From assembly GCA_002897735.1 (NCBI GenBank), contig BDTW01000034.1, positions 37,230-101,229 on the forward strand: a stretch of DNA of 64,000 nt. Reading direction: 5' to 3'. Numbering within the stretch: the first letter of the stretch is position 1; the number at the start of each line of letters is the position of its first letter. Of the stretch, positions 1 to 64,000 are shown one piece after another. The position numbers and the translations under genes were made by a program. The notes below the pieces were generated by a model. It saw only the letters and a program-made list of their open reading frames with translations, had not been told where the DNA came from and did not search any database. The stretch comes from a bacterium BMS3Bbin13. Lineage in GTDB: Bacteria > Pseudomonadota > Gammaproteobacteria > 21-64-14.

Positions 1-419
1 CGTACATCCGCCAGGACGCTTGGGCCTACGGGCAACGGCTGCGCCGCGAGCTGCCGCTGAACGAGCACGGCCTACCGCGGTTTCACCTGATCCTGCTCGG
101 AATGGGACCCGACGGGCACACCGCGTCGCTGTTTCCCGGAACCTGCATCCAGCACGAAACGTCCCTGCCGGTAGCGGCGGTGTATGTACCGCGTTTGCAT
201 ACTTGGCGCATCAGCGTCACCTACCCGCTGCTCGCGGCGGCGGACCACATCGTGCTCCTGACCGAGGGCGATGGCAAGGCTCCCATACTGGCGCGCGTGT
301 TCCGCGAACCGCCGGAGCAACCGATGCTGCCGGTCCGCCGAGTCGCCGAGTCGCACGCGACCGAGTGGTTCCTGGACGAGGCCGCCGCGGCGCAGCTACC
401 GCGGCGCGAATCGCGATGA
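1..419 (+). CDS. pgl: 6-phosphogluconolactonase, 5'-truncated at window edge
   Basis: Frame 3 translates ...LILLGMGPDGHTASLFPG..., the signature motif of 6-phosphogluconolactonase / NagB-type sugar isomerases. The stop at 417-419 overlaps the glk start as ATGA. Confidence 0.8.
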   Translation, partial: YIRQDAWAYGQRLRRELPLNEHGLPRFHLILLGMGPDGHTASLFPGTCIQHETSLPVAAVYVPRLHTWRISVTYPLLAAADHIVLLTEGDGKAPILARVFREPPEQPMLPVRRVAESHATEWFLDEAAAAQLPRRESR

Positions 420-1420
420 AGGTGCTGGCCGGCGATGTCGGTGGCACCAAGACCCTGCTGCTGGTGGCCGAGTGCAATGCCGGAGGTTGCCGGAAACTGC
501 GGCAGGAACGCTTCGAGAGCGACGCCTATGACGGGCTGTCGCCGATGGTGCAGGGGTTCCTGTCCACGGCGGGGGACGCGGCCGAGGGCCTCGATCACGC
601 CTGCTTCGGCATCGCCGGTCCGGTGGAGGGGAACGCCGGCGGACAGCGGGCACGCGTAACCAATCTGCCCTGGGAATTGGACAGCACGCAACTCGCCGCC
701 ACGTTGGGACTGGCACGGGTACGCCTGATCAACGATTTTCAGGCCGTCGGCTACGGGATCGACGCACTGCCGGCCGCCGATCTGATCCCACTCCAAGAAG
801 GACGCACGGTGCCGGGCGGCCCGCGCGTGGTGATCGGCGCCGGCACCGGCCTTGGCGAGGGACTGCTGATCTGGCAGGGCGGGCACTACGAAGTGCTGCC
901 CTCCGAGGGCGGCCACACCGACTTCGCGCCCACCGACGCGGACCAAGTGGCGGTGTTCGAGGCCTTGCGCCGGCGCTACGGCCGGGTCTCCTACGAGCGG
1001 GTCCTATCCGGTCGGGGTCTGGTCAACCTCCTCGAACACCTGCCGCGGGCGCCCGGCGAACAACCCTCGGCGGAACTGAACGAGGCAATGCACGCGGGCG
1101 ACCCCGCGGCGGCGATCAGCGAATTCGCACTGGGGGGACGTGACCGCCTCGCAGAACGCGCCCTCGAATGCTTCGTGCGCATCTACGGCGCAAAGGCCGG
1201 CAATCTGGCCCTGACCTGCCTCGCCACCGGCGGCGTATTCCTGGCCGGCGGCATCGCGCCCAAGATCCTGCCGCGGCTGCGCGAGGGCCCGTTCATGACG
1301 GCGTTTCGCGACAAGGGCCGCATGGCCGGGCTGTTGGCCACCCTTCCGGTGCGGGTGATCCGCAACCCGCAGGTCGGGCTCCTGGGAGCGGCGCTGGCGG
1401 CCATGAAGTCGGCAGGTTGA
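416..1420 (+). CDS. glk: glucokinase
   Basis: MKVLAGDVGGTKT... is the ROK/glucokinase N-terminal ATP-binding motif. Length about 334 aa. ATGA start/stop overlap with pgl (the pgl-glk arrangement of the Entner-Doudoroff/zwf cluster). Confidence 0.85.
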   Translation: MKVLAGDVGGTKTLLLVAECNAGGCRKLRQERFESDAYDGLSPMVQGFLSTAGDAAEGLDHACFGIAGPVEGNAGGQRARVTNLPWELDSTQLAATLGLARVRLINDFQAVGYGIDALPAADLIPLQEGRTVPGGPRVVIGAGTGLGEGLLIWQGGHYEVLPSEGGHTDFAPTDADQVAVFEALRRRYGRVSYERVLSGRGLVNLLEHLPRAPGEQPSAELNEAMHAGDPAAAISEFALGGRDRLAERALECFVRIYGAKAGNLALTCLATGGVFLAGGIAPKILPRLREGPFMTAFRDKGRMAGLLATLPVRVIRNPQVGLLGAALAAMKSAG

Positions 1421-1475
1421 CTCGAAAATCGTTTCGCGCCGATCACCTCGTGAGGCCATCATGGTAAAGGATGCC

Positions 1476-1557
1476 GGAAAATTCAATGCGAAGGGGCCTT
1501 GCCATGGGCTTTGGTCTGCGCCGGTTGCAGGGATGTTACAATGCGAGAACTGACCCC
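1476..1557. repeat. 82-bp conserved intergenic element, copy A (76/82 identical to copy B at 5918-5999)
   Basis: Direct comparison of the two copies shows a 33-nt identical block, a 13-nt variable block, then 36 nt with one mismatch. It contains a direct repeat of CAATGCGA spaced 43 nt apart. It lies 45 nt after the glk stop and about 50 nt after the stop of the minus-strand gene ending at 1606. Confidence 0.8.
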
Positions 1558-1605
1558 GCTCTTCTTTGGCGGGGCGACACAGGCAACGCCCGCCCAAACC
1601 GCCTT

Positions 1606-2790
1606 CTACTCGGCGGCCGCTCTTCCGATGCCGTATTTCACCGCGCGGGCGGGCAGGTACCAGAGGGCGCCATCCAGCGTCATCAGGAAGCCCGCACCCA
1701 CGAGGACGAAATCGAGGTAGCTGTACGGCCCCGAGCCCAGCACCTTGTTCATGGCGAAACCGAGGCCCATGAAGGAGATGCCCGTGCGCAGGAAGGAAAG
1801 GCCGGTCCTCGCCCGCGCGTAGAGCGTCCGGTGGCCGGCGGCGATCGTCCTCTGCGCGGCGAGCATGTTGCGTTCCCGCGCGAGATAGGTGCGCTCCTTG
1901 CTGGCCGGCACCGGTCGGATGAGGGAGCAGTAATTGGTGATCGACGCCGCCATGCGGGCAAGCAAGGTCTTGTTACGTGGCTTGGCGGGGGCCTCTTCGA
2001 GGTGGTAGCGGTCGGTGAAGCGGATGGTCTCGTCGGTGACCTCCACCATGGCATGGCGCCAGGGCGCACTCATCTGCCGGCGGCGTATCTTCAGGTAATC
2101 GTAGAGCCCGGCGGCGGCCAGGCCGATCCCCGCGGCCAGGATGGCGGCGTGATACGGCTTGAGACCGTGTGCCTGGATGCGCGTCAGGGCGTTCGACAGG
2201 GCCACCATGGCCAAGCCCCAGCGCAGCAGCTTCATGGCCGTCCGCGCCCGGGCGTGCTCGGTGCGGTGGCAGGCGAGCCGGGTGCGCCACAGGGCCATGT
2301 TGTTGCGCCAATGGGCGAGCCCGGTGCGTTCGATGCCGATCAGGAGTTTCGCCTCGGCGTGCAGATAGTCCTGGATGTACCGGCGCACGTCCTCGGCGAG
2401 GGCGACGCGGAATTCGTATTGGGCCGCCGGGACGCGCCGCATCACGTCCGCCTTCATCGTCTCGCTGTGCGGATCGGCGGCCGCGATGACCGCGGTCTCG
2501 CCGAGCATCATGACCGGGAACCACTTTCCGGCCTGGAGCACGTCGCCGTCCAGGCCGGCGAACAGGCGTGACGGCACCGGCACCCGCTCGTCATACTGGA
2601 TGAAGCGGCAGCCGAAATGTCTGGAGAGCGCGGTCAGCAGTGCGCAGCGCGAGACGCCGACGTCCTTCAGCAGCACCCTTTCCAACTCGACGCCGCGGGC
2701 GGCGGCGCTTTCCTGGGCGGCGGCAAGCTGCTCCATCGTAAGGACACCGTCCTCCACCAGGGAAACGTAGGGGGTCGATTCAGTTGTCAT
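1606..2790 (-). CDS. membrane protein with N-terminal MshEN/T2SS-E N-terminal-like domain and two DUF202 (YidH-like) two-helix units
   Basis: The N-terminus LVEDGVLTMEQLAAAQE...G.ELERVLL..G.VS...LL.ALS..FG matches the MshEN/GspE_N motif. It is followed by repeated (E/A)RT.LA..RT..A..RTG...RTG + hydrophobic hairpin + FWYLPA units. It overlaps the upstream paralog by 11 bp (co-operonic). Confidence 0.6.
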   Translation of the reverse strand: MTTESTPYVSLVEDGVLTMEQLAAAQESAAARGVELERVLLKDVGVSRCALLTALSRHFGCRFIQYDERVPVPSRLFAGLDGDVLQAGKWFPVMMLGETAVIAAADPHSETMKADVMRRVPAAQYEFRVALAEDVRRYIQDYLHAEAKLLIGIERTGLAHWRNNMALWRTRLACHRTEHARARTAMKLLRWGLAMVALSNALTRIQAHGLKPYHAAILAAGIGLAAAGLYDYLKIRRRQMSAPWRHAMVEVTDETIRFTDRYHLEEAPAKPRNKTLLARMAASITNYCSLIRPVPASKERTYLARERNMLAAQRTIAAGHRTLYARARTGLSFLRTGISFMGLGFAMNKVLGSGPYSYLDFVLVGAGFLMTLDGALWYLPARAVKYGIGRAAAE

Positions 2791-4378
2791 GGCTGAAAGA
2801 GATCCGCTCCCAGGACACGGCCGGCTCGCTGTAGTCGGGGTGGACGATTTCGAAGTCGCCGACGCAGAACGGCGAACGTCGCTTGATCCGTTCCGCCGGC
2901 AGGAACCAGTAGAGGCCGTCGCCGATCAGGTACAGGCCGACGACCACGAGCAGGATGTCGAACGCCGCCCAGAATGCGTTTTCGCCGCCGAAATAGACGA
3001 ACAGGCCGGCGCCCACCGCCATGATGCTGAAGCCGGTCCGGATGAAGGCCGCTCCAGTGCGCGAGCGCGCCATCATGGTTCGCAACAGCGACATCGCGTT
3101 GCGTCTGTCGGCGAGCACGGTGCGCACCAGCGCAAGGCCCGTGGTGGCCCACACTCCGGGTTGAGCCTGAGGGGATAACGCCTCGGCCGACTGATCCTGG
3201 TTTAGTGTCGTGTAGAGGCACAACGAAGGGAATATGAGGTCCCAGAGGCCTTTCTTCCCGCCCGCCTTGTCGATGGTTTCGCGGCCGATATTGGCCGCCT
3301 TCCTGCCCGGCAAGTACCAATAGAATCCTTCCGCCAGCATGATCGTGCCCGCGGCGATCAGCGTCCAGTCGAACACCGACCACGGACCTGGATGGAACTG
3401 GCGAAAGAAGCCAATACCGATGCCGACGAAGGCGACGCCGGTACGGCCGAAGGCGAGGCCGGTCCGGGCCTTGGCCATCATGGTCCGCAGGTAGGCCTGG
3501 ACCGTTCTCTCTTCAGCGAGATTGAGGCGGTCGTTGGCCAGAAAACGCCGTCTTTCGACCGGAGAGAGCGAGTCCCAGTCCTGCCTCAATGCCGCGGCGC
3601 TCTCCACCACGGCGCTGCGGCCGAAGTTCATGTCTCCGCCGGGATCGGAGACCTCCAGTACGGAAAATCCCTCCGGCACGTCGTAAAGCGGGTAGCGCTT
3701 GATTTCCCTTGTTTCCCGCCGCGCCGGCAGGTACCAGAACAGGCCGTCGGCGATGGCGGCAACACCCAAAACCAGCAGCGGGATCTCCACCGACAGCAAA
3801 TCCCCCGCACCGAAAAGCCGCAAGAACACCACGGCGATGCTCACGCAGGCGAGCCCAGTACGGGTGAGCGCGAGTCCGGTCCGGCTCCTCGCAAACTGGG
3901 TCCTCTGGGCGGCATAGCGGGTGCGAACGATGGCGAGATAGGTCCTCGCCTTGGCCAGCGGCGTCCTTCCGGCCGAGGCGGGAAAATCCGCATTCAAGTC
4001 CCAGCTGTTTTCGATGAGCCGGATGAGATCGGGGCGCGTGGCGACCCGGAAAACGATCTTGTCGACGCCAAGGGCCTCCCGGATGCTCCGGTTCAGATCG
4101 GGGTCGTCAGGATTGCAGGCGATGACCTCTGCACTGTCTCCGCTGACCGACAGTGGCATCCACAGTTCGGACCTTAGCGTGTCCAGGTCCAGGCGCTGCA
4201 GGATGGTCTGCGGTACCGTCAGATCCTCGTCGTATTCGACGGTCGGACAGGCGTAACGCCTCGAGAGGCAGGCTAGGATTTCATGTTTTGGAGAGCCCGG
4301 ATGGCAGGTCGCCTCTTCCGGGCAAGGGCCCCTACAGGGAGCGGCTTGCTGAATGTGTTGTTCGTTCTCGCGGGTCAT
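2780..4378 (-). CDS. paralogous membrane protein: MshEN/T2SE_N-like N-terminal domain plus three DUF202-like two-helix units
   Basis: 532 aa. N-terminal region resembles GspE_N. Three repeats of ...RT.LA..RT..A..RTGLA..RTG... followed by two TM helices and a (F/L)(Y/F)W(Y/F)LPA motif. The last 11 bp overlap the downstream paralog. Confidence 0.6.
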   Translation of the reverse strand: MTRENEQHIQQAAPCRGPCPEEATCHPGSPKHEILACLSRRYACPTVEYDEDLTVPQTILQRLDLDTLRSELWMPLSVSGDSAEVIACNPDDPDLNRSIREALGVDKIVFRVATRPDLIRLIENSWDLNADFPASAGRTPLAKARTYLAIVRTRYAAQRTQFARSRTGLALTRTGLACVSIAVVFLRLFGAGDLLSVEIPLLVLGVAAIADGLFWYLPARRETREIKRYPLYDVPEGFSVLEVSDPGGDMNFGRSAVVESAAALRQDWDSLSPVERRRFLANDRLNLAEERTVQAYLRTMMAKARTGLAFGRTGVAFVGIGIGFFRQFHPGPWSVFDWTLIAAGTIMLAEGFYWYLPGRKAANIGRETIDKAGGKKGLWDLIFPSLCLYTTLNQDQSAEALSPQAQPGVWATTGLALVRTVLADRRNAMSLLRTMMARSRTGAAFIRTGFSIMAVGAGLFVYFGGENAFWAAFDILLVVVGLYLIGDGLYWFLPAERIKRRSPFCVGDFEIVHPDYSEPAVSWERISFSHDN

Positions 4379-4687
4379 GAGCCCATTCTCTTCGGCTGAT
4401 TCAAATCGCTGGGTGTTTCACCGGCCCCTCACACCGGGGCGGCTCAGGCGTGGAGTCGCCCGTTCACCCGGCGCACTGTCCGACACGATCCCCCGGCACT
4501 TCCCTCGGAGTGGTTGCCTTGCGCCTGAGCGCGTCGTAAGCAGCCCGGTTCACTATGCCACTATGCTTCATAGCCGTCGAATTGTATCAAAATGGCTCTG
4601 TTGGATTTCGAGTGGGTTGGCCTGCCTATTCCACACATCTTTTGAGGCCAAGGGTGCGGGAAGTCGATGAGTGACGGTATTGCGAGG

Positions 4688-4989
4688 TTATCCGTTGCAG
4701 AGCTGTCGGCGGAAGGCGCCGACGAGCGGGTAGACCCAGACGCTTTTGACCGGCTCGGCGTGACGATGCAGCCGATCGAGCTTGCCACGTCCCTTGGTGT
4801 CGCCCAGGTATTGCCGGTTGGCGGCCTTGTAGCAGGTGCCCGCGAAGCGGGGCTTTTCGACGAAGGTTTCCAGCAGGACCGGCCGGTACGCATAACGGGC
4901 ATGCCAGTCGTCCGCGAGGCGTCGGGCGACCAGGGCGAGGACGCGCGAGGCGAGGTTACGGCACCGGATCCACGCCAGGATGAGGAAGC
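4688..4989 (-). pseudogene. C-terminal fragment of a DUF4338-like protein (family recalled from Druantia DruA-type proteins)
   Basis: Minus-strand translation ...RPVLLETFVEKPRFAGTCYKAANRQYLGDTKGRGKLDR...FRRQLCNG* has no start codon. An in-frame stop lies immediately upstream at 4990-4992, followed by GGAATTCGGGGA direct repeats. The family assignment is from memory of the motif. Confidence 0.4.
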
Positions 4990-5208
4990 ATCAAATGGCT
5001 CCGGAATTCGGAATTCGGGGACAGCGGAATTCGGGGATAGTGTACCTAATTCGTGCCTGTCTGTTATGCGATTACGGTGATCCGCGAATCGGCCTCTCCT
5101 TGAACGACTGCCAACGCCGGCGCGATCCTGCGAGCGAGTGACGATCGCAAATGGGTATACTGTCACTGGAATACGGTGATTTGCAACGTTATGCTGCCAC
5201 CAAACATT

Positions 5209-5237
5209 TTGTAACCTGATACGTAATAGGTTACACT
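5209..5237 (+). promoter_or_regulatory. sigma70-like promoter (TTGTAA-17-TACACT) overlapping a GTAACCT...AGGTTAC operator palindrome upstream of higB
   Basis: Hexamers with a 17-bp spacer. The 7-bp inverted repeat between them is typical of antitoxin-autoregulated TA promoters. The ATG is only about 7 nt after the -10, so the mRNA may be leaderless. Confidence 0.5.
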
Positions 5238-5243
5238 CCAGAT

Positions 5244-5522
5244 ATGATGCGAAACTTCAAGCATAAGGGGCTTGAAAAATATTTCCTGAAGGGAATCAAA
5301 TCAGGGATTCAGGCCAAACATGCTGCCCGGCTGAGAATAATTCTCGGCCGGTTAAACGCTGCGACAAACCCAAAGGACATGAATCTTCCGGGCCTGAAGT
5401 TACATCAACTTAGCGGGCGTAGGAACGGCGTCTGGTCGGTTTGGGTTAGTGGCAACTGGCGTGTCACATTTCGTTTCGACGGGAAGGATGCCGAAGCTGT
5501 TGATTATGAAGATTATCATTGA
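5244..5522 (+). CDS. higB: type II toxin HigB (RelE/ParE superfamily, plasmid maintenance system killer)
   Basis: 92 aa, ...HKGLEKYF...LPGLKLHQLSG...WSVWVSGNWRVTFRF... matches the HigB family. Followed 6 nt later by the HigA-type antitoxin. Confidence 0.85.
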   Translation: MMRNFKHKGLEKYFLKGIKSGIQAKHAARLRIILGRLNAATNPKDMNLPGLKLHQLSGRRNGVWSVWVSGNWRVTFRFDGKDAEAVDYEDYH

Positions 5523-5528
5523 GGTGTA

Positions 5529-5819
5529 ATGATGAAGATGCATAACCCGCCCCATCCCGGTGAAGTGCTTCGCGAGCTGTGTATAGAACCAATGGGGCTG
5601 AGTATCACCGAAGCTGCTGAGGCTCTTGGTGTTAGCCGGAAAACCCTTTCTGCCATATTGAATGGTCGGGCCGGCATTAGCCCTGAAATGGCGGTTCGTC
5701 TTTCTTTGGCATTCGGAACCTCCGCTGAGAGCTGGTTGAATCAGCAGGCGCAGTATGATCTATGGGAGGCAGAGAAAAAGCGCAAGACGTTGAAGGTCAG
5801 GAAGCTATCGGCAGCATAA
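5529..5819 (+). CDS. higA: antitoxin HigA (XRE-family HTH)
   Basis: 96 aa, ...GEVLRE...[42 protein letters not shown]... is the HigA HTH_3 antitoxin signature. Confidence 0.85.
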
Positions 5820-5864
5820 GGCAAGTTCGATACGGGCGCTCTTTTGGGGTCCACCTCAGAGAAA

Positions 5865-5916
5865 GGGGACGGAGGGAATATTGTTTATTCCCTCCGTCCC
5901 CTTTCTCCCCTTTCTC
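5865..5916 (+). terminator. rho-independent terminator of higBA
   Basis: Perfect 16-bp stem GGGGACGGAGGGAATA / TATTCCCTCCGTCCCC with a 5-nt loop, followed by TTTCTCCCCTTTCTC. Confidence 0.7.
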
Positions 5917-5917
5917 A

Positions 5918-5999
5918 GGAAAATTCAATGCGAAGGGGCCTTGCCATGGGTTTTCGTCTACATCGGTTGCAGGGATGTTACAACGCGAGAACTGACCCC
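5918..5999. repeat. 82-bp conserved intergenic element, copy B
   Basis: See copy A. It lies 31 nt downstream of the stop (6031) of the minus-strand HTH antitoxin gene and directly after the higBA terminator. It is followed by T-runs (ATTTTTTCGACCCCCGTTTTTTCCGTTTTTT). Confidence 0.8.
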
Positions 6000-6030
6000 A
6001 TTTTTTCGACCCCCGTTTTTTCCGTTTTTT

Positions 6031-6330
6031 CTACTCGTGCGCTGCTTCGGCATGTAGTTTCAAACCTAAAGCTGCCACCACTCTGAGAATTGTGTCGAAG
6101 CCTGGGGTTCGTTCCCCTGAAAGTGCTTTATAGAGACTTTCTCGCGACAAGCCGGCATCGCGCGCCACTTGAGACATACCCTTGGCGCGGGCGATGTCAC
6201 CAAGTGCCTTTGCAATCAAAGCCGCATCGCCGTCTGCCTCATCAAGGCACGCTTCCAAATAGGCGGCCATTTCCTCCGGGGTACGAAGATGTTCGGCGAT
6301 ATCGTAGCGAGTAGTAATAGTCTTGCGCAT
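6031..6330 (-). CDS. addiction-module antidote protein (HigA-2-like XRE HTH antitoxin)
   Basis: 99 aa, ...DIAEHLRTPEEMAAYLEACLDE...ALGDIARAKGMSQVARDAGLSRESLYKALSGERTPGFDTILRV.ALGL.L is the classic 'probable addiction module antidote protein' HTH. Downstream of and co-oriented with the toxin. Confidence 0.85.
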   Translation of the reverse strand: MRKTITTRYDIAEHLRTPEEMAAYLEACLDEADGDAALIAKALGDIARAKGMSQVARDAGLSRESLYKALSGERTPGFDTILRVVAALGLKLHAEAAHE

Positions 6331-6341
6331 TAGGAGTGTTC

Positions 6342-6632
6342 CTACAGATTATGAGCAAGGCGCAATGCAGTCTTGATATCTTTGGCTTGGGTGCGCTTAT
6401 CACCGCCAGCCAACAGAATTACCAATTCACGCCCTTGCTGTTTGTAATACACCCGATAACCGGGGCCATAGCCGATCCGCAACTCAGAGACGCATTCACC
6501 CACAGGCGCGGTGTCTCCCGGATTTCCCGCTGCCAAGCGTTCAACCCTCGTGAGCACTCGAGCCCGCGCCCGGATATCGTGCAGCCCATCGAGCCACTTG
6601 GCATACACCTCCGTTTTGCGAATCTCCAGCAT
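6342..6632 (-). CDS. addiction-module killer toxin (RelE/ParE superfamily)
   Basis: 96 aa, MLEIRKTEVYAKWLDGLHD..ARARVLTRVERLAAGNPGD...VGECVSELRIGYGPGYRVYYKQQG.ELVILLAGGDKRTQAKDI is the 'putative addiction module killer protein' family. Confidence 0.85.
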   Translation of the reverse strand: MLEIRKTEVYAKWLDGLHDIRARARVLTRVERLAAGNPGDTAPVGECVSELRIGYGPGYRVYYKQQGRELVILLAGGDKRTQAKDIKTALRLAHNL

Positions 6633-6638
6633 CGCTCA

Positions 6639-6667
6639 ACTGTAGCCCGCTGGCTACACGTTGTCAA
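6639..6667 (-). promoter_or_regulatory. sigma70 promoter TTGACA-17-TACAGT with GTAGCC..GGCTAC operator palindrome for the RelE/HTH operon
   Basis: On the minus strand: TTGACAacgtgtagccagcgggcTACAGT, about 6 nt upstream of the toxin ATG. Consensus -35 and near-consensus -10. The inverted repeat sits in the spacer. Confidence 0.6.
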
Positions 6668-6682
6668 TTGTCTTTCCTGACC

Positions 6683-6823
6683 GTCGCAGTAGGAACACCG
6701 GTTACCCGGTGACCCCTGCACAGATCCCGGCGTGCGATTTGCCCACACCGGGCTCTTCAGTCATACTCACTTGCGTAGAAGTGCAGTGACTCACGCAAGC
6801 CTCCGATTCATACCGCCCTGTGG
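6683..6823. repeat. 141-bp repeat, copy 1 (about 93% identical to copy 2 at 7247-7387)
   Basis: Two copies 564 bp apart, each immediately 5' (on the minus strand) of a cassette-like gene. Each contains three local hairpins: CACCGG-TTAC-CCGGTG, CCCGGCGTGCG..CGCACCGGG and TTGCGT..ACGCAA. Confidence 0.8.
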
Positions 6824-6880
6824 CGCGTTTTTGCGTCAGCAAAATGAGTGCCGCTTTTGACTGTCCGTTGCTGCTATTTG

Positions 6881-7237
6881 TTAGCACTGGGCGGCCAGAT
6901 ACTTGTAAAGCTTACGGCAAACCGTATCAAGCTCATTTTGCCATGTCTCGTTATCATAGTGAATTAACGGACCTTCTCCAGAATCTATATAGTACGTGAG
7001 GAATCTCTGTATTGATTTATTGCCACGATGCCCGTTTCCCACTTCTTCAACAAGGTAGCCTCCTAACGCATGTAGTGCTACGGAGTAACGTTGCTTAGTA
7101 CTTTTGCTTTTCTTATCAAGACCTGCCCAGTTCCAGAATTCTTGAAAGATCAACAGTAACTCTTCAGATGTTTTCCTTTCCTGAGCTGGCTTTACGCCGT
7201 TGCGCCAGTCTGCGATCCATTCTGTTGCTGGTTTCAT
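6881..7237 (-). CDS. hypothetical protein (cassette-like ORF, no recognised family)
   Basis: 118 aa from ATG at 7237 (MKPATEWIADWRNG...). The longer ORF in the track starts inside the 141-bp repeat. The TAA stop is embedded in TGCTAAC. Lower GC than the surroundings. Confidence 0.45.
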   Translation of the reverse strand: MKPATEWIADWRNGVKPAQERKTSEELLLIFQEFWNWAGLDKKSKSTKQRYSVALHALGGYLVEEVGNGHRGNKSIQRFLTYYIDSGEGPLIHYDNETWQNELDTVCRKLYKYLAAQC

Positions 7238-7246
7238 ATCAAGTGC

Positions 7247-7387
7247 GTCGCAGTAGGAACACCGGTTACCCGGTGACCCCTGCACAGATCCCGGCGTGCG
7301 GTTTTCCCGCACCGGGCTCTTCAGTCCTACTCACTCGCGCAGAAATGCAGTGACTCACGCAAGCCTCCGATTCATACCGCCCTGTGG
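7247..7387. repeat. 141-bp repeat, copy 2
   Basis: See copy 1. It ends 9 nt before the ATG of the 6881-7237 gene on the minus strand. Confidence 0.8.
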
Positions 7388-7526
7388 GTCTGGTTGGGTG
7401 ATGGAAAGGCGTATGCCTTCAATACCCGCTTGATCCCCTCCCACGTCAGGCTTCGCCTTTGGCTCCGTCGATTCAACCACTTGTAGAGCAATTTGACCAC
7501 CTCCCTGTAAAATATCCACAGTAGGG

Positions 7527-7594
7527 GGAATAGGGGACAGACCACGGTTTTCCTGGAGATTTCCGCGATAAAACCGTGGTCTGTCCCCTATTCC
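7527..7594. repeat. perfect 25-bp inverted repeat (GGAATAGGGGACAGACCACGGTTTT / AAAACCGTGGTCTGTCCCCTATTCC) with an 18-nt loop
   Basis: Seen directly. It lies 3 nt from the GTTAGGC motif and 13 nt from the stop of the 7608-8027 gene. Confidence 0.85.
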
Positions 7595-7604
7595 TTGGTT
7601 AGGC
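7595..7604. other. integron core-site-like motif GTTAGGC (GCCTAAC on the gene strand, containing the region of the ORF stop); left copy of a 10-bp inverted repeat GTTAGGCATT
   Basis: GTTAGGC at 7598-7604 matches GTTRRRY. Its inverse GCCTAAC at 8051-8057 lies 23 bp upstream of the same gene's ATG. The flanks extend to 10/10 bp inverted identity (GGTTAGGCATT vs AATGCCTAACG). Confidence 0.5.
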
Positions 7605-7607
7605 ATT

Positions 7608-8027
7608 TTACTCTTCCCATACCGGATATTGCTCTGGCTTGTTGCCCGCCTCACTAACTACCCTTGGATAGCTTATGCCTTGCTTCGGTTTCTGAGGATT
7701 GTTTCTGGATTTTGTTATTTTAAACAACCAACTATCTCCATAATCGAACATATAATATAACCTTCTATCTTTTTCGAGCGGATATACGCTCTCTAAAGTC
7801 GTGCTATATATTCCTCCATCTTCATCATCAAATCGTATGCGATCACGGCTTCTTTCTGTTCTTGATATATAAAACTCATACAGATGATCATTATCAAACT
7901 CTACCGCATCCTGAATCGTAAAATGTAGGGATTCAAGAGTTGACGCGGAATCTATTTCAACTGTTGTTTGCCACTTTTCTTTCGCATAGGCGCCAAATAT
8001 TAATTCAATTTTAAAAGTCCAAATCAT
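7608..8027 (-). CDS. pRiA4b ORF-3-like family protein (hypothetical)
   Basis: 139 aa. ...YYMFDYGDSWLFKITK... matches the Y.FD(F/Y)GD.W.H.I motif of the plasmid pRiA4b ORF-3-like family. Low GC. Flanked by inverse core-like heptamers. Confidence 0.55.
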   Translation of the reverse strand: MIWTFKIELIFGAYAKEKWQTTVEIDSASTLESLHFTIQDAVEFDNDHLYEFYISRTERSRDRIRFDDEDGGIYSTTLESVYPLEKDRRLYYMFDYGDSWLFKITKSRNNPQKPKQGISYPRVVSEAGNKPEQYPVWEE

Positions 8028-8050
8028 TAAACTGGCCCTCTTTTTTCAAT

Positions 8051-8060
8051 GCCTAACGTA
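8051..8060. other. right copy of the inverted GTTAGGCATT motif (attI/attC-like core GCCTAAC on top strand)
   Basis: On the minus strand this reads GTTAGGC followed 23 nt later by the ATG of the first cassette-like ORF, i.e. the arrangement of an attI or attC R' site followed by a cassette. Confidence 0.45.
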
Positions 8061-8252
8061 TTAGCATTATATCCGACGTGCGCAGCATGGTGGATAAATG
8101 TATGTTGGGCTAAGCCGCCCATCAGGGTGGCGCTTACTTAATTTATAGGGAAATGTATTGGGTGGATCGATCGTGGCGCGATGGTGGCTGCGCGGATCTG
8201 CGCGCCGACGGCGCCTTCGGGTTCTGATTAACCATGCAGGATGCCTCTGTGA

Positions 8253-8534
8253 GGGTCGATTTTCGTCAATCTAACGCCGTTTCCATCGAAAAGCCAATCC
8301 AGGGCGTGCACACAGCGCGCTGTGCGCAACGCCGGGCGCCGGGCAGGCATCCACAAGAAGGCCTCTTGCCATACCTTCCGACACTGCTTCGCCACTCATC
8401 TTCTGGAACGGGGGCATGACATCCGCACGGTGCAGGAACTATTGGGGCACAAGGACGTAAAAACGACGATGATTTATACCCACGTGATCCAGCGCGGCGG
8501 GCACGGGGTACGGAGCCCGTTGGATGGGATGTGA
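8253..8534 (+). pseudogene. intI: integron integrase (IntI) C-terminal remnant, about 76 aa of about 320
   Basis: ...[73 protein letters not shown]. The HxxR...Y catalytic C-terminus plus the IntI-specific GVRSPLD tail; compare IntI1 ...[71 protein letters not shown]. Similarity stops at about 8305. An in-frame stop lies at 8250. Upstream is AT-rich non-coding. Confidence 0.75.
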
Positions 8535-8577
8535 GGCCGTGATGAAAGGCTGTGCATCGAGGGTACGGGGGATGTGT

Positions 8578-10020
8578 TTACCGGGCGGCCCCCGGCGCAC
8601 GCAGCAGGGTCCGGCCGTTGACTGTCAAGCGCCCCGAGTCGTAGCGCAGTACCGCTCGGCACTCGCCGCCGTCGCATTCCAGCAGGCCCCGGGCCTTCAG
8701 GGACTGCATTCGCTGTCGGCCCATCAACGTCGCCACCCGCACGATCTGTGCCGGGTCGAGTCTCTGCACGGCGCCTTTGCCGCGTGCGGCGAGCAGTTGC
8801 GAGCGCGCCCGGGTGACCAAGACCGCGCGCAGTACCGTCGTGGGGACGCGCAGTTCCGCATCGCCCACGAGCCGCTTCCACGCGTCAGGACCGGGCGTAA
8901 CGGACGCGGGGAGCTTCACGCGCCCGCGCAGCAGTACCGGGCCCGCCCCGGTACGCAGGCTCAGATCGAGGACGATCTCGGGTGAGCGGCGCAGCAGGTC
9001 GGGCAGTATCGCGAGCATCTGCCCGGCAAACCGGCGGCGGAGCGCCGCCGGGTCCGCGACCTGATCGCGCAGGCGGCGCATCGCCTTCTGCAGACGCACC
9101 ACGGCGTCCGTATCCAGACGAGCGATGCGTAATTCATAGATCAGGGGCCCGACCTCGATCGCACCGGCCCGGATCGTGCGCGCCCGCATCGCCATGCGCA
9201 CCGTCATGGCGCCGTCGTGTTCGGCGCCGGCACTGTGCAGATCCAGCCCCGTTACCGAGAGAGAGGTTCGTTTCGAGCCGGTCGCGGCGGCATCGAGGGA
9301 GGCCGCCCGCAGCGTCATCTCCCCCTGCATCAGCCCGGAGGGGGCGCGGCGGCTGTGGCCCTCCAGGCTCACGTCCCGCAGGCGCACGAAGGCGACGGGG
9401 CCGTCGATCTCCAGTCCCGGCGCCGTGAAGCGTTCGGTGACACGGCCGAAGTCGGCACTCCATCCGACCCGTCCGCGCAGGCCGCCCCACACGACCCGCT
9501 GCGCGCCATATGGGGCGGCCCGCAGTGGGCCGACACCACGGCCGGTCCCGGTCAGGCGCCAGGCCGGCATTCGCACATCGGTGTCGCTGCGCCCGGACAG
9601 GTACACCACGGTCACCGCTTCCAGGGGCTTGGCGGGGAGCCCCGAACCGGTCCCGAAACCGGACTTGGCATCGCCGATCAAAACGCTGTGGATCACCGCC
9701 AGCACCGGCGCCACGCCGTCGCGCCGGCCGGCCACCGGATACGGGCCGTGTTCGATCCGCTCATCGAGGTCGAAGCCGAACTGCGGCAGGGCCAGGGCGG
9801 GACCCGGTGGCGGGGTCAGGGTGACCCGGATCCGGGCGCGCGAGGAAAACCAGCCGCGTTCGTAGTCGACGATGCGCAGGCGAAACGGGCCGGCCCGCCC
9901 GGCCTCGCGCACTAAGGCGCGGACCTCCCGCTCGACACGGATCCCCATCCAGTACGGCAGGGCCAGGGCGGCTATCGCTACGGCCGTAGCCGCGGCGAGG
10001 ACGAGAACTTTCCTGGGCAT
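8578..10020 (-). CDS. DUF945 (YdgA-like) family protein, N-terminal membrane anchor
   Basis: About 480 aa from MPRKVLVLAAATAVAIAALALPYW...; ...IVDYERGWFSSRARIRVTL resembles the YdgA-family N-terminal motif (Y.RG.FSS). Confidence 0.45.
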   Translation of the reverse strand: MPRKVLVLAAATAVAIAALALPYWMGIRVEREVRALVREAGRAGPFRLRIVDYERGWFSSRARIRVTLTPPPGPALALPQFGFDLDERIEHGPYPVAGRRDGVAPVLAVIHSVLIGDAKSGFGTGSGLPAKPLEAVTVVYLSGRSDTDVRMPAWRLTGTGRGVGPLRAAPYGAQRVVWGGLRGRVGWSADFGRVTERFTAPGLEIDGPVAFVRLRDVSLEGHSRRAPSGLMQGEMTLRAASLDAAATGSKRTSLSVTGLDLHSAGAEHDGAMTVRMAMRARTIRAGAIEVGPLIYELRIARLDTDAVVRLQKAMRRLRDQVADPAALRRRFAGQMLAILPDLLRRSPEIVLDLSLRTGAGPVLLRGRVKLPASVTPGPDAWKRLVGDAELRVPTTVLRAVLVTRARSQLLAARGKGAVQRLDPAQIVRVATLMGRQRMQSLKARGLLECDGGECRAVLRYDSGRLTVNGRTLLRAPGAAR

Positions 10021-10187
10021 GGCGATTCCCGGCGCGGAGTGGAGTGAGGTTCCCGCCACGATCTCCCGCCGGCCGCGAATCCGGTCTCGGGATCTTCGAA
10101 TCGGACCCGGGTATCGGCCGGGAGGCTATGCGCTTTAACGGGTTGCGGGCCCTTGCACCTGCGGCCCGCTTCGGTTGAAATACGCTT

Positions 10188-10571
10188 ATGAGTGATCGAG
10201 CCACCTATCAGATCGACGTGCAGGTCGAATCCATGTACGTGGAAGAGCAGTCGGCACCGGCCGACCGTCGCTACGTGTTCGCCTACACGGTGACCATCCG
10301 CAACACCGGCGGGATCCCGGCCCAACTGCTGACGCGCCATTGGATCATCACCGATGCCAATGCCAAGGTTCAGGAGGTGCGCGGCGAGGGCGTCGTCGGC
10401 GAGCAGCCGCATCTCAGGCCCGGCGAGGGCTTTCAATATACCAGCGGCACGATGATCGAGACGCCCGTGGGCAGTATGCGGGGCAGCTACCGGATGCACG
10501 CCGACAACGGCGTCGATTTCGAGGCGGAGATTCCCCCCTTCACCCTCGCCGTACCGCGCGTCCTGCACTGA
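10188..10571 (+). CDS. apaG: Co2+/Mg2+ efflux protein ApaG (DUF525)
   Basis: 127 aa, ...RYVFAYTVTIRNTGG.PAQLL.RHWIITDANAKVQEV.GEGVVGEQPHL.PGE.FQYTSG... is a typical ApaG. Followed by apaH. Confidence 0.85.
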   Translation: MSDRATYQIDVQVESMYVEEQSAPADRRYVFAYTVTIRNTGGIPAQLLTRHWIITDANAKVQEVRGEGVVGEQPHLRPGEGFQYTSGTMIETPVGSMRGSYRMHADNGVDFEAEIPPFTLAVPRVLH

Positions 10572-10655
10572 CCGTCAAGTTCACGCCCCATCTGCGGGCC
10601 CGCTCCCCGCGGCGGCTCGCATCGGCCGTGGGCCCCGACCAGGGAATCCGGCGAC

Positions 10656-11492
10656 ATGGCCGTATATGCCATCGGCGATCTCCACGGCTGCCTCGACGAA
10701 TTGCGGCGGCTGCTGGAACGCCTGTCCTTCGATCCGGCGCACGACCGGCTGTGGTTCACAGGGGATCTCGTCAACCGCGGTCCGCACTCGCTCGAGTGCC
10801 TGCGTTTCGTGCGCGGGCTGGGCGAGAGGGCGGTGACGGTGCTGGGCAATCACGATCTACACCTGCTCGCCCGGACCGTGGGTGCCGCGGATGACCGTCA
10901 CGGCCGCGATACGCTCGATGCGGTATTGGCTGCGCCCGATCGCGGCGAACTCCTGGAATGGCTGCGGCGGCGCCCCCTGCTGCACCACGACCCGGCCCTC
11001 GGCTATACCCTGATCCACGCCGGCCTGCCGCCGCAGTGGGATCTGGCATCGGCACGTACCTGCGCCGTGGAAGTCGAACAGGCGCTGCAAGGACCGCAGT
11101 TCACGGAGCTGATGCTCCATCTCTACGGCAACCGGCCGAACCGCTGGAGCCCGAATCTGGCGGGCTGGGACCGGCTGCGGTTCAGCATCAATTGCTTCAC
11201 GCGCCTGCGCTATTGCAGCGACGACGGCCGGTTGGCCCTCGGGGAGAAAGGCCCGCCCGGCACGCAGCCGGCACCCTTCCGACCCTGGTTCTCCGTGCCG
11301 GGACGCGCGAGCGCCGGACTGCGCCTGATATTCGGGCACTGGTCGACGCTCGGGCCGTGTTCCGAACCGGGCGTCTTCCCGCTGGACACCGGCTGCGTGT
11401 GGGGGGGGCGCCTGACCGCGCTACGCCTCGACGGCGAACCGCACCGGACCCACGTCCCCTGTCCGACCGCCTGCACGCCCCGCGCCGACTGA
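10656..11492 (+). CDS. apaH: bis(5'-nucleosyl)-tetraphosphatase (symmetrical) ApaH
   Basis: MAVYAIGDLHGCLDELRRLL... is the metallophosphoesterase motif. 278 aa. The apaG-apaH pair is conserved. Confidence 0.9.
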   Translation: MAVYAIGDLHGCLDELRRLLERLSFDPAHDRLWFTGDLVNRGPHSLECLRFVRGLGERAVTVLGNHDLHLLARTVGAADDRHGRDTLDAVLAAPDRGELLEWLRRRPLLHHDPALGYTLIHAGLPPQWDLASARTCAVEVEQALQGPQFTELMLHLYGNRPNRWSPNLAGWDRLRFSINCFTRLRYCSDDGRLALGEKGPPGTQPAPFRPWFSVPGRASAGLRLIFGHWSTLGPCSEPGVFPLDTGCVWGGRLTALRLDGEPHRTHVPCPTACTPRAD

Positions 11493-11497
11493 CCGGG

Positions 11498-11989
11498 TCA
11501 GTCGGCGACCCGCTCCAGGGTCAGGAAAGTCATGGCGTGGGCATTGTCGGCGTCGGCCGGGTATTCCTCGCGCGCGCACTCGCGCCACGTGCCCGGCGCG
11601 AGTTCCGGAAAACGAGCGTCGCCCGACGGGCGCGCGTGCACCAGCGTCAGGTGGATACGCCGCGCGAGCGGGAGGGCCGTGCCGTAGATCTGCGCGCCGC
11701 CGATGATCATCGCCTCCTCGGCGGGCGTACACGCCGCCAATGCATCTTCCAACGAAGCGGCATGCACGCAACCCGGCGCCGAGAATGCGGGGTTGCGGCT
11801 CACCACGATATTCATGCGCTGTGGGAGCGCCCGGCCGATCGACTCATAGGTGCGCCGCCCCATGATCACCGGCCTGCCGAGAGTGATACGTTTGAAGTGC
11901 CGCAGATCCGCGGGCAGGTGCCAGGGCAGGCGCCCGTGCGTGCCGATCACGCGGTTCTCCGCCATCGCCGCCACCAGCGAGACGATCAT
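11498..11989 (-). CDS. folA: dihydrofolate reductase
   Basis: MIVSLVAAMAENRVIGTHGRLPWHLPADLRHFKRITLGRPVIMGRRTYESIG... is the DHFR signature. Confidence 0.9.
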   Translation of the reverse strand: MIVSLVAAMAENRVIGTHGRLPWHLPADLRHFKRITLGRPVIMGRRTYESIGRALPQRMNIVVSRNPAFSAPGCVHAASLEDALAACTPAEEAMIIGGAQIYGTALPLARRIHLTLVHARPSGDARFPELAPGTWRECAREEYPADADNAHAMTFLTLERVAD

Positions 11990-12028
11990 CCGCGCCGCCC
12001 GCCCCGGGCGGACGCGACCCGGTTTTCT

Positions 12029-12823
12029 TCAAACCGCGACCGGTGCCTTGATCGGATCATGACAGCGATAGTCCAGCAGTTCGAAGTCCTCGTAGCGGAA
12101 TCCGAACAAATCGTCGACCCGCGGATTCAGGCGCATCGTCGGCTGCGGGTAGGGGGTGCGGGAGAGTTGCAACCGGACCTGCTCGAGGTGGTTCAGGTAG
12201 AGGTGGGCGTCACCCAGCGTATGGATGAACTCCCCCGGCGCGAGTCCGCAGACCTGCGCCGTCATGAGCGTGAGCAGGGAATAGGAGGCGATATTGAACG
12301 GCAGCCCGAGGAAGATATCGGCGCTGCGCTGGTAGAGTTGGCACGAGAGCCGCCCGTCGGCGACGTAGAACTGGAACAGGACGTGGCAGGGCGGCAACGC
12401 CATACGCGGCAGCTCGCCCACGTTCCACGCACTGACCAGCAGCCGGCGCGAATCGGGATCGGTACGGATCGCCTCCACCACCTCGCGGATCTGGTCGATC
12501 CGCCGCCCGTCGGCCGCCGGCCAGGAGCGCCACTGGGAACCGTAGACCGGCCCGAGTTCGCCGCGCTCGTCGGCCCACTCGTCCCAGATATGGACACCGT
12601 TCTTTTGCAGATAGGCGATGTTCGTCTCGCCGCGCAGGAACCAGAGCAGTTCGTGGATGATCGACTTGAGGTGCAGCTTCTTGGTGGTGACCGCCGGGAA
12701 GCCGCGGGAGAGGTCGAAGCGCATCTGGTGACCGAACACGCTCAAGGTACCCGTACCGGTGCGGTCCCCCTTGCGGGTGCCGCACTCCGATACATGGCGC
12801 ATCAGTTCGAGATAGGCCTGCAC
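12029..12823 (-). CDS. thyA: thymidylate synthase
   Basis: 264 aa with ...[29 protein letters not shown]...[16 protein letters not shown]... (ThyA active-site region). Confidence 0.95.
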
Positions 12824-12839
12824 GTTCGGGCGTCTTCCC

Positions 12840-13655
12840 TTATGGGGCGAGGGGCCGGGCCTGCCGGCGATAGGCCCACCACAACAGCAACGCGCCGGCG
12901 ACGATCATCGGGAACGAGAGCACCTGCCCCATGGTCAACCAGCCGAAGGCGAGGTAGCCGAGTTGCGGGTCCGGCATGCGCACGAATTCGACGGCGAAAC
13001 GGAATGTCCCGTAAAGCAGCAGGAACAACCCCGAAACGGCCATGATCGGGCGCGGCCTGCGCGAATAGAGCCACAGGATCGTGAACAGCACCACGCCTTC
13101 CAGAAACACCTCGTAGAGCTGCGAGGGCTGATGCGGCGCGCGACACAGGTACTGCGGAAAGCGGTCGCAGGGCAGCTTCATCGCCCACGGCAGGTTCGAG
13201 GCCTTGCCCCACAGTTCGCCGTTGATGAAGTTGCCGATGCGCCCCGCGCCGAGCCCGATCGGCACCAGCGGTGCCACGAAATCGGCGACCTGGAAGAACG
13301 CCTTGCCATAGCGGCGCCCGAACCACCACATCCCGGCCAGCACGCCCAGCAGGCCGCCGTGGAACGACATCCCGCCCTGCCAGACCTTCAACAGCACGAG
13401 CGGATTGTGCAGGAAACCCGGCAGGTCGTAGAACAGCATGTAGCCGATGCGCCCGCCCAGGATCACCCCCAGGAAGCCGTAGAACATCAGGTCCGCGACC
13501 TGATCGCGGTCCCAGTCCAAACCGGGCCGTGTCGCCCGCACGCGCGCCAGCCACCACGCCGCCGAGAAACCCACCAGGTACATGAGCCCGTACCAGCGCA
13601 CTTTGAGCGGCCCCAGGCTGAGCGCGATGGGACTGATGTCCGGATAGGTCAGCAT
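12840..13655 (-). CDS. lgt: prolipoprotein diacylglyceryl transferase
   Basis: 271 aa, ...[22 protein letters not shown]...[10 protein letters not shown]...HGGLLGVL... is the Lgt signature. The lgt-thyA adjacency is conserved. Confidence 0.9.
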
Positions 13656-13697
13656 GCCGTCGTCCCGTCGGTCGGCGCCCTGCGGGCGCCCGCGGTC

Positions 13698-14924
13698 TCA
13701 GAACCCGGCCCGCAGTACACGGGCGAACTCCGCCTTCAAATAACCGGTCTCGGCGATGGCCGGATGCACGGGGTGGTCGGCCGACTGCGAACCCTCGCCG
13801 ATTATCTGCAGGCTCCGATCGAGGTGCCGCGCGCCGTGCAGCAACAATCCCCGCAACTCCCCGCGACCCAGGTGGAAGGAGCACGAGCAGGATACCAGGA
13901 GTCCGTCCGGCTCCAGCACCTGCATGGCCATACGATTGAGCCTGCGATAGGCCTCCAGACCGGCCTTGAGATCCCGCTTGCGCTTGATGAACGCCGGGGG
14001 GTCCACGATCACCACGTCGTAGTGCTCGCGCGCGGCGCGCATCTCCCGCAGGACCTCGAAGGCATCGCCGAGGCGCACCGCAACCCGCTCCCCGACACCG
14101 TTGCGCCGGGCGTTGCCGGCCACACGATCGAGTGCGCGCGAAGCGGTGTCCACGCACATCACCCGCTCCGCGCCCGCGGCCGCCGCCTGGATCCCCCAGG
14201 CGCCCACGTAACTGAACAGGTCCAGGACGCTGCGCCCCGCTGCGAGGGACGCGAGTCGCGCCCGGTTCTCCCGCTGGTCGTAGTACCAGCCGGTCTTCTG
14301 CCCGTCCCGCAAGGGCACCGCGAACCGTACACCGTTCTCCACCACCTCCGCCTCTTCGGGCACCTCGCCCTCGGCCACCTCGACGTAGCGGTCCAATCCC
14401 TCCAGCGCGCGGATCGGCCCGTCGTTGCGCAGCAGCACACCGGAGGGTGCGAGCACCTTGCGCAGCGCCGCCAACACCTCCTCGCGCAGGCGCTCCATGC
14501 CCGCCGTGGTGATCTGCACCACGAGCACGTCGCCGTAGCGGTCCACCACCAGTCCGGGCAGGCCGTCGCCCTCGCCGTGCACCAGCCGGTAGTAGGGCTC
14601 GGAATAGAGCCGTCGGCGCAGCGCCAGCGCCACATTCAAACGATGAATGAGCAACGAGCGATCCAGCGTGCGATTCGGATCCCGGCTCACGATCCGGGCG
14701 CAGATCAGCGAATGAGGATTGACGTAACCGGTCCCCAAAGGCCGCCCGCCGCTCGCCTCGATGCGCACCACCTGACCCGGCGCGAACTCCGTAAGCGGGG
14801 TGCGCGCCACGTCCACCTCGTTGCTGAACACCCAGAGGTGGCCGGCGCGCAGCCGGCGGTCCTCGTGCGGCTTCAGCCGCAACGGCGCCGGTTCGGTATC
14901 CATGGAGGGGACGGGCATGCTCAT
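13698..14924 (-). CDS. rlmI: 23S rRNA (cytosine1962-C5)-methyltransferase RlmI (YccW)
   Basis: 408 aa, PUA-like N-terminus (LRLKPHEDRRLRAGHLWVFSNEV) plus a SAM-methyltransferase core (VLDLFSYVGAWGI..., ...VDPPAF...). Confidence 0.8.
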   Translation of the reverse strand: MSMPVPSMDTEPAPLRLKPHEDRRLRAGHLWVFSNEVDVARTPLTEFAPGQVVRIEASGGRPLGTGYVNPHSLICARIVSRDPNRTLDRSLLIHRLNVALALRRRLYSEPYYRLVHGEGDGLPGLVVDRYGDVLVVQITTAGMERLREEVLAALRKVLAPSGVLLRNDGPIRALEGLDRYVEVAEGEVPEEAEVVENGVRFAVPLRDGQKTGWYYDQRENRARLASLAAGRSVLDLFSYVGAWGIQAAAAGAERVMCVDTASRALDRVAGNARRNGVGERVAVRLGDAFEVLREMRAAREHYDVVIVDPPAFIKRKRDLKAGLEAYRRLNRMAMQVLEPDGLLVSCSCSFHLGRGELRGLLLHGARHLDRSLQIIGEGSQSADHPVHPAIAETGYLKAEFARVLRAGF

Positions 14925-15076
14925 GCAGGGTTCCGCGGGTACACCGGCGGGGCCGGATGCAATCGCGCCAGCATACGGCCTGACGGGCGATGCGGCAACA
15001 GCGGTCGCCGCGCCTGCCTGCGCCCCGGCTCCCGTATAATGGCGGCTGGCACGAGGATCGGAACCTACGGGGATCC

Positions 15077-15709
15077 ATGGCCAACCTCATCACCACGGCA
15101 CGGTTTCTGCTGCTCTATCTGCTCGTCTGGATGGCGTACCGGGCGCCCCCGGCCTGGCAGTTGCTCGACGCCCCCCTGGTAGTGGTGATCTTCGTGCTCG
15201 ACGGCATCGACGGCTACGTCGCGCGCCGGCGCGGTGAGTCCTCGCTGTTCGGCTCGGTGTTCGACATCGCCGTCGACCGCGTGGTCGAAAACGTCCTGTG
15301 GCTGGTACTCGGCGACCTCGGGCTGGTACCGATCTGGATCGCGATCCTTTTCGTGACGCGCGGCTTCCTGGTCGATTCGATCCGCAGCCGGGGCGCGGCG
15401 CGCGGCGAGACCCCGTTCGGCATGATGCGCTCCCCGCTCGGGCGCTTCCTGGTGGCGGGGCACTTCATGCGCGGCACCTATGGCGTGGTCAAGGCGACCG
15501 CCTTCGCCTGGCTGCTGATGATCCAGCCCTGGCCCATGCTGTTTCCGGCGCTCTGGGCGCAGTGGTCCGGGGTATTGCAGGGAATCGGCCACGGACTCGC
15601 CTATCTCGCGGTGCTGTTCTCGCTGGCGCGGGGCCTGCCGGTGATGGCCGAGTTTGCGCTGCGCAACGGACGGCCGCGGCGCACGCCGGGCGCGCGCGGG
15701 ACCCGCTAG
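15077..15709 (+). CDS. CDP-alcohol phosphatidyltransferase family protein
   Basis: The DGIDGYVARRRGESSLFGSVFDIAVD motif (D-G-x2-A-R-x8-G-x3-D-x3-D) with multiple TM segments. Confidence 0.7.
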   Translation: MANLITTARFLLLYLLVWMAYRAPPAWQLLDAPLVVVIFVLDGIDGYVARRRGESSLFGSVFDIAVDRVVENVLWLVLGDLGLVPIWIAILFVTRGFLVDSIRSRGAARGETPFGMMRSPLGRFLVAGHFMRGTYGVVKATAFAWLLMIQPWPMLFPALWAQWSGVLQGIGHGLAYLAVLFSLARGLPVMAEFALRNGRPRRTPGARGTR

Positions 15710-16353
15710 TGCGCCTGGTCCTGCTCGATCTCGACGGGACGCTGCTCGCCGGCGCCGGTTCCGAACAGCTCTTCATCCTCCACCTGCTGCGCAACGGCTT
15801 GATCGGCATCGGCCAGATCCGGGCCACGGCCGCCTTTCTGCTGCGCCACGCGCGCCGCTACGGCCCGGATGTCTGGAAGAAGGACAAGGCCTACCTCACC
15901 GGACTCGAGGTGCGGCGCCTGACGGCGATCGCCGAGGACTTCGTCCAGGGCTCGCTCCTGGGCCGCATCCGGCCCGTGATGCACGAACGTATGGCCGCGC
16001 ACCGCGAGGCGGGAGACACGTTGGCACTGCTCACGGGCTCCATCGAGATTATCGCCCGCCCCCTCGCCCGGGCGCTCGGCATCCCCCACCTGCGTGCCAC
16101 CGTCTGCGCCGTTGCCCGGGGGCACTTCAGTTCCGCCCCGCCCCTGCGCCATCCCTACGGCCCCGAAAAACTCGCACTCGCCCGGGATCTCGCCGACGAA
16201 ACGGGGTTGCCGCTGACCGAGGCCGCCGCCTACGCCGACTCCATCCACGACCTACCGCTGCTCGAGGCCGTGGCACGGCCGGTCGTCGTCCACCCGGGCC
16301 CCGGCCTGGCGCGCGCCGCGCGGCGTCGCGGGTGGGAGGTCCTGGCCGGGTAA
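15709..16353 (+). CDS. HAD-IB family hydrolase (phosphoserine phosphatase-like)
   Basis: Putative GTG start overlapping the upstream stop. VRLVLLDLDGTLL... is HAD motif I. ...AYADSIHDLPLLE is motif IV. Confidence 0.6.
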   Translation: MRLVLLDLDGTLLAGAGSEQLFILHLLRNGLIGIGQIRATAAFLLRHARRYGPDVWKKDKAYLTGLEVRRLTAIAEDFVQGSLLGRIRPVMHERMAAHREAGDTLALLTGSIEIIARPLARALGIPHLRATVCAVARGHFSSAPPLRHPYGPEKLALARDLADETGLPLTEAAAYADSIHDLPLLEAVARPVVVHPGPGLARAARRRGWEVLAG

Positions 16354-16471
16354 GGCCGGTGGTAGCCCGCGCAAGGCACGCACGCCCGAGCCGGATTCTC
16401 ACCGGCGTTCGTCGCGGGGGCGCCGGTGGGCCGGGGACGGAGAGCGCGGGACGCCGAAGGCGCGGCCGACA

Positions 16472-18295
16472 CTACGCCGAGGCGCCCCGGGGCGGGGCGG
16501 TGGGTACCGTGAGATCGGCCTCGGGGCGCCGCTCGATCGACGCGCACTCCCGGAAGATGCGGCGGTCGCAGACCTCGCAGCGTGCATGATCCAGGCGCGA
16601 GAACACGGCGGCGACGGCCTTGGCCTTCGAGTCGAAGACATGGTCCAGCCCGATCGCATCCAGGTGGCCGCCGCGCGCGAGCGGCTCGCGCACGCCCTTC
16701 TTGAGCCCGCACAGGTAGAGATCCCCCCCCTGGGCGCGGAGCCGCCGGGCCTCCTGTACCAGCATCTCGGCCCCGGCGACGTCCACGAAGTTCACGCCGT
16801 GACAGATCAGCAGGATGTGCCGCTGGTCGGGCGCGGCCTCGTTCATCTTGTGCAGCGCTTCCTGGACATGGTTGACGGCGCCGAAGAACAGCGAGCCGTC
16901 GATACGCACGATGCGCAACTGCGGGCAACCCGGCAGGGTGTCGCTGGTGACGAAACGCCGCTTCGGCTGGTCGGGGTCGGGGACGCGGGTCACCACCCGC
17001 GGATGGGCGGTGCGGTTCAGGTACAGGACCAGCGAGAGGATCACGCCGAGGTAGATCGCGAATTCGAGTTCGATGAACAGCGTGGAGAGGAAGGTGGTCA
17101 CGAGCACGGCGGCGTCGGCCCGGCTGGTCCTGAGGATGCCCCGGATGTGATGGAAATCGATCAGGTTGTAGGCCACCAACAGGATGAGGCCCGCCATGGC
17201 CGGGATCGGCAGGTAGGCGGTCAGCGGGGCGATCAACAGCAGGATCAACGCCAGGCCGAGCGCGGCGAAGATCGCGGCGAGCGGCGTCCGGGCCCCGGCC
17301 TGGTAGTTGATCCCGGAGCGGGTGAAGGACCCGGAGCCGGCGTAGGCCGAGAAGAAGCTGCCGACGATGTTGGAGAGGCCCTGGCCGATGAACTCCTGAT
17401 TGCCGTCGATGCGCTGATGCGAGCGCGTGGCGATGGCGCGCGCGATCGACACCGCCTCGATCAGCCCGAGCATGGCCACCGCCAGGGCCCCGGGGCCGAG
17501 CTGGCGAATCGTCTCCAGGGAAAAATCCGGCGAGGACAGCGGCGGCAGGTGGGCGGGCAGCGAACCGACCAAGCGCACACCGTGGTGCTCGCCGCCGAGC
17601 AGCAGGCTCACCACGCTGCCCGCGATCATCGCCAGGAGCATCCCCGGCCAGCGCGGACGCAACACCTTGAAGAGCACGGCCGCGATCAGCGTCACACCGG
17701 CAACGGCGACCACGTAGGGATTGATCTCGGCGGCCTTGCGGGCAAGATCGATCCAGGTATTGAGAAACGATTCCCCGAGCGGCACGCCGACACCCAGGAA
17801 ATGCTTCATCTGGCTGGTGGCGATCAGGATGGCGGCACCCGCGGTGAAGCCGACCACGACGGAGTGCGAGACGAAATTGACCAGCGCGCCGAGACGCGCG
17901 ATGCCGAGCGCGAGCTGAAACACGCCCGCGATGAAGGTCAGGGTGAGGACATAGCCGAGGAACGCCGCGGTGCCGGGTTCGGCGAACGGGCTCACGGTGC
18001 TGAACACGACGATGGAAATCGCCGTCGTGGGACCCGAGATCAGGTGGCGCGATGAGCCGAACAGGGCCGCGATGATCGGCGTGACGATGGCCGTGTAGAG
18101 GCCGTATTCGGGCGGCAGGCCGGCGATCATCGCGAAGGCGACGCCCTGTGGGAGCACCACCACGGCATTGGTGAGCCCGGCCAACAGGTCGTGGCGCACG
18201 GTCTGCGGGGTCACCGCCGACCACCAGCGCAGGAACGGAAACACCTGCGCCCACGGTCCGTTGTCCAGTCGCGTGCCCGCCATCCGCCCCGTCAC
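16472..18295 (-). CDS. SulP-family anion (sulfate/bicarbonate) transporter with C-terminal STAS domain
   Basis: 607 aa, many TM helices, ...GLPPEYGLYTAIV...SGPTTA... is the SulP signature, with a STAS domain at the C-terminus. Confidence 0.85.
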   Translation of the reverse strand: MTGRMAGTRLDNGPWAQVFPFLRWWSAVTPQTVRHDLLAGLTNAVVVLPQGVAFAMIAGLPPEYGLYTAIVTPIIAALFGSSRHLISGPTTAISIVVFSTVSPFAEPGTAAFLGYVLTLTFIAGVFQLALGIARLGALVNFVSHSVVVGFTAGAAILIATSQMKHFLGVGVPLGESFLNTWIDLARKAAEINPYVVAVAGVTLIAAVLFKVLRPRWPGMLLAMIAGSVVSLLLGGEHHGVRLVGSLPAHLPPLSSPDFSLETIRQLGPGALAVAMLGLIEAVSIARAIATRSHQRIDGNQEFIGQGLSNIVGSFFSAYAGSGSFTRSGINYQAGARTPLAAIFAALGLALILLLIAPLTAYLPIPAMAGLILLVAYNLIDFHHIRGILRTSRADAAVLVTTFLSTLFIELEFAIYLGVILSLVLYLNRTAHPRVVTRVPDPDQPKRRFVTSDTLPGCPQLRIVRIDGSLFFGAVNHVQEALHKMNEAAPDQRHILLICHGVNFVDVAGAEMLVQEARRLRAQGGDLYLCGLKKGVREPLARGGHLDAIGLDHVFDSKAKAVAAVFSRLDHARCEVCDRRIFRECASIERRPEADLTVPTAPPRGASA

Positions 18296-18550
18296 CCCCT
18301 CGATTCACGCCCCTGCCGCGCCCGGCCCGCGGATCCCGCCGCCCCTCCCGCAAGACTCGCGCAGAGGGTGCGCGACGCGTGGCGGGACGCGCAGACGGAC
18401 GGACCGGAATGGCGGGAAAGCGGCACCGGGGCCCGCGGCGCACCGATGACCCGCCGCGGGCAAGTCGACGGACAGCATAGCAAACCGGTCTGCGACGGAC
18501 AAAACCCGGTGCCCCCGGAGACGCTGGACCGGTCCGCCCGCCGCGCGGCG

Positions 18551-20041
18551 TTATTCGCCCTGGTTCGCGGCCGGTGCAGGGACCGGCGCCGGCCGCGGTG
18601 GGCGCCGCCAGACCAGATCCGGCTCGCGCGCCGCGCGCACGTCGTCGAGACGCCGCACCGGCAGGCTGTAGGGGGCGCCACGCACCCGCTCGGGGCTCTC
18701 TTGCGCCTCGTCACGGATGTGCATCATGGCCTCGGCAAAGGCGTCCAGGGTCTCGCGCGACTCGGTCTCGGTCGGCTCGATCAGCAGGCACTCGGGGACC
18801 AGCAGCGGGAAATAGGTCGTGGGCGCGTGGAAGCCGTAGTCGAGCAGCCGCTTGGCGAGGTCGATCGCCCGCATGCCGGATTCCTTGGCCTCGCACCGCA
18901 GGGTGATGATGAACTCGTGGGTGGCACGCCGCCCGGGATAGGCGGGCTCGAAGCCCGCCGCGCGCAGGCGCGCCAGGAGGTAATTCGCGTTCAGCACCGA
19001 GTATTCCGCGACCCGCTCCATGCCGCTGCGCCCGAGCATGCGCGCGTAGACGTAGGCGCGCAGCAGTATGCCCGCGTTGCCCGCGAACGCCGACATCGGT
19101 CCGATGCTCTGCGGGCGATCCCGTTCGGTAAGCCAGCGGTATTCGCCGCGCTCGCACGCAACCATCGGTACCGGCAGAAAAGCCTGCAGGCGCTCGCCGG
19201 CCGCCACCGGCCCGGCGCCCGGACCGCCGCCGCCGTGCGGGGTGGAGAAGGTCTTGTGCAGGTTCATGTGGATGACGTCGAAGCCCATGTCTCCCGGGCG
19301 CACCTTGCCGAGTATGGCGTTCAGGTTGGCGCCGTCGTAGTACAACAGCCCGCCCGCCTCGTGCACGATACGGGCGATCTCGGCGATACGCCGCTCGAAC
19401 ACGCCCAGGGTCGAGGGATTGGTCAGCATCAGCCCCGCCGTGCGCGGACCGAGCGCCTCGCGCAACGCGGCGAGATCCACATCACCCTCGGAGTCGGTGG
19501 GGATCTCCCGCACCGTGTAACCGCACATGGCCGCGGAGGCCGGATTGGTGCCATGGGCCGCATCGGGGACCAGCATCTCGGTGCGTGCGGTGTCGCCGCG
19601 GGCATCGTGGTAGGCGCGGATCATCGTCACGCCCGCCAACTCGCCCTGCGCCCCGGCCATCGGTGCCAACGATACGCACGGCAGCCCGCTGACCTCCCGG
19701 AGGATCTCCTGCAATTCGTACAGGCAGGCCATGAACCCCTGGCTCAACGACTCGTGCGCGGCGGGGTGACGCGCCAAAAACCCCGGCAGCATCGCCAGCC
19801 GGTTGGCGACGCGCGGGTTGTACTTCATGGTGCAGGAGCCGAGCGGGTAGAAGTGGGTATCGATCGAGAAGTTCTTCTGCGACAGGCGGGTATAATGGCG
19901 CACCACGTCGAGTTCGGAGACCTCCGGGAGTTCGGCGCGCCCGCGACGACGCCGCGCCGCGGGGATCCCCAGGAGATCGCCGCTCGGCGGAAGCTGCGCA
20001 CGACTGCACCGACCCGGGCGCGAGCGTTCGAAGATCAGCAT
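18551..20041 (-). CDS. gcvPB: glycine dehydrogenase (aminomethyl-transferring) subunit 2
   Basis: Starts [11 protein letters not shown]... (the GcvPB N-terminus). ...[22 protein letters not shown]... is the PLP-lysine region. 496 aa. No gcvPA/gcvH/gcvT adjacent. Confidence 0.9.
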
Positions 20042-20083
20042 GTCCCCGACCGGATCCCGTTGCGAGGGACTCGTTGCGAAATC

Positions 20084-20281
20084 AAGAGCATCTCCCGCCT
20101 GTGCCGTGGGGGGCCTTCGCCCTTGAACCACTTGGTTCAGGTGGGGACATCGGCCGGCGAATCAGGCTTTCCGCACAGCGGCGGACTTGCACACAACGCC
20201 GGCGACTCCGTCCCCAGGGCGCCACGATAGGGCCAAGGATCTTCCAGGCCCCCGCCTCGAACACCGCAGGAGATGCCAAAC
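20084..20281 (-). ncRNA. ssrS: 6S RNA (SsrS)
   Basis: Immediately downstream of zapA as in other gammaproteobacteria. The minus strand contains CACCUGAACCAAGUGGUUCAAGGGCGAAGG (compare E. coli 6S ACCUUGAACCAAGGGUUCAAGGG). The terminal GGCAUCUCCUGC...GCAGGCGGGAGAUGC forms a closing stem. Ends are approximate (+/-10 nt). Confidence 0.8.
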
Positions 20282-20301
20282 CAAAAACCGAAACAAACCG
20301 A

Positions 20302-20616
20302 CTACGATTCAAGCTGTCCGCCTTCATGCAACACCTCGTCGACCTGCTCGCGCAACGCGTGCACCCGCACTCCGAGATTGTGCCCGTACCGGGTGCGTCG
20401 CGACTGCTGCTGCAGCAGATCATGGGCGATATTCAGCGCGACCATCACGGCGATGCGGTCTATACCGATCACCTTGCCGCCGTCGCGAATCTCTTTCATC
20501 CGGCCGTTGAGATAGCGCGCCGCCCGGAGCAACCCGTCCTGCTCGTCTTCCGGACAAGCGACGAGGTATTCCTTGTCCAGAAGGCGCACCGAAACCGCCT
20601 CGGTCCCGGTATCCAT
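20302..20616 (-). CDS. zapA: cell division protein ZapA
   Basis: 104 aa, ...VSVRLLDKEYLVACPEDEQDGLLRAARYLNGRMKEIRD...IDRIAVMVALNIAHDLL... Confidence 0.9.
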   Translation of the reverse strand: MDTGTEAVSVRLLDKEYLVACPEDEQDGLLRAARYLNGRMKEIRDGGKVIGIDRIAVMVALNIAHDLLQQQSRRTRYGHNLGVRVHALREQVDEVLHEGGQLES

Positions 20617-20847
20617 TCAGCCATGCTCCATGCCGCGCAGCCGGCTGACGATGGACTCGACCCGGTTACGCGCCATCTCGTTGCGCTGGAGAAGCTGCGC
20701 CCGCTCGCCGGAAAGAACCCCCATGCGTGCATGGAGCGCGCGATTCTCGATCTTCAGCCGCCTGCACAGGTCCACGAGTTCCTGCACCCGCTGCTCCAAC
20801 CGGTGCAACTCCTCATCGATCGAATCATTCGGCGCTTCGCTGTCCAT
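20617..20847 (-). CDS. small coiled-coil protein conserved upstream of zapA (TIGR02449 / ZapB-like)
   Basis: 76 aa from the ATG at 20847: MDSEAPNDSIDEELHRLEQRVQELVDLCRRLKIENRALHARMGVL... Preceded by a TTGACC-17-TATAGT promoter whose -10 ends about 7 nt before the ATG. Confidence 0.7.
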   Translation of the reverse strand: MDSEAPNDSIDEELHRLEQRVQELVDLCRRLKIENRALHARMGVLSGERAQLLQRNEMARNRVESIVSRLRGMEHG

Positions 20848-21223
20848 GGAACTTACTATAGGGCCGGCGCGAAACCGGGTCAACGCTTGGCGCAATTTGC
20901 GCTTGGGTGTCGAATCTTCGAGTGCTACCATAGAGTTAGCGTTGCACGGCGACGGCACGCATAACGATTCCCTCAACCCCTGCCCCCCCGGACTCCGGCT
21001 CGATGGCCCACGCCCCCTTCACCCGCTTTCGACCGAGTCACCCGCCGCATCCCGGTGCGCGGGTAATCGAGGCGATTCCTCGTGCAGGCGAACCCCGCCG
21101 GATCGTGGACCACACCGCCGGCGTGGACCTCGGGGAATCGGCGGCGTCGTCCGGCGCCCTGATCCGCAGGCGGCTCCAGCACCCGGGCCGGTTTCCCCAT
21201 GAAGCGTACATCGAGCAATTCTG

Positions 21224-21781
21224 ATGAGTGATCCGACGACCCTGCCCGCCTTCCCGGAGGTCCGCGACTACCTGCATGCGGCCGATGCCGAGTCCGGTGC
21301 GGCCGAGGCGCATGGTCTGCTGTGCGGGATGCTGTGCGCGCGAGCCGGGACCGAACCGGAACCGTGGCTCGAGCAGGTCTTGGGCCCCTCGCACGGGCCG
21401 GCCGCCCACCCGGACGTACTCGACCAGGTCTACCGCGGCACCCGCGCCGAGTTCGCCGACGGCGAACTGGGGTTCCAGCCGCTGCTGCCCGACGACGAGG
21501 AACCGCTGCCGGTGCGTATCCATGCCCTGGGTCAGTGGTGCGGGGGGTTCCTCGCGGGCCTGGGCCTGACGGAGACCTCGGATAGCACGGCGCTGGAGGG
21601 CGAGGTGGGCGAATTCGTGCGCGACGTGGCCGAGATCACCCGCATCCGGTTCGAGCCCGCCGCCGGCGAAGAGGATGAATCCGCCTACATGGAAATCGTG
21701 GAATACCTGCGCATGGGCGTGCTGCTGACCTACGAGGCCCTCAACTCACCCCCCGGCGAGCCCGCCGACACAGTCCACTGA
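21224..21781 (+). CDS. ygfB: YgfB/UPF0149 family protein
   Basis: 185 aa, ...AEAHGLLCGMLCA...PWLEQVL...ALGQWCGGFLAGLGL... is characteristic of UPF0149 (YgfB). Confidence 0.85.
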   Translation: MSDPTTLPAFPEVRDYLHAADAESGAAEAHGLLCGMLCARAGTEPEPWLEQVLGPSHGPAAHPDVLDQVYRGTRAEFADGELGFQPLLPDDEEPLPVRIHALGQWCGGFLAGLGLTETSDSTALEGEVGEFVRDVAEITRIRFEPAAGEEDESAYMEIVEYLRMGVLLTYEALNSPPGEPADTVH

Positions 21782-21805
21782 CCGCATCGCCCCTCCGCTC
21801 CCCGG

Positions 21806-22340
21806 CGGCTTCACCACTTGGCGCTCGTAGCCCGGATACAGGCTGAAGACCGAAATCCGGGGATCACGCCCCGGTGGAAAACCGGTCCCGGATTCCGCTT
21901 CGCTCTATCCGGGCTACATCGTAGAAATGACCGCGGAACACACGGGCCGGCTTCACCACCGGCGCTCGTAGCCCGGATACAGGCCGAAGGCCGAAATCCG
22001 GGGATCACGCCCCGGTGGAAAACCGGTCCCGGATTCCGCTTCGCTCTATCCGGGCTACATCGTAGAAATGACCGCGGAACGCACGGGCCGGCTTCACCAC
22101 CGGCGCTCGTAGCCCGGATACAGGCCGAAGGCCGAAATCCGGGGATCACGCCCCGATGGAAAACCGGTCCCGGATTCCGCTTCGCTCTATCCGGGCTACA
22201 TCGTAGAAATGACCACGGAACACACGGGCCGGCTTCACCACCGGCGCTCGTAGCCCGGATACAGGCCGAAGACCGAAATCCGGGGATCACGCCCCGATGG
22301 AAAACCGGTCCCGGATTCCGCTTCGCTCTATCCGGGCTAC
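21806..22340. repeat. tandem array, 3.8 copies of a 141-bp unit (near-perfect copies)
   Basis: Period measured from the CTTCACCAC landmarks at 21809, 21951, 22092 and 22233 = 141-142 bp. Copies differ by only 2-5 substitutions. Each unit contains a perfect 12-bp inverted repeat GTAGCCCGGATA...TATCCGGGCTAC enclosing the nested hairpins CCGGT-GGAAA-ACCGG and GAAATCCGGG..CCCGGATTC. It fills the convergent gap between ygfB and hemE. Confidence 0.9.
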
Positions 22341-22382
22341 GGGGAGCAGTACTTGATTCTGTATCGCTTTTCCGGCGTTCCA

Positions 22383-23447
22383 TCAGGCGTGGTAGCGGGC
22401 GCCGAGTTCGTGCACGGCGTCGACCAGGACCGCGACGCGGTCCGGGTCGGTATCCGCGTGGATTCCATGGCCGAGGTTGAAGACGTGCCCGGAGCCGGCA
22501 CCGAACGCCTCCAGGATCTGCGCCGCGGCGGCACGGATCCGTTCCGGGCCGGCGTAGAGGACCGCGGGGTCGAGATTTCCCTGGAGTGCAATGCGATCCC
22601 CGACCCGCGCGCGCGCGGCGCTCAGATCGACCGTCCAGTCGAGCCCCGCGGCGTCGCAGCCGGTGTCGGCGATCGCCTCCAAGTGCTGGCCGCCGCCCTT
22701 GGTGAAGAGGATCACCGGGACGCGGCGCCCGTCGTGCTCGCGCGGCAGGGACTCGACGATCCGCGCCATGTAGCGTAATGAAAACTCGCGGTACGCGACG
22801 GGGTCGAGCACCCCGCCCCAGGTGTCGAAGATCATGATCGCCTGCGCACCGGCCTCGATCTGCGCATGCAGATAGACGCCGACGCTGCGCGCGACGACCT
22901 CGAGCAGCCGATGCAGCAGTTCGGGGCGGTCGAACAGCAACCGCTTGATCCGGTCGAACTCGCGACTCGATCCCCCCTCGACCATATAGGTCGCAAGCGT
23001 CCAGGGGCTGCCGGCAAACCCGATCAGCGGCAGTGTCCCGCCCAACTCGCCGCGCACCAGGCGCACCGCGTCCAGCACGTAACGCAGATCCGTCCCGGGG
23101 TCGGGCACCCCCAGCGCGCGGATATCACGCTCCGTGCGCACCGGGCGTTCGAAGCGCGGGCCCTCGCCTTCCACGAAGTGCAGACCCAGGCCCATCGCAT
23201 CCGGCACCGTGAGGATATCGGAGAAGAGGATCGCGGCATCCAGCCGGTAGCGGCGCACCGGCTGCATCGTCACCTCGCAGGCCAGTTCCGGCGTCGTACA
23301 CAGCGTCAGGAAATTCCCGGCCCGCTCGCGCACGGTGCGGTATTCCGGCAGGTAGCGACCCGCCTGGCGCATGATCCAGATCGGCGTCGTGTCCACGGGC
23401 TCGCGCAGCAATGCGCGCAGCAGGCGATCGTTGGTCGAACCGTTCAT
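22383..23447 (-). CDS. hemE: uroporphyrinogen decarboxylase
   Basis: ...[16 protein letters not shown]... is the HemE N-terminal signature. About 354 aa from the ATG at 23447 (the track ORF starts 10 codons upstream). Confidence 0.9.
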
Positions 23448-23537
23448 TCCGCATGAGGACCGAGTAGGGGCCGGCAAGGCCCGATGAAAGATGTCGGCAA
23501 GGCCCGCGCTGCCGCGGCGCCGGATCCGGGACGGCGT

Positions 23538-24956
<1,419 letters not shown>

Positions 24957-24976
24957 TCAGAATCCGGCTGCGCCGC

Positions 24977-27900
24977 TCAGGCCGCGCGCTGCAGGGTATC
25001 CAGGATGGTCGCCAGGTCAGCGGCCTTGGGTTTGACCAGCCAGAACTTTCCGGCGAAGTCGGAGAACTCATCGAGTACCCGGCGACCCCACGGGCTGCCG
25101 GTCTCCTCGGCGAACTCGCGGATCAACCCCCGCAGGAAGTTGCGGTGGGCCTCCATGGCCTCGGTTTCGATGCGGTGGATATCCACCAGATCGTGATTGT
25201 AGTGATCGACGAACCCGTTGCCCAGATCGAGTGTGAAGGCGATCCCCCCGGTCATGCCGGCGCCGAAGTTGAGACCGCTCGCTCCGAGCACCACGACCAC
25301 ACCCCCGGTCATGTACTCGCAGCCATGGTCCCCCACACCCTCGACCACGGCGACGGCGCCCGAATTGCGCACCGCGAAACGCTCACCGGCCAGTCCCGCG
25401 GCGAACAGCCGCCCGCCGGTGGCGCCGTACAGACACGTGTTGCCGATAATGACATTCTCTCGGGTCGAAAGCCCGCTCTCCGGCGGGGGATGGATCACCA
25501 GCTTGCCGCCGGCCATACCCTTGCCGACGTAGTCGTTGGCGTCCCCCTCGAGGCGCAGGTGCAGGCCGCCCGCGTTCCACACGCCGAAGCTCTGCCCCGC
25601 CGTACCTTTCAGTCGCAACGTGATCGGCGCATCTTCCATGCCGAGGTTTCCGTGGCGGCGCGCGATCTCGCCGGAGAGCCGCGCGCCGATGGACCGGTTG
25701 TCGTTGCGCAACGTGTAGCGGAACTCCCCGCCCCGCCGGTGCTCGATGGCGTCGAGCGCGTCGCGCACCATCCGCTCGGCGAGTTCGCCGCGGTCGAAGG
25801 GTGCGTTGCGCTCCACCTGGCAATACTGCGGCTTGTCGGCCGGCACGCCGCCGTCCGAGACCAGCGGCGCGAGATTCAGACGGCGCTGTTTCGCGGTCCG
25901 CCCCGGCAGGATCTCGAGCAGATCGGTGCGCCCGATGAGGTCCGTCAGCCGGCGCACCCCGAGGCGCGCCAGCCACTCGCGGGTCTCCTCGGCCACGAAG
26001 CGGAAAAAATTCATCACCATCCCCACCTTGCCGTGGAAATGGTCCATGCGCAGCACCGGGTTCTGCGTGGCGATCCCCGTCGCGCAGTTGTTCAGGTGGC
26101 AGATCCGCAGGTACTTGCAGCCCATGGCGATCATCGGCGCGGTACCGAAGCCGAAACTCTCGGCACCGAGGATCGCCGCCTTGATCACGTCCAGGCCGGT
26201 CTTGAGCCCGCCGTCGGCCTGCACCCGCACCCGGCCGCGCAGGTCGTTCGCGCGCAGGATCTGGTGCGTCTCGGTCAGACCCAGTTCCCACGGGGTCCCG
26301 GCGTATTTGACCGAGGCGAGCGGGCTCGCACCCGTCCCTCCGTCATAGCCGGCGATGGTGATGAGGTCCGCGTACGCCTTGGCCACCCCGGCGGCGATGG
26401 TCCCCACGCCCGCCTCGGAGACCAGCTTCACGGAGACCAGCGCCTGCGGGTTCACCTGCTTGAGGTCGAAGATGAGCTGCGCCAGGTCCTCGATGGAATA
26501 GATGTCGTGGTGCGGCGGCGGTGAGATCAGCGCGATACCGGGCTTCGCGTAGCGCAGCCGCGCGATCATCTCGTTGACCTTGTGGGCGGGCAACTGTCCG
26601 CCCTCGCCGGGTTTGGCGCCCTGCGCGATCTTGATCTGCAGGACCTCGGCGCTCACCAGGTACGCCGGCGTGAGCCCGAAGCGCCCGGAGGCCACCTGCT
26701 TGATCTTGGAGGTCCGGATCGTGCCGTAGCGTTGCGGATCCTCGCCCCCCTCGCCCGAGTTGGAACGTCCGCCCAGGCGGTTCATCGCCCCGGCGAGCGT
26801 CTCGTGCGCCTCCGGCGAGAGCGCGCCCAGCGACATGCCTGCGCTGTCGAAGCGCCGGACGATCTCCTCGACCGGCTCCACCTCCTCGATCGGCACCGGC
26901 TCGACATCCTCGCGCAGGGCCAGCAGGTCGCGCAGCACCGTGACCGGGCGGGTGTTGACCCGTTCCGCATACTCGCGGTAATCGTCCTGCTCGCCGCTGC
27001 GCACGGCGCGATGCAACGCCTGAACGACATCCGGATTGTAGGCGTGATACTCGCCCCCGTAGATGAACTTGAGCAGCCCGCCCTGATCGATCGGGACGCG
27101 CGGGTTCCACGCACGGCGCGCCAGGCCCGCCTGGTCTTGCTCCAGATCCTCGAAATGGGCGCCGCCGATGCGGCTCACCGTACCCGCGAAGCACAACCCC
27201 ACCACGTCCTCGTGCAGCCCCACGATCTCGAAGAGTTGGGCCCCGCGATAGCTGGTGATCGTCGAGATGCCCATCTTCGAGATGATCTTGTAGAGGCCCT
27301 TGTTGATCCCCTTGCGGTAGGCACGGCCCAGTGCGTTCGTGTCCCGGCCCCGGACCTCGCCGGTGCGGATCAAGTCGTGGAGGCACTCATAGGCGAGATA
27401 GGGGTAGACGGCGGTGGCACCGTAGCCGATCAGGCAGGCGTAGTGGTGGGGGTCGCGGGCGGTCCCGGTCTCCACCACCAGGTTTGCGTCGCAACGCAGA
27501 CCTTCGCGGATCAGCCGGTGATGCACCGCGCCGGTCGCCAGCAACGCGTGGATCGGGATCCGGTCCTCGCGCAGGACCCGATCGGACAGCACCAGGATCA
27601 CCGCGCCCTCGCGCACCGCCCGCACGGCCCGGTCGCACAACGCCTCGAGCGCGCCGCGCAGACCCTCTGCGAGCCGGTAGTTCAGATCCAGGACACGGTG
27701 GGCGTACTCCGGATCGTCCTGCGCCAACAGTTGGCGGAACTTGTCCTCCGAGAGCAGGGGCGAGTCGATGAGCAGGCGCCGCGCGTGCTCGGGCGTCTCC
27801 TCGAACAGGTTCTGCTCGCGGCCGAAGCAGGTCTCCAGCGACATCACGATCTGCTCGCGCAACGGGTCGATGGGCGGGTTGGTGACCTGCGCGAACTGCT

Positions 27901-29458
27901 GGCGGAAATAGTCGTACAGCGAACGCGCCCGCGTCGAGAGCACCGGGAGGGGCGTGTCGTCGCCCATCGAGCCGATCGCCTCCTGGCCGGCCTCGGCGAG
28001 CACGCGCAGGATCTGGTCGCGTTCCTCGAAGGTCACCTGGAACAGCTTCTGGTAGATGCCGAGTCCGGCCTCATCGAGCGGCGCGCTCGTCAGGGCCTCG
28101 GCCTCCAGCGTGGACTCGATACGACGCGCGTACCGCCCGAGCCATTGCTTGTAGGGCCGGCCCGACTTGAGCCGGTAGTCGATATCCGCCGGCAGCAGCA
28201 ACCGGCCGGTGGCGGTATCGGCGGCGATCATCTGACCGGGCATCAGGCGGCCCTTGCACAGCACCTCGGTCGGCTCGTAGTCGTAGACACCGATCTCGGA
28301 GGCCAGGGTGATGTGCCGATCGCGGGTCACCACGTAGCGGGCCGGGCGCAGGCCGTTGCGGTCCATACTGCAGGCGGCGTAGCGCCCGTCGGTAAGGACG
28401 ATGCCCGCGGGTCCGTCCCATGGCTCCATGTGCATCGAGTGATACTCGTAGAAGGCACGCAGGTCCGGATCCATGGTCTCGACGTTCTGCCACGCCGGCG
28501 GGATCAGCAGCCGCATGGCCCGGAACAGGTCCATGCCGCCCGCGAGCAGCGCCTCGAGCATGTTGTCGAGACTGCACGAATCCGAGCCGTCCATGGACAC
28601 CCAGGGCCGCACGTCCGCCAACTCCGGAAGCAGCGGGCTCTCGAACTTGTAGGCACGGGCGATCGCCCAGTGGCGGTTGCCCCGGATCGTGTTGATCTCG
28701 CCGTTGTGCGCCAGGTAGCGGAACGGCTGGGCGAGACGCCACTGCGGCCAGGTGTTGGTCGAGAACCGCTGGTGGAACACGCACAGCGAGGAGACCAGGC
28801 GCGGGTCCCGCAGGTCCGGATAGAACACCGGCAGGTTGTCCGGCATCACCAGTCCCTTGTAGGAGATCACCCGGGCGGAGAGGCTCGGGACATAGAACAC
28901 CGGATCCTCAACCTCTATCGCCTTCTCGGCGTGCCGGCGCGCGATGTAGAGCCGCCGTTCCAGGGCCGCCTCGTCGAGGTCGTCGGGCACCCGGACGAAC
29001 ACCTGCTCCACCGCCGGCAGGGTCTTCGATGCCTCGGCGCCGCACGCGGCGGGGTCGGTGGGCACGGCGCGCCAGCCGATGGTCGCCAGCCCCTGCGCCG
29101 CCAGCGCCTCGCCCAGGCGCCGGCGCGCGGCCTCGGCCGCCGCATGATCCGGGTTCAGGAACACGACCCCGACGGCATAGCGCGCACCGAGTTCCAGGCC
29201 CTGCCCGGCGGCCGTCGCACGCAGGAAGGCGTCGGGCAGACTCATCAGCAGCCCGCATCCGTCGCCGCTCTTGCCGTCGGCGGCCACGGCGCCGCGATGG
29301 GTAAGCCGGGTCAGCGAACCGATCGCAGTCTGCACCAGCCAATGGCTGGGCTTCCCATCCATCTGCGCGATCAGTCCGAATCCGCAGTTGTCCCGTTCGA
29401 AGGACGGATGGTACAGGCCGGCGGAGGGAGGGCGGTTGGCGCTCACGGCAGCAGTCAT
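24977..29458 (-). CDS. gltB: glutamate synthase large subunit
   Basis: 1493 aa. N-terminal amidotransferase ...[22 protein letters not shown]..., followed by the FMN/Fe-S central domain and the GXGXG C-terminal domain. Confidence 0.95.
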
Positions 29459-29664
29459 ACCTCGGATTCACAAACGCGCCGCGCCCGGTTTGGACGCGCG
29501 CCCAACCCGCCGCGCGGCGAGCCGGCCGCAGGCAAAGGGCCGTGCAGTATAGCGCCGCGGGAGAGGGCGTTCAATGAAGCGACGGCGCGTCTGTATCGGC
29601 CTTTCCCCGGGTTTTCCGTAGGTTGCGCACGACCGCCGGAAGGACCTGCGCCTGTCGCGCGACC

Positions 29665-31320
29665 TCAGCGCACCCCGGGGGTACCCGCGGTGCGAATCGC
29701 GGCCTGCACGGAGGCCAAGCTTCGCACCCAGGGACGGGCGGAACGCAGGGCGCGCGGGAGGGTCCCCGCCGCCCGCACGGCCGCCTCGCGGGAAGGATAT
29801 ATACCGTACACCAGCGCGTAGAGCGTTTCGCGCCCGCGCTTGCCGGTTACCGGAAACCACGCCACCGGCGCCGCCCAACGATGCCGTCGAAGCAGCCGCG
29901 GCAATGTATCGCGCCGGCGTACTACGATGACCTGCACCGTGTAGTGGCGCGGATCCTGACGCATCAGCCAGGCCGCCGTGTGCATGCTCGTCGATTGCCG
30001 CCCAACGGGTCGCGATGGTACCCGGGCGGCAGCGCCGGCGTGAAGCCGGGGTTGCGGCACCGGGGCCGCCGACGATCCCGGCGGTTGCGACGTGCTTCCA
30101 GACGGGTGAGCGTCGGCGCGAACCGCCGGCCTCGGGGCCGGGGCCGCCGGCGGCGAGCCGTGAGGGATCGGGTTTGCGACTTGGAGCGAGCGCCCCTGCG
30201 CCCCGGCCGCGACGGACACGGGTGCGACGGTGCCCGCCGACGGGCTCGGTTGCGCGGGCGGACGGGGTGTGACGGGCGGCGATGCGACAAGGGCTTGTGC
30301 AGTCGGTGGGACCGGAGGGACGGGCGGAACCGCGGCGGTGGGAATCGTCACCCGGGCGGGGCGCATCCGCACCACCGGGGCCGGGGGCGCTTCGCCGCCG
30401 GGCGCACTCGCGCGTCCCGCGAGCCACCGCCCCAGCGGCCCCTGTACCCCGATCAACCCCACCGCCGCCACACCGGCCAACACCAGGAAACCGAGGACCG
30501 GGCCCAGGCGCAACGCCGTCGGCCGGTTCGCGCGAGTCCCCCGCGCATCGGCACCCAAGAGCAGGCGGTGGGCCTGTTCCTGGATACGGCCGGGCAACCC
30601 CCGGGCGGCACGGTGGATCTGCCGGACCTGCCGGGGCGTGAACGGGTCGTCTCCGGACAGACCCGCGGCCAGCAGCCGGTGCATGAGATAAGCCGCCGTC
30701 TGTTCGGGCGTAAATGCCGGAAGCGCCTCGACGTGGAGCGACTTGCGCAATTCGGCGGGGAGCGCCATCCCTTCGAGGATGGCCTGCAGAGAGGGTTCGC
30801 CGAACAACACGACGCGGGCGGAGCCGGGCGCCGGCGGGCAGGCCAGCGAGATGAGCGCCTCGAGGACCGGGACCGGCAGGAGGTGGGCGTCGTCCGCGAG
30901 AATGACCGGCAACCGCGCATCCTCGCGCAGGCGCGCCAGCGCAGCGCATATCGCCTCGCCGTTTGCAGGGACCGCCGGCTCCACCCCGGCCAGGCCCCCG
31001 GCCAGTTGCGCGTACAGGGCGGCGACCTCCTGCGGGGGAGTTTCACCGCCGAGGCGCTGCACGCACCAGCTCTCGTCGGCGTGCGCCTGGAGCCGCTCGA
31101 GCAGGGTGGTCTTGCCTCCGCCCTCGGGGGCCTGGACCACGATCAGCCGCCCGGTCGACTGGATCAAATGGCGGAGGAGATTGAAGCGCTGGAGAATCGC
31201 CGGGTCTTCATAGAAGGGGGCGAATCCACGAGCGGCGCCGAACGGCCCCTCACGCAAGCCGAGCGCCGCAACATAGGGGGGATCGCCGGCCGGCCCGTCA
31301 CGTCCCGGATTGGATGCCAT
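29665..31320 (-). CDS. ExeA-like AAA ATPase fused to TM segment, Pro-rich linker and C-terminal SPOR domain (DamX/PA5037-like)
   Basis: Walker A LIVVQAPEGGGKTTLLERL. A single TM segment (PVLGFLVLAGVAAVGLIG). A proline-rich region. C-terminal ...YTVQVIVVRRRDTLPRLLRRH...AWFPVTGKRGRETLYALVYGIYPSREAA... is a SPOR fold. In the position occupied by damX after aroK-aroB. The ATG at 31320 avoids a 140-bp overlap with aroB. Confidence 0.7.
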   Translation of the reverse strand: MASNPGRDGPAGDPPYVAALGLREGPFGAARGFAPFYEDPAILQRFNLLRHLIQSTGRLIVVQAPEGGGKTTLLERLQAHADESWCVQRLGGETPPQEVAALYAQLAGGLAGVEPAVPANGEAICAALARLREDARLPVILADDAHLLPVPVLEALISLACPPAPGSARVVLFGEPSLQAILEGMALPAELRKSLHVEALPAFTPEQTAAYLMHRLLAAGLSGDDPFTPRQVRQIHRAARGLPGRIQEQAHRLLLGADARGTRANRPTALRLGPVLGFLVLAGVAAVGLIGVQGPLGRWLAGRASAPGGEAPPAPVVRMRPARVTIPTAAVPPVPPVPPTAQALVASPPVTPRPPAQPSPSAGTVAPVSVAAGAQGRSLQVANPIPHGSPPAAPAPRPAVRADAHPSGSTSQPPGSSAAPVPQPRLHAGAAARVPSRPVGRQSTSMHTAAWLMRQDPRHYTVQVIVVRRRDTLPRLLRRHRWAAPVAWFPVTGKRGRETLYALVYGIYPSREAAVRAAGTLPRALRSARPWVRSLASVQAAIRTAGTPGVR

Positions 31321-31352
31321 CTCCCCCTCCCGCTCCGGCCGCACTGCGCCCC

Positions 31353-31580
31353 TCAAGCCCCGGGGGTACCGCCCTCTATGAAGACCACCCGGTAGCCGCG
31401 CCGCAACTGTTGGTCGCGGGCCGCGATGAGCGCTTGCTCGGCCTGCTCGCGGCTGGGGTAGTACTGTCGCCGCACGCGCCCGGCGCCGCCCTGGACGCCC
31501 CACTCCCGGACCAGCGTCCAACCCTCCCACAGGTCCGCGAGCAGGATCAGGTGACAGAAGCGCGGCGCGCCGCTGTCCAT
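31353..31580 (-). CDS. small WGR-domain protein
   Basis: 75 aa, ...RFCHLILLADLWEGWTLVREWGVQGGAGRVRRQYYPSREQAEQALIAARDQQLRRGYRVV... contains the W...REWG...G...RGY pattern of WGR domains. Confidence 0.55.
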   Translation of the reverse strand: MDSGAPRFCHLILLADLWEGWTLVREWGVQGGAGRVRRQYYPSREQAEQALIAARDQQLRRGYRVVFIEGGTPGA

Positions 31581-31643
31581 CGCCGGGATCTGCAGATAGA
31601 TGCGCACGCCCTTCGATCCCCCGCCCGTAGCGCGCCCGCCCGC

Positions 31644-32735
31644 TCAGGCCCCGGCGGCCCCCTCCTCGAGGACCGCCGTCAGCGCGGCCTCGTCGAAACC
31701 GTCGGTCAGCACCGCACGGCCGATCCCGCGAAGCAGGACCAGGCGCAGTCGTCCGTCCCGGACCTTCTTGTCCACCGCCATCCACTCACGCAATCGGGAT
31801 GCGATCCCGGCCGGCGGGACCACCGGCAGGCGTGCGCGGCGCACCAGGGCCTCGATGCGCTCCACCGTCGCCTCCGCCAGCCAGCCCTGGCGCGCCGACA
31901 GGCGCGCCGCCATGCACATACCGGCGGCCACCGCTTCGCCGTGCAGCCAGTTGCCATAGCCGCTCCCGGTCTCGATCGCGTGTCCGAAAGTATGGCCCAG
32001 GTTGAGCAGCGCGCGCTGCCCGCTCTCGCGCTCGTCGACGGCCACCACCTGCGCCTTGTCGCGGCAGGAACGCTCCACCGCGAACGCCACGGCCTCGGGT
32101 TCACGCCCCAACAGCGCCTCCATGTGGGCCTCCAGCCATTCGAAGAACTCGCGGTCCTGGATCAGCCCGTACTTGATGATCTCGGCGATCCCGGCGCACA
32201 GTTGGCACTCCTCCAGGGTCGCCAGGGTATCGGTATCCGCCACTACGCAGCGCGGCTGATGGAACGCGCCGATCATGTTCTTTCCCAGGGGGTGGTTGAC
32301 GCCGGTCTTGCCGCCGACCGAGGAGTCGACCTGCGCGAGCAGCGTGGTCGGGACCTGGATGAAGGGCACGCCGCGCTGATAGCAGGCGGCCGCGAATCCG
32401 GCGATGTCCCCGATCACACCGCCGCCGAGCGCGATCAGCGTGGTCTCGCGGTCGTGGTGCCGCTCGAGGAGCGCGTCGAAGACGCGCCCCGTGACCTCCA
32501 GGGTCTTGTACTGCTCCCCGTCGGGGAGGATCGCCGCGTCGCACTGAAAATCCCCGAGCGACTCCTGCAGCCGCTCGAGATAGAGCGGCGCCACGGTCTC
32601 GTTGGACACCACCAGGACCCGGCGCCCCGGGATGTGACGCACGAACAACTCGGCGCGATCCAGCAACCCGCGGCCGATATAGATCGGGTAGCTGCGCGGC
32701 CCAAGATCGACTTGCAAGGTTCTCATGGGCGACAT
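31644..32735 (-). CDS. aroB: 3-dehydroquinate synthase
   Basis: 363 aa, ...[53 protein letters not shown]... is the AroB signature. Confidence 0.95.
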
Positions 32736-32753
32736 TCTAGCAGCCTGCCGGAC

Positions 32754-33275
32754 TTAGGGGTTCGTAGCGAGGCGCTGTAGGATCTCGGCGACCACCGCCT
32801 GTACACTGCGCCCGTCGGTCTTCACCACCAGATCCGCGACCTCCCGGTAGAGAGGGACGCGCACCGCCGTCAAGGCCTCCAACCGGGCGCGGCGGTCCTC
32901 GGTATGCAGCAGCGGCCGGTGCCGGTCGCGGGTGGTGCGTTCTAGCTGTTGGGCGACCGAGGTCTCCAGATAGATCACGCGCCCCCCGGCCCGCAGGTCT
33001 TCGCGGTTGCGCGCGTCCAGCACCGCGCCGCCGCCGGTGGCCAATACCACCCCGTCCAGGCGCGTGAGTTCCTCCAGTACCGCCCGTTCGCGGGCGCGGA
33101 AACCCGCCTCGCCCTCGAGATCGAAGATCAGCGGGATGTCCGCCCCGGTGCGGGACTCGATCTCCCGGTCGCTGTCGTGGAATGCGAGTTCCAGGGAGCG
33201 CGCCAACTGGCGCCCGATGGTGGTCTTGCCGGCCCCCATCGGGCCGACCAGAAACAGGTTTTCGGCCTTGCCCAT
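32754..33275 (-). CDS. aroK: shikimate kinase
   Basis: [25 protein letters not shown]... (P-loop); 173 aa from the ATG at 33275. Confidence 0.9.
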
Positions 33276-33641
33276 GGGGCAGATATGCCAGAAAGGCCGG
33301 GGCACCGCAAGTCGCGCACGGCCTACGCAGCGGCCGCCGCGCAAACGTGCGGCCGCAGGTGCCGCTATGGAGCCGCCACATCGTCCTTGGTTTGAACAAC
33401 TCTTGCTTTGGCGCCCCTATTCGTAAAAACCAGCCACGAAATCCACGGAACCCACGGAAAGGTATCGCCTTTGTCCGTGGGTTCCGTGGCTCAGCGCAGC
33501 GCGGTCTTTGGTTCGCCTTGGCAAGAGCCGCCCGACTCAGGCTCGTCCTGCGGGCATGGCGGAAAATCGATCGATTGTTCCGATCGCGACGCGCCCGGTG
33601 GGCCGTTACTCCACAGCCTGCCGGGCGCGTCTCGAGACCGG

Positions 33642-35849
33642 CTACCGGGTCCGGGTCGTGCCGACGGTGTTGGAGCGGACCTGATCGACGCGCAGGACAT
33701 CCTTCATGATCTTGGGCGTCACGAACACCAGCAGCTCCGAACGGTTGTTGGTCTTCTGCGTGTTTCGGAACAGGAACCCGAGGCCGGGGATGTCCCCGAG
33801 GATCGGGATGCTGTTCTTCTGGCGCTTGTCGGTGTGCTGGTAGATGCCGCCGAGCACCACCGTCTCCCCGTTATCCACCAGCACTTGGGTCTTGACGTTG
33901 TTGGTATCGATGCTCGGCACTCCGAAGAACACCTGACCGATGCTGTCCTTGTTGACCTCGAGGTCCATGATGATCCGATTGTCGGGCGTGATGTGCGGCG
34001 TCACCTTGAGACTCAGCACCGCCTTCTTGAACTGCACCGAGGTGGCGCCGCTCGAGGTCGCCCGCTGGTAGGGAATCTCGACGCCCTGCTCGATCGTCGC
34101 CGTCATGTCGTTGGCGGTGATGACCCGCGGGCTGGAGACCACCTCGCCCTGTCCCTCGGCCTGCATGGAGGAGAGCTCCAGTTGTAGCAGGTGGCTGCCG
34201 ATGCGGCCTATGGTGATCCCCAGCGCCGCCGTCGGGTTGATCACCGGAAGCGACGAGATCAGGCCCTCGACGCCACTGCCGGCCGATGCCTGGAAAGCGG
34301 TGGTGCCGCTGCCACTGGGCGGTGTAAGTCCGCCGGAGAGCGTGCCCCCCACGGCGTACTGGCTCCCGTTGCTGCCGAACGTGGTAGCCCGGCTGAGACC
34401 GAACTTCGCGCCCAGATTGCGGCTCCAGTCGTTGTTGGCGATCACCACCCGCGATTCGATCAACACTTGGCGCACCGGGATGTCCAAGGTCCGCACCAGC
34501 TTGCGAATCTTGCCGAGCCGCGACGGGGTGTCCTGAACCAGGAGGGTGTTGGTGCGCGCATCGACCGTCACGCTGCCGCGCGAGGACAGGAAACCGCCGC
34601 TCTTCGAGCCCTTCCCGGACTGCAACAGCTTGGCGATATCCGCGGCCTTGGCGTAGTTGACCTGGATGGACTCGAAACGCAGCGGCTCGGAGTTCTGCAA
34701 CTGCTTCCGCGCCTCGTTCTCGAGCTTTTCCCGGGCGACAATCTCGTCGTTCGGCGCCACCCAGATCACGTTGCCGCTGCGGCGCATCCCCAGGCCCTGG
34801 GTCTGGAGGATGATGGCCAGGGCCTGATCCCACGGTACATTTTTCAGGCGCAGTGTCAGGTTGCCCTTGACGCTGTCGCTGACGACGATGTTCAGTCCGG
34901 TGAAATCCGCGATCAACTGCAGCACCGCGCGCGTCTGGATGTCTTGGAAGTTCAGGGACAGGCGCTGACCGGTGTACTTGAACTTGGCCTTGGCCCGCGC
35001 CTCCTTCTGGGCGGCGGTCACCGGCTTGACCTCGATGGTGAGCTTGTCACCGGACTGATAGGCCATGTCCTCGTACCGGCCGTGGGCGGCGATGGCCATG
35101 CGCGCGCCGTTACCCCGCACATAAGTGTCCACGTGGGTCACCGGCGTAGCGAAATCGGTCACGTCGAGTCGCTGCTCGAGCCGGACCGGCAGGTTCGCGT
35201 TCATGAAATCCACGTAGATCTTCTTGCCTTCCTCGTGGAGATTCCATGACACGGAGGAATCGGCCAGGTCCACGGTGATCAGGGCCTGACCGGCCGCGCC
35301 GCGACGGAACTCCACGCCGGTGATCCCCGGCTGCGCGGCCCCTGCGGCGACGGACGCCACGGAGGCCGCCCCCGCGCCCTGCGCGGGGGCGCCGTTCAGC
35401 GTCACGTAGATCTTGTTGCCCGCGACCCGCACATTGTAGGGGACCAGTCGCGCCAGATTCAGGACCACGCGGGTCCGCCCGTCGGCCTGCGCGGTCGTAA
35501 TACTGCGCGCCACGCCGATACCGATGGACCGGGTCTTCTTCGCCAGCGCGTTGCGCGTGTGCAGGAGGTCCAGCGCGATGCGCGCCGGGCGGTCGGTGGC
35601 GAAACCCACCGGCTGCGGGGCGGGTTTCGCCAGGGTAAGCACCACCTGAACTTCGCCGCCCGGGAGGGTGGAGAAGCCGATGTTCTCCAGCGCGTTGGCG
35701 GCGCGCGCCGGTGCGGCGGAAACCGATCCGGCGAGCAGCACCACTGCGGCGAGCACGAGCAGGGACGCGAGGCGATGCCGACCGCCTTCCGGAACTCCGG
35801 CCGCGGCCGCCCGGTGCCCCGCAGCGCGGACTGTCTGAAGAAACGTCAT
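33642..35849 (-). CDS. pilQ: type IV pilus secretin PilQ
   Basis: Signal peptide, AMIN/N0 domains, and a C-terminal secretin domain (...VLVDNGETVVLGGI...IPILGDIPGLGFLFR...). Last gene of pilMNOPQ. Confidence 0.9.
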   Translation of the reverse strand: MTFLQTVRAAGHRAAAAGVPEGGRHRLASLLVLAAVVLLAGSVSAAPARAANALENIGFSTLPGGEVQVVLTLAKPAPQPVGFATDRPARIALDLLHTRNALAKKTRSIGIGVARSITTAQADGRTRVVLNLARLVPYNVRVAGNKIYVTLNGAPAQGAGAASVASVAAGAAQPGITGVEFRRGAAGQALITVDLADSSVSWNLHEEGKKIYVDFMNANLPVRLEQRLDVTDFATPVTHVDTYVRGNGARMAIAAHGRYEDMAYQSGDKLTIEVKPVTAAQKEARAKAKFKYTGQRLSLNFQDIQTRAVLQLIADFTGLNIVVSDSVKGNLTLRLKNVPWDQALAIILQTQGLGMRRSGNVIWVAPNDEIVAREKLENEARKQLQNSEPLRFESIQVNYAKAADIAKLLQSGKGSKSGGFLSSRGSVTVDARTNTLLVQDTPSRLGKIRKLVRTLDIPVRQVLIESRVVIANNDWSRNLGAKFGLSRATTFGSNGSQYAVGGTLSGGLTPPSGSGTTAFQASAGSGVEGLISSLPVINPTAALGITIGRIGSHLLQLELSSMQAEGQGEVVSSPRVITANDMTATIEQGVEIPYQRATSSGATSVQFKKAVLSLKVTPHITPDNRIIMDLEVNKDSIGQVFFGVPSIDTNNVKTQVLVDNGETVVLGGIYQHTDKRQKNSIPILGDIPGLGFLFRNTQKTNNRSELLVFVTPKIMKDVLRVDQVRSNTVGTTRTR

Positions 35850-35872
35850 CGCAGTGCTCCCCATGGGATTTC

Positions 35873-36421
35873 CTACTTCAGTGCCAGAGAGGCCGGGTGC
35901 TTCATCCACCCCCCCATACCGTCGGGTACGATCTCGACCAGATTCAACCTGCCCTCGGCGATCTTCACGACCTTACCGTAGTTCCGGCCCATGTGGTCGC
36001 CATCGCGCACCGGGTAGATGGTGCCGTCGGGCGCGCGCACCAGGGCCCAGATGTGGCCGCCCTTGTCGAGTGTGCCGACCATGCGCAGCGCGTCCAGCGG
36101 AAAGGCCTCCAGGGGCGCGCGCGGACGTTTGGCGTCGGGACGCAGCCGGCTGTTGCCGCCCACCTTCACCGCGGCCGCACCGCCGAGCCGGGACGGCGAG
36201 AACGGGTCGCGCCGGTCGAAGGCGCTGTAGATGAATTTGCGGTACAACTTGACCTTCGGCAGCGGCGAGATGCGCCCGCCCGGGCGGGCCTCGACCCGGC
36301 GCACCCAATGATGCAGATCGGACATCCGGTCGCCGCTGCAGCCGCCGAGCAGGATCACCGCCGCCAGCGCCGCCGCCAGCGCCGCGCCGCGCGAACGGAT
36401 CGTACGGGCGCCGGCGCTCAT
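35873..36421 (-). CDS. pilP: type IV pilus assembly lipoprotein PilP
   Basis: 182 aa with a lipobox (LLGGCSG). Position between pilO and pilQ. Confidence 0.8.
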   Translation of the reverse strand: MSAGARTIRSRGAALAAALAAVILLGGCSGDRMSDLHHWVRRVEARPGGRISPLPKVKLYRKFIYSAFDRRDPFSPSRLGGAAAVKVGGNSRLRPDAKRPRAPLEAFPLDALRMVGTLDKGGHIWALVRAPDGTIYPVRDGDHMGRNYGKVVKIAEGRLNLVEIVPDGMGGWMKHPASLALK

Positions 36422-37014
36422 CGGTCGCCCCCCTCTTCGAGGTACCGGTAGGTCTTCGCCGTGAGGTCCATCACGAGCTTGCCGTCCTTCCCCTTCGGTT
36501 TGATCGAGATATTGTGCAGCGTCACGATTCGCGACAGCGCGGCCACGCCGCTCACGAATTTCCCGAACTCGTGGTAGGTGCCGGTGACCTCGATGCGAAT
36601 CGGGAGTTCGGCGTAGAAGTCCTTGCGAATCTCCGCCTTCGGCTTGAACAGGCGGAATTCCAACCCGCTGGCCAGACCCGTCTGGGAGATATCCACCAGC
36701 AGATCGGGCACCTCGGTCTTGCTCGGCAGCTGGCGTAGCATGGCGCCGAAGGACTTGCGCATCTCGGCGAGCTGCTCCTCATAGGCATCGAGGTTCGCGG
36801 CCTTGCGCTGCTTGAACTCGAAGACCTGCTTGAGCGAGGTCTCCTTCTGCCGCGCCTGCTGCAGGTCGGCCCACTGGGTGCTGAGATCGAACCAGTAGCC
36901 GGCGAACAGCACCGCCACCGCGGCCAGCGCGATCGCCACGCCCTTGACCGGCCAGGGCCAGCTGCCGGCGTTGTTGACGTCCAGGTCGAGGTTCTTGAGA
37001 TCCGACAGATTCAC
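36418..37014 (-). CDS. pilO: type IV pilus assembly protein PilO
   Basis: 198 aa with a single N-terminal TM segment. Operon position. 4-bp overlaps with its neighbours. Confidence 0.8.
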   Translation of the reverse strand: MNLSDLKNLDLDVNNAGSWPWPVKGVAIALAAVAVLFAGYWFDLSTQWADLQQARQKETSLKQVFEFKQRKAANLDAYEEQLAEMRKSFGAMLRQLPSKTEVPDLLVDISQTGLASGLEFRLFKPKAEIRKDFYAELPIRIEVTGTYHEFGKFVSGVAALSRIVTLHNISIKPKGKDGKLVMDLTAKTYRYLEEGGDR

Positions 37015-37610
37015 CGCCCGGCCCTCCGGCCGGCGCGCTTCGCTCCCGCCGCGCCCGCGCCTTCGTTCTTCGGCATGGCCTCACCGACCTGGAGCGTGAA
37101 ATCGCTGACCCGGCCATTGGCGCTCGCGTGCGTGCGGATCACGTCCAACCGCGGATCGGTCAGCCAGCGGGTCGCATCGAGCCTGCGCATGTATTCCGAC
37201 ACCCGCGCATTCGACTGGGCCACGCCCTGGATTTTGAGGCCGTCGCCGCTCTGTGCGATCCCCTTGAGGTACACCCCATGCGGCAGCGTGGTCACCATTT
37301 CCTGGAACAGATGCACCACCTCCGGTCGACTGTGCTGCAGGCGCTGGATGATCTCCATGCGCGCCAGGAGTTTCGTCTTCGTCGACTCGAGGTCCTTGAT
37401 CTTACGGATCCGCCCGTCGAGCCGGGTGATCTGCTGCTGCAGATAGTGGTTGCGGCTGTTCTGGTAGCCGATCATGCCGCTCACCCGAATATGGAACAAC
37501 AGCACCACCAGGCCGGCCAACACCGCGGCCCCGACGAGCACGGTGATGAACTCGCGCTGGCGCTCTTTGCGCAGATCCTCGCGCCAGGGCAATAGGTTGA
37601 TGCACGCCAT
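37011..37610 (-). CDS. pilN: type IV pilus assembly protein PilN
   Basis: MACINLLPWREDLRKERQREF... is the PilN N-terminus. 199 aa. Confidence 0.85.
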   Translation of the reverse strand: MACINLLPWREDLRKERQREFITVLVGAAVLAGLVVLLFHIRVSGMIGYQNSRNHYLQQQITRLDGRIRKIKDLESTKTKLLARMEIIQRLQHSRPEVVHLFQEMVTTLPHGVYLKGIAQSGDGLKIQGVAQSNARVSEYMRRLDATRWLTDPRLDVIRTHASANGRVSDFTLQVGEAMPKNEGAGAAGAKRAGRRAGR

Positions 37611-37611
37611 G

Positions 37612-38679
<1,068 letters not shown>

Positions 38680-38865
38680 TTATATCCTTTTGAAAGCGTT
38701 AGCTTGCAAGACAAGCCGCGCGTCCGAAATTACACTCCAGAGACCACCCGGTGTCAACGAAAAGCGTAGCGGCACGGCACTCTCCGGCTTAACGAAATTC
38801 TTCGGCTTCCCGGCGTTTCCTTCCATGAAACCCATCACAACCTCCCGTCCGCCCGCCGGCACCCG

Positions 38866-49832: not shown

Positions 49833-50615
49833 TCATGCGGGGGCCGCGTGGGGGCGCCGCACGCCGGTCGGGGGAGGCCGGGCCGCCCCCCGGCGCAGGG
49901 CCAGCACGCTGACGTTATCGCTATGCGGTCGCGCGGCCCGCACGGCCGCGCGTGCGAGCGACTCCACGCACGGGGCCAACGGCCCCGCGGCACGCAGGGC
50001 GCCGAGAATCCGCTCCTCCGGGAGGACCGACAGGCCGTCGGAGCACAACAACAGTACATCGCCGGGCTCCAGCACGACCCCGCCGCCCGGCTGCGCCCGC
50101 ACCGGGCCCTCGCCGCCGAGCACACGGGTCACCCGATGGCGCAGGGGATGGGTGCGCCGCGCCGCGGCGTCGATCGATCCCTCGCGGTAGAGGTCCTCGG
50201 CAACGTTGTGGTCGCGCGTCTGCAGGACCTCACCCGCGGCGCGCAGCAGATACAGGCGGCTGTCGCCGGCGTGCGCCCAGGTGGCGCACCCGTCCTCCAC
50301 CACGACCGCTACACAGGTGGTGAGCGGGACGACCGGCGGGTGCTCGGCGAGGCCGCGCGCCACGATCCGCGCGTGGGCCTCCTCGAAGATCGCGCACAGA
50401 AACGCCGCCGGGTCCGCGAGCGGCCGGGGCGCCGCGCGAAAGGCCTCCACCACGGTGTCCACCGCGACCTCGGCGGCCAGTTCCCCGCGCGGGTGCCCCC
50501 CCAGCCCATCGGCGAGCACCAAGAGCACGCCGGAGCCGATCTCCGCACAGCCGATACGGTCCTGGTTCCGGTCCCGATCCCCGCGCAGGCTCGCCTGCGC
50601 GATCTCATAGCCCAT
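49833..50615 (-). CDS. PP2C-family serine/threonine protein phosphatase
   Basis: ...[20 protein letters not shown]... and ...CSDGL... are PP2C motifs. Confidence 0.75.
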
Positions 50616-50739
50616 GGCGCGACCCCCGCGCGTGCGCCGGCGCACATTTCCCTACGTCCGTCGGAAAGTTTACCATTGCCCGTTCAGCGGCGCGCGGCGC
50701 CCGGCCACGCCCGGAGGACCCCCTATCGTGACCCGAAGT

Positions 50740-51594
50740 ATGACCGGATTTGCGCGGCACGAGGATCACGGGGCCTTCGGCCTGCTCTCCTGGGAATTGC
50801 GCAGCGTCAATCACCGCTACCTGGAAATCACCCTACGCCTGCCGGAGGACTTCCGCGTCCTGGAAGAACGCGCGCGCGCGGCGGTCAAACGGGTCCTGCA
50901 TCGCGGCAAACTGGACGCCACGCTGCGCTTCGAGGCCGCTCCGGAGCTACGCCCGGAGTTGTCCATCGACCGGGAACTGGCGAGCCGCCTGGTCCATATC
51001 AGCCGCGAGATCGATTCCCTGCTGTACAATCCGGCGGCGGCCAACTCGGTGGAGATCCTGCGCTGGCCGGGGGTGTTGCAGATGACCCGGCCCGACCTGG
51101 AGCCCGTGCAGGACGAGGCGCTGCGCCTCCTGGACGAGGCCCTCGCGCAACTCGTGGAGTCCCGGTTGCGCGAAGGCACGCGACTGCAGGAGGTCATCGC
51201 GCAACGTTGCGATGCACTGGAGACGGCCATACCGCCGGTGCGCGAGCGCCTGCCCGACACGTTGGAGGCCTACCGCCGGCGCCTGCAGCGGCGGCTCGCG
51301 GAACTCAAGATCGCGGCCGACCCGGGGCGCCTGGAGCAGGAACTGGCGCTGACGGCCCAGCGCATGGACGTAGAGGAGGAACTCGACCGACTCACCATGC
51401 ACGTCGCGGAGCTGCGCCGGGTCCTGGAACGCGACGAACCGGTGGGCCGGCGACTGGATTTTCTGATGCAGGAATTCAACCGCGAGGCGAACACCCTGGC
51501 CTCGAAGTCCGCCGACGGCGAGGTCACCCGGGCCTGCGTGGAGATGAAGGTCCTGATCGAACAGATGCGTGAACAGGTACAGAACATCGAGTAA
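50740..51594 (+). CDS. yicC: YicC family stress-induced protein
   Basis: MTGFARHEDHGAFGLLSWELRSVNHRYLEI... with C-terminal ...LDFLMQEFNREANTLASKS... (YicC N- and C-terminal domains). Confidence 0.85.
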   Translation: MTGFARHEDHGAFGLLSWELRSVNHRYLEITLRLPEDFRVLEERARAAVKRVLHRGKLDATLRFEAAPELRPELSIDRELASRLVHISREIDSLLYNPAAANSVEILRWPGVLQMTRPDLEPVQDEALRLLDEALAQLVESRLREGTRLQEVIAQRCDALETAIPPVRERLPDTLEAYRRRLQRRLAELKIAADPGRLEQELALTAQRMDVEEELDRLTMHVAELRRVLERDEPVGRRLDFLMQEFNREANTLASKSADGEVTRACVEMKVLIEQMREQVQNIE

Positions 51595-52323
<729 letters not shown>

Positions 52324-52431
52324 CGCGGCGCTTTCGACTATAGTGGAGAATGGCGCGCCGGGGCCGAACCGGGTGCCGGAACCGACCCCCAGACCGATCA
52401 CCCCAGAACCGATCCCAGGAGACTGGACCCT

Positions 52432-53103
52432 ATGGCCCGCGTCACCGTAGAAGACTGCCTCGATAAAACCGACAACCGCTTCCAACTCGTACTGGTCTCC
52501 GCAAAGCGCGCGCGTCAGCTCGCGCGCGGCGCGCCGCCGATGCTGGATTGGGAGAACGACAAGCCGACGGTAATGGCCCTGCGCGAGATCGCGGCCGGCG
52601 CGGTCACGGCCGCCAACGTGGACGAGATCGGCAAGGTGGCCGTCGCATCCCCGGACGATGAACTCGCCGCACTGCTCAGGGAAGCGGGGGGCGACCAACC
52701 CGCGGCACCCGGCGCCGAAGCCGCCGCGACCGAGGCGGGCCCGGTCACCGCCGACGCCGCCGCTCCTGAACCCGCCGCGAAATCCGCTCCGGAACCCGCC
52801 GCGGAACCCGCCGTGGAACCCGCCGTGGAACCCGCCGCGGAACCCGCCGCGGAACCCGCCGTGGAACCCGCCGTGGAACCCGCCGCAGAACCCGCCGCGG
52901 AACCCGCCGCGGAACCCGCCGTGGAACCCGCCGCAGAACCCGCCGCGGAACCCGCTCCGGAACCCGCCGCCGAGGCCGATGCGCCGAAGCAGGCCGCCGC
53001 GCCCGGCGACGAGCCGGCGGACGCCACGGCCGATGCGACCGGATCCTCCGAGCCCGATCAGGGGCCGGAGCAGGCCGGGGAGACGCCTCAGGGCGAGGGT
53101 TGA
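52432..53103 (+). CDS. rpoZ: DNA-directed RNA polymerase subunit omega with about 130-aa repetitive Ala/Glu/Pro-rich C-terminal extension
   Basis: The N-terminal [34 protein letters not shown]... is canonical RpoZ. The C-terminal half is (A/V)EPA tetrapeptide repeats, encoded by about 18 tandem copies of a 12-nt unit GAACCCGCCGCG/GTG (52790-52975). Confidence 0.85.
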
Positions 53104-53170
53104 CGATTCCACTCATCGGCGGGCGCGGCCCATGGCGGGCGGCCCGTCCGCATGCCGGATCCCGACTGAC

Positions 53171-55354
53171 ATGGCCAAGGTGACGACGGCGGCCAATCCC
53201 CACCACCCCGGCGCCACCCCGGCGCCACCCCGGTTCCTGATCAGCGACCTGTGTACCCTCCTAGAGACCTACCTGGAGCCGGAGCAGGTCCGGGACGTGT
53301 ACCGCGCCTACCTGTTCAGCGCAGAGGCCCATGAGGGCCAGAATCGTCTCAGCGGCGAACCCTACATCTATCACCCTCTGGCGGTGGCGCGGATCCTCGC
53401 CGAGATGCACATGGACCACCAGAGTCTCGTGGCCGCGCTGCTCCACGACGTCATCGAGGACACTCAGACCGTAAAGACCCAACTCGCGCAGGAGTTCGGC
53501 GAGGGGGTCGCGGAGCTGGTGGACGGGGTCAGCAAGCTCACCCAGATCGAGTTCCAGTCCCAGGCCGAGGCCCAGGCGGAGAACTTCCGCAAGATGCTGC
53601 TGGCCATGGTGCGCGACATCCGGGTGATCCTCATCAAGCTCGCCGACCGGCTGCACAATATGCGCACCCTTGGGGCGCTGCGCCCGGAGCGGCGCCGCGC
53701 CATCGCCCGCGAGACCCTGGAGATCTACTCCCCGATCGCCAATCGTCTCGGGATGAATGACCTGCGCATGGAACTCGAAAACCTGGGTTTCGCGGCGCTG
53801 TACCCCGCGCGCGCGCGCATCCTCGGCGAGGCGGTGCGCAAGGCCCGCGGCAACCGCAAGGAAATCCTGAGCAAGGTCGAGACGGCCATCAAGCGCCGGC
53901 TGCGCCAGGAGAACCTATCCGGAGAAGTCATCGGTCGCGAGAAGCACCTCTACAGCATCTACCAGAAGATGCACCAGAAGGGGCTCCCGTTCAACGAGGT
54001 CTTCGACGTCTATGCCTTCCGCATCATCGTCGATACGGTCGACTCCTGTTACCGCGTACTCGGCGCCATGCATAACCTGTACAAGCCGGTACCGGAGCAT
54101 TTCAAGGACTACGTGGCGATCCCCAAGTCCAACGGGTATCAGTCGCTGCACACCGTTCTGTTCGGCCCCTACGGCGTCCCGATCGAAATCCAGATCCGCA
54201 CCGAGGACATGGATCGGGTCGCCGAATCGGGCATCGCCGCGCACTGGCTGTACAAGTCCGGGGACGAGGAGGGCCTGCCGCAGGTCCGCGCCCGCGAGTG
54301 GCTGCACGGGGTACTCGAGTTGCAGAAGAACGCCGGGGACTCGCTGGAGTTCCTGGAGAACGTCAAGATCGACCTGTTCCCGGACGAGGTCTACATCTTC
54401 ACGCCCAAGGGGCAGATCATGAAGCTGCCGCGCGGTGCCACCGCCGTGGACTTCGCCTACGCGGTGCATACCGATATCGGCAAGCGTTGCGTCGCGGTGA
54501 AGATCGACCGGCGCCTGGCCCCGTTGCGCACCGCGCTCGCCAACGGGCAGACCGTGGAGATCGTCACCGCGCCGGGCGCGCGGCCGAATCCCGCGTGGCT
54601 GAGTTTCGTGATCACCGGCAAGGCGCGCTCCAACATCCGCAGCTACCTGAAGAACCTCCAGCGTCGCGAGGCCGTGCAGCTCGGCCGGCGCCTGCTCGAC
54701 TGGGCGCTCGCGAATCTGCAACTCCCGGTCGAGGACATCCCGCCGGCGCGCCTCGAAGAGCTGCTGCGCGAACTGGGCCTCCCCGATCTGGACGCGCTGC
54801 TCGCGGAGATCGGGCTCGGCAACCGCATCGCCTCGCTGGTGGCGCGGCGCCTGGCACCCGCAGAGAAAGGGGAGACCGCCGGGGCCGGGCCGGCGGACGA
54901 GCCCCGGCCCGGCCCGCTGGCGATCCGGGGCTCCGAGGGGATGGTGGTCACCTATGCCAAATGCTGTCATCCCATCCCCGGCGATTCGATCCTCGGCTTC
55001 CTGAGCGCCGGGCGCGGCATCGTGATCCATACCGGGAGTTGCAAGAACGTCGCCGAGTTCCGCAAGCGCCCGGAGAAATGGATCGACGTGGAATGGGGGC
55101 GCGCCATCGACGCGGAATTCCCGGTGGAGGTGCGGGTGGACGTGGCCAACCAGCGCGGCGTGCTGGCGAGCGTGGCGGCGACGGTCGCCGGGATGGGATC
55201 CAACATCGAGAACGTTCGCATGGAGGAACGCGACGGTATGACCAGCGCGATGACGCTGGTGATCGACGTGCGCGATCGCCGCCACCTCGCGCGCATCATG
55301 CGCCGGATCCGCGCCATGGAATCGGTCATGCGCATCACGCGCACGCGCGGCTGA
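53171..55354 (+). CDS. spoT: bifunctional (p)ppGpp synthetase/hydrolase SpoT
   Basis: HD domain (...YIYHPLAVARILAEMHMDHQSLVAALLHDVIEDT...), synthetase, TGS and ACT domains. Classic gmk-rpoZ-spoT-recG neighbourhood. Confidence 0.9.
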   Translation: MAKVTTAANPHHPGATPAPPRFLISDLCTLLETYLEPEQVRDVYRAYLFSAEAHEGQNRLSGEPYIYHPLAVARILAEMHMDHQSLVAALLHDVIEDTQTVKTQLAQEFGEGVAELVDGVSKLTQIEFQSQAEAQAENFRKMLLAMVRDIRVILIKLADRLHNMRTLGALRPERRRAIARETLEIYSPIANRLGMNDLRMELENLGFAALYPARARILGEAVRKARGNRKEILSKVETAIKRRLRQENLSGEVIGREKHLYSIYQKMHQKGLPFNEVFDVYAFRIIVDTVDSCYRVLGAMHNLYKPVPEHFKDYVAIPKSNGYQSLHTVLFGPYGVPIEIQIRTEDMDRVAESGIAAHWLYKSGDEEGLPQVRAREWLHGVLELQKNAGDSLEFLENVKIDLFPDEVYIFTPKGQIMKLPRGATAVDFAYAVHTDIGKRCVAVKIDRRLAPLRTALANGQTVEIVTAPGARPNPAWLSFVITGKARSNIRSYLKNLQRREAVQLGRRLLDWALANLQLPVEDIPPARLEELLRELGLPDLDALLAEIGLGNRIASLVARRLAPAEKGETAGAGPADEPRPGPLAIRGSEGMVVTYAKCCHPIPGDSILGFLSAGRGIVIHTGSCKNVAEFRKRPEKWIDVEWGRAIDAEFPVEVRVDVANQRGVLASVAATVAGMGSNIENVRMEERDGMTSAMTLVIDVRDRRHLARIMRRIRAMESVMRITRTRG

Positions 55355-55396
55355 CGGACCCCCGACCGACCCGGCCGGCAACAGGAGCAAGACCCG

Positions 55397-55783
55397 ATGT
55401 CCAGAGAGATCATCCGCACCCGGCACGCGCCCGAGGCCATCGGCACGTACTCGCAGGGCGTGCGTTGCGGGCGTACCGTGTACCTGTCCGGCCAGATCCC
55501 CCTGGTGCCGGAGACCATGGAACTGGAGGACGGCGGGATCGAGTCCCAGGTCCGGCGCGTGTTCGACAACCTGGCGGCGGTCGCCGCGGCGGCCGGCGGG
55601 GGACTCGGCGACGTGGCCAAACTCAACGTCTATCTCACGGACCTGGCGCACTTCCCGGTGGTCAACCGGGTGATGAGCGAATACTTTCGGGAACCGTTCC
55701 CGGCACGCGCCGCCGTCGGCGTCGCCGCCCTGCCGCGCGATGCGGCGGTGGAAATGGACGCGATCCTGGAACTCGGGGAATGA
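55397..55783 (+). CDS. ridA: RidA (YjgF) family reactive intermediate deaminase
   Basis: 128 aa, ...[23 protein letters not shown]... and ...[22 protein letters not shown]... are the RidA signature. Confidence 0.9.
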
Positions 55784-55835
55784 GCGCCGCGCCGGAACGC
55801 CCCTGCGCCGGCCCGTAACGCCCCCCCGACGCCCC

Positions 55836-58001
55836 ATGGAAACCGGCCGTTCCGGTCCGCCGCGAACCGCACCCGCCCCGCCTCCGGGCTCGTCCACCCG
55901 CCCGGAGGCGGGCGGACTCGATGCGCTGGCGGTCACGACGCTGCGCGGCGTGGGTCCGCGCGTCGCCGAGCGACTCGACCGGCTCGGCATTCGCACCGTC
56001 CAGGATCTGCTGTTCCATCTGCCGCTGCGCTACGAAGATCGCACCCGCGTCGTACCGATCGGTTCGTTGCGCATCGGTGCCTCCGCACTCGTGGAGGGTG
56101 AGGTGGAACTCACCGAACTCGGGCGCGGGCGCCGGCGCGCGCTGCTGTGCCGTATCGGCGACGGCACCGGCAGCCTCACCCTGCGGTTCTTTCATTTCAA
56201 CGCGCGCCAACAGGAGACGCTGCGGCGCGGGCGCCGGGTCCGCTGCTTCGGCGAGGTGCGCGCCGGCCCCGTCACCACGGAGATGATTCACCCCGAGTAC
56301 CGGATCGCGGGCGACGCGGACGAGGAACCGGAGGAGGATCGTCTCACGCCGATCTACCCGACGACCGGGGGGCTGCATCAGTTGCGCCTGCGCGCCCTCA
56401 CCGCGCAGGCCCTGGCACACCTCGCCGAACCCCCCGCCTCCGGCACCGGGTTGATCGAGTGGATCCCGAACGAGGTCCTGCGCCGCTTCCGCCTGCCGTC
56501 GCTGCCGGCGGCGGTGCGCTACGTGCATCGCCCGCCGCGCGGGGCATCGCTCGCCGAACTCGCCGAGGGCCGCCACCCCGCGCAGCGCCGGCTCGCCTTC
56601 GAGGAACTGCTCGCCCACCACCTGAGTCTGCGCCGGTTGCGTGAGCGGGTGCGGCGCCGGCCGGCCCCCGTCCTGCAGGGTCCCGGCCGGCTCACGGCGG
56701 CGTTGCGCGCGCGCCTGCCGTTCGCGCTGACCGCGGCCCAGGAGCGGGTGTTCACGGAGATTCGTCGCGATCTGGCGCTCGGAGTCCCGATGCTGCGCTT
56801 GGTGCAGGGGGACGTCGGCTCCGGCAAAACGGTGGTGGCGGCGCTGACGTGCCTGGAGGCGGTCGAGGCCGGTTGGCAGGCGGCGTTGATGGCGCCCACC
56901 GAACTGCTGGCCGAGCAGCACTTTCAAAACTTTCGGGGATGGCTGGAGCCGCTCGGCGTATCGGTCGGGCGCCTGACGGGCCGGCGTCGCGGCGCCGGGC
57001 GCGCCGCCTGCCTGGGCGCGCTGCGTGAGGGGACGATCTCGGTGGCGGTCGGCACGCATGCGCTGTTCCAGGACGAGGTGGACTTCGCGCGGCTCGGGCT
57101 GGTGATCATCGACGAACAGCACCGCTTCGGTGTCCATCAGCGTCTCGCCCTGCACGAGAAGGGGCGCCGCGACGGGCTGTACCCGCACCAGTTGATCATG
57201 ACCGCGACGCCGATCCCGCGTACGTTGGCGATGACCGCCTACGCCGATCTGGACAACTCGGTGATCGACGAGTTGCCGCCGGGGCGCTTGCCGGTCAGGA
57301 CCGTGGTCGTTCCCGACACGCGCCGGGACGAAGTGATCGAGCGGGTGCGCAACGCCTGCGGGGCGGGCCGCCAAGCGTACTGGGTGTGCACGCTGATCGA
57401 GGAGTCCGAGGCCCTGCAGTGCCGGGCCGCCGCCGATACCGCCGTAGCGCTGTCCGAGGCGCTGCCGGAACTGCGTATCGGGCTCGTCCACGGCCGCCTC
57501 AAGGATCGCGACAAGGTGCGGATCATGGGCACGTTCCAGAACGGGGACCTCGACCTGCTGGTGGCCACCACGGTCATCGAAGTGGGGGTGGACGTCCCCA
57601 ACGCCGGGCTCATGATCATCGAGAACGCCGAGCGGCTCGGGCTCGCCCAACTCCACCAGTTGCGCGGGCGCGTAGGCCGGGGCCGGCGCGAGAGCGGTTG
57701 CGTGCTCCTCTACCACGGCACGCTCTCGGAGACCGCCCGCCAACGGCTCGCGGCGTTGCGCGAGACCCACGACGGCTTCGAGATCGCGCGCCGCGACCTC
57801 GACCTGCGCGGGCCCGGCGAGGTCCTCGGCACCCGCCAGACCGGCGCCCTGCAGCTCCACATCGCGGATCTGGCGCGCGACCGCGACCTGCTGCCGGCCG
57901 TCGAACAGGCCGCGACCCTGCTGCTCGAACGCCACCCCGGTCACGTCGCACCGCTGATCCGGCGCTGGCTCGGCGAGGGCGTGCGCTACGCCCAGGTCTG
58001 A
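55836..58001 (+). CDS. recG: ATP-dependent DNA helicase RecG
   Basis: Wedge domain, ...LVQGDVGSGKTVVA... (motif I), ...VIIDEQHRFGV... (DEQH). Confidence 0.9.
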   Translation: METGRSGPPRTAPAPPPGSSTRPEAGGLDALAVTTLRGVGPRVAERLDRLGIRTVQDLLFHLPLRYEDRTRVVPIGSLRIGASALVEGEVELTELGRGRRRALLCRIGDGTGSLTLRFFHFNARQQETLRRGRRVRCFGEVRAGPVTTEMIHPEYRIAGDADEEPEEDRLTPIYPTTGGLHQLRLRALTAQALAHLAEPPASGTGLIEWIPNEVLRRFRLPSLPAAVRYVHRPPRGASLAELAEGRHPAQRRLAFEELLAHHLSLRRLRERVRRRPAPVLQGPGRLTAALRARLPFALTAAQERVFTEIRRDLALGVPMLRLVQGDVGSGKTVVAALTCLEAVEAGWQAALMAPTELLAEQHFQNFRGWLEPLGVSVGRLTGRRRGAGRAACLGALREGTISVAVGTHALFQDEVDFARLGLVIIDEQHRFGVHQRLALHEKGRRDGLYPHQLIMTATPIPRTLAMTAYADLDNSVIDELPPGRLPVRTVVVPDTRRDEVIERVRNACGAGRQAYWVCTLIEESEALQCRAAADTAVALSEALPELRIGLVHGRLKDRDKVRIMGTFQNGDLDLLVATTVIEVGVDVPNAGLMIIENAERLGLAQLHQLRGRVGRGRRESGCVLLYHGTLSETARQRLAALRETHDGFEIARRDLDLRGPGEVLGTRQTGALQLHIADLARDRDLLPAVEQAATLLLERHPGHVAPLIRRWLGEGVRYAQV

Positions 58002-58120
58002 CCCCTCACGCCCCCGCGCGCCGCCGCACCCCTGCGGTATACTCGACAACCGGCGTCGGACCGCGCCCGGCAGCGGGCGCCGCCCGGCGGGGAATCCGCA
58101 AAACTCCAGGAAACGGCACG

Positions 58121-58720
58121 TTGAAACTCCCCGAGGAACCCCTCTGGCGGCCGGTTGCGGGGGCGGCGGGGGCGCGCCCGCCGCCCCCGATCGCGGCCTG
58201 GTTGCGTCCGGCCTCTTCGCTCACGCGCCGCCTGCGGCGGACCTGCGGTATCGGCTTCGCGGTGCGCGTGCTCAGCCAGGGTTGGGCCCGCCCGCTGCCG
58301 GACGAGGCACTGGCCCTGGCGATCGCGCCCGGGCGCCGGGCCTTCGTGCGCCGCGTGCAGTTGCTGTGCGACGGTGTGCCGTGGGTGTTCGGACGCACCG
58401 TGATCCCCGCCTCAACGCTGCGCGGGCGCCGGCGGCGCCTAGCCCACCTCGGCGAGACCCCGCTCGGGGCGGTGCTGTTCTCCGATCCCGGCCTGCGCCG
58501 CGAGTCGATCGATTTCGCGCGGATCACGCCGCCTTGTGCGTTGTTCACGGATGCCGGGGCGGACGCGGCGAACGAGGTCTGGGCGCGGCGCTGTCGCTAC
58601 CGCCTGAAGGGACGGCGGCTGCTGGTCACCGAGGTGTTCCTGCCGGCGATCTCCCGCGCACCACCCGCCGAGTCCCTCGCCCGCCGTCTGGGCCGACACA
58701 ACGGCGGGCACCATGATTGA
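58121..58720 (+). CDS. ubiC: chorismate pyruvate-lyase
   Basis: ...[22 protein letters not shown]...[11 protein letters not shown]... parallels E. coli UbiC ...[23 protein letters not shown]...LGKTPLGRYLF... A TTG start is inferred from alignment length. Followed by ubiA. Confidence 0.7.
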
Positions 58721-59588
58721 CCGCGAGCGCCTGCGGGAACGCGGCGCCGAATACCTGCGGCTGATGCGTTTCGACCGCCCGATCGGGACGCTGCTCCTGC
58801 TCTGGCCGACCCTGTGGGCGCTGTGGATTGCGGGCACCGGCCGTCCGCGCCCGGGGCTGGTCGTGATCTTCGTGCTGGGGGTGATCGTCATGCGTGCGGC
58901 CGGCTGCATCATCAACGACTATGCGGACCGCGACTTCGACCCTCACGTGCGACGCACGCGGGAGCGACCGCTGGCCGCCGGGCGGGTCACGGTGCGCGAG
59001 GCCATGACCCTGTTCGCGCTGCTGTGCGCCGTCGCCTTCCTGCTCGTGCTGCTCACCAACCGGCTGACGATCCTGCTGTCCTTCGTCGGCCTCCTTCTGG
59101 CCGCCAGCTACCCGTTCATGAAGCGCTACACCTACCTGCCGCAGGTCTACCTGGGAGCAACCTTCGGCTGGGCGATCCCGATGGCGTTCGCGGCCCAGAC
59201 CGGTGCGGTACCACGCGTGGGCTGGCTGCTGTTCATCGGCAACGTGCTCTGGGCGAGCGTCTACGACACGATCTACGCGATGGTCGACCGCGAGGACGAC
59301 CTGCGCATCGGCGTGAAGTCCACCGCGATCCTGTTCGGCGACGCCGACCGCTTCCTGATCGGGGTACTGCAAACCCTGCTGATCCTCGACCTGGTGCTGG
59401 TGGGACGGGTCGCCGGGCTGGGCGCGTGGTACTACGCGGGCGTGGCGGGCGCGGCGGCCCTCGCGTCGTATCATCAGTACCTGATCCGCGACCGCGACCC
59501 GCAGCAGTGCTTCCGGGCGTTCCTGCACAACCACTGGCTCGGAATGGTGGTCTTTGCAGGGATCGTGGTGGACTATCTCAGTCGCTGA
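58713..59588 (+). CDS. ubiA: 4-hydroxybenzoate octaprenyltransferase
   Basis: ...[30 protein letters not shown]... is the UbiA prenyltransferase motif. Confidence 0.9.
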
Positions 59589-60237
59589 GGTCGTGGGACG
59601 CGCCGTCCCCGACCGGCAACACCCGCCAGCGCCCGACCGCGAGACGCACCCGGGTCGTCCCGCGCCGCGCCTCGATTCTCGCCGGCAACTCGAATCGATC
59701 GACCCGCCGATAGCCGGCGATCGCCAGCGTCCACCCCGCCTGGGTGAGGCCGCGGATGCGCCCGTCGGGACCCAGGCGCAGCCGATAGGCGCGCCCGGGC
59801 TCCGGAACGCCGCGCACCCAATAGGCGAGGGCCCGCACCGGCAGCCGCCAGCCCAGGTGCCGCTCGAGGAGTACGGCGGCGGTCGCCGCGCGATAGCGCC
59901 CGCCGCTCGAGGTGCGCAGTTCCACGCCGCCCGGCCCCCCCTGCAGATCCAGCGCCCCCTGGCCCAGCGGGCCGACGAACCGGATCCGGTAATGGGCACC
60001 GCGCTGGGTCCAGCGCAGGCTGCCGCTCCACGCCCGGTCGTCGACCCGCAGGCCGATCCGCCCCGCCAGTGACCAGCCCGGGATCGCCTGTACGGCCCGA
60101 ATGTGCGCCGCCGCCGGCGGCGCCGGCCCGAGGGCCGGGAGACGCGGGGCGGCGCAGCCGGCGAGCCCCAGGACCAGGACGAGAGCACCGCACGCGGCGC
60201 GTGCCGAACCGGGCCCCGGGCGGTCCCGCCCCCTCAT
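59578..60237 (-). CDS. lolB: outer-membrane lipoprotein LolB
   Basis: Lipobox LAGCAA. ...[27 protein letters not shown]... matches the LolB fold family. Conserved position next to a TPR protein and hemA. Confidence 0.7.
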
Positions 60238-60317
60238 CCGGCCCTTCGGACCCCTTCCCCCCGCGGGGGGAGTGGCGATCGCGGCGGCCTCCGGCCGCGC
60301 CGGGAACGCGCGGGATA

Positions 60318-62093
60318 TCACGGCGCGAGACGTTTCACCACCGCGCGCAGGGCCGTGCTGTCCGGATGCCGGCGCAGTGCGGCCTGCCATACCTTGCGCG
60401 CCGCGGCGTGTTTGCCGTCGGCCCACAGCACCTCGCCCAGGTGCGCTGCGATCTCGTCGTTGCCGCCGCTCAGCTTCAGGGCGCGGCGCAGGAAACCCAG
60501 CGCCTCCGGATAGTGACCGAGGCGGTACTGGACCCAACCCATGCTGTCGAGGATCGCGGGGTCATTGGGGCGGCGCTTCAACGCCTTGCGGATATACCCG
60601 AGCGCCTCCCGATAGCGGGTGGTGCGATCGGCCAGCGTGTAGCCGAGGGCGTTGAGGGCCATGGCATTGTCCGGGTCGCGGGCGAGGATCGCGCGCAGGT
60701 CCCCCTCGCTGCGCTGCAACTCGCCGAGGTGCTCGGCGATCAAGGCCCGGCCGTAGAGCAGGTCGTTGTTGTCCGGATAACGCCGCAACGCCTGATCGTA
60801 GACCGTCATCGCCTGCCGGTAGCGCTTCGCCTCACGCAGGATCCCCGCCTCCGCCAGATAGAGGCGCACCGCCATCCCCGGAAGGTGCCGGCGCAGATTC
60901 TCCAGCCGCGTGCGGGCGGCCTGCACGTCGCCCTGCAGGGCCAAGATCCGTGCGATCCGGATCTGCGCGTCCAGACCCAGTTCACCCTGTCTCACCCGCC
61001 TGTATTCGGCCAACGCCGCACGAGGATGCCCTTCGGACTCCGCGATCCGTCCCAGGTAATAGTGGGCCTCGTTGGTACGCACACCGAGCTTGACCAGCCG
61101 CTCCAGGTAGCCCTGCGCGTCCTTCGGACGCTCGGCCTGCAGGGACAGCAGACCGAGCGCGTAGATCGCATCGGCATCCTTCGGGTTCCGGCGCACCAGG
61201 ACGTGGAACTCACGGACGGCGTCCGGGATCCGCCCGGCCTGGAGCAGGAGCCGGGCATAGGCGAGACGCAGCCCCCGCTCCCGCGGGTGGATGTCGACCA
61301 CGCGACCGAGTTCCGCCAGCGCCGATTCGGCGTGCCCCTGGCGAATGCGCACCTCGGCCAGCAGCAGGGCCGCCGGCGACCAGCCGGCCCGCAAGGCCAG
61401 GGCGCGCCCGGCCGCCCCTGCGGCCAGCGCCAATCGGCGGGCCTGGAAGGCCACCCGCGCCAGCGCGAGGTGGACCACCGCGCGCTTGGGTCGACGCTGC
61501 GCCAGACGCTTGAACACCGCGAGCGCGGCGTCCCGATCCGGTCCCGCGGCCAACACTCCCGCCACCCGCAACAGGGCCCGCCCGCTCACCGGGTCCGGCA
61601 GCGCCAGCAGACTTTCCAGGTGGGCGAGTGCCTTGTCGTTCCGTGCGGCCCGCACCGCCAGCACCACGGCCACCTCCTGGGCGTTCGCGTTCTCCGGCTC
61701 CAGACTCACCCACCGCTCCGCGGCCTCCAGCCCGAGCTGCTTGCGATGGGCATAGCCCGCCAGCCGGGCCGCCGACTCCGCCACCCGCGGATCGCGGGTC
61801 TCACGGGCCGCATCGAAGTACTGCTTGAACGCGAAATCCATGCTTCCGCGCCGCATCGCCAGATCGCCGGCCAACAAGTGGTAGAGCAGCTTTCCGGTAA
61901 GCGGTATCGGAGGAATCTTGCGCACCACCGGGGCCGGGGTGGCCTGCGGTGCCGGCGCCCGGGCCGCCGGCTGCGGCACCGCACACCCGGCCAGCCACAC
62001 CACCGCCCACGAGACGAGCGCCGCGGCACCCGCACGCCGCAGACGCCCCCCGATTCGATCCGACCTCCGATCCACCCCGTTCACAGCCGTCAT
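60318..62093 (-). CDS. tetratricopeptide-repeat lipoprotein (PA4667-like, conserved upstream of lolB)
   Basis: 591 aa, lipobox LAGCAV, then at least 10 TPR motifs (AxxYxxLGxxYxxxGxxxxA...). Confidence 0.75.
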   Translation of the reverse strand: MTAVNGVDRRSDRIGGRLRRAGAAALVSWAVVWLAGCAVPQPAARAPAPQATPAPVVRKIPPIPLTGKLLYHLLAGDLAMRRGSMDFAFKQYFDAARETRDPRVAESAARLAGYAHRKQLGLEAAERWVSLEPENANAQEVAVVLAVRAARNDKALAHLESLLALPDPVSGRALLRVAGVLAAGPDRDAALAVFKRLAQRRPKRAVVHLALARVAFQARRLALAAGAAGRALALRAGWSPAALLLAEVRIRQGHAESALAELGRVVDIHPRERGLRLAYARLLLQAGRIPDAVREFHVLVRRNPKDADAIYALGLLSLQAERPKDAQGYLERLVKLGVRTNEAHYYLGRIAESEGHPRAALAEYRRVRQGELGLDAQIRIARILALQGDVQAARTRLENLRRHLPGMAVRLYLAEAGILREAKRYRQAMTVYDQALRRYPDNNDLLYGRALIAEHLGELQRSEGDLRAILARDPDNAMALNALGYTLADRTTRYREALGYIRKALKRRPNDPAILDSMGWVQYRLGHYPEALGFLRRALKLSGGNDEIAAHLGEVLWADGKHAAARKVWQAALRRHPDSTALRAVVKRLAP

Positions 62094-62321
62094 TCTATGC
62101 CCTTTCCGTGCCGCTTCCTGCTAAGGTAAGGATCCGGTCCGGCCCCTTGCGGGGGCGTCGACACCGCCGATCTCCGGAATCGCCGCCGCGCCATATCCGC
62201 GGGGGGGGGGTTGCCAACCCCGCGGGTACTGGCACCATTCCGGAGTTGGGACATGGCGCCCGCGATGCGGATGTGGTAATTCCTCCCCACATCCCGGACG
62301 CCTTCCGCATGACTTGATGGT

Positions 62322-63589
62322 ATGCCATTGCTCGTCTTTGGACTGAATTACCGGACCGCACCCGTGGCCATCCGCGAGCGGGTGGTCTTTCCCCCCGAGG
62401 AACTCGGGGGCGCGCTGCGGCAACTGTCCGCCGTCCGGGGCGTGCGCGAGGCGGCGATCCTGTCGACCTGCAATCGCACCGAACTCTATTGCGGGCTCAA
62501 CGGACCCGCCGAGGGGCCGGTGCTCGAGTGGCTGCGCAGCTATCACCGGCTGGGCAGCGCACAGGTCGAGCCCTTCGTCTATCGGCACCCGGACCACGCC
62601 GCGGTGCGGCACATGATCCGCGTGGCGGCGGGTCTGGATTCGATGATCCTGGGCGAGCCCCAGATCCTGGGACAGATGAAGGTCGCCTACCAAGCCGCGG
62701 TGAGCGCCGGCACCCTCGGACCGATCCTCGGCAGGCTGTTCCAGCATACCTTCTCGGTAGCCAAGCAGATCCGCACCGACACCGCGATCGGGGCCAGCCC
62801 GGTCTCGGTCGCCTTCGCCGCGGTCAGCCTTGCGAAGCAGATCTTCGGCGACCTCTCCGGGCGCACCGCCATGCTGATCGGTGCCGGCGAGGCCGTCGAA
62901 CTGACGGTACGACACCTGCATGAGCACCACATCGGCCGCCTCATCGTGGCGAACCGCAACATGGAGCGCGCTCACACCCTCGCCGCCCGATTCCACGGCT
63001 ACGGGATCGCCCTCCAGGAAATCCCCGACCACATCGCGGACGCCGACATCGTAGTAACCTCCACGGCAAGCCCCCTCCCGGTGCTCGGCAAGGGCACCGT
63101 GGAACGGGCTTTGCGGGCTCGCAAACACCGCCCCATGTTCATGGTGGACATCGCCGTACCGCGGGACATCGAACCGGAGGTGGGAGACCTTCCGGACATC
63201 TATTTATATACGATAGACGATCTGCAGGACGTGATCCAGGAGAATCTACAATCCCGGCGCGAGGCCGCGGAACAGGCCGAAGAGATCATCGATTACCAGG
63301 TTTCCCGGTTCATGGATTGGGTACGATCCCTGGACGCAGTCTCCACGATCCGCGCCTGCCGCGGGAAGATGGAATGCACCCGCGACGAGGTCCTGGTACT
63401 GGCGCGGCGCCAACTCACCAGGGGCAAGGATCCCTACGAGGTGGTCGATCAGCTGGCACGCGTGCTCACCAACAAACTGCTGCACAAACCGAGCACGCGA
63501 CTGCGCCAGGCCGGCAGCGAGGGGTGCAGCGGGATCATCGAGGCCGCGCGCGAATTGTTCGGCCTGACGGACTCGGACGACCCCGATTC

Positions 63590-63593
<4 letters not shown>
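62322..63593 (+). CDS. hemA: glutamyl-tRNA reductase
   Basis: MPLLVFGLNYRTAPVAIRERV... ...ILSTCNRTELY... 423 aa. Confidence 0.95.

Positions 63594-64000
<407 letters not shown>

Follow-up and report, generated by a model that had tools for sequence, protein, structure and literature searches.

What is the 82-nt sequence that occurs twice, in direct orientation, around a 4.4-kb segment of this gammaproteobacterial contig, and does it bound a mobile module, encode a structured RNA or bind a protein? A repeat search of the window (the whole 64-kb stretch of DNA analyzed here) revealed a single 82-nt direct-repeat family with only two copies, at 1476-1557 (copy 1) and 5918-5999 (copy 2), and pairwise alignment with the flanks showed that the copies share 76 of 82 nt (93%) and have sharp borders, in agreement with an earlier note on this DNA. 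The described arrangement of a 33-nt and a 36-nt conserved block around a 13-nt variable block also held, as each conserved block occurred exactly twice in the 64-kb window when up to three mismatches were allowed, dinucleotide shuffles gave zero matches to either block at the same tolerance, and, of the six mismatches between the copies, five lay within 1509-1521 and one at 1542. Both copies were found, as stated previously, 3′ of a minus-strand gene (an MshEN-DUF202 gene ending at 1606 for copy 1 and an HI1420-type antitoxin gene ending at 6031 for copy 2), and the segment between them does contain a DUF4338/DruA fragment and higBA. The spacing of the internal direct repeat, given as 43 nt, had to be corrected: CAATGCGA begins at positions 1484 and 1539, giving a start-to-start distance of 55 nt with 47 nt between, and in copy 2 the second copy of this internal repeat reads CAACGCGA rather than CAATGCGA.

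For both copies, the minus strand is the informative strand. Read in this direction, they are very probably left (5′) ends of TIRtrons that survive as inactive relics, and hence ordinary remains of a known element, the class having already been published as "TIRtron/TIRYT". TIRtrons/TIRYTs carry the end motif GGGGWSAS (PMC3733652, PMC6006769), and their repeats may overlap the 3′ end of the gene and occur singly, as dimers or in clusters (PMC3733652). TIRYTs correspond to subclass 2.1 with a C-terminal HTH (PMC6006769), and there is no experimental demonstration of their transposition (PMC6006769, PMC3733652). A TIRtron is an IS-like unit of about 0.9 kb with one Y1/HUH tyrosine transposase gene (TIRYT) and a 26-nt terminal inverted repeat on each side; TIRYT is related to RAYT/IS200 and bears an HTH-like tail at its C terminus. 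The outer end of both window copies on the minus strand, GGGGTCAG, fits GGGGWSAS.

This assignment was made by comparison with metagenome loci retrieved with a 20-nt seed, and the expectation that the repeat belongs to a family with further copies, and is related to a mobile element, was borne out: intact units of about 0.91 kb with the same repeat at both ends are present in other metagenomes and genomes, and the window copies match their left ends. In an intact unit, the start codon follows 52 nt after the beginning of the left repeat, and at the other end the final codons and the stop (..MLQCEN*) are overlapped by the right repeat. In L084 (4044-4895, minus strand), L085 and L087, the same sequence fronts a 283-aa ORF, which matched Pfam Y1_Tnp (E = 1.2e-10) and the NCBIfam model NF047646 'REP-associated tyrosine transposase' (85.8 bits, cut-off 80) and whose sole PDB relative is Escherichia coli TnpAREP (4ER8). 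The ends of the L084 unit (4039-4947) are inverted copies of GGGGTCAGTTCTCG[C/T]ATTGTAACATC. The same arrangement and the same 52-nt distance were found in L090-L107, which show 70-90% protein identity and include Sulfurifustis variabilis AP014936. Alignment to TnpAREP revealed HYH and RYVVLNPV in L084 and L090-L107; in these loci, inverted repeats flank a RAYT-like Y1 transposase gene with the HUH motif and the catalytic Tyr. The window copies were 88-93% identical to the left ends of L084, L085 and L087 over 137 nt and 82 nt, respectively (alignments A2 and A3). The transposase protein is under purifying selection in the intact copies: in codons 1-29 of 11 intact genes, 28 of the variable columns were third codon positions, compared with 8 first and 5 second positions. 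In addition, an identical protein (P0053) was encoded on at least 24 contigs with at least six different right flanks, many of these contigs being only about 0.9-1.1 kb long; the unit is multicopy elsewhere, and this spread may be taken as indirect support for its transposition. Neither the window nor any of the same-species contigs searched contained an intact TIRtron, so that the family assignment depends on relatives in other organisms. Likewise, all intact TIRYTs recovered in a search for representatives from the source genome's samples (via P0001, P0002, P0003 and P0005) came from other samples, and scanning the GTDB species genomes with an exact 23-mer gave no hits.

Each window copy consists, on the minus strand, of a 26-nt terminal inverted repeat, a 26-nt leader and the start codon with the first 10 codons (MARPLRIEFS). 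Copy 1 does not stop there but continues for another 55 nt, as far as 1421, and is in fact a truncated left end of 137 nt (1421-1557) with 88-89% identity to L084, L085 and L087; the 82 nt is just the portion common to both window copies. Its terminal repeat (1532-1557, GGGGTCAGTTCTCGCATTGTAACATC) recurs at the two ends of all full-length units examined and also fits GGGGWSAS; variability in the 13-sequence alignment A2 is highest in the leader (1506-1531 in copy 1), which contains the 13-nt variable block. The transposase pseudogene remnant (1421-1505; start codon 1505-1503) covers codons 1-29, tblastn recovering MARPLRIEFSGILYH at 1505-1461 and, in a second frame, SRGDRRETIFE at 1495-1421; a 1-nt insertion near 1457-1461 has shifted the frame, and full-length relatives read MARPLRIEFSGALYHVTSRGDRREAIFED. 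Copy 1 adjoins the glk stop codon (1418-1420). Copy 2 (5918-5999, minus strand), delineated by the repeat search and tblastn, comprises the terminal repeat (5974-5999, GGGGTCAGTTCTCGCGTTGTAACATC) identified by comparison with full-length units, the leader (5948-5973, alignment A2) and the start codon (5947-5945) with the first 10 codons (5918-5947), where tblastn matched MARPLRIEFS (5947-5918) and after which the copy stops. Its homology ends 10 nt short of a perfect 22-bp hairpin (5859-5907), which was found in the repeat search, lies outside the TIRtron and marks the end of homology.

Beyond these N-terminal pieces, tblastn detected no other part of this transposase gene in the 64-kb window, and neither copy has a second inverted end there. 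Since the defining arrangement of a TIRtron, inverted repeats flanking a Y1 gene, is reduced here to codons 1-10 and 1-29 with no right repeat, the copies are remnants of the class rather than functional members. As the window lacks both a right end and a transposase gene, they are most likely inert and would serve at most as short substrates for homologous recombination. The remaining gene and the right end have been lost, leaving 29 frameshifted codons in copy 1 and 10 in copy 2, and the fragments may have arisen by partial tandem duplication of the flank plus left end or by internal deletion.

This structure accounts for the conserved-variable-conserved pattern, because it consists of coding sequence, a loosely constrained leader and a transposon end; repeat core and coding columns were invariant in alignment A2, and the leader between them was variable. 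The earlier note had read the pattern as a bipartite protein-binding site or a structured RNA with a variable loop. The first suggestion survives in part, as 26 nt of the 36-nt block are the terminal inverted repeat of the transposon, a presumed protein recognition site, but the 33-nt block is coding: it represents the transposase start codon and codons 1-10 on the opposite strand, and family variation occurs at third positions. As for the second, the element might be a small RNA or 3′-UTR element in which a conserved hairpin carries a variable loop, either expressed from the plus strand or forming the tail of the upstream minus-strand genes. A central hairpin can indeed be drawn, three of the five central changes between the window copies keep pairing, and columns 34/45 show a UA/CG exchange within the family. 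However, hairpin pairing was 79.1% compared with 76.5% in shuffles and double changes occurred in only two pairs, making the covariation unconvincing; the outer stem is broken in the close relatives L084 and L085; both strands of both copies folded no better than shuffles (z -0.2 to +2.5); and the element had no Rfam match at gathering or permissive thresholds, even at E up to 10. Because codons and a transposon end explain the conservation, and the supposed loop is simply the least constrained leader, we regard an RNA element as highly improbable. Other Rfam matches in the window were hairpin noise beside copy 2 and, elsewhere, 6S RNA and a group II intron piece.

The plus strand of copy 1 could also be read as a small protein-coding gene, with an ATG at 1461 preceded 5 nt upstream by an RBS-like GAGG, the product MVKDAGKFNAKGPCHGLWSAPVAGMLQCEN and a stop at 1551-1553. 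We rejected this reading because of an in-frame stop in relatives (TAG in L084); moreover, the start is missing from copy 2, none of the six differences between the copies would be synonymous, and the tail ..MLQCEN* mirrors the transposase C-terminus, as produced by the inverted repeat. A small protein can thus be given almost no credence.

The direct orientation of the copies around a segment that holds a toxin-antitoxin pair and a defense-gene fragment had suggested attL/attR-like boundaries of a mobilized 4.4-kb module (the MshEN-DUF202 pair, the DruA fragment and higBA). The common orientation is real, since these are two left ends on the minus strand, but their inner truncations are unequal, and they are 92.7% identical to each other, barely more than the 90-91.5% that each shares with elements in other organisms. 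No integrase or recombinase was found in or beside the segment. In the relative L108, the MshEN-DUF202 pair (84.6% nucleotide identity, over 1598-4380 only) lies between other housekeeping genes without the repeats; as that neighborhood is rearranged, the comparison shows only the absence of repeats beside the pair. The GC content of 1600-5200 is native (0.61-0.69), and a foreign low-GC patch (5200-8400) straddles copy 2 instead of filling 1558-5917. These findings make it very unlikely that the copies are borders of a module. Consulted as an att-site lead, a tRNA/tmRNA search gave no hits; a search of a plasmid collection gave one 30-nt chance match only; and when GTDB genomes were scanned with glk as the anchor, the only close relative (L011, 96%) had a contig that ends inside glk, the rest being at 57% or less and without the element. 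An integron attC site, considered because toxin-antitoxin cassettes neighbor the copies, was discarded: RYYYAAC and GTTRRRY are absent at the ends on both strands, and the two ends show no mutual complementarity.

The TIRtron left end may have carried the transposase promoter. In intact relatives, the repeat contains a −35-like TTGTAA followed 17-18 nt on by a conserved TAGACT or TAAGCT, with the start codon 7 nt later, and these hexamers agree with the consensus at 8 of 12 positions; if they are the promoter, the mRNA would be nearly leaderless. A sigma-70 scan called no promoter, the candidate falling below the scan threshold. In copy 1, TTGTAA is retained within the repeat (1541-1536) and the −10-like hexamer is a degenerate CAGACC (1518-1513); in copy 2 the latter reads TAGACG, so that both copies lack the T at position 6.

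The truncation points themselves are an oddity. The inner breakpoint of copy 1 (immediately after ..GATTTTCGAG) is identical to that of a solo fragment in L084, and the breakpoint of copy 2 matches that of a Sulfurifustis solo fragment (L092) within 1 nt; simple random decay does not explain why unrelated genomes share truncation points. Y1 enzymes of the IS200/IS605 and TnpAREP types act at hairpins in single-stranded DNA, and the codon-29 breakpoint sits in the loop of a 12-bp hairpin. Partial ends in tandem with full units are also common (L084, L090, L092, L097, L104 and L105), and Di Nocera et al. reported that such repeats form families in some genomes (PMC3733652). Solo left ends might therefore constitute a non-autonomous, proto-REP or MITE-like family, generated by TIRYT cutting at fixed sites after codon 10 and codon 29. 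Conversely, the coincident breakpoints number only 2 + 2 cases, the window contains just two solo ends in 64 kb, each without a second inverted end, and the solo fragments elsewhere are tandem duplications that include the flank and lie next to a full copy, which slippage could also yield. We therefore consider a non-autonomous family unlikely, and the production of solo left ends by site-specific TIRYT activity, for example by cutting internal hairpins in single-stranded DNA, would be an equally long shot. If it does occur, a transposon end could in this way turn into an independent repeat family, which would amount to the emergence of REP-like repeats, and if the recurrence of truncation points is general, it would bear on how Y1 transposases spawn short repeat families. 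This recurrence is the sole aspect of wider interest. Otherwise the gain is mainly one of annotation, with little weight for biology at large: two unannotated 'conserved intergenic elements' can now be labeled TIRtron left-end remnants on the minus strand, they are unfit as the proposed sRNA, regulatory site or island borders, and the rsmA-apaG region of this deep-sea gammaproteobacterium appears as a dumping ground for mobile DNA.

Among known systems, the TIRtron/TIRYT (2018, BMC Genomics 19:475) corresponds most directly, sharing the GGGGWSAS end, the single RAYT-like Y1/HUH gene with a C-terminal HTH-like extension, the overlap of the right repeat with the gene 3′ end and the occurrence of repeats singly, paired or clustered; the window differs in having two truncated left ends only, the gene and right end being absent. 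REPtrons (RAYT/TnpAREP with REP/REPIN) likewise have inverted repeats flanking the gene and encode a homologous protein (REP_Tyr_transpos model above cut-off; 4ER8 as the only structure), but the protein of the TIRtron relatives is about 120 aa longer, and a REP/REPIN assignment was rejected, as the 26-nt repeat has neither a GTAG tag nor an internal palindrome and, with two copies in 64 kb, is not abundant. IS200 of the IS200/IS605 family is similarly a small single-gene unit with a Y1 HUH transposase matched by Pfam Y1_Tnp. The ends of IS200/IS605 elements are subterminal hairpins without terminal inverted repeats, whereas members of the TIRtron family are bounded by 26-nt inverted repeats and encode a longer protein. 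Finally, the copies resemble solo IS ends and IS remnants in being truncated, frameshifted 5′ fragments of a transposase gene that keep one terminal repeat in a patch of mobile debris, but differ in sharing truncation points with fragments in unrelated genomes, an agreement that is unusual for random decay.

A repeat search of the window returned a single two-member 82-nt family (1476-1557 and 5918-5999; 76/82 identity), and alignment with 100-nt flanks showed that the similarity starts and stops abruptly at these borders, confirming that the repeat pair reported in an earlier note is real. Each conserved block had only two sites in the 64-kb window with up to three mismatches allowed, and none ever appeared in shuffled sequence. 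Identical copies were found in same-species contigs (assembly GCA_002897795.1, bacterium BMS3Bbin12). One Logan contig terminates precisely where the 33-nt block ends, as expected of an assembly graph branching at a two-copy repeat. The neighboring genes were as previously described: a partial pgl and glk (416-1420, +), a MshEN-DUF202 pair (1606-2790 and 2780-4378, both -), a DruA/DUF4338 (Druantia) fragment near 4700-4990 (-) that aligns with positions 137-226 of a 297-position profile (E = 1.9e-15) with no intact ORF left there, higB and higA (5244-5819, +), and an HI1420-type antitoxin with a Gp49-type toxin (6031-6632, -). The gene groups lptD-surA-pdxA-rsmA and apaG-apaH adjoin in many Gammaproteobacteria; here they are separated by ~11 kb (same-species contig L001 3082-21005; window 1-10059) holding pgl-glk, the MshEN-DUF202 pair, toxin-antitoxin modules and a DUF945 gene.

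When JGI metagenome contigs were scanned with a 20-nt seed, diverged copies turned up at three loci (L084, L085 and L087); none of these loci codes for glk or for another of the window's proteins. The homology of copy 1 to these loci spans 137 nt (1421-1557), beginning directly after the glk stop codon. In L084, the copy-1-like sequence forms the beginning of an ORF on the minus strand (4044-4895) that encodes a 283-aa protein with the N-terminus MARPLRIEYSGALYHVTSRGDRREAIFEDDEDR. This protein matched Pfam Y1_Tnp (E = 1.2e-10) and NCBIfam NF047646 'REP-associated tyrosine transposase' (85.8 bits; cut-off 80). Its sole relative among solved structures was E. coli TnpAREP (4ER8), the alignment covering residues 50-147, where the query has HYH and RYVVLNPV. 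Since the 26-nt repeat of the left end also spans, in inverted form, the last codons (..GRMLQCEN) and stop codon of this gene, L084 4039-4947 represents a ~0.91-kb unit with terminal inverted repeats. Both window copies are decayed left ends of this known kind of IS-like element, the TIRtron, whose Y1/HUH transposase is termed TIRYT; the earlier reading is largely replaced, the wrong strand having been read.

On the minus strand, copy 1 consists of a terminal repeat (GGGGTCAGTTCTCGCATTGTAACATC, 1557-1532), a 26-nt leader (1531-1506) and a coding remnant running from an ATG at 1505 through MARPLRIEFSGILYH, a 1-nt insertion and SRGDRRETIFE in another frame to 1421. Copy 2 has the same terminal repeat (5999-5974), a leader (5973-5948) and a coding remnant with an ATG at 5947 (MARPLRIEFS, also -), and its homology ceases 10 nt short of a perfect 22-bp hairpin (5859-5907). 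No further pieces of the transposase gene were found elsewhere in the 64-kb window. Because the right end and the gene are absent, the copies are unable to move by themselves, and we take them to be inert.

The protein search returned at least 8000 homologues at E <= 1e-20; the best 120 had identities of 69-90% and lengths of mostly ~283 aa (range 257-291 aa). Many of the matches listed lay on 0.9-1.1 kb contigs, typical of multicopy repeats, and their source names were 'transposase', 'REP element-mobilizing transposase RayT' or, wrongly, 'toxin RelE'. In records from Sulfurifustis variabilis and Acidihalobacter yilgarnensis, two homologues (P0023 and P0072) bear the names 'toxin RelE' or 'addiction module toxin RelE', which looks like an annotation error propagated in public databases. 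We examined the DNA of 18 loci covering nine of the homologous proteins. Every full-length gene with enough contig was preceded by GGGTCAG[T/G]TCTCG[C/T]ATTGT, beginning 52 nt upstream of the start codon (51 nt if the end begins GGGTCAG), and had its stop codon spanned by an inverted copy; both end features were also present in S. variabilis AP014936, at 75% protein identity. At least 24 contigs encoded the identical protein P0053, and past a common ..CTGACCCCATGACC their right-hand flanks were of at least six kinds; one 924-bp contig (L106) is a TIRtron unit and nothing more.

The alternation of conserved and variable blocks had been likened to that of a structured RNA or a bipartite protein-binding site. 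When 13 left ends were aligned, the constant columns were the repeat core GGGTCAG.TCTCG..TTGT and coding columns, while the 26 nt between them, into which the 13-nt variable block falls, varied freely. Variable columns in codons 1-29 of 11 intact genes fell mostly at codon position 3 (28, versus 8 at position 1 and 5 at position 2), a skew that is the signature of selection at the protein level, not on DNA or RNA. The internal CAATGCGA direct repeat is present in copy 1, with starts at 1484 and 1539, that is, 55 nt start-to-start instead of the 43-nt spacing first reported; its second occurrence in copy 2 reads CAACGCGA. Since one member lies inside the transposon end and the other spells Arg-Ile (CGC ATT) and varies among family members at its wobble positions (CGT, CGA), we regard this repeat as coincidental.

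Searches of Rfam at gathering and permissive thresholds gave no match at the element, and ARAGORN found neither a tRNA nor a tmRNA anywhere in the window. Both strands of both copies folded no better than dinucleotide shuffles (z -0.2 to +2.5). In the covariation check, run on an alignment of 10 left ends, 79.1% of cells were paired in the proposed hairpin versus 76.5% in shuffles, with double changes in two pairs, which is at best weak support; L084 and L085, the closest relatives, have a disrupted hairpin. A structured RNA was rejected on these grounds. A full-length 6S RNA (ssrS; 71.5 bits) lies at 20088-20275 (-).

The copies had also been proposed to be attL/attR-like boundaries of a mobilized module. 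They share 92.7% identity with each other and 90-91.5% with full units from other organisms, indicating that they are not recent duplicates of each other; their inner truncation points differ, and no recombinase gene is present. The synteny comparison was made with L108, a relative's locus whose protein is 84% identical: the same MshEN-DUF202 pair lies there between xseA/M23-peptidase and ahpC, no repeat lies beside it, and nucleotide homology to the window is limited to 1598-4380; the pair is therefore native, not cargo. In the only close relative from the species collection, the contig breaks off within glk. GC content stays at 0.61-0.69 over 1600-5200, and values of 0.39-0.58 are confined to 5200-8400, a stretch extending to both sides of copy 2. 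Together, these results argue against a module bounded by the two copies.

The low-GC patch at 5200-8400 (0.62-0.74 GC around it) is full of mobile debris: higBA, the second toxin-antitoxin pair, a PRiA4_ORF3-like gene (7608-8027, -) and group II intron pieces. Two direct repeats of 142 nt (6682-6823 and 7246-7387; 95% identical) probably represent the 3' ends of group II introns that have degraded; an Rfam group II intron domain V/VI match (7247-7321, -; 45.3 bits, gathering threshold 40) overlaps the second. The 22-bp hairpin near copy 2 and a perfect 25-bp hairpin (7527-7594), both with GGGGAC(A/G)G-type arms, lie just past genes; similar hairpins occur in L108 (~8250-8290) and L085 (~1160-1180), the arm AAAACCGTGGTCTGTCCC being common to L085 and window 7570-7594. 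They look like a separate palindromic repeat family of this lineage.

In intact units, TTGTAA within the repeat is followed after 17-18 nt by TAGACT (or TAGCCT, TAGGCT, TAAGCT), with the start codon 7 nt further. These hexamers would form a transposase promoter yielding a nearly leaderless mRNA, which would also explain the absence of a Shine-Dalgarno sequence. A promoter scan called none of these sites (8/12; threshold 9/12), and the window's -10-like hexamers, CAGACC and TAGACG, both lack T at position 6.

On its inner side, copy 1 (..GATTTTCGAG) breaks off at exactly the same nucleotide as a solo 137-nt fragment in L084, which is located 21 nt upstream of the full unit there; within the coding DNA, this breakpoint falls in a hairpin loop (12-bp stem). 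For copy 2, the inner end agrees to within 1 nt with the one seen in a solo fragment located upstream of the Sulfurifustis unit. Tandem arrangements of partial ends and a full unit, with a copy of the short purine-rich flank beside each, occur in L084 (4812-5169), L090 (2877-3000), L092 (2836-2960), L097, L104 and L105 (2391-2420). IS200/IS605- and RAYT-type Y1/HUH transposases act on single-stranded DNA. Solo-end breakpoints recur after codons 10 and 29, with two cases of each, which may reflect chance or slippage; the recurrence may also hint that TIRYT itself makes the solo-end fragments, a reading that we consider improbable.

Tests of membership excluded the window copies from REP/REPIN, attC and att sites. 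TIRtrons and TIRYTs were named by Di Nocera et al. 2013 for RAYT-like genes between long inverted repeats that overlap the gene ends, share the end motif GGGGWSAS and occur as single, dimeric or grouped copies (PMC3733652). Quentin et al. 2018 equated them with TnpA-Y1 subclass 2.1, whose members have an HTH-like domain at the C-terminus and lack neighboring REP sequences (PMC6006769); how TIRYTs use the inverted repeats has not been demonstrated (PMC6006769; PMC3733652). The window copies differ from a complete TIRtron in having neither gene nor right end. GGGGTCAG matches GGGGWSAS and the 283-aa protein has an additional C-terminal part, as in TIRYTs; the window copies are relics of a member of this described class.

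Follow-up and report, generated by a model that had tools for sequence, protein, structure and literature searches.

The wreck of a chromosomal integron, with group II intron pieces, in an uncultured hydrothermal-vent bacterium

Gene content of the islet

The islet lies in a 64-kb window (the whole stretch of DNA that was analysed) and differs from its surroundings in composition, with a GC content of 39–55% over about positions 5000–8300 versus 61–73% in the flanks, bearing out the fall at about 5.1–8.3 kb reported in a preliminary description. The 3′ end of an integron integrase gene (intI) marks its right edge, and cassette ORFs, group II intron pieces, two toxin-antitoxin (TA) modules and a pseudogene fragment lie to the left (Table 1). 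No tRNA was found over positions 1–14,000, as had been noted for the islet. The accompanying statement that direct repeats are absent is contradicted by a 142-nt direct repeat (D2, 95% identity) at 6682–6823 and 7246–7387. The left third of the claimed islet (4380–5200), originally counted as cassette array, comprises the DruA/DUF4338 fragment and non-coding DNA (4380–4690 and 5000–5208) without cassette features. All relatives used for comparison are metagenome assemblies.

Table 1 Features of the islet, in window coordinates.
Feature	Position	Strand	Evidence or description
DruA/DUF4338 C-terminal pseudogene fragment	4690–5000	−	Pfam PF14236, 1.9e-15, translated fragment
HigBA type II TA module	5209–5819	+	PF05015 6.6e-18; TIGR02607 3.6e-34
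Hairpin I2, perfect 22 bp	5859–5907		Inverted repeat
RelE/ParE-type TA module, own promoter	6031–6667	−	TIGR02683 9.1e-37; TIGR02684 7.5e-36
Group II intron remnant 2, 142 nt, domains V–VI	6682–6823	−	95% identical to remnant 1; 3′ end 6683
Truncated attC of ORF118 cassette	6824–6886	−	R″ (TGCTAAC), spacer, L″ and part of central region kept
ORF118 cassette ORF, 118 aa, no known family	6881–7237	−	ORF list
Group II intron remnant 1, 5′-truncated	7246–7522	−	Last ~55 codons of the intron-encoded protein (IEP), domains V and VI; 3′ end 7247
PRiA4 cassette recombination site, 5′ part	7523–7606	−	R″ GCCTAAC 7606–7600, 4-nt spacer, hairpin I1
PRiA4_ORF3-domain cassette ORF, 139 aa	7608–8027	−	Pfam PF07929, 1.3e-16
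attC-like imperfect palindrome, 60 nt, GCCCAAC...GTTAGGC	8051–8110	−	Strict core pair and weak model match
Candidate recombination-site 3′ stump ending ...GGAAACGGCGTTAGAT	8271–8308	−	Sequence reading; R′-like GTTAGAT 8277–8271
intI 3′ remnant, about 75 codons and stop	8309–8534	+	TIGR02249 match

Both TA modules of the preliminary description are present and match known families. The RelE/ParE-type module consists of an HI1419-type toxin (6342–6632) and an HI1420-type antidote (6031–6330), both on the minus strand, with the promoter TTGACA-17-TACAGT at 6667–6639. HigB (5244–5522) and HigA (5529–5819) lie on the plus strand and are preceded by an operator-like palindrome, GTAACCT...AGGTTAC, at about 5211–5235. 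Exactly the segment 5209–5819 recurs in another organism (L110, 4965–5576, 81.5% identity), where it adjoins ccmH/cycH with no attC; HigBA is a free-standing mobile unit, and its description as a cassette was not borne out. A HigBA pair with 30–40% identity is a true cassette at locus L095. The I2 element also occurs in the same organism's second array, within L098 9590–10045, about 65 nt past its attC. Cassette boundaries could not be demonstrated for HigBA, the RelE-type module, hairpin I2, repeat D3 or the DruA fragment.

The integrase stump and the cassettes

The reading frame 8253–8534 matched the TIGR02249 "integron integrase" model with 134.7 bits over model positions 241–315 of 315, while the best Xer models reached 81–88 bits (XerD 88). 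This confirms the last about 76 aa of an integron integrase at the right edge, and favours IntI over Xer. The 5′ ~240 codons have been deleted, so any attI and Pc are gone too; no attI was found, and the stump does not contain the IntI-specific patch region. The truncation point at 8309 is common to all strains of the population. Homology between the window and a relative's intI begins at 8313. We compared the locus in relatives for a fuller gene. In L015 (91% DNA identity to the window) a near full-length intI with two frameshifts, carrying the patch, directly adjoins the same DUF945 gene, and scores 495 bits over TIGR02249 positions 1–315 of 315 after frameshift correction. In L014, a Chromatiales metagenome-assembled genome with 90% identity, a different, central piece of intI occupies the same spot by the DUF945 gene. 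Thus, the integron is ancestral at this locus and decayed independently in these lineages.

The rest of intI was earlier said to be replaced by AT-rich non-coding DNA, but the interval from the integrase tail to the first ORF is more than filler, as it contains the 60-nt attC-like palindrome at 8051–8110. The segment 8271–8308, abutting the intI deletion endpoint, resembles the L′-UCS-R′ ends of bona fide attC sites and is possibly the 3′ stump of a recombination site, judging from its letters.

Applied to 80 metagenome loci linked to IntI, two attC covariance models (R1 and R2) recovered 95 sites, almost all of them on the strand that does not carry intI; true sites outside the seed alignment scored about 17–58 bits and noise reached 11.9–13 bits. 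The window retains no intact canonical attC, and none in it was significant. The top match in the window, L002 and L003 was 8051–8110, with 13.8 bits and E about 0.5 (R2, E 0.55) or 12.4 bits (R1), and an IntegronFinder-type run on the window would probably report nothing. The models also found bona fide attC sites at L104 616–717 (30.5 bits, E 4.7e-5), directly in front of a PRiA4 ORF, and in L098 (32.2 bits at 9493–9590, and 32.6 bits); L096 holds one of 19.2 bits.

The core motifs GCCTAAC and GTTAGGC given previously are present on the plus strand, at 8051–8057 and 7600–7606, respectively. Strict RYYYAAC...GTTRRRY pairs 45–170 nt apart occur at two places in the 64-kb window, both within the islet, one of them being 8051–8110. 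The plus strand of this palindrome folds with −12.6 kcal/mol (z −2.6), and the next cassette begins at its R′ box. Criteria for its orientation conflict: the bulge-arm rule (PMC5027507) fits the plus strand as top, while the model slightly favours the minus strand (13.8 versus 10.5 bits). In the strain variant L011 both R boxes are mutated. The palindrome is probably a degenerate attC of a short ORF-less cassette (8111–8276).

The PRiA4-domain ORF is a real cassette. It starts at G|TTAGGC (8057/8056), and in L104 the same ORF, with 96.7% DNA identity, stands behind the bona fide attC, with homology to the window from 8062, at the core site. Downstream of the ORF, hairpin I1 is a perfect 25-bp inverted repeat (7594–7527, 100% complementary; DNA fold −31 kcal/mol, z about −9). 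The segment 7523–7606 has no R′ box after I1 and no attC-model match; I1 has no extrahelical bases and is a putative attC stem. In L104 an intron remnant breaks the same R″ at GCC|TAAC.

ORF118 is likewise a real cassette. Searched against Pfam and NCBIfam, it resembled only a SAM-like integrase N-domain, and that weakly (E 0.065). As previously noted, the ORF terminates within TGCTAAC, and this motif is an attC R″ box by its likeness to L098, the second array of the same organism: window 6885–6828 is identical at 50 of 58 nt (86%) to the 5′ part of the attC at L098 9493–9590, and 0 of 2000 shuffles were as good. The 3′ ~35 nt of this attC, with L′ and R′, are missing.

The intI pseudogene states in two relatives, the PRiA4 ORF behind an attC elsewhere and the R″ box of the ORF118 attC together uphold the central claim of a chromosomal integron remnant, with a truncated intI and cassette leftovers on the opposite strand, on stronger evidence than was first offered.

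Intron remnants and strain variation

The two copies of repeat D2 are 5′-truncated group II intron ends (domains V–VI). Rfam RF00029 matched remnant 1 at 7247–7321 with 45.3 bits (gathering score 40) and remnant 2 at 6683–6757 with 37 bits (E 2.6e-4), just below the gathering score. The IEP tail matches proteins named by their sources as group II intron RT/maturase. Domain V has an AGC triad, read from the alignment; IIC introns have CGC at that position. Both remnants replace the 3′ parts of attC sites, and the regions 7240–7610 and 6640–6890, proposed earlier as foldable attC sites, are mostly such intron ends together with attC stumps. The 277-nt remnant 1 unit recurs in L104 with 97.8% identity in the opposite orientation. 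In L002 and L003 the remnant 2 insertion is longer (about 330 nt), with hairpin I1′ in front. Related intron remnants lie inside the attC arrays of L098, L096 and L104.

Near-identical strains (99.7–99.9%) differ within the islet. Beside the intI stump some have the PRiA4 unit, some a unit with a 192-aa ORF, and L002 has the two in tandem. The tandem allele could in principle be an assembly artefact, though its junction requires real reads. None of the breakpoints of these differences falls at a core site: they are 6823/6824, 7350/7524 (with the 4-nt repeat CAGT on either side) and 8308/8309. Two alleles have duplications of 104 nt and 142 nt, of the sort that homologous recombination produces. 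No attC was found by the model in the 192-aa unit.

Such exchange of contents, the two array contexts of the PRiA4 cassette with their boundary at a core site, and the good attC sites of the organism's second array would suit a still-working platform, in which an IntI encoded at another site in the genome, or by another community member, works in trans and strain differences are cassette insertions and excisions. Against this, the breakpoints avoid GTT core sites and one has 4-nt microhomology, the duplications look like homologous recombination, the attC sites of both identifiable cassettes lack R′ ends, the sole complete site scores 13.8 bits and has mutated R boxes in one strain, and the 192-aa unit has no detected attC. 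We regard a working platform as improbable; the strain differences are products of homologous recombination between the repeated stumps of introns and intI, and of deletions at microhomologies. Integrase action is not their source.

Slightly less probable again is that a dead tyrosine recombinase gene simply gathered TA modules, intron debris and palindromes beside it, with attC-like motifs arising by chance. The window does lack a significant attC, HigBA is free-standing and sits beside ccm genes elsewhere, related intron remnants occur without detected attC in L105, L108 and L109, and by our estimate chance alone would give about 0.5 strict core-site pairs in 4 kb of such composition. However, the recombinase is specifically an integron integrase, the 58 nt after ORF118 are 86% identical to a 32-bit attC, and the PRiA4 ORF stands behind a 30.5-bit attC in L104 with its boundary at the core site.

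It is very hard to believe that selection maintains the intron ends and palindromes as a module at the 5′ boundaries of cassettes, for example an RNA element or insulator mobilised along with them: all 21 IEP-tail homologues in a word-index search of 5.8 billion proteins are short (55–105 aa) with no full-length RT, copies 77–86% identical retain domains V and VI with compensatory changes in VI, every remnant stops about 9–50 nt ahead of an ORF start, and the 277-nt unit is found both ways round and in two contexts, but 5′ ends vary between copies as truncation predicts, L105 retains a D1–D4 piece, no sigma-70-like promoter lies within the remnants, such compensatory changes would arise just as well had active parent introns diverged prior to each truncation, and the search may miss full-length parents with diverged tails.

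Proposed history and comparison with known integrons

The islet is the wreck of a chromosomal integron: an intI stump, a few cassettes, group II intron pieces and TA modules. A decayed, sedentary chromosomal integron fossil with cassette-array remnants is its best reading, and one that we hold with considerable confidence. The demonstrated elements are the identity and ancestry of the stump, the cassette status of two ORFs, the intron pieces, the families to which the TA modules belong, and the differences between strains together with their breakpoints. From these we propose a history whose order of events is inferred. The ancestor would have been a sedentary integron with the DUF945 gene on one side and the MshEN/DUF202 genes on the other, in an uncultured Chromatiales lineage. 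Its layout was canonical, intI lying on the plus strand and ending toward the DUF945 gene, and the minus-strand cassettes reading away from intI. An intron lineage of group II, homing beside attC stem-loops, may then have entered the array, here in cassette-gene orientation, leaving 5′-truncated copies (IEP tail and domains V–VI) where the L′ and R′ halves of two attC sites belong. Intron insertion would in this way have caused the attC truncations, and since two sites have lost these 3′ halves, their cassettes are no longer excisable. Deletion of the first ~240 intI codons with attI and Pc would have followed, and TA modules (RelE/HI1419-type and HigBA), perfect palindromes and the DruA fragment may have built up or persisted. 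Each TA module has a promoter of its own, and these modules plausibly resist deletion or stabilise the islet. What is left would be a non-functional array made up of a cassette that lacks an ORF and has a degenerate attC of 60 nt, the PRiA4 cassette and the ORF118 cassette.

The islet is an already known type of genomic fossil, not a new system. Type II TA cassettes, for example in Vibrio superintegrons, are known cargo of chromosomal integrons. The RelE/ParE- and HigBA-type modules with their own promoters are similarly placed in a cassette array; unlike Vibrio-type TA cassettes, neither has a demonstrable attC boundary, and in another organism HigBA lies where no array is detected.

By formal classification the locus would fall short of a complete integron, an In0 and a CALIN alike; a CALIN has to contain two or more attC sites. 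It resembles a CALIN or sedentary integron with an intI pseudogene in its fixed chromosomal locus and its cassettes of unknown functions with TA modules (PMC4889954). Pseudogenes of intI lie beside cassette arrays in 15 of 279 CALINs (Cury et al. 2016, PMC4889954), and the proposed origin of CALINs is likewise the loss of the integrase by an integron that was once complete. Here decay is more advanced, with no patch region in intI and no attC above the covariance-model threshold.

As in group IIC-attC introns such as S.ma.I2 (Leon et al. 2010, PMC3001079), the intron lineage is associated with attC, and the L104 copy is antisense and abuts R″, the bottom-strand arrangement. Unlike them, the window copies are sense-oriented with AGC in domain V, and the likeness comes from the arrangement of partial copies. 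Cassette orientation is also that of the full-length intron UHB.I2 (Sonbol and Siam 2021, PMC7923331). In the Halorhodospira halochloris CALIN, 5′-truncated introns retain only domains V and VI and the IEP tail, are preceded by attC-like hairpins and lie in TA-rich arrays (PMC7923331). Compared by description, its group IIB H.ha.F1 and H.ha.F2 are alike in being 5′-truncated ends in the cassette array of a Chromatiales-type gammaproteobacterium; in contrast to these, the window remnants visibly replace the 3′ ends of identifiable attC sites, and one L104 remnant lies antisense at an R″ box.

Setting of the islet and its integrase stump

GC content falls to 0.39-0.55 across about 5000-8300, against 0.61-0.73 in the flanks on both sides, which confirms the dip in the preliminary description, and the lack of a tRNA claimed there holds within 1-14000 of the window. 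A scan of a species-level genome collection with the DUF945 protein, the right neighbour of the islet, gave a single relative, from an uncultured Chromatiales bacterium on a 1.9-kb contig. Proteins of the window have exact matches in metagenome-assembled genomes under the names 'bacterium BMS3Abin12/BMS3Bbin12' and 'Chromatiales bacterium'. All comparison sequences come from metagenome assemblies.

Features of the islet, its surroundings and its strain variants (window coordinates unless a contig is named)
Feature	Position	Strand	Remarks
82-nt direct repeat, first copy	1476-1557		beyond the islet; flanked by the glucokinase gene and the first MshEN/DUF202 gene
MshEN/DUF202 membrane-protein genes, two in tandem	1606-2790 and 2780-4378		left neighbours of the islet, ending at 4378; overlapping paralogues
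DruA/DUF4338 protein, C-terminal fragment	4690-5000	-	
Short repeat run	4995-5040		at the GC transition, adjoining the DruA fragment
HigB/HigA module	5209-5819	+	PF05015, 6.6e-18; TIGR02607, 116 bits (cut-off 47.7)
Hairpin I2	5859-5907		further copy within L098 9590-10045
82-nt direct repeat, second copy	5918-5999		inside the islet, adjoining hairpin I2
RelE/ParE (HI1419-type) toxin and HI1420-type antidote	6031-6632	-	adjacent, co-oriented
ORF118	6881-7237	-	stop within TGCTAAC
Hairpin I1	7527-7594		
PRiA4 ORF	7608-8027	-	Pfam domain match, 1.3e-16
DUF945 gene	8578-10020		right neighbour of the islet; then apaG, apaH
6S RNA (SsrS)	20088-20275	-	RF00013, 71.5 bits
Hairpin I1'	L002 375-447		
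Variant L004			islet as in the window
Variant L001	without 7351-7523		4-nt repeat CAGT flanks the deletion
Variant L003	6824-8308 exchanged	+	other unit with a 192-aa ORF
Variant L002			both units in tandem; between them a second copy of the intI stump 8309-8412, 96% identical

The two left-hand paralogues have an MshEN-like N-terminal domain and repeated DUF202 membrane segments, and their internal 50-nt repeats make up repeat family D1. The copies of the 82-nt repeat are 93% identical, with no Rfam match and no third copy in the 64 kb. The short repeat run is of GGAATTCGG type (ggaattcggaattcggggacagcggaattcggggatag) and includes a GGGGACAG motif that is also present in hairpin I1.

The frame ending at 8534 matches the last 75 of the 315 positions of the TIGR02249 'integron integrase' profile with 134.7 bits, which, with just these positions left, falls short of the full-length cut-off of 265. 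The same residues score 88 bits with XerD, 81 with XerC and within 81-89 bits with archaeal XerA, so that the earlier assignment of this tail to an integron, and not to a phage or Xer recombinase, stands. The remnant begins at QRAV. Everything before its Q (8309-8313) is gone, with the 5' ~720 nt of intI and the upstream DNA deleted at 8309, and the IntI-specific additional domain (ALxRKYPxAxxxWxWQ patch) is thereby missing from the window. This breakpoint is common to all strains of the population. Neither attI nor Pc was found beside the 5' end of intI, a region that is deleted, and attI sites have no general model; a possible ...GGCGTTAGAT stump at 8271-8308 is the sole remainder there. A longer ORF in strain variant L003 (GWIRHSH...) was considered as a source of more intI and rejected, as TIGR02249 aligns from QRAV onward only.

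Searching for homologues of the integrase tail returned short fragments only, and the full-length relative came from a related contig, L015. This contig shares 91% DNA identity with the window from 8313 on, through the DUF945 gene, and has at the same place a near full-length intI with two frameshifts. With these removed, the gene matches the entire TIGR02249 profile at 495 bits, and the orthologous pseudogene retains the IntI-specific patch. In L014, a Chromatiales MAG contig (90% identical), a different, central piece of intI (VTVFPEVLRDPLRQQLERARALHATDLRDGFGRVWLPY) is fused to the end of the DUF945 gene. In both relatives, intI pieces therefore adjoin the orthologous DUF945 gene at the same chromosomal locus. 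It follows from the states of L015 and L014 that the common ancestor had an intact integron integrase here, which decayed independently in three lineages.

C-terminal IntI fragments of 70-154 aa are also very numerous in public assemblies (P0001-P0120), and among them a length of about 151-154 aa with a start at an internal Met (ML/TP...) recurs. Contigs of 50-110 kb carry some of these fragments, so that decayed stumps of the window's type seem to be common.

Core sites, cassette ORFs and toxin-antitoxin modules

Rfam contains no attC family, and we built covariance models from 80 IntI-bearing loci from public metagenomes, scanned with the closest longer IntI fragment. Canonical attC sites were taken from the DNA upstream of intI by core-site pattern and folding, and 22 aligned sites gave model R1, in which the R, L and 6-bp stems were paired. 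In the 80 loci it recovered 95 sites, which with few exceptions lie upstream of intI on the opposite strand; those outside its seed scored about 17-58 bits. R2 was rebuilt from the 95 sites.

With filters off, neither model found a significant attC in the window or in the two most different alleles. The best hit, at 8051-8110 (-), scored 12.4 bits, E 0.67 (R1) and 13.8 bits, E 0.55 (R2), where E-values from these home-made models with shortened calibration are rough, and unrelated hits in the same searches reached 11.9-13 bits. The 60-nt element has good R boxes (GCCCAAC...GTTAGGC) and forms a hairpin on one strand (-12.6 kcal/mol, z -2.6); its interior is off the canonical spacing, and the R and L boxes alone align. 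Its orientation is in conflict: by the rule that bulge position marks the top strand (PMC5027507) the + strand would be top, whereas the model slightly favours the - strand. Both R boxes are mutated in strain L011. With R1 and R2, the window did not yield the two or more attC sites detectable by covariance model that define a CALIN, and by this test it holds no functional-looking attC and at most one degenerate site. In a strict scan for core sites, the GCCTAAC adjoining hairpin I1 was also matched with GTTGAAT (7471-7477); we rejected this pair as an attC, since the R boxes are non-complementary and the GTT lies inside the tail of an intron-encoded protein (IEP). R2 gave near-zero scores on 6824-6900, 8255-8308 and 7523-7615 (filters off), where cut-off matches earn no reward; truncated attC halves were judged by pairwise homology to bona fide attCs.

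Such sites are available from the same organism. Contig L098 (NODE_1405, ERZ1742237) carries at 7600-12500 an integrase-less cassette array adjoining a dus gene, with attC scores of 32.2, 32.6 and 14.5 bits, a Mrr_cat gene, an AAA_22 ATPase gene, an intron remnant and hairpin I2. The Dus protein sequence is that annotated in bacterium BMS3Bbin12, and this match indicates that the organism owns another array, better preserved than that of the window and with attCs of the same family. Downstream of ORF118, 6885-6828 (-) is identical at 50 of 58 nt (86%) to the 5' part of L098 9493-9590 (R2, 32.2 bits), an alignment score equalled by none of 2000 shuffles. These 5' ~58 nt are all that survives: the site breaks off at about 60 nt, and intron remnant 2 stands in place of the missing 3' arm and R' box.

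The PRiA4 ORF has a 97%-identical cluster member on L104, a low-coverage contig of the same community, where an attC (616-717; R2, 30.5 bits, E 4.7e-5 on the same rough scale) with R' box GTTAAAC lies 21 nt ahead of it. L104 and the window are homologous from 8062 on, adjoining the window's R' box GTTAGGC (8057-8051). The same ORF is thus found in different arrays with its boundary at a G|TT core site, as expected of a cassette, and its position after two different attCs is the signature of integrase-mediated cassette movement. Exact-protein look-ups with the PRiA4 ORF and ORF118 returned the same locus only. On these sequence comparisons we take both ORFs to be cassettes, despite the lack of a significant attC in the window.

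The two type II TA modules of the preliminary description were correctly identified, the RelE/ParE module scoring 125.4 bits with TIGR02683 (cut-off 62.85) and 122.2 bits with TIGR02684 (cut-off 53.7), with a predicted promoter TTGACA-17-TACAGT at 6667-6639. The view of HigBA as a cassette found no support: exactly the tabulated stretch, from operator palindrome to HigA stop, recurs with 81.5% identity beside ccmH/cycH in another organism, with no attC. HigBA is a free-standing mobile TA unit here; a HigBA with 30-40% identity to it does form a genuine cassette at one IntI locus (L095).

Intron remnants, palindromes and strain variants

Direct-repeat att sites had been reported as absent, and a 142-nt direct repeat with 95% identity (6682-6823 and 7246-7387) was overlooked. 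Both copies, on the - strand, are domains V-VI of group II introns (RF00029): 7247-7321 passes the gathering score of 40 with 45.3 bits, and 6683-6757 narrowly misses it with 37 bits. Their intron 3' ends are at 7247 (copy 1) and 6683 (copy 2). Copy 1 reaches 7522 and encodes the last ~55 (55-60) IEP residues. The homologues of this tail carry the names group II intron RT/maturase or RNA-directed DNA polymerase in their sources. The databases contain 21 of them, every one short (55-105 aa), and no full-length RT/maturase homologous to the tail was found among 5.8 billion proteins. The window has no match to D1-D4, no complete ribozyme (domains I-VI) and no intact RT/maturase ORF; just 142 and 277 nt are left.

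Both copies are 5'-truncated and stand precisely at the positions expected for attC 3' ends. Copy 2 directly follows the truncated attC of ORF118. Copy 1 follows GCCTAAC-CAAG-hairpin I1-CCCCTA, that is an R'' box, a spacer and a 25-bp perfect stem-loop behind the PRiA4 ORF, in a site with no R' box. On L104, a 97.8% identical copy of the 277-nt remnant lies in antisense, abutting GCC|TAAC of the R'' box. Related remnants (77-86% identical) occur in sense orientation in the L098 array and a further array, L096, a few tens of nt ahead of an ORF, and those on three other contigs (L105, L108 and L109) are at sites with no attC detectable by the model. Such copies preserve DV and DVI, and changes in their DVI stem are compensatory. 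The L105 copy keeps a D1-D4-6 piece upstream and is therefore internally deleted, not 5'-truncated. A second, more divergent group II intron 3' remnant on L104 (1450-1715), 77% identical over DV-DVI, is in head-to-head orientation to the antisense copy, with GTTGGGC behind it.

The hairpins I1, I1' and I2 are perfect palindromes with 22-25-bp arms and a common core, AGGGGAC(A/G)G. Among the arrays examined, this type is seen solely in cassette arrays of the source organism; I2 is essentially identical in both, and I1' is apparently a hairpin nested in a hairpin. A genome-wide REP or MITE was rejected for I1, which has no further copy in the 64-kb window, and the miRNA 'hits' of Rfam on the hairpins were dismissed as palindrome artefacts. 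Either a small mobile element of palindromic form or the perfection of attC stems by snap-back copying could account for the palindromes.

Ten contigs with flanks 99.5-100% identical differ within the islet. None of the breakpoints of these differences is at a core site, and no attC was found in the unit with the 192-aa ORF. Such a pattern is expected of homologous recombination between the stump repeats together with illegitimate deletions, and not of integrase activity. Two arrangements are 'Campbell-type': in L002 (1679-2671) the 104-nt intI-stump duplication (96%) brackets the PRiA4 unit, and in the window (6682-7387) the intron-end duplication brackets ORF118. Both look as if small circles had been integrated by homologous recombination.

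A fossil integron and its known counterparts

The locus is a fossil sedentary chromosomal integron. The central point of the preliminary description, a decayed chromosomal integron remnant, is supported by the intI stump, the relatives and the cassette ORFs, while its details required correction for the missed intron repeat, the lack of a significant attC in the window and the free-standing nature of HigBA. The history most likely has three elements, whose order, like a causal role of the introns, we infer. Introns would have inserted at attC sites, with later truncation taking the R' ends; the 5' two thirds of intI would have been deleted along with attI; and the self-sufficient TA modules would have been retained or have accumulated.

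Such a locus would escape standard integron detection, as the stump is without the diagnostic patch and the attCs are halved. Its recognition relied solely on the sister lineages and the organism's second array. Surveys of complete integrons, In0 and CALINs miss loci of this kind and undercount the lineages that once had integrons.

The kind of object is already known, and current understanding is not overturned: arrays with intI pseudogenes nearby (PMC4889954) and CALINs containing truncated group II introns (PMC7923331) have been described. It is mildly instructive that such a locus would go undetected and that intron remnants visibly replace the 3' ends of attC sites. This deep-sea vent Chromatiales is a second independent case of 5'-truncated group II introns at attCs in TA-rich arrays, a hint that attCs are lost in part through intron insertion. 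A broader proposal, which we consider unlikely, is that integron core sites, whichever their strand, are the homing targets of an intron lineage that has an AGC-type domain V and departs from the known IIC-attC pattern. It would usually leave 3' stumps of ~150-450 nt, its abortive insertions deleting the attC R' end and 'freezing' cassettes, and I1, I1' and I2 would be attC stems perfected by snap-back copying. If true, intron attack would be a general way for chromosomal integrons to end as fossil islets that escape detection.

Classical IIC-attC introns target the bottom strand of attC and so lie in antisense to the cassettes (PMC3001079). The window copies, on the strand of the cassette ORFs, break this rule; the L104 copy is antisense. 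Sonbol and Siam (PMC7923331) described a full-length IIB intron directly after an attC in cassette-sense orientation, and the Halorhodospira halochloris CALIN of the same study presents the same picture of truncated introns as the window.

What the first reader, a model, noticed from the sequence alone, without database searches (positions are those of the whole stretch)
6683..7387. Two copies of a 141-bp structured repeat placed immediately 5' of consecutive cassette-like genes
Copies at 6683-6823 and 7247-7387 are about 93% identical.
Each sits on the minus strand directly upstream of a gene. One is 9 nt from an ATG. The other is followed by a consensus TTGACA-17-TACAGT promoter.
Each unit contains three independent short hairpins rather than one long imperfect palindrome. 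The ends carry no GTTRRRY/RYYYAAC, so they do not look like canonical attC sites.
They might be a lineage-specific recombination site, a MITE, or a 5' leader RNA.
The same unit length (141 bp) as the unrelated tandem array at 21.8 kb is probably coincidental.
Basis: seen in the sequence. Interest (0 to 1): 0.5.

Follow-up and report, generated by a model that had tools for sequence, protein, structure and literature searches.

The report
Dead group II intron tails in integron
The two 141-bp repeats are the leftover 3' ends of a self-splicing mobile group II intron that inserted into the recombination sites of a decayed integron gene-cassette array; this is a known kind of genomic debris, not a new RNA or recombination site.

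Summary
The repeat is real: 6683-6823 and 7247-7387 differ at 7 of 141 positions (95%). On the minus strand both copies match Rfam RF00029, group II intron domains V and VI (45.3 and 37.0 bits). Copy 2 runs further upstream, to about 7521, and carries the last 46 codons of the intron's reverse transcriptase/maturase. Both are therefore 5'-truncated intron 3' ends.

They lie in a low-GC cassette array next to an integron-integrase pseudogene (8322-8534). Each is joined upstream to a half-deleted attC site and is followed by G plus the next cassette.

Related metagenome contigs show the target. Two elements that keep their 5' end, and two uninvaded ("empty") sites, place the intron inside the attC core GTTRRRY, at GTTA|G. 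It occurs on either strand.

The protein remnant is closest to the "bacterial class E" fragments H.ha.F1/F2, already described in a Halorhodospira cassette cluster. It is not close to the classical IIC-attC introns.

One related contig carries a hybrid unit. This shows that the two repeats recombine and duplicate the cassette between them.

Verdict: ordinary retroelement debris, a new member of a known kind. The lineage's core-site homing is modestly interesting.

The parts
6683..6823 (-). Intron fragment, copy 1 (141 nt). It holds the last 4 codons and stop (6810-6808) of the intron-encoded protein, a post-ORF stem, domain V (about 6756-6722), domain VI (about 6720-6685, branch A at 6690) and the 3' end ...GCGAC at 6683.
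   Evidence: RF00029 match at 6757-6683, 37.0 bits, E 8e-5. 95% identical to copy 2. 95-96% identical to copies in L012, L014 and L004.
7247..7521 (-). Intron fragment, copy 2 (275 nt). It holds the C-terminal 46 codons of the intron-encoded RT/maturase (7521-7375, stop 7374-7372), a post-ORF stem, domain V (7320-7286), domain VI (7284-7249, branch A at 7254) and the 3' end at 7247.
   Evidence: RF00029 match at 7321-7247, 45.3 bits, above the gathering score of 40. tblastn of a Thiodictyon maturase fragment hits 7521-7387 at E 1e-6. A database protein annotated as partial group II intron RT/maturase is 100% identical. 99.6% identical to L012 over 275 nt.
6824..6885 (-). Half attC site of the 118-aa cassette: R''-like GCTAAC (6885-6880), the 5' arm and the loop. 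The 3' arm and R' are deleted. The junction with copy 1 shares the bases CC.
   Evidence: It aligns base for base with the 5' half and loop of the intact attC in L007 3494-3590 and with the same cassette's attC in L013. The intact L007 site folds with z = -11.3, while this stub does not fold (z = -0.8).
7522..7604 (-). attC site of the PRiA4_ORF3 cassette lacking R': R'' GCCTAAC (7604-7598) and a perfect 25-bp stem (7594-7570 with 7551-7527), then CCCTA joined to copy 2.
   Evidence: Inverted repeat I1. DNA fold z = -9.9. R'' core found. In L014/L020 the same cassette has the intron inserted in this R'' at GCC|TAAC.
7246..7246 (-). First base of the 3' exon of copy 2 (G). It is position 5 of the split R' core GTTA|GCA.
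   Evidence: The uninvaded site in L013 reads GTTAGCACTTAAATATG. The window reads ...GCGAC|GCACTTGATATG.
6682..6682 (-). First base of the 3' exon of copy 1 (G). The flank GGT would complete GTTA|GGT.
   Evidence: All 9 independent 3' flanks examined start with G. No uninvaded site was found for this junction.
6881..7237 (-). Cassette ORF of 118 aa and unknown function, bracketed by the two repeats.
   Evidence: The same ORF lies in other cassette arrays (L013, 89% DNA identity; L021).
7608..8027 (-). Cassette ORF of 139 aa (PRiA4_ORF3 family).
   Evidence: Pfam PF07929, E 1.3e-16. 97% identical cassette in L014.
6031..6667 (-). Toxin-antitoxin cassette with its own promoter: TTGACA-17-TACAGT at 6667-6639, RelE/ParE-type toxin at 6632-6342, HTH antitoxin at 6330-6031.
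   Evidence: TIGR02683 E 9e-37 and TIGR02684 E 7.5e-36. Promoter scan.
8051..8110 (-). Complete attC- or attI-like site (GCCCAAC ... GTTAGGC) in front of the first cassette.
   Evidence: Core motifs. 81% identical to an intergenic site in L018. The fold is weak (z = -0.1), so the assignment is tentative.
8322..8534 (+). Integron integrase pseudogene. Only the last 70 codons are in frame.
   Evidence: TIGR02249 (integron integrase), E 6.5e-37, profile positions 246-315 of 315. Upstream frames are broken.

Best explanation
The repeats are two dead, 5'-truncated copies of one mobile group II intron. Its encoded protein shows no endonuclease domain in its relatives, and it is related to the published 'bacterial class E' lineage.

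Shown:
- Each copy ends with intron domains V and VI and the intron's exact 3' end.
- Copy 2 also keeps the tail of the intron's reverse transcriptase/maturase gene.
- Both lie in the cassette array of a decayed chromosomal integron.
- In relatives this intron type sits inside the conserved attC core GTTRRRY, between GTTA and G. It is found on the cassette-sense strand (in R', as in the window) and on the opposite strand (in R'').

Inferred:
- The intron RNA reverse-spliced into single-stranded attC DNA. It was guided by pairing of an exon-binding loop (UUAAC) with GTTA.
- cDNA synthesis, which starts at the intron's 3' end, stopped early. The incomplete copy was then joined to upstream DNA with loss of part of the attC hairpin. 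That would leave a precise 3' junction and a ragged 5' junction.

Consequences:
- The fragments cannot splice or move, because domains I-IV and the RT are missing.
- They have destroyed two attC sites, so neighbouring cassettes are now fused.
- They form 141-bp direct repeats around the 118-aa cassette. Ordinary homologous recombination can use these repeats to duplicate or excise that cassette.
For: Intron identity:
- RF00029 hits both copies.
- Domains V and VI are supported by compensatory changes at 11 of 28 pairs across 11 related sequences, with a bulged A 7 nt from the 3' end.
- The protein tail matches maturase fragments.
- P0150, a longer relative of that tail, is 56% identical to the H.ha.F2 protein (published as class E). 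It is 37% identical to a Klebsiella LtrA and 30% identical to a IIC-attC protein.
- Its best solved-structure match is a IIB intron RT (6me0), ahead of the IIC RTs.

Integron context: integrase tail, low GC at 5-8 kb, attC cores and hairpins, and cassettes shared with other arrays.

Target GTTA|G:
- L007: intact attC ...GGCGTTA|GTGCG and 3' junction GCGAC|GATGC.
- L023: a full-length relative (448-aa protein, Rfam D1-D4-6) lies in an attC with R'' GCCCAAC. Its junctions are ...GCCGTTA|GTGCG and CGCGAT|GGTTC. A GUUAACG loop lies about 217 nt into the intron.
- Uninvaded sites: L013 for window copy 2, and the window itself for the antisense copy in L014.
- All 9 independent 3' flanks begin with G.

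Truncation series: fragments of 141, 275, 275, about 289, 345, 372, more than 480 and more than 678 nt all keep the same 3' end.

No sign of constraint:
- The window and L014 differ as much in the fragment (97.8% identical) as in the adjacent cassette (96.9%).
- The L021 version of copy 1 carries two further domain V substitutions.

Recombination: the upstream unit in L021 has copy 1's 5' flank, all 7 copy-2 variants and copy 2's 3' flank.
Against: - No full-length intron of exactly this lineage was recovered. The closest complete element (L023) has a protein only 53% identical to P0150, the same longer relative used above, so the EBS1-IBS1 pairing is extrapolated.
- Truncation during integration cannot be told apart from later deletion using sequence alone.
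- Window copy 2 and the antisense copy in L014 share exactly the same 5' breakpoint beside the same cassette. That fits common descent plus a rearrangement better than two independent abortive insertions.
- No uninvaded site was found for copy 1.
- The class E label rests on similarity to a published fragment, not on a phylogeny.
- The L021 hybrid comes from one short-read metagenome contig.
Confidence: 0.85

Rival explanations
1. Same intron identity, different history. Full-length introns inserted first. Their 5' parts and the adjacent attC arm were deleted later, for example by replication slippage or hairpin processing at the attC stem, or by rearrangement between inverted intron copies on the two strands of one attC.
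For: - Both 5' junctions remove attC sequence beyond the insertion point, and the copy 1 junction shares the bases CC.
- Copy 2 and the antisense L014 copy share one breakpoint. In L014 that copy abuts a second, different intron fragment broken at the homologous codon, as a symmetric deletion in a two-intron palindrome would produce.
- Internally deleted or 3'-truncated relatives exist (L005, L007, L015, L019).
- Sonbol and Siam propose hairpin-induced slippage for H.ha.F1/F2.
Against: Most copies keep the exact 3' end while their 5' ends vary. That is the usual signature of incomplete reverse transcription. My searches were anchored on the 3' region, so this bias is partly an ascertainment effect.
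Confidence: 0.35
2. The fragments have been co-opted. The structured RNA would then act as a 5' leader, stabiliser, insulator/terminator or promoter for the downstream cassette, and that would explain why it recurs immediately upstream of cassette ORFs.
For: - In 8 of 9 contexts the unit lies 9-50 nt upstream of an ORF in the sense orientation.
- IIC-attC introns are known to carry outward promoters that drive downstream cassettes (PMC3001079).
Against: - The position is fully explained by the target, since the R' core directly precedes the next cassette.
- The promoter scan finds no promoter-like site inside the units.
- In L014 the unit is antisense.
- 5' ends vary.
- Domain V is mutated in L021, and divergence equals that of the flanking cassette DNA.
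Confidence: 0.07
3. The units are a lineage-specific recombination site (an atypical attC) or a MITE.
For: They lie at cassette boundaries, recur in several genomes and fold into hairpins.
Against: - They match group II intron domains V/VI, and one carries a maturase gene tail.
- They have no R''/R' cores or L boxes, and the arms are not mutually complementary.
- They have no terminal inverted repeats or target duplications.
- Genuine attC sites of normal architecture lie next to them and are interrupted by them.
Confidence: 0.02

Closest known systems
H.ha.F1 / H.ha.F2: 5'-truncated group IIB (bacterial class E) intron fragments in a CALIN of Halorhodospira halochloris (Sonbol and Siam 2021, PMC7923331)
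   Same: - Only domains V and VI plus part of the intron protein gene remain.
- attC or attC-like hairpins lie upstream.
- The arrays are rich in toxin-antitoxin cassettes and have no working integrase.
- The host is also placed in Chromatiales by one source's name for a close relative of its Lgt protein.
- The protein of a relative of the window's remnant is 56% identical to H.ha.F2.
- Domains V and VI are clearly homologous.
   Different: - It is a different sub-lineage. The 3' end is ...CUACUGCGAC rather than ...CUACCGUGAG, and the protein C-terminus differs.
- The published work did not define a target. Here the junctions place the intron at GTTA|G of the attC core.
Group IIC-attC introns (S.ma.I2 and relatives; Leon, Quiroga, Centron and Roy; PMC3001079)
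   Same: Group II introns that use integron attC sites as targets. They sit at cassette boundaries and can block or rewire cassette expression.
   Different: - IIC-attC introns insert in the bottom strand, antisense to cassettes, at TTGT|T. The window copies are sense, on the top strand, at GTTA|G, two bases further along the core.
- The protein is only 30% identical to a IIC-attC protein.
- Domain V has an AGC triad. From my own recollection IIC introns typically have CGC; I did not check this.
- A complete relative has Rfam D1-D4-6-type RNA.
UHB.I2 (IIB1/CL1 intron after an attC) and the Enterobacter cloacae top-strand IIC intron, as cited in PMC7923331
   Same: [quoted passage not shown]
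   Different: They belong to different protein classes. UHB.I2 has unusual boundaries (UUGCG...GU) and no conserved flanking core.
5'-truncated 'dead on arrival' copies of target-primed retroelements (bacterial group II intron fragments; LINE-like elements)
   Same: A fixed 3' end, variable 5' ends, loss of the RT gene and neutral decay.
   Different: Here the truncations also remove part of the target (the attC arm). One breakpoint recurs in two contexts.

Membership tests
Group II intron (Rfam RF00029, domains V-VI) | Domain V hairpin of about 34 nt with an AGC triad, a 2-nt bulge and a terminal loop | tested here: met
   Covariance-model hits of 45.3 and 37.0 bits. The consensus fold has compensatory pairs. 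In copy 1 two C-to-U changes keep G-U pairs.
Group II intron (Rfam RF00029, domains V-VI) | Domain VI with a bulged branch-point A 7-8 nt from a 3' end that finishes in AY | tested here: met
   The A at 7254/6690 is unpaired, 7 nt from the end ...GAC.
Group II intron (Rfam RF00029, domains V-VI) | RT/maturase ORF in domain IV | tested here: met
   Present only as a remnant of 46 C-terminal codons in copy 2. Longer relatives carry the YADD motif and RVT_1/GIIM domains.
Group II intron (complete, functional element) | 5' GUGYG and domains I-IV | tested here: not met
   Absent from the window. Present only in relatives L007 (partial) and L023.
Group IIC-attC introns | Intron-encoded protein belongs to class C | tested here: not met
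   30% identity to the UHB.F1 IIC-attC protein against 56% to a class E fragment. The best solved-structure match is a IIB RT. No phylogeny was built.
Group IIC-attC introns | Inserted in the attC bottom strand, antisense to cassettes, at TTGT|T | tested here: not met
   Both window copies are sense to the cassettes, and the junctions map to GTTA|G. One relative (L014) is on the bottom strand but at the same GTTA|G register.
Bacterial class E / IIB intron fragments in CALINs (H.ha.F1/F2 type) | 5'-truncated, keeps domains V and VI and part of the protein gene, attC-like hairpin upstream, no active integrase nearby | tested here: met
   compared with PMC7923331.
Bacterial class E / IIB intron fragments in CALINs (H.ha.F1/F2 type) | Protein falls in class E in a phylogeny, and the RNA is IIB-like | tested here: inconclusive
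   Only pairwise identity (56%) to a published class E fragment. There is no tree, and domain I of this exact lineage was not recovered.
attC recombination site | R'' RYYYAAC and R' GTTRRRY at the ends, with an imperfect palindrome (L boxes) between them | tested here: not met
   No cores at the unit ends. The hairpins are three separate stems, not one palindrome.
MITE | Terminal inverted repeats, target-site duplication and a fixed length | tested here: not met
   No inverted termini. The flanks show no duplication. Lengths range from 141 to more than 678 nt.
Integron (context) | intI gene, attI/attC sites and an array of short cassettes | tested here: inconclusive
   - intI survives only as a 70-codon tail.
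- There is one complete and two half attC-like sites.
- The cassettes are shared with other arrays.
- No attC covariance model was available to me.

The most novel reading that the evidence does not exclude
A non-IIC group II intron clade has made the universally conserved integron core GTTRRRY its homing site. Its proteins lack an endonuclease domain and are class E-like, and its RNA is Rfam D1-D4-6-type. It cuts at GTTA|G on either attC strand through a short EBS1 (UUAAC)-GTTA pairing.

The clade is seen almost only as 5'-truncated copies that delete the attC 3' arm. The debris would then permanently fuse cassettes. It would also replace integrase-driven attC x attC exchange with homologous recombination between 141-275-bp intron tails, as the hybrid unit in L021 suggests.

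The shared breakpoint in opposite orientations (window copy 2 and L014) would then reflect intron-mediated inversion or palindrome resolution within a single attC.
Probability: 0.3. Interest if true: 0.5.

Novelty: new member of a known kind. Interest (0 to 1): 0.3.

Why it matters
For annotation, the result removes a false lead. The repeat is not a new RNA or recombination site. Several ORFs that overlap it are artefacts of intron debris: 6702-6887, 7355-7654, 7372-7545 and the N-terminal extension 7238-7312.

For integron biology it adds a small point. Introns outside class C also use attC sites, here at a defined position in the conserved core. Their dead copies erode attC sites and fuse cassettes. 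They also leave direct repeats that allow cassette duplication or loss without the integrase.

If the target rule GTTA|G holds, it would give a simple marker for scanning cassette arrays. A complete member of the lineage could be tested as a targeting tool specific for the integron core.

Tried and rejected
- **Rfam at a permissive threshold over 4300-8700.** Apart from the two intron hits it gave only spurious microRNA matches to the perfect hairpins.
- **Pfam and NCBIfam on the 57-aa ORF 7372-7545.** No hit. Homology appeared only with tblastn and database searches.
- **Minimum-energy folding of the isolated 141-nt unit.** It recovers domain V but not the canonical domain VI. The alignment-based fold is the one to trust.
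- **Search for a complete intron of this lineage.**
  - The genome-collection scan found one partial contig, and the window's own genome is not in that collection.
  - The metagenome scan found three contigs, all truncated or degenerate.
  - The viral-contig scan found nothing.
  - Plasmid tblastn found nothing above 45% identity.
  - Three protein searches returned only fragments of 323 aa or less.
  - The exhaustive representative search gave complete proteins only at 53% identity or less, plus an N-terminal 373-aa fragment at 72%. Full-length elements therefore probably exist but break metagenome assemblies.
- **Literature.** The two Leon and Roy 2009 papers were not available. The IIC-attC target TTGT|T is quoted from PMC7923331.
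- **Rejected readings.**
  - I considered reading the perfect 25-bp stem at 7527-7594 as something other than an attC stem. The intact attC in L007 has an equally perfect 23-bp stem, so I kept the attC reading.
  - The idea that the Klebsiella plasmid intron is the parent element was dropped. It is 85% identical in domains V-VI but only 37% in protein, and it has a different 3' exon.

Full report
**1.

The two stretches 6682-6823 and 7246-7387 are direct repeats 564 bp apart and 95% identical. A pairwise alignment shows 7 mismatches in 141 nt, and similarity stops sharply on both sides apart from one shared G. Both lie on the minus strand ahead of minus-strand ORFs.

Copy 2 ends 9 nt before the ATG at 7237. 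Copy 1 ends 15 nt before a TTGACA-17-TACAGT match at 6667-6639. BLAST of the unit against the window finds only these two copies, and it finds no similarity to the 141-bp tandem array at 21.8 kb.

**2. What the unit is**

A scan of the whole window against Rfam reports 7321-7247 (minus strand) as RF00029, the domain V-VI model of group II catalytic introns. The score is 45.3 bits against a gathering score of 40. At a permissive threshold the other copy scores 37.0 bits (E 8e-5) at 6757-6683.

The last 73 nt are 85-86% identical to the 3' end of a widespread Klebsiella plasmid intron annotated ltrA.

I aligned 11 related 3' ends: the two window copies, six metagenome or plasmid copies, a Thiodictyon plasmid fragment and the two published Halorhodospira fragments. 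The alignment folds into domain V and domain VI. Compensatory changes occur at 11 of 28 pairs, and an A is bulged 7 nt from the end.

Copy 2 is longer than 141 nt. A 'group II intron maturase-specific domain' protein from the Thiodictyon plasmid aligns to 7521-7387 at E 1e-6 within the window. A database search with that 50-aa translation returns 15 proteins of 55-88 aa. The two of them that carry an NCBI description include one, 100% identical, annotated as a partial group II intron RT/maturase.

So copy 2 (7247-7521) keeps the last 46 codons of the intron-encoded protein, and copy 1 is cut 4 codons before the stop. Nothing in the window matches intron domains I-IV or the RT domain. Both copies are 5'-truncated fragments.

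**3. The setting is a decayed integron**

- The region from about 5.0 to 8.1 kb has 46-53% GC in a genome of about 68% GC.
- At 8322-8534 (plus strand) lie the last 70 codons of an integron integrase (TIGR02249, E 6.5e-37, profile positions 246-315 of 315). Upstream the frame is broken.
- To its left, on the minus strand, lie typical cassette contents:
  - a PRiA4_ORF3-family ORF (8027-7608);
  - a 118-aa ORF of unknown function (7237-6881);
  - a RelE/ParE-HTH toxin-antitoxin pair with its own promoter (6667-6031).
- Exact look-ups place the window in an uncultured hydrothermal-vent gammaproteobacterium (bins BMS3Abin12, Bbin12 and Bbin13). They also show that the cassette ORFs recur in other metagenome contigs.

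**4. Where the intron sits**

Just upstream of each fragment is a partial attC site.

- After the PRiA4 ORF come R'' GCCTAAC (7604-7598) and a perfect 25-bp stem. Next is CCCTA joined to copy 2.
- After the 118-aa ORF comes GCTAACAAATAGCAGCAACGGACAGTCAAAAGCGGCAC...GCAAAAACGCG, joined to copy 1.
- This second site matches, base for base, the 5' arm and loop of an intact attC in contig L007. There the 3' arm and GTTA follow.

Four independent observations fix the insertion point.

(i) In L007 the intact attC ends ...GGCGTTA and is followed directly by GTGCGCC..., a group II intron 5' end. The element's 3' end is GCGAC|GATGC. The split core is therefore GTTA|GAT.

(ii) In L023 a full-length relative lies in an attC with R'' GCCCAAC. 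It has a 448-aa protein that matches only the RT domain in Pfam, and Rfam D1-D4-6 RNA. Its junctions are ...GCCGTTA|GTGCG and ...CGCGAT|GGTTC, giving the core GTTA|GGT. About 217 nt into the intron is a GUUAACG loop that can pair with CGUUA.

(iii) L013 carries the same 118-aa cassette without an intron. Upstream it reads GTTAGCACTTAAATATG, whereas the window reads [intron]GCGAC|GCACTTGATATG.

(iv) L014 and L020 carry the PRiA4 cassette (97% identical) followed by TAAAATGCC|[the same intron fragment, antisense]. The window reads TAAAATGCC|TAAC uninterrupted. That is an insertion at GTTA|GGC on the bottom strand.

All nine independent 3' flanks begin with G. The lineage therefore targets GTTA|G of the integron core on either strand. 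The window copies are in the cassette-sense orientation in R', and this is why they lie directly in front of the next cassette's ORF.

**5. Which known introns it resembles**

Published IIC-attC introns insert in the attC bottom strand, antisense to cassettes, at TTGT|T (PMC3001079; PMC7923331). The window copies differ from these in strand and in register.

They also differ in protein. P0150, a 298-aa relative of the remnant, was compared with four proteins:

| Compared with | Identity |
|---|---|
| H.ha.F2 protein (published as bacterial class E) | 56% |
| Klebsiella LtrA | 37% |
| UHB.F1 (IIC-attC) protein | 30% |
| RmInt1-type Sinorhizobium proteins | 39% |

Its best solved-structure match is the T.el4h IIB RT (84 bits), ahead of GsI-IIC RT (66 bits).

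Sonbol and Siam (2021) described the same situation in Halorhodospira halochloris. Two 5'-truncated IIB/class E fragments, with only domains V and VI and part of the protein gene, lie in a cassette cluster that has no integrase. attC-like hairpins sit upstream and toxin-antitoxin cassettes are abundant. The window's fragments are a new member of that kind. I did not find the GTTA|G target described in the papers I could read.

**6. How the fragments arose (inferred)**

Related copies form a series with one fixed 3' end and variable 5' ends: 141, 275, 275, about 289, 345, 372, more than 480 and more than 678 nt. This is the usual outcome when reverse transcription, which starts at the intron's 3' end, stops early.

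Both window junctions also remove attC sequence upstream of the insertion point. The copy 1 junction shares the bases CC. Such a junction could form at integration or by a later deletion at the hairpin. I favour truncation at integration, by about 55 to 35, but sequence alone cannot decide.

One observation fits neither simple model. Window copy 2 and the antisense L014 copy have exactly the same 5' breakpoint (|CTGTGGATATTTTACAGGG), beside the same cassette. In L014 the fragment abuts, head to head, a second and different intron fragment broken at the homologous codon. An inversion between the two inverted cores of one attC, or symmetric deletion in a two-intron palindrome, would explain this. 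It remains unresolved.

**7. Function now**

The fragments lack domains I-IV and the RT, so they cannot splice or move. I see no sign of selection on them.

- Between the window and L014, the fragment (97.8% identical) has diverged about as much as the adjacent cassette (96.9%).
- The L021 version of copy 1 has two further domain V substitutions.
- The promoter scan finds no promoter-like site inside the units.

They do have consequences. Two attC sites are destroyed, which fuses three cassettes. The 118-aa cassette is now bracketed by 141-bp direct repeats.

Contig L021 comes from a related population with the same gene order. It carries a hybrid unit with copy 1's upstream flank, all seven copy-2 variants and copy 2's downstream flank, followed by a second copy of the cassette. 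This is the product expected from homologous recombination between the two repeats, either a tandem duplication or a circle. The caveat is that it rests on one short-read contig.

**8. Verdict**

The finding is real, and it is explained as debris of a group II intron in a decayed integron. It is not a new RNA, attC type or MITE.

Interest is low to moderate. The window itself shows an ordinary, previously described phenomenon. The wider comparison suggests a non-IIC intron clade that homes to the integron core at a defined position. That is a modest extension of current knowledge and needs a complete element and a mobility test.

Noticed in passing
window 5859-5907; L007 3655-3703 and 6593-6648; L008 2892-2950: A perfect 22-bp hairpin (minus strand AAAGGGGACGGAGGGAATAAACAATATTCCCTCCGTCCCCTTT) recurs 95-98% identical in other cassette arrays. 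One copy lies inside a broken intron about 70 nt after its 5' end. It may be a small mobile palindromic element. The only Rfam matches are spurious microRNA hits.
   Followed up: partly
window 1476-1557 and 5918-5999; L015 2413-2447: An 82-nt direct repeat (93% identical) lies, on the minus strand, 30-50 nt after a stop codon in both places. Its first 35 nt (GGGGTCAGTTCTCGYRTTGTAACATCCCYGCAACC) recur in another array just after a cassette ORF and upstream of an intron-protein remnant. Its function is unknown, and it has no Rfam match in the copy that was searched at a permissive threshold (5918-5999).
   Followed up: partly
window 7247-7521 compared with L014 1165-1449 and L020: The same intron fragment with the same 5' breakpoint lies beside the same PRiA4 cassette, but in the opposite orientation and in the other attC core. 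In L014 it abuts a second intron fragment broken at the homologous codon. This suggests inversion or palindrome resolution within one attC.
   Followed up: partly
L021 1-806 (same gene order as window 6031-7246): A hybrid repeat unit is followed by a second copy of the 118-aa cassette. This is the product expected from recombination between the two 141-bp repeats (tandem duplication or circle). The L021 version of copy 1 also carries extra domain V mutations.
   Followed up: yes
window 7527-7594; L002 3634-3683: The arm motif AAACCGTGG(T/G)CTGTCCCCTATT of the 25-bp attC stem occurs twice just downstream of the intron fragment on a Thiodictyon plasmid.
   Followed up: no
window 8065-8161; L018 2007-2102: The complete attC- or attI-like site next to the integrase remnant, plus about 50 nt beyond it, is 81% identical to an intergenic site in an unrelated sediment contig. 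It could be a conserved attI-type region.
   Followed up: no
window 8200-8534: The integron integrase is a pseudogene. Only the last 70 codons are in frame, weak frame-shifted similarity runs back to about 8200, and the 5' two-thirds and attI are missing.
   Followed up: partly
window 20088-20275 (minus strand): 6S RNA (RF00013), 71.5 bits, full length.
   Followed up: no
window 21820-22340: A 141-bp tandem array of about four units (97-98% identical) lies between a 185-aa ORF (21224-21781), which I did not identify, and an ORF at 22383-23477 that looks like uroporphyrinogen decarboxylase by eye (not searched). It is unrelated in sequence to the intron unit. The long ORFs on both strands across it look like repeat artefacts.
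   Followed up: partly
window 5244-5819 (plus strand): A HigB/HigA toxin-antitoxin pair lies in the opposite orientation to the other cassettes, at the edge of the low-GC island.
   Followed up: no
protein database searches: Relatives of this intron protein appear almost only as fragments of 323 aa or less, mostly on contigs of 1-3 kb. Complete proteins appear only at 53% identity or less. Either the lineage is mostly dead copies, or metagenome assemblies break at its repeats.
   Followed up: partly

What the first reader, a model, noticed from the sequence alone, without database searches (positions are those of the whole stretch)
21806..22340. Near-perfect tandem array (3.8 x 141 bp) of a hairpin-rich, GGA-containing unit between ygfB and hemE
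Four tandem copies differing by only a few substitutions imply recent expansion or strong homogenisation.
Each unit has a perfect 12-bp outer inverted repeat (GTAGCCCGGATA/TATCCGGGCTAC) enclosing two nested stem-loops. One stem-loop displays GGA in its loop (CCGGU-GGAAA-ACCGG). There are 4-5 GGA triplets per unit, about 18 across the array.
This is the architecture of CsrB/RsmZ-type sponge RNAs that titrate CsrA/RsmA. Alternatives are a DNA-binding-site array or a satellite-like MITE cluster.
It is not coding: the 47-codon periodicity produces artefactual ORFs on both strands, and it lies in a convergent gap. There are no spacers, so it is not CRISPR.
Basis: seen in the sequence. Interest (0 to 1): 0.65.

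Follow-up and report, generated by a model that had tools for sequence, protein, structure and literature searches.

The report
Tandem cluster of REP palindrome doublets
The repeat array is a locally amplified cluster of a common kind of small, palindromic, mobile 'junk-like' bacterial DNA (REP/REPIN elements), not a CsrB-type regulatory sponge RNA, so it is real but ordinary.

Summary
In detail: window 21806-22340 holds 3.8 copies of a 141-bp unit (97% matches) in the convergent gap between ygfB (UPF0149) and hemE.

Each unit is two GTAG-tagged palindromes (GTAG + CCCGGAT stem + 17- or 13-nt loop + ATCCGGG) in inverted orientation, 25 nt apart, followed by a 50-nt linker whose last 20 nt copy the left flank. 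This is a REP heterodimer (REPIN) reiterated in tandem with flanking DNA, the organisation described for E. coli BIME-2 and Pseudomonas tandem REPIN clusters.

The same half-element is widespread in Proteobacteria, mostly as inverted doublets with 21-28 nt gaps. It directly flanks RAYT (Y1 transposase) genes in six fetched loci and forms independent tandem arrays in other genomes.

At the orthologous site, relatives show an empty gap (YgfB 54-69% identical), one half-element (83%) and one doublet (91%). Assemblies of the window's own species have 4, 5 or 8 doublets.

There is no Rfam CsrB/Rsm match and no promoter. Most GGAs lie in the palindrome stems. The one GGA-loop hairpin is polymorphic and is not conserved in the doublets of other lineages.

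Genome-wide copy number, a RAYT in the source genome and transcription could not be tested.

The parts
21224..21781 (+). ygfB (UPF0149) gene, left neighbour; its stop codon lies 45 nt before the first palindrome
   Evidence: Pfam PF03695, E 5.8e-37; the identical protein is found on 10 contigs from other assemblies
21806..21826 (.). Left-flank segment CGGCTTCACCACTTGGCGCTC. A copy of it (CGGCTTCACCACCGGCGCTC) forms the 3' end of every linker, so this is the flanking DNA carried along in the tandem duplication.
   Evidence: Sequence; the same flank, CGGCTTCACCGCCCAACCCTC|GTAG, precedes the single doublet in L250
21827..21917 (.). Doublet 1. REP-A (+) 21827-21861: GTAG CCCGGAT, 17-nt loop, ATCCGGG. 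Inner spacer 21862-21886. REP-B (-) 21887-21917: GTAG CCCGGAT AGAGCGAAGCGGA ATCCGGG. The GTAG tags face outward (HH heterodimer).
   Evidence: ssDNA/RNA folds of the equivalent doublet 2
21918..21967 (.). Linker 1 (50 nt), ATCGTAGAAATGACCGCGGAACACACGGGC + CGGCTTCACCACCGGCGCTC
   Evidence: no significant structure (z about 0, folded for linker 2); a weak terminator-like site on the - strand
21968..22058 (.). Doublet 2 (REP-A 21968-22002 +, spacer 22003-22027, REP-B 22028-22058 -)
   Evidence: ssDNA fold -28 kcal/mol, z -4.96
22059..22108 (.). Linker 2 (50 nt)
22109..22199 (.). Doublet 3 (REP-A 22109-22143 +, spacer 22144-22168 with the CCGATGG variant, REP-B 22169-22199 -)
22200..22249 (.). Linker 3 (50 nt)
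22250..22340 (.). Doublet 4 (REP-A 22250-22284 +, spacer 22285-22309, REP-B 22310-22340 -). The right junction CTAC|GGGGAGC is shared with the single copies in L250 and L253.
22383..23477 (-). hemE (uroporphyrinogen decarboxylase), right neighbour. Its stop codon is 42 nt from the last palindrome. Other assemblies call it as 354 aa, so the true start is probably about 23447.
   Evidence: Pfam PF01208, E 2.7e-142; gene calls in L001, L004 and L005

Best explanation
The array is a tandem cluster of four REP doublets (REPINs), the same organisation as E. coli BIME-2.

Shown:
- Each 141-bp unit is an inverted pair of GTAG-tagged palindromes (a heterodimer with 17- and 13-nt loops, 25-nt spacer, GTAG tags outside) plus a 50-nt linker that includes a copy of the left-flank DNA.
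- The half-element belongs to a family that is widespread in Proteobacteria and flanks RAYT (Y1/HUH) transposase genes.
- The element is absent from the orthologous gap in more distant relatives, is present as one half-element or one doublet in closer ones, and numbers 4, 5 or 8 doublets in assemblies of the window's own species.

Inferred mechanism:
1. A doublet was inserted once between ygfB and hemE in an ancestor, by RAYT-mediated single-strand DNA transposition.
2. The doublet plus adjacent flank was then duplicated.
3. The array has since expanded and contracted by unequal recombination or replication slippage between near-identical units. This also keeps the units homogeneous and makes the locus a VNTR.

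Likely consequences, by analogy with enterobacterial REP/BIME and not tested here: read-through transcripts from the two convergent genes end in very stable hairpins that can impede 3' exonucleases and attenuate read-through, and the DNA may bind gyrase or other nucleoid proteins. No dedicated RNA gene is needed to explain the array.
For: Anatomy: 8 exact GTAGCCCGGAT in alternating orientation. Each half has a 7-bp stem with a C-GAA-G-capped loop and folds as ssDNA (-11.1 and -7.1 kcal/mol, z -3.8 and -2.4). The whole doublet gives -28 kcal/mol, z -5.0, and the linker is unstructured.

Family: a genome-collection scan for GTAG-CCCGGAT-loop-ATCCGGG hit its 120-locus limit. Among 186 half-elements the modal loop is 13 nt, GNAGCG[A/C]AGCGNA; the window's REP-B loop is AGAGCGAAGCGGA. 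The dominant arrangement is a +/- pair with a 21-28 nt gap; the window's gap is 25 nt.

RAYT link: homologues 46-51% identical to E. coli RayT (E 1e-40 to 1e-49; all four tested hit Pfam Y1_Tnp at E<=3e-4, two of them above the gathering score) lie 12-97 nt from family REPs in L019, L042, L046, L099, L102 and L152. The L152 RAYT-flanking REP is 29/31 identical to the window's REP-B. Nunvar et al. 2010 (PMC2817692) list GTAGCCCGGATGCAATCCGGG as the RAYT-flanking REP of P. mendocina ymp.

Tandem arrays of such doublets elsewhere: L062 151 bp x 6.3, L043 171 x 2.3, L102 124 x 2.3, L080 186 x 1.9; L205 has 2-3 modules 89-91% identical to the window's, with a related linker.

Evolutionary series at the orthologous site and shared junctions.

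Copy number 4, 5 and 8 with flanks 99.5-99.98% identical, and unit variants shared between assemblies.

Literature describing this organisation:
- Di Nocera et al. 2013, PMC3733652: HH dimers predominate, spacers are 20-100 bp, heterodimers occur, and clusters are dimers reiterated in tandem with flanking DNA.
- Ton-Hoang et al. 2012, PMC3333891: BIME-2 occur as tandem copies, well conserved within a locus, with a number that varies between strains.
Against: - In the 64-kb window and about 25 kb of relatives' flanks, the family occurs only at this one site. The 'high-copy, dispersed' property of classical REPs is therefore not shown for this genome.
- No RAYT gene is present in the window, and the rest of the source genome could not be searched.
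- A composite six-frame protein query found only one other array.
- The 7-bp stems are perfect, whereas E. coli TnpA-REP needs a stem mismatch for binding. Present-day mobility is therefore unproven.
- The first 30 nt of the linker have no identified origin.
- Copy numbers come from short-read metagenome assemblies, which can mis-assemble 141-bp tandem repeats.
Confidence: 0.9

Rival explanations
1. CsrB/RsmZ-type sponge RNA: the array is transcribed as a roughly 0.5-kb non-coding RNA whose repeated GGA motifs titrate CsrA/RsmA.
For: GGA is about 2-fold enriched (19 and 16 against 9-10 expected). One small hairpin per unit presents GGA in its loop in single-unit folds. The structure is repetitive and hairpin-rich.
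Against: - No Rfam match to CsrB/C, RsmX/Y/Z or any sRNA at E<=10 beyond noise, and none elsewhere in the window at gathering thresholds.
- No sigma-70-like promoter; only weak terminator-like sites in the linkers on the minus strand.
- On the + strand, two of the five GGAs per unit lie inside the CCCGGAT stems and a third sits beside a stem; GGA appears on both strands because the core is palindromic. Only 1 of 20 is unpaired in gap-wide folds; there are zero AGGA and zero CANGGANG.
- The GGA-loop stem carries a G-to-A mismatch in units 3-4, and the spacer differs in L250 and L131.
- The element is absent from relatives with 54-69% YgfB identity, and copy number varies from 4 to 8 between strains.
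- The same palindromes flank transposase genes in other bacteria.
Confidence: 0.03
2. Co-opted functional element: the cluster is maintained by selection as a bidirectional 3'-end stabiliser or attenuator for the convergent ygfB and hemE transcripts, or as a gyrase or nucleoid-protein binding and supercoiling-insulator site, as reported for E. coli REP/BIME-2.
For: The array lies in a convergent gap, 42-45 nt from both stop codons. The hairpins are very stable on both strands (RNA -50 to -53 kcal/mol per doublet, z about -4.7). These roles are documented for E. coli REP/BIME (introduction of PMC3333891). Bertels & Rainey suggest specific roles for ordered tandem clusters.
Against: Relatives do without it, with 48-77 bp gaps. 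Copy number is not fixed within the species. There is no direct evidence of transcription, protein binding or phenotype. This is compatible with the best explanation rather than exclusive of it.
Confidence: 0.25
3. Repeat-containing protein gene: one of the two array-spanning ORFs (220 aa on the + strand, 190 aa on the - strand) is real.
For: The 141-bp period equals 47 codons, so one frame stays open on each strand.
Against: Neither ORF has a Pfam hit. A composite query of all frames found a single weak hit among 5.8 billion proteins, and that hit lies on another such array. Units differ by 1-nt indels in other assemblies, giving 140-nt units. Both strands being open is a periodicity artefact. 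The + ORF runs into hemE on the opposite strand.
Confidence: 0.01
4. Assembly artefact: the tandem array or its copy number was produced by mis-assembly of a single doublet.
For: Several contigs break inside or at the array (L002, L003, L006, L007, L251, L252, L256). The 141-bp period is close to common k-mer and read lengths.
Against: At least two full units with linkers are present in six independent assemblies. The array is fully bridged to hemE in the window, L001, L004 and L005. Units carry distinguishing SNPs in a consistent order across assemblies.
Confidence: 0.03

Closest known systems
E. coli BIME-2 (tandem REP/iREP clusters; Bachellier/Gilson nomenclature, as summarised by Ton-Hoang et al. 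2012, PMC3333891)
   Same: Both have GTAG-tagged imperfect palindromes in alternating orientation. The two partners are of different type (y/z2 there, 17- and 13-nt loops here). A short inner linker and a longer outer linker alternate. Multiple tandem copies are well conserved within a locus, and copy number varies between strains.
   Different: Stem sequence differs: CCCGGAT here, GCCGGAT/GCCTGAT-type in E. coli. The unit here is longer (141 bp). The stems here are perfect 7-bp, whereas E. coli has mismatched stems. Gyrase binding has not been tested. The host is an uncultured deep-sea gammaproteobacterium in which the family looks sparse.
Tandem REPIN clusters of Pseudomonas fluorescens SBW25 (Bertels & Rainey 2011, PMC3116915)
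   Same: Both are tandem repeats of nearly identical REP doublets that include flanking sequence. The size range is similar: the largest SBW25 cluster has four REPINs over 700 bp, against four doublets over 535 bp here and up to eight in L005.
   Different: The REP sequence class differs. SBW25 has hundreds of dispersed REPINs and identified cognate RAYTs, neither of which is shown for this genome.
GTAG-tagged REP families with HH heterodimers and long loops (Di Nocera et al. 2013, PMC3733652), and the RAYT-flanking REP GTAGCCCGGATGCAATCCGGG of P. mendocina ymp (Nunvar et al. 2010, PMC2817692)
   Same: GTAG tag, the same 7-bp stem CCCGGAT/ATCCGGG, HH orientation, a 20-100 bp spacer, and clusters made of dimers reiterated with flanking DNA.
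   Different: Loops here are 13 and 17 nt with a GCGAAGC or GGCCGAAGGCC core, not the 3-nt loop of P. mendocina. I did not determine which numbered GTAG family of Di Nocera et al. it falls into.
CsrB/RsmZ-family sponge RNAs
   Same: Repetitive, hairpin-rich and GGA-containing.
   Different: No covariance-model match, no promoter, GGAs mostly in stems, not conserved in relatives, and palindromic on both strands.

Membership tests
REP (repetitive extragenic palindrome), GTAG super-family | 20-40 nt imperfect palindrome with a conserved GTAG tetranucleotide 5' to the foot of the stem | tested here: met
   All 8 half-elements are GTAG + CCCGGAT + 13- or 17-nt loop + ATCCGGG, 31-35 nt long. ssDNA hairpins give -7.1 and -11.1 kcal/mol.
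REP (repetitive extragenic palindrome), GTAG super-family | Extragenic location | tested here: met
   The array lies in the convergent gap between ygfB and hemE. The array-spanning ORFs have no family match.
REP (repetitive extragenic palindrome), GTAG super-family | Many dispersed copies in the same genome | tested here: inconclusive
   Only this one site was found in the 64-kb window and about 25 kb of relatives' flanks. The family itself is abundant and dispersed in many other genomes.
REP (repetitive extragenic palindrome), GTAG super-family | Association with a RAYT / TnpA-REP (Y1 HUH transposase) gene flanked by the same REPs | tested here: inconclusive
   Met for the family: six RAYT genes have family REPs 12-97 nt away. 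Not shown for the source genome: there is no RAYT in the window.
REPIN (REP doublet forming a hairpin) | Two REPs in inverted orientation separated by a short spacer, able to fold into one long hairpin | tested here: met
   The doublet is 91 nt with outer arms of 15-16 nt and a 25-nt spacer. The fold gives -28 kcal/mol as DNA and -50 as RNA, z about -5. The same arrangement is dominant across the family.
REPIN (REP doublet forming a hairpin) | The doublet is the replicative unit, so whole-doublet copies occur at unrelated sites | tested here: met
   Whole doublets 86-91% identical occur in L205, L131 and L229 with no ygfB or hemE nearby. These are in other organisms; copies within the same genome were not shown.
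BIME-2 / tandem REPIN cluster | Doublets reiterated head-to-tail with alternating short and long linkers, including flanking DNA. Copies within a locus are near-identical, and the number varies between strains. | tested here: met
   Period 141, 97% matches. The 3' 20 nt of the linker equal the left flank. There are 4, 5 or 8 doublets in assemblies with 99.5-99.98% identical flanks.
BIME-2 / tandem REPIN cluster | Binding or cleavage by DNA gyrase (E. coli BIME-2) | not testable with these tools
   Needs biochemistry or ChIP.
CsrB/RsmZ sponge RNA | Match to a family covariance model, or multiple A(N)GGA motifs presented in hairpin loops or single-stranded linkers | tested here: not met
   No Rfam hit at E<=10. 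Zero AGGA, and only 3 ANGGA on the + strand. Only 1 of 20 GGAs is unpaired in gap-wide folds.
CsrB/RsmZ sponge RNA | Independent transcription unit (own promoter, often GacA/UvrY-dependent, and a terminator) | tested here: not met
   No promoter-like site was found, and only weak 5-bp terminator-like hairpins in the linkers on the minus strand. This is a consensus scan only; there are no expression data.
CsrB/RsmZ sponge RNA | Conservation of the locus among relatives | tested here: not met
   Gaps of 48-52 bp without the element at 54-69% YgfB identity, one half-element at 83% and one doublet at 91%.
CRISPR array | Direct repeats separated by unique spacers | tested here: not met
   The 'spacers' (inner spacer and linker) are themselves repeated, and the palindromes alternate in orientation.

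The most novel reading that the evidence does not exclude
The cluster may be more than parasitic DNA. In a lineage where this REP family seems almost absent elsewhere (one site in at least 64 kb), the doublet may have been amplified and retained because the array acts on the two convergent genes. It could work as a bidirectional 3'-end stabiliser or attenuator or as a supercoiling insulator, or its read-through RNA could titrate an RNA-binding protein, with copy number (4-8) tuning the effect between strains. The series empty site, half-element, doublet, array would then document the birth of a regulatory element from a REPIN.
Probability: 0.08. Interest if true: 0.45.

Novelty: new member of a known kind. 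Interest (0 to 1): 0.15.

Why it matters
Mainly as a correction. A striking near-perfect tandem array that looks like a sponge RNA is a BIME-2-like or tandem-REPIN cluster, so it should be annotated as repeat DNA and not as an sRNA gene or as the spurious ORFs it generates.

It has modest practical value. The locus is a strain-level VNTR marker for an uncultured gammaproteobacterium from deep-sea sulfide deposits, and it is a likely cause of contig breaks in its metagenome assemblies.

The orthologous-site series (empty, half-element, doublet, 4-8 doublets) is a tidy natural example of how REPIN clusters arise by duplication of a doublet with its flank, but it confirms existing models rather than changing them.

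Tried and rejected
1. Rfam at E<=10 over the region and at gathering thresholds over the whole window: nothing relevant.
2. Promoter and terminator scan: no promoter.
3. The genome-collection scan with the half-element pattern was meant to recover other copies from the source genome.
It gave whole-doublet copies in other organisms but no contig of the source species.
5. A composite six-frame 'spurious ORF' query against 5.8 billion proteins, meant to find other copies of the full unit, gave a single hit on what is apparently the L205 contig. This is a weak negative, since even the small ORF called over the array in L001 was not returned.
CsrA absence from 64 kb says nothing about the genome.
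7. A first gapless comparison of units was confounded by 1-nt indels and was redone with MAFFT. The second split still merged units carrying the GTAGCCCGGATGC variant, so I used it only qualitatively.
8. I considered and rejected CRISPR (no unique spacers), a coding repeat protein, and assembly artefact.
9. I looked for the origin of the first 30 nt of the linker. It shows only a loose resemblance to the ygfB-proximal flank (a shared TGACCGC), which is not convincing.

Full report
**1. Observation**

The array is real. TRF finds window 21806-22340 with period 141, 3.8 copies, 97% matches, no indels and score 1005. The repeat finder gives three 239-nt copies at 97-98% identity.

The motif GTAGCCCGGAT occurs exactly 8 times in the 64-kb window, all inside the array in strictly alternating orientation. 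With one mismatch allowed there are 10 matches, against 1.3 expected, and none of 100 shuffles reached 10.

The outer inverted repeat has 15-16 nt arms, 93-94% complementary, 61 nt apart, in each unit.

The flanks are a UPF0149/YgfB gene (21224-21781, +) and hemE (22383-23477, -), which converge on the array.

The 47-codon period keeps one frame open on each strand (21818-22480 + and 21811-22383 -). Neither product has a Pfam match.

**2. Anatomy**

Each unit has four parts:
- REP-A (+): GTAG CCCGGAT ACAGGCCGAAGGCCGAA ATCCGGG.
- A 25-nt inner spacer containing CCGGTGGAAAACCGG.
- REP-B (-): GTAG CCCGGAT AGAGCGAAGCGGA ATCCGGG.
- A 50-nt linker.

As single-stranded DNA, each half forms a 7-bp stem capped by a small C-GAA-G hairpin: -11.1 kcal/mol (z -3.8) for REP-A and -7.1 kcal/mol (z -2.4) for REP-B. 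The whole doublet can also fold into one long hairpin (-28 kcal/mol as DNA, z -5.0; about -50 as RNA on either strand). The linker has no structure beyond chance.

The last 20 nt of every linker (CGGCTTCACCACCGGCGCTC) copy the DNA immediately left of the first palindrome (CGGCTTCACCACTTGGCGCTC, 21806-21826). The repeated unit is therefore doublet plus flank.

**3. The family**

A scan of one genome per species for GTAGCCCGGAT-N8-22-ATCCGGG stopped at its 120-locus limit. Hits came from Bradyrhizobium, Xanthobacteraceae, Rhodanobacteraceae, Lysobacterales, Burkholderiales and many gammaproteobacterial MAGs.

Among the 186 half-elements in those loci:
- The modal loop is 13 nt with the pattern GNAGCG(A/C)AGCGNA, and the window's REP-B fits it.
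- 17-nt loops of the GGCCG.AGGCC type, like REP-A, also occur.
- The dominant arrangement is a +/- pair with a 21-28 nt gap (34 of 48 close pairs are +/-); the window's gap is 25 nt.

A narrower pattern also saturated the metagenome scan.

Similarity of most foreign copies to the window is limited to the 31-37 nt of REP-B, at 92-97%. L205 carries 2-3 tandem whole doublets (89-91%) with a related linker. L131 and L229 carry one whole doublet (86%). None of these has ygfB or hemE nearby.

**4. Link to RAYT transposases**

tblastn with E. coli RayT (b0228, fetched) found homologues in L019, L042, L046, L099 and L102 (46-51% identity, E 1e-40 to 1e-49) and in L152 (47%, E 2e-43). The four I scanned against Pfam (L019, L042, L099, L102) all hit Y1_Tnp at E<=3e-4. 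Two score above the gathering threshold (30.5 and 31.2 bits against 23) and two fall just below it (22.8 and 21.5).

Every one of the six has family palindromes 12-97 nt from the gene, usually on both sides. The L152 RAYT-flanking REP, GTAGCCCGGATAGAGCGCAGCGAAATCCGGG, is 29/31 identical to the window's REP-B.

Nunvar et al. 2010 list GTAGCCCGGATGCAATCCGGG as the REP class flanking the RAYT of Pseudomonas mendocina ymp (PMC2817692).

Neither a RAYT nor CsrA is encoded in the window.

**5. Tandem arrays are a known habit of such doublets**

In the fetched loci, independent arrays occur in:
- Pseudoxanthomonas suwonensis (L062, 151 bp x 6.3, 95%). Its REP-A-like half, GTAGCCCGGATAAGGCCGAAGGCCGCATCCGGGGA, is close to the window's.
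- A Rhodanobacteraceae MAG (L043, 171 bp x 2.3).
- Bradyrhizobium sp. AT1 (L102, 124 bp x 2.3, next to its RAYT).
- A betaproteobacterial MAG (L080, 186 bp x 1.9).

The literature describes this organisation:
- Di Nocera et al. [quoted passage not shown] - Ton-Hoang et al. 2012: E. coli BIME-2 'occur as multiple tandem copies', copies at one locus are well conserved, and their number varies between strains (PMC3333891).

**6. History of this locus**

The identical YgfB protein is encoded on contigs from several assemblies: GCA_002897835.1, ERZ1742235-8 and ERZ909563/6. The ERZ9095xx assemblies are from BioProject PRJDB5792, which a 2024 paper links to deep-sea massive sulfide deposits. Their flanks are 99.5-99.98% identical to the window.

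The number of doublets in these assemblies is:
- 4 in the window and L004.
- 5 in L001.
- 8 in L005.
- At least 4 in L002, where the contig ends.

Diagnostic unit variants recur in the same order in different assemblies (L001_u2 = L005_u3, L001_u3 = L005_u4). The arrays therefore differ by whole-unit gain or loss.

Almost all variation is in loops, spacer and linker. The GTAG tags are invariant. One C-to-T change in a stem, giving a G.T pair, is seen in one unit each of L001 and L005.

Graded YgfB relatives keep the ygfB/hemE convergent synteny. Their gaps read as follows:

| YgfB identity | Locus | Gap | Content |
|---|---|---|---|
| 54% | L254 | 48 bp | no palindrome |
| 69% | L257 | 52 bp | no palindrome |
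| 83% | L253 | 77 bp | one REP-B plus spacer remnant; same right junction CTAC\|GGGGAGC as the window |
| 91% | L250 | 170 bp | exactly one doublet; same left flank and right junction; different inner spacer (no GGA hairpin) |
| 96% | L256 | contig ends | at least one doublet |

The parsimonious reading is a single insertion in an ancestor of the clade with 83% or higher identity, decay to a half-element in one branch, and recent tandem amplification in the window's species. One caveat applies: two other contigs of the 91% relative break inside REP-A, so a collapsed array there cannot be excluded.

**7. Against the sponge-RNA reading**

- Rfam has no CsrB/Rsm-like match at E<=10 in the region. 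The best hits are eukaryotic miRNA models and Pseudomonas P10, far below their thresholds. At gathering thresholds the window holds only a 6S RNA and a group II intron domain.
- There is no sigma-70-like promoter. The only terminator-like sites within the array are weak 5-bp hairpins in the linkers on the minus strand.
- Of the five + strand GGAs per unit, two lie inside the CCCGGAT stems and one sits beside a stem. Because the core is palindromic, the minus strand is similarly 'enriched'.
- In minimum-energy folds of the whole gap, 1 of 20 GGAs is unpaired on either strand. There is no AGGA and no CANGGANG.
- The one loop-GGA hairpin has a stem mismatch in units 3-4, and the spacer that carries it is different in L250, L131 and L229.

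Presence of CsrA in the genome could not be tested. From general knowledge, CsrA is near-universal in Gammaproteobacteria, so its presence would not discriminate.

**8. What remains open**

A profile built from 284 distinct half-elements finds only the eight array copies in the 64-kb window, and only the orthologous-site copies in L250 and L253. A composite six-frame query against the protein database returned one protein, apparently from the L205 contig (same 2138-nt length).

I therefore cannot show that the family is dispersed, or that a RAYT exists, in the source genome. The window does contain a second GTAG-tagged inverted pair of another class at 43576-43663, which suggests REP-type elements are not foreign to this genome.

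Transcription, effects on mRNA 3' ends and protein binding are inferences from E. coli and Pseudomonas work, not results.

**9. Verdict**

This is a BIME-2-like tandem cluster of a GTAG-REP heterodimer (REPIN). It is a new instance of a well-described kind of repeat and a strain-level VNTR. Interest is low (0.15).

Noticed in passing
window 43576-43663: A second GTAG-tagged inverted pair of a different class: GTAG GGCGGGCC-TCG-GGCCCGCC on the + strand and GTAG GGCCGGG-GCG-CCCGGCC on the - strand. The GTAG tags face outward, and the roughly 40-nt spacer contains an 18-nt x 2.3 tandem. It is probably another REP doublet.
   Followed up: partly
window 20088-20275 (-): 6S/SsrS RNA (Rfam RF00013, 71.5 bits against a gathering score of 46.4), downstream of zapB-zapA as in E. 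coli. It overlaps mechanical ORFs listed in that region.
   Followed up: no
window 7247-7321 (-), and 6682-6823 / 7246-7387: Group II intron catalytic-domain hit (RF00029, 45.3 bits) lying inside one copy of a 142-nt direct repeat (95% identity, 564 bp apart). This may be two intron 3' ends or a duplicated intron fragment.
   Followed up: no
window 1476-1557 and 5918-5999: An 82-nt direct repeat, 93% identical, 4.4 kb apart, AT-richer than its surroundings. It may be a repeated regulatory or leader region, or the ends of an element.
   Followed up: no
window 52768-52970: 12-bp tandem repeat GAACCCGCCGCG x 16.9 (88% matches). Whether it is coding was not checked.
   Followed up: no
L131 8640-8800 and L229 6040-6190: A single REP doublet bracketed by a roughly 20-nt direct repeat of flanking DNA (CGAGTCGACCCGATGTCAA / CGAGTCGAACCGATGCCAA). 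This could be a target duplication or the first step of a doublet-plus-flank tandem duplication.
   Followed up: no
L250 6596-6688: In the single doublet of the 91% relative, both halves carry CCTGGAT as the 5' arm against ATCCGGG. This gives a G.T mismatch in each local hairpin but perfect pairing of the outer arms in the long doublet hairpin. It is reminiscent of the stem mismatch that E. coli TnpA-REP requires.
   Followed up: no
L099 2250-3070: The RAYT gene is flanked by a stem variant (GTAGCCCGGACTAAGCGCAGCGAGTCCGGG) and by a 40-nt x 2.9 tandem repeat ending in GTAGGGA.
   Followed up: no
L002, L003, L006, L007, L251, L252, L256 (contig ends): Many metagenome contigs of this organism and its relatives terminate inside or at the edge of the REP array, so the element is a recurrent assembly breakpoint.
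   Followed up: partly
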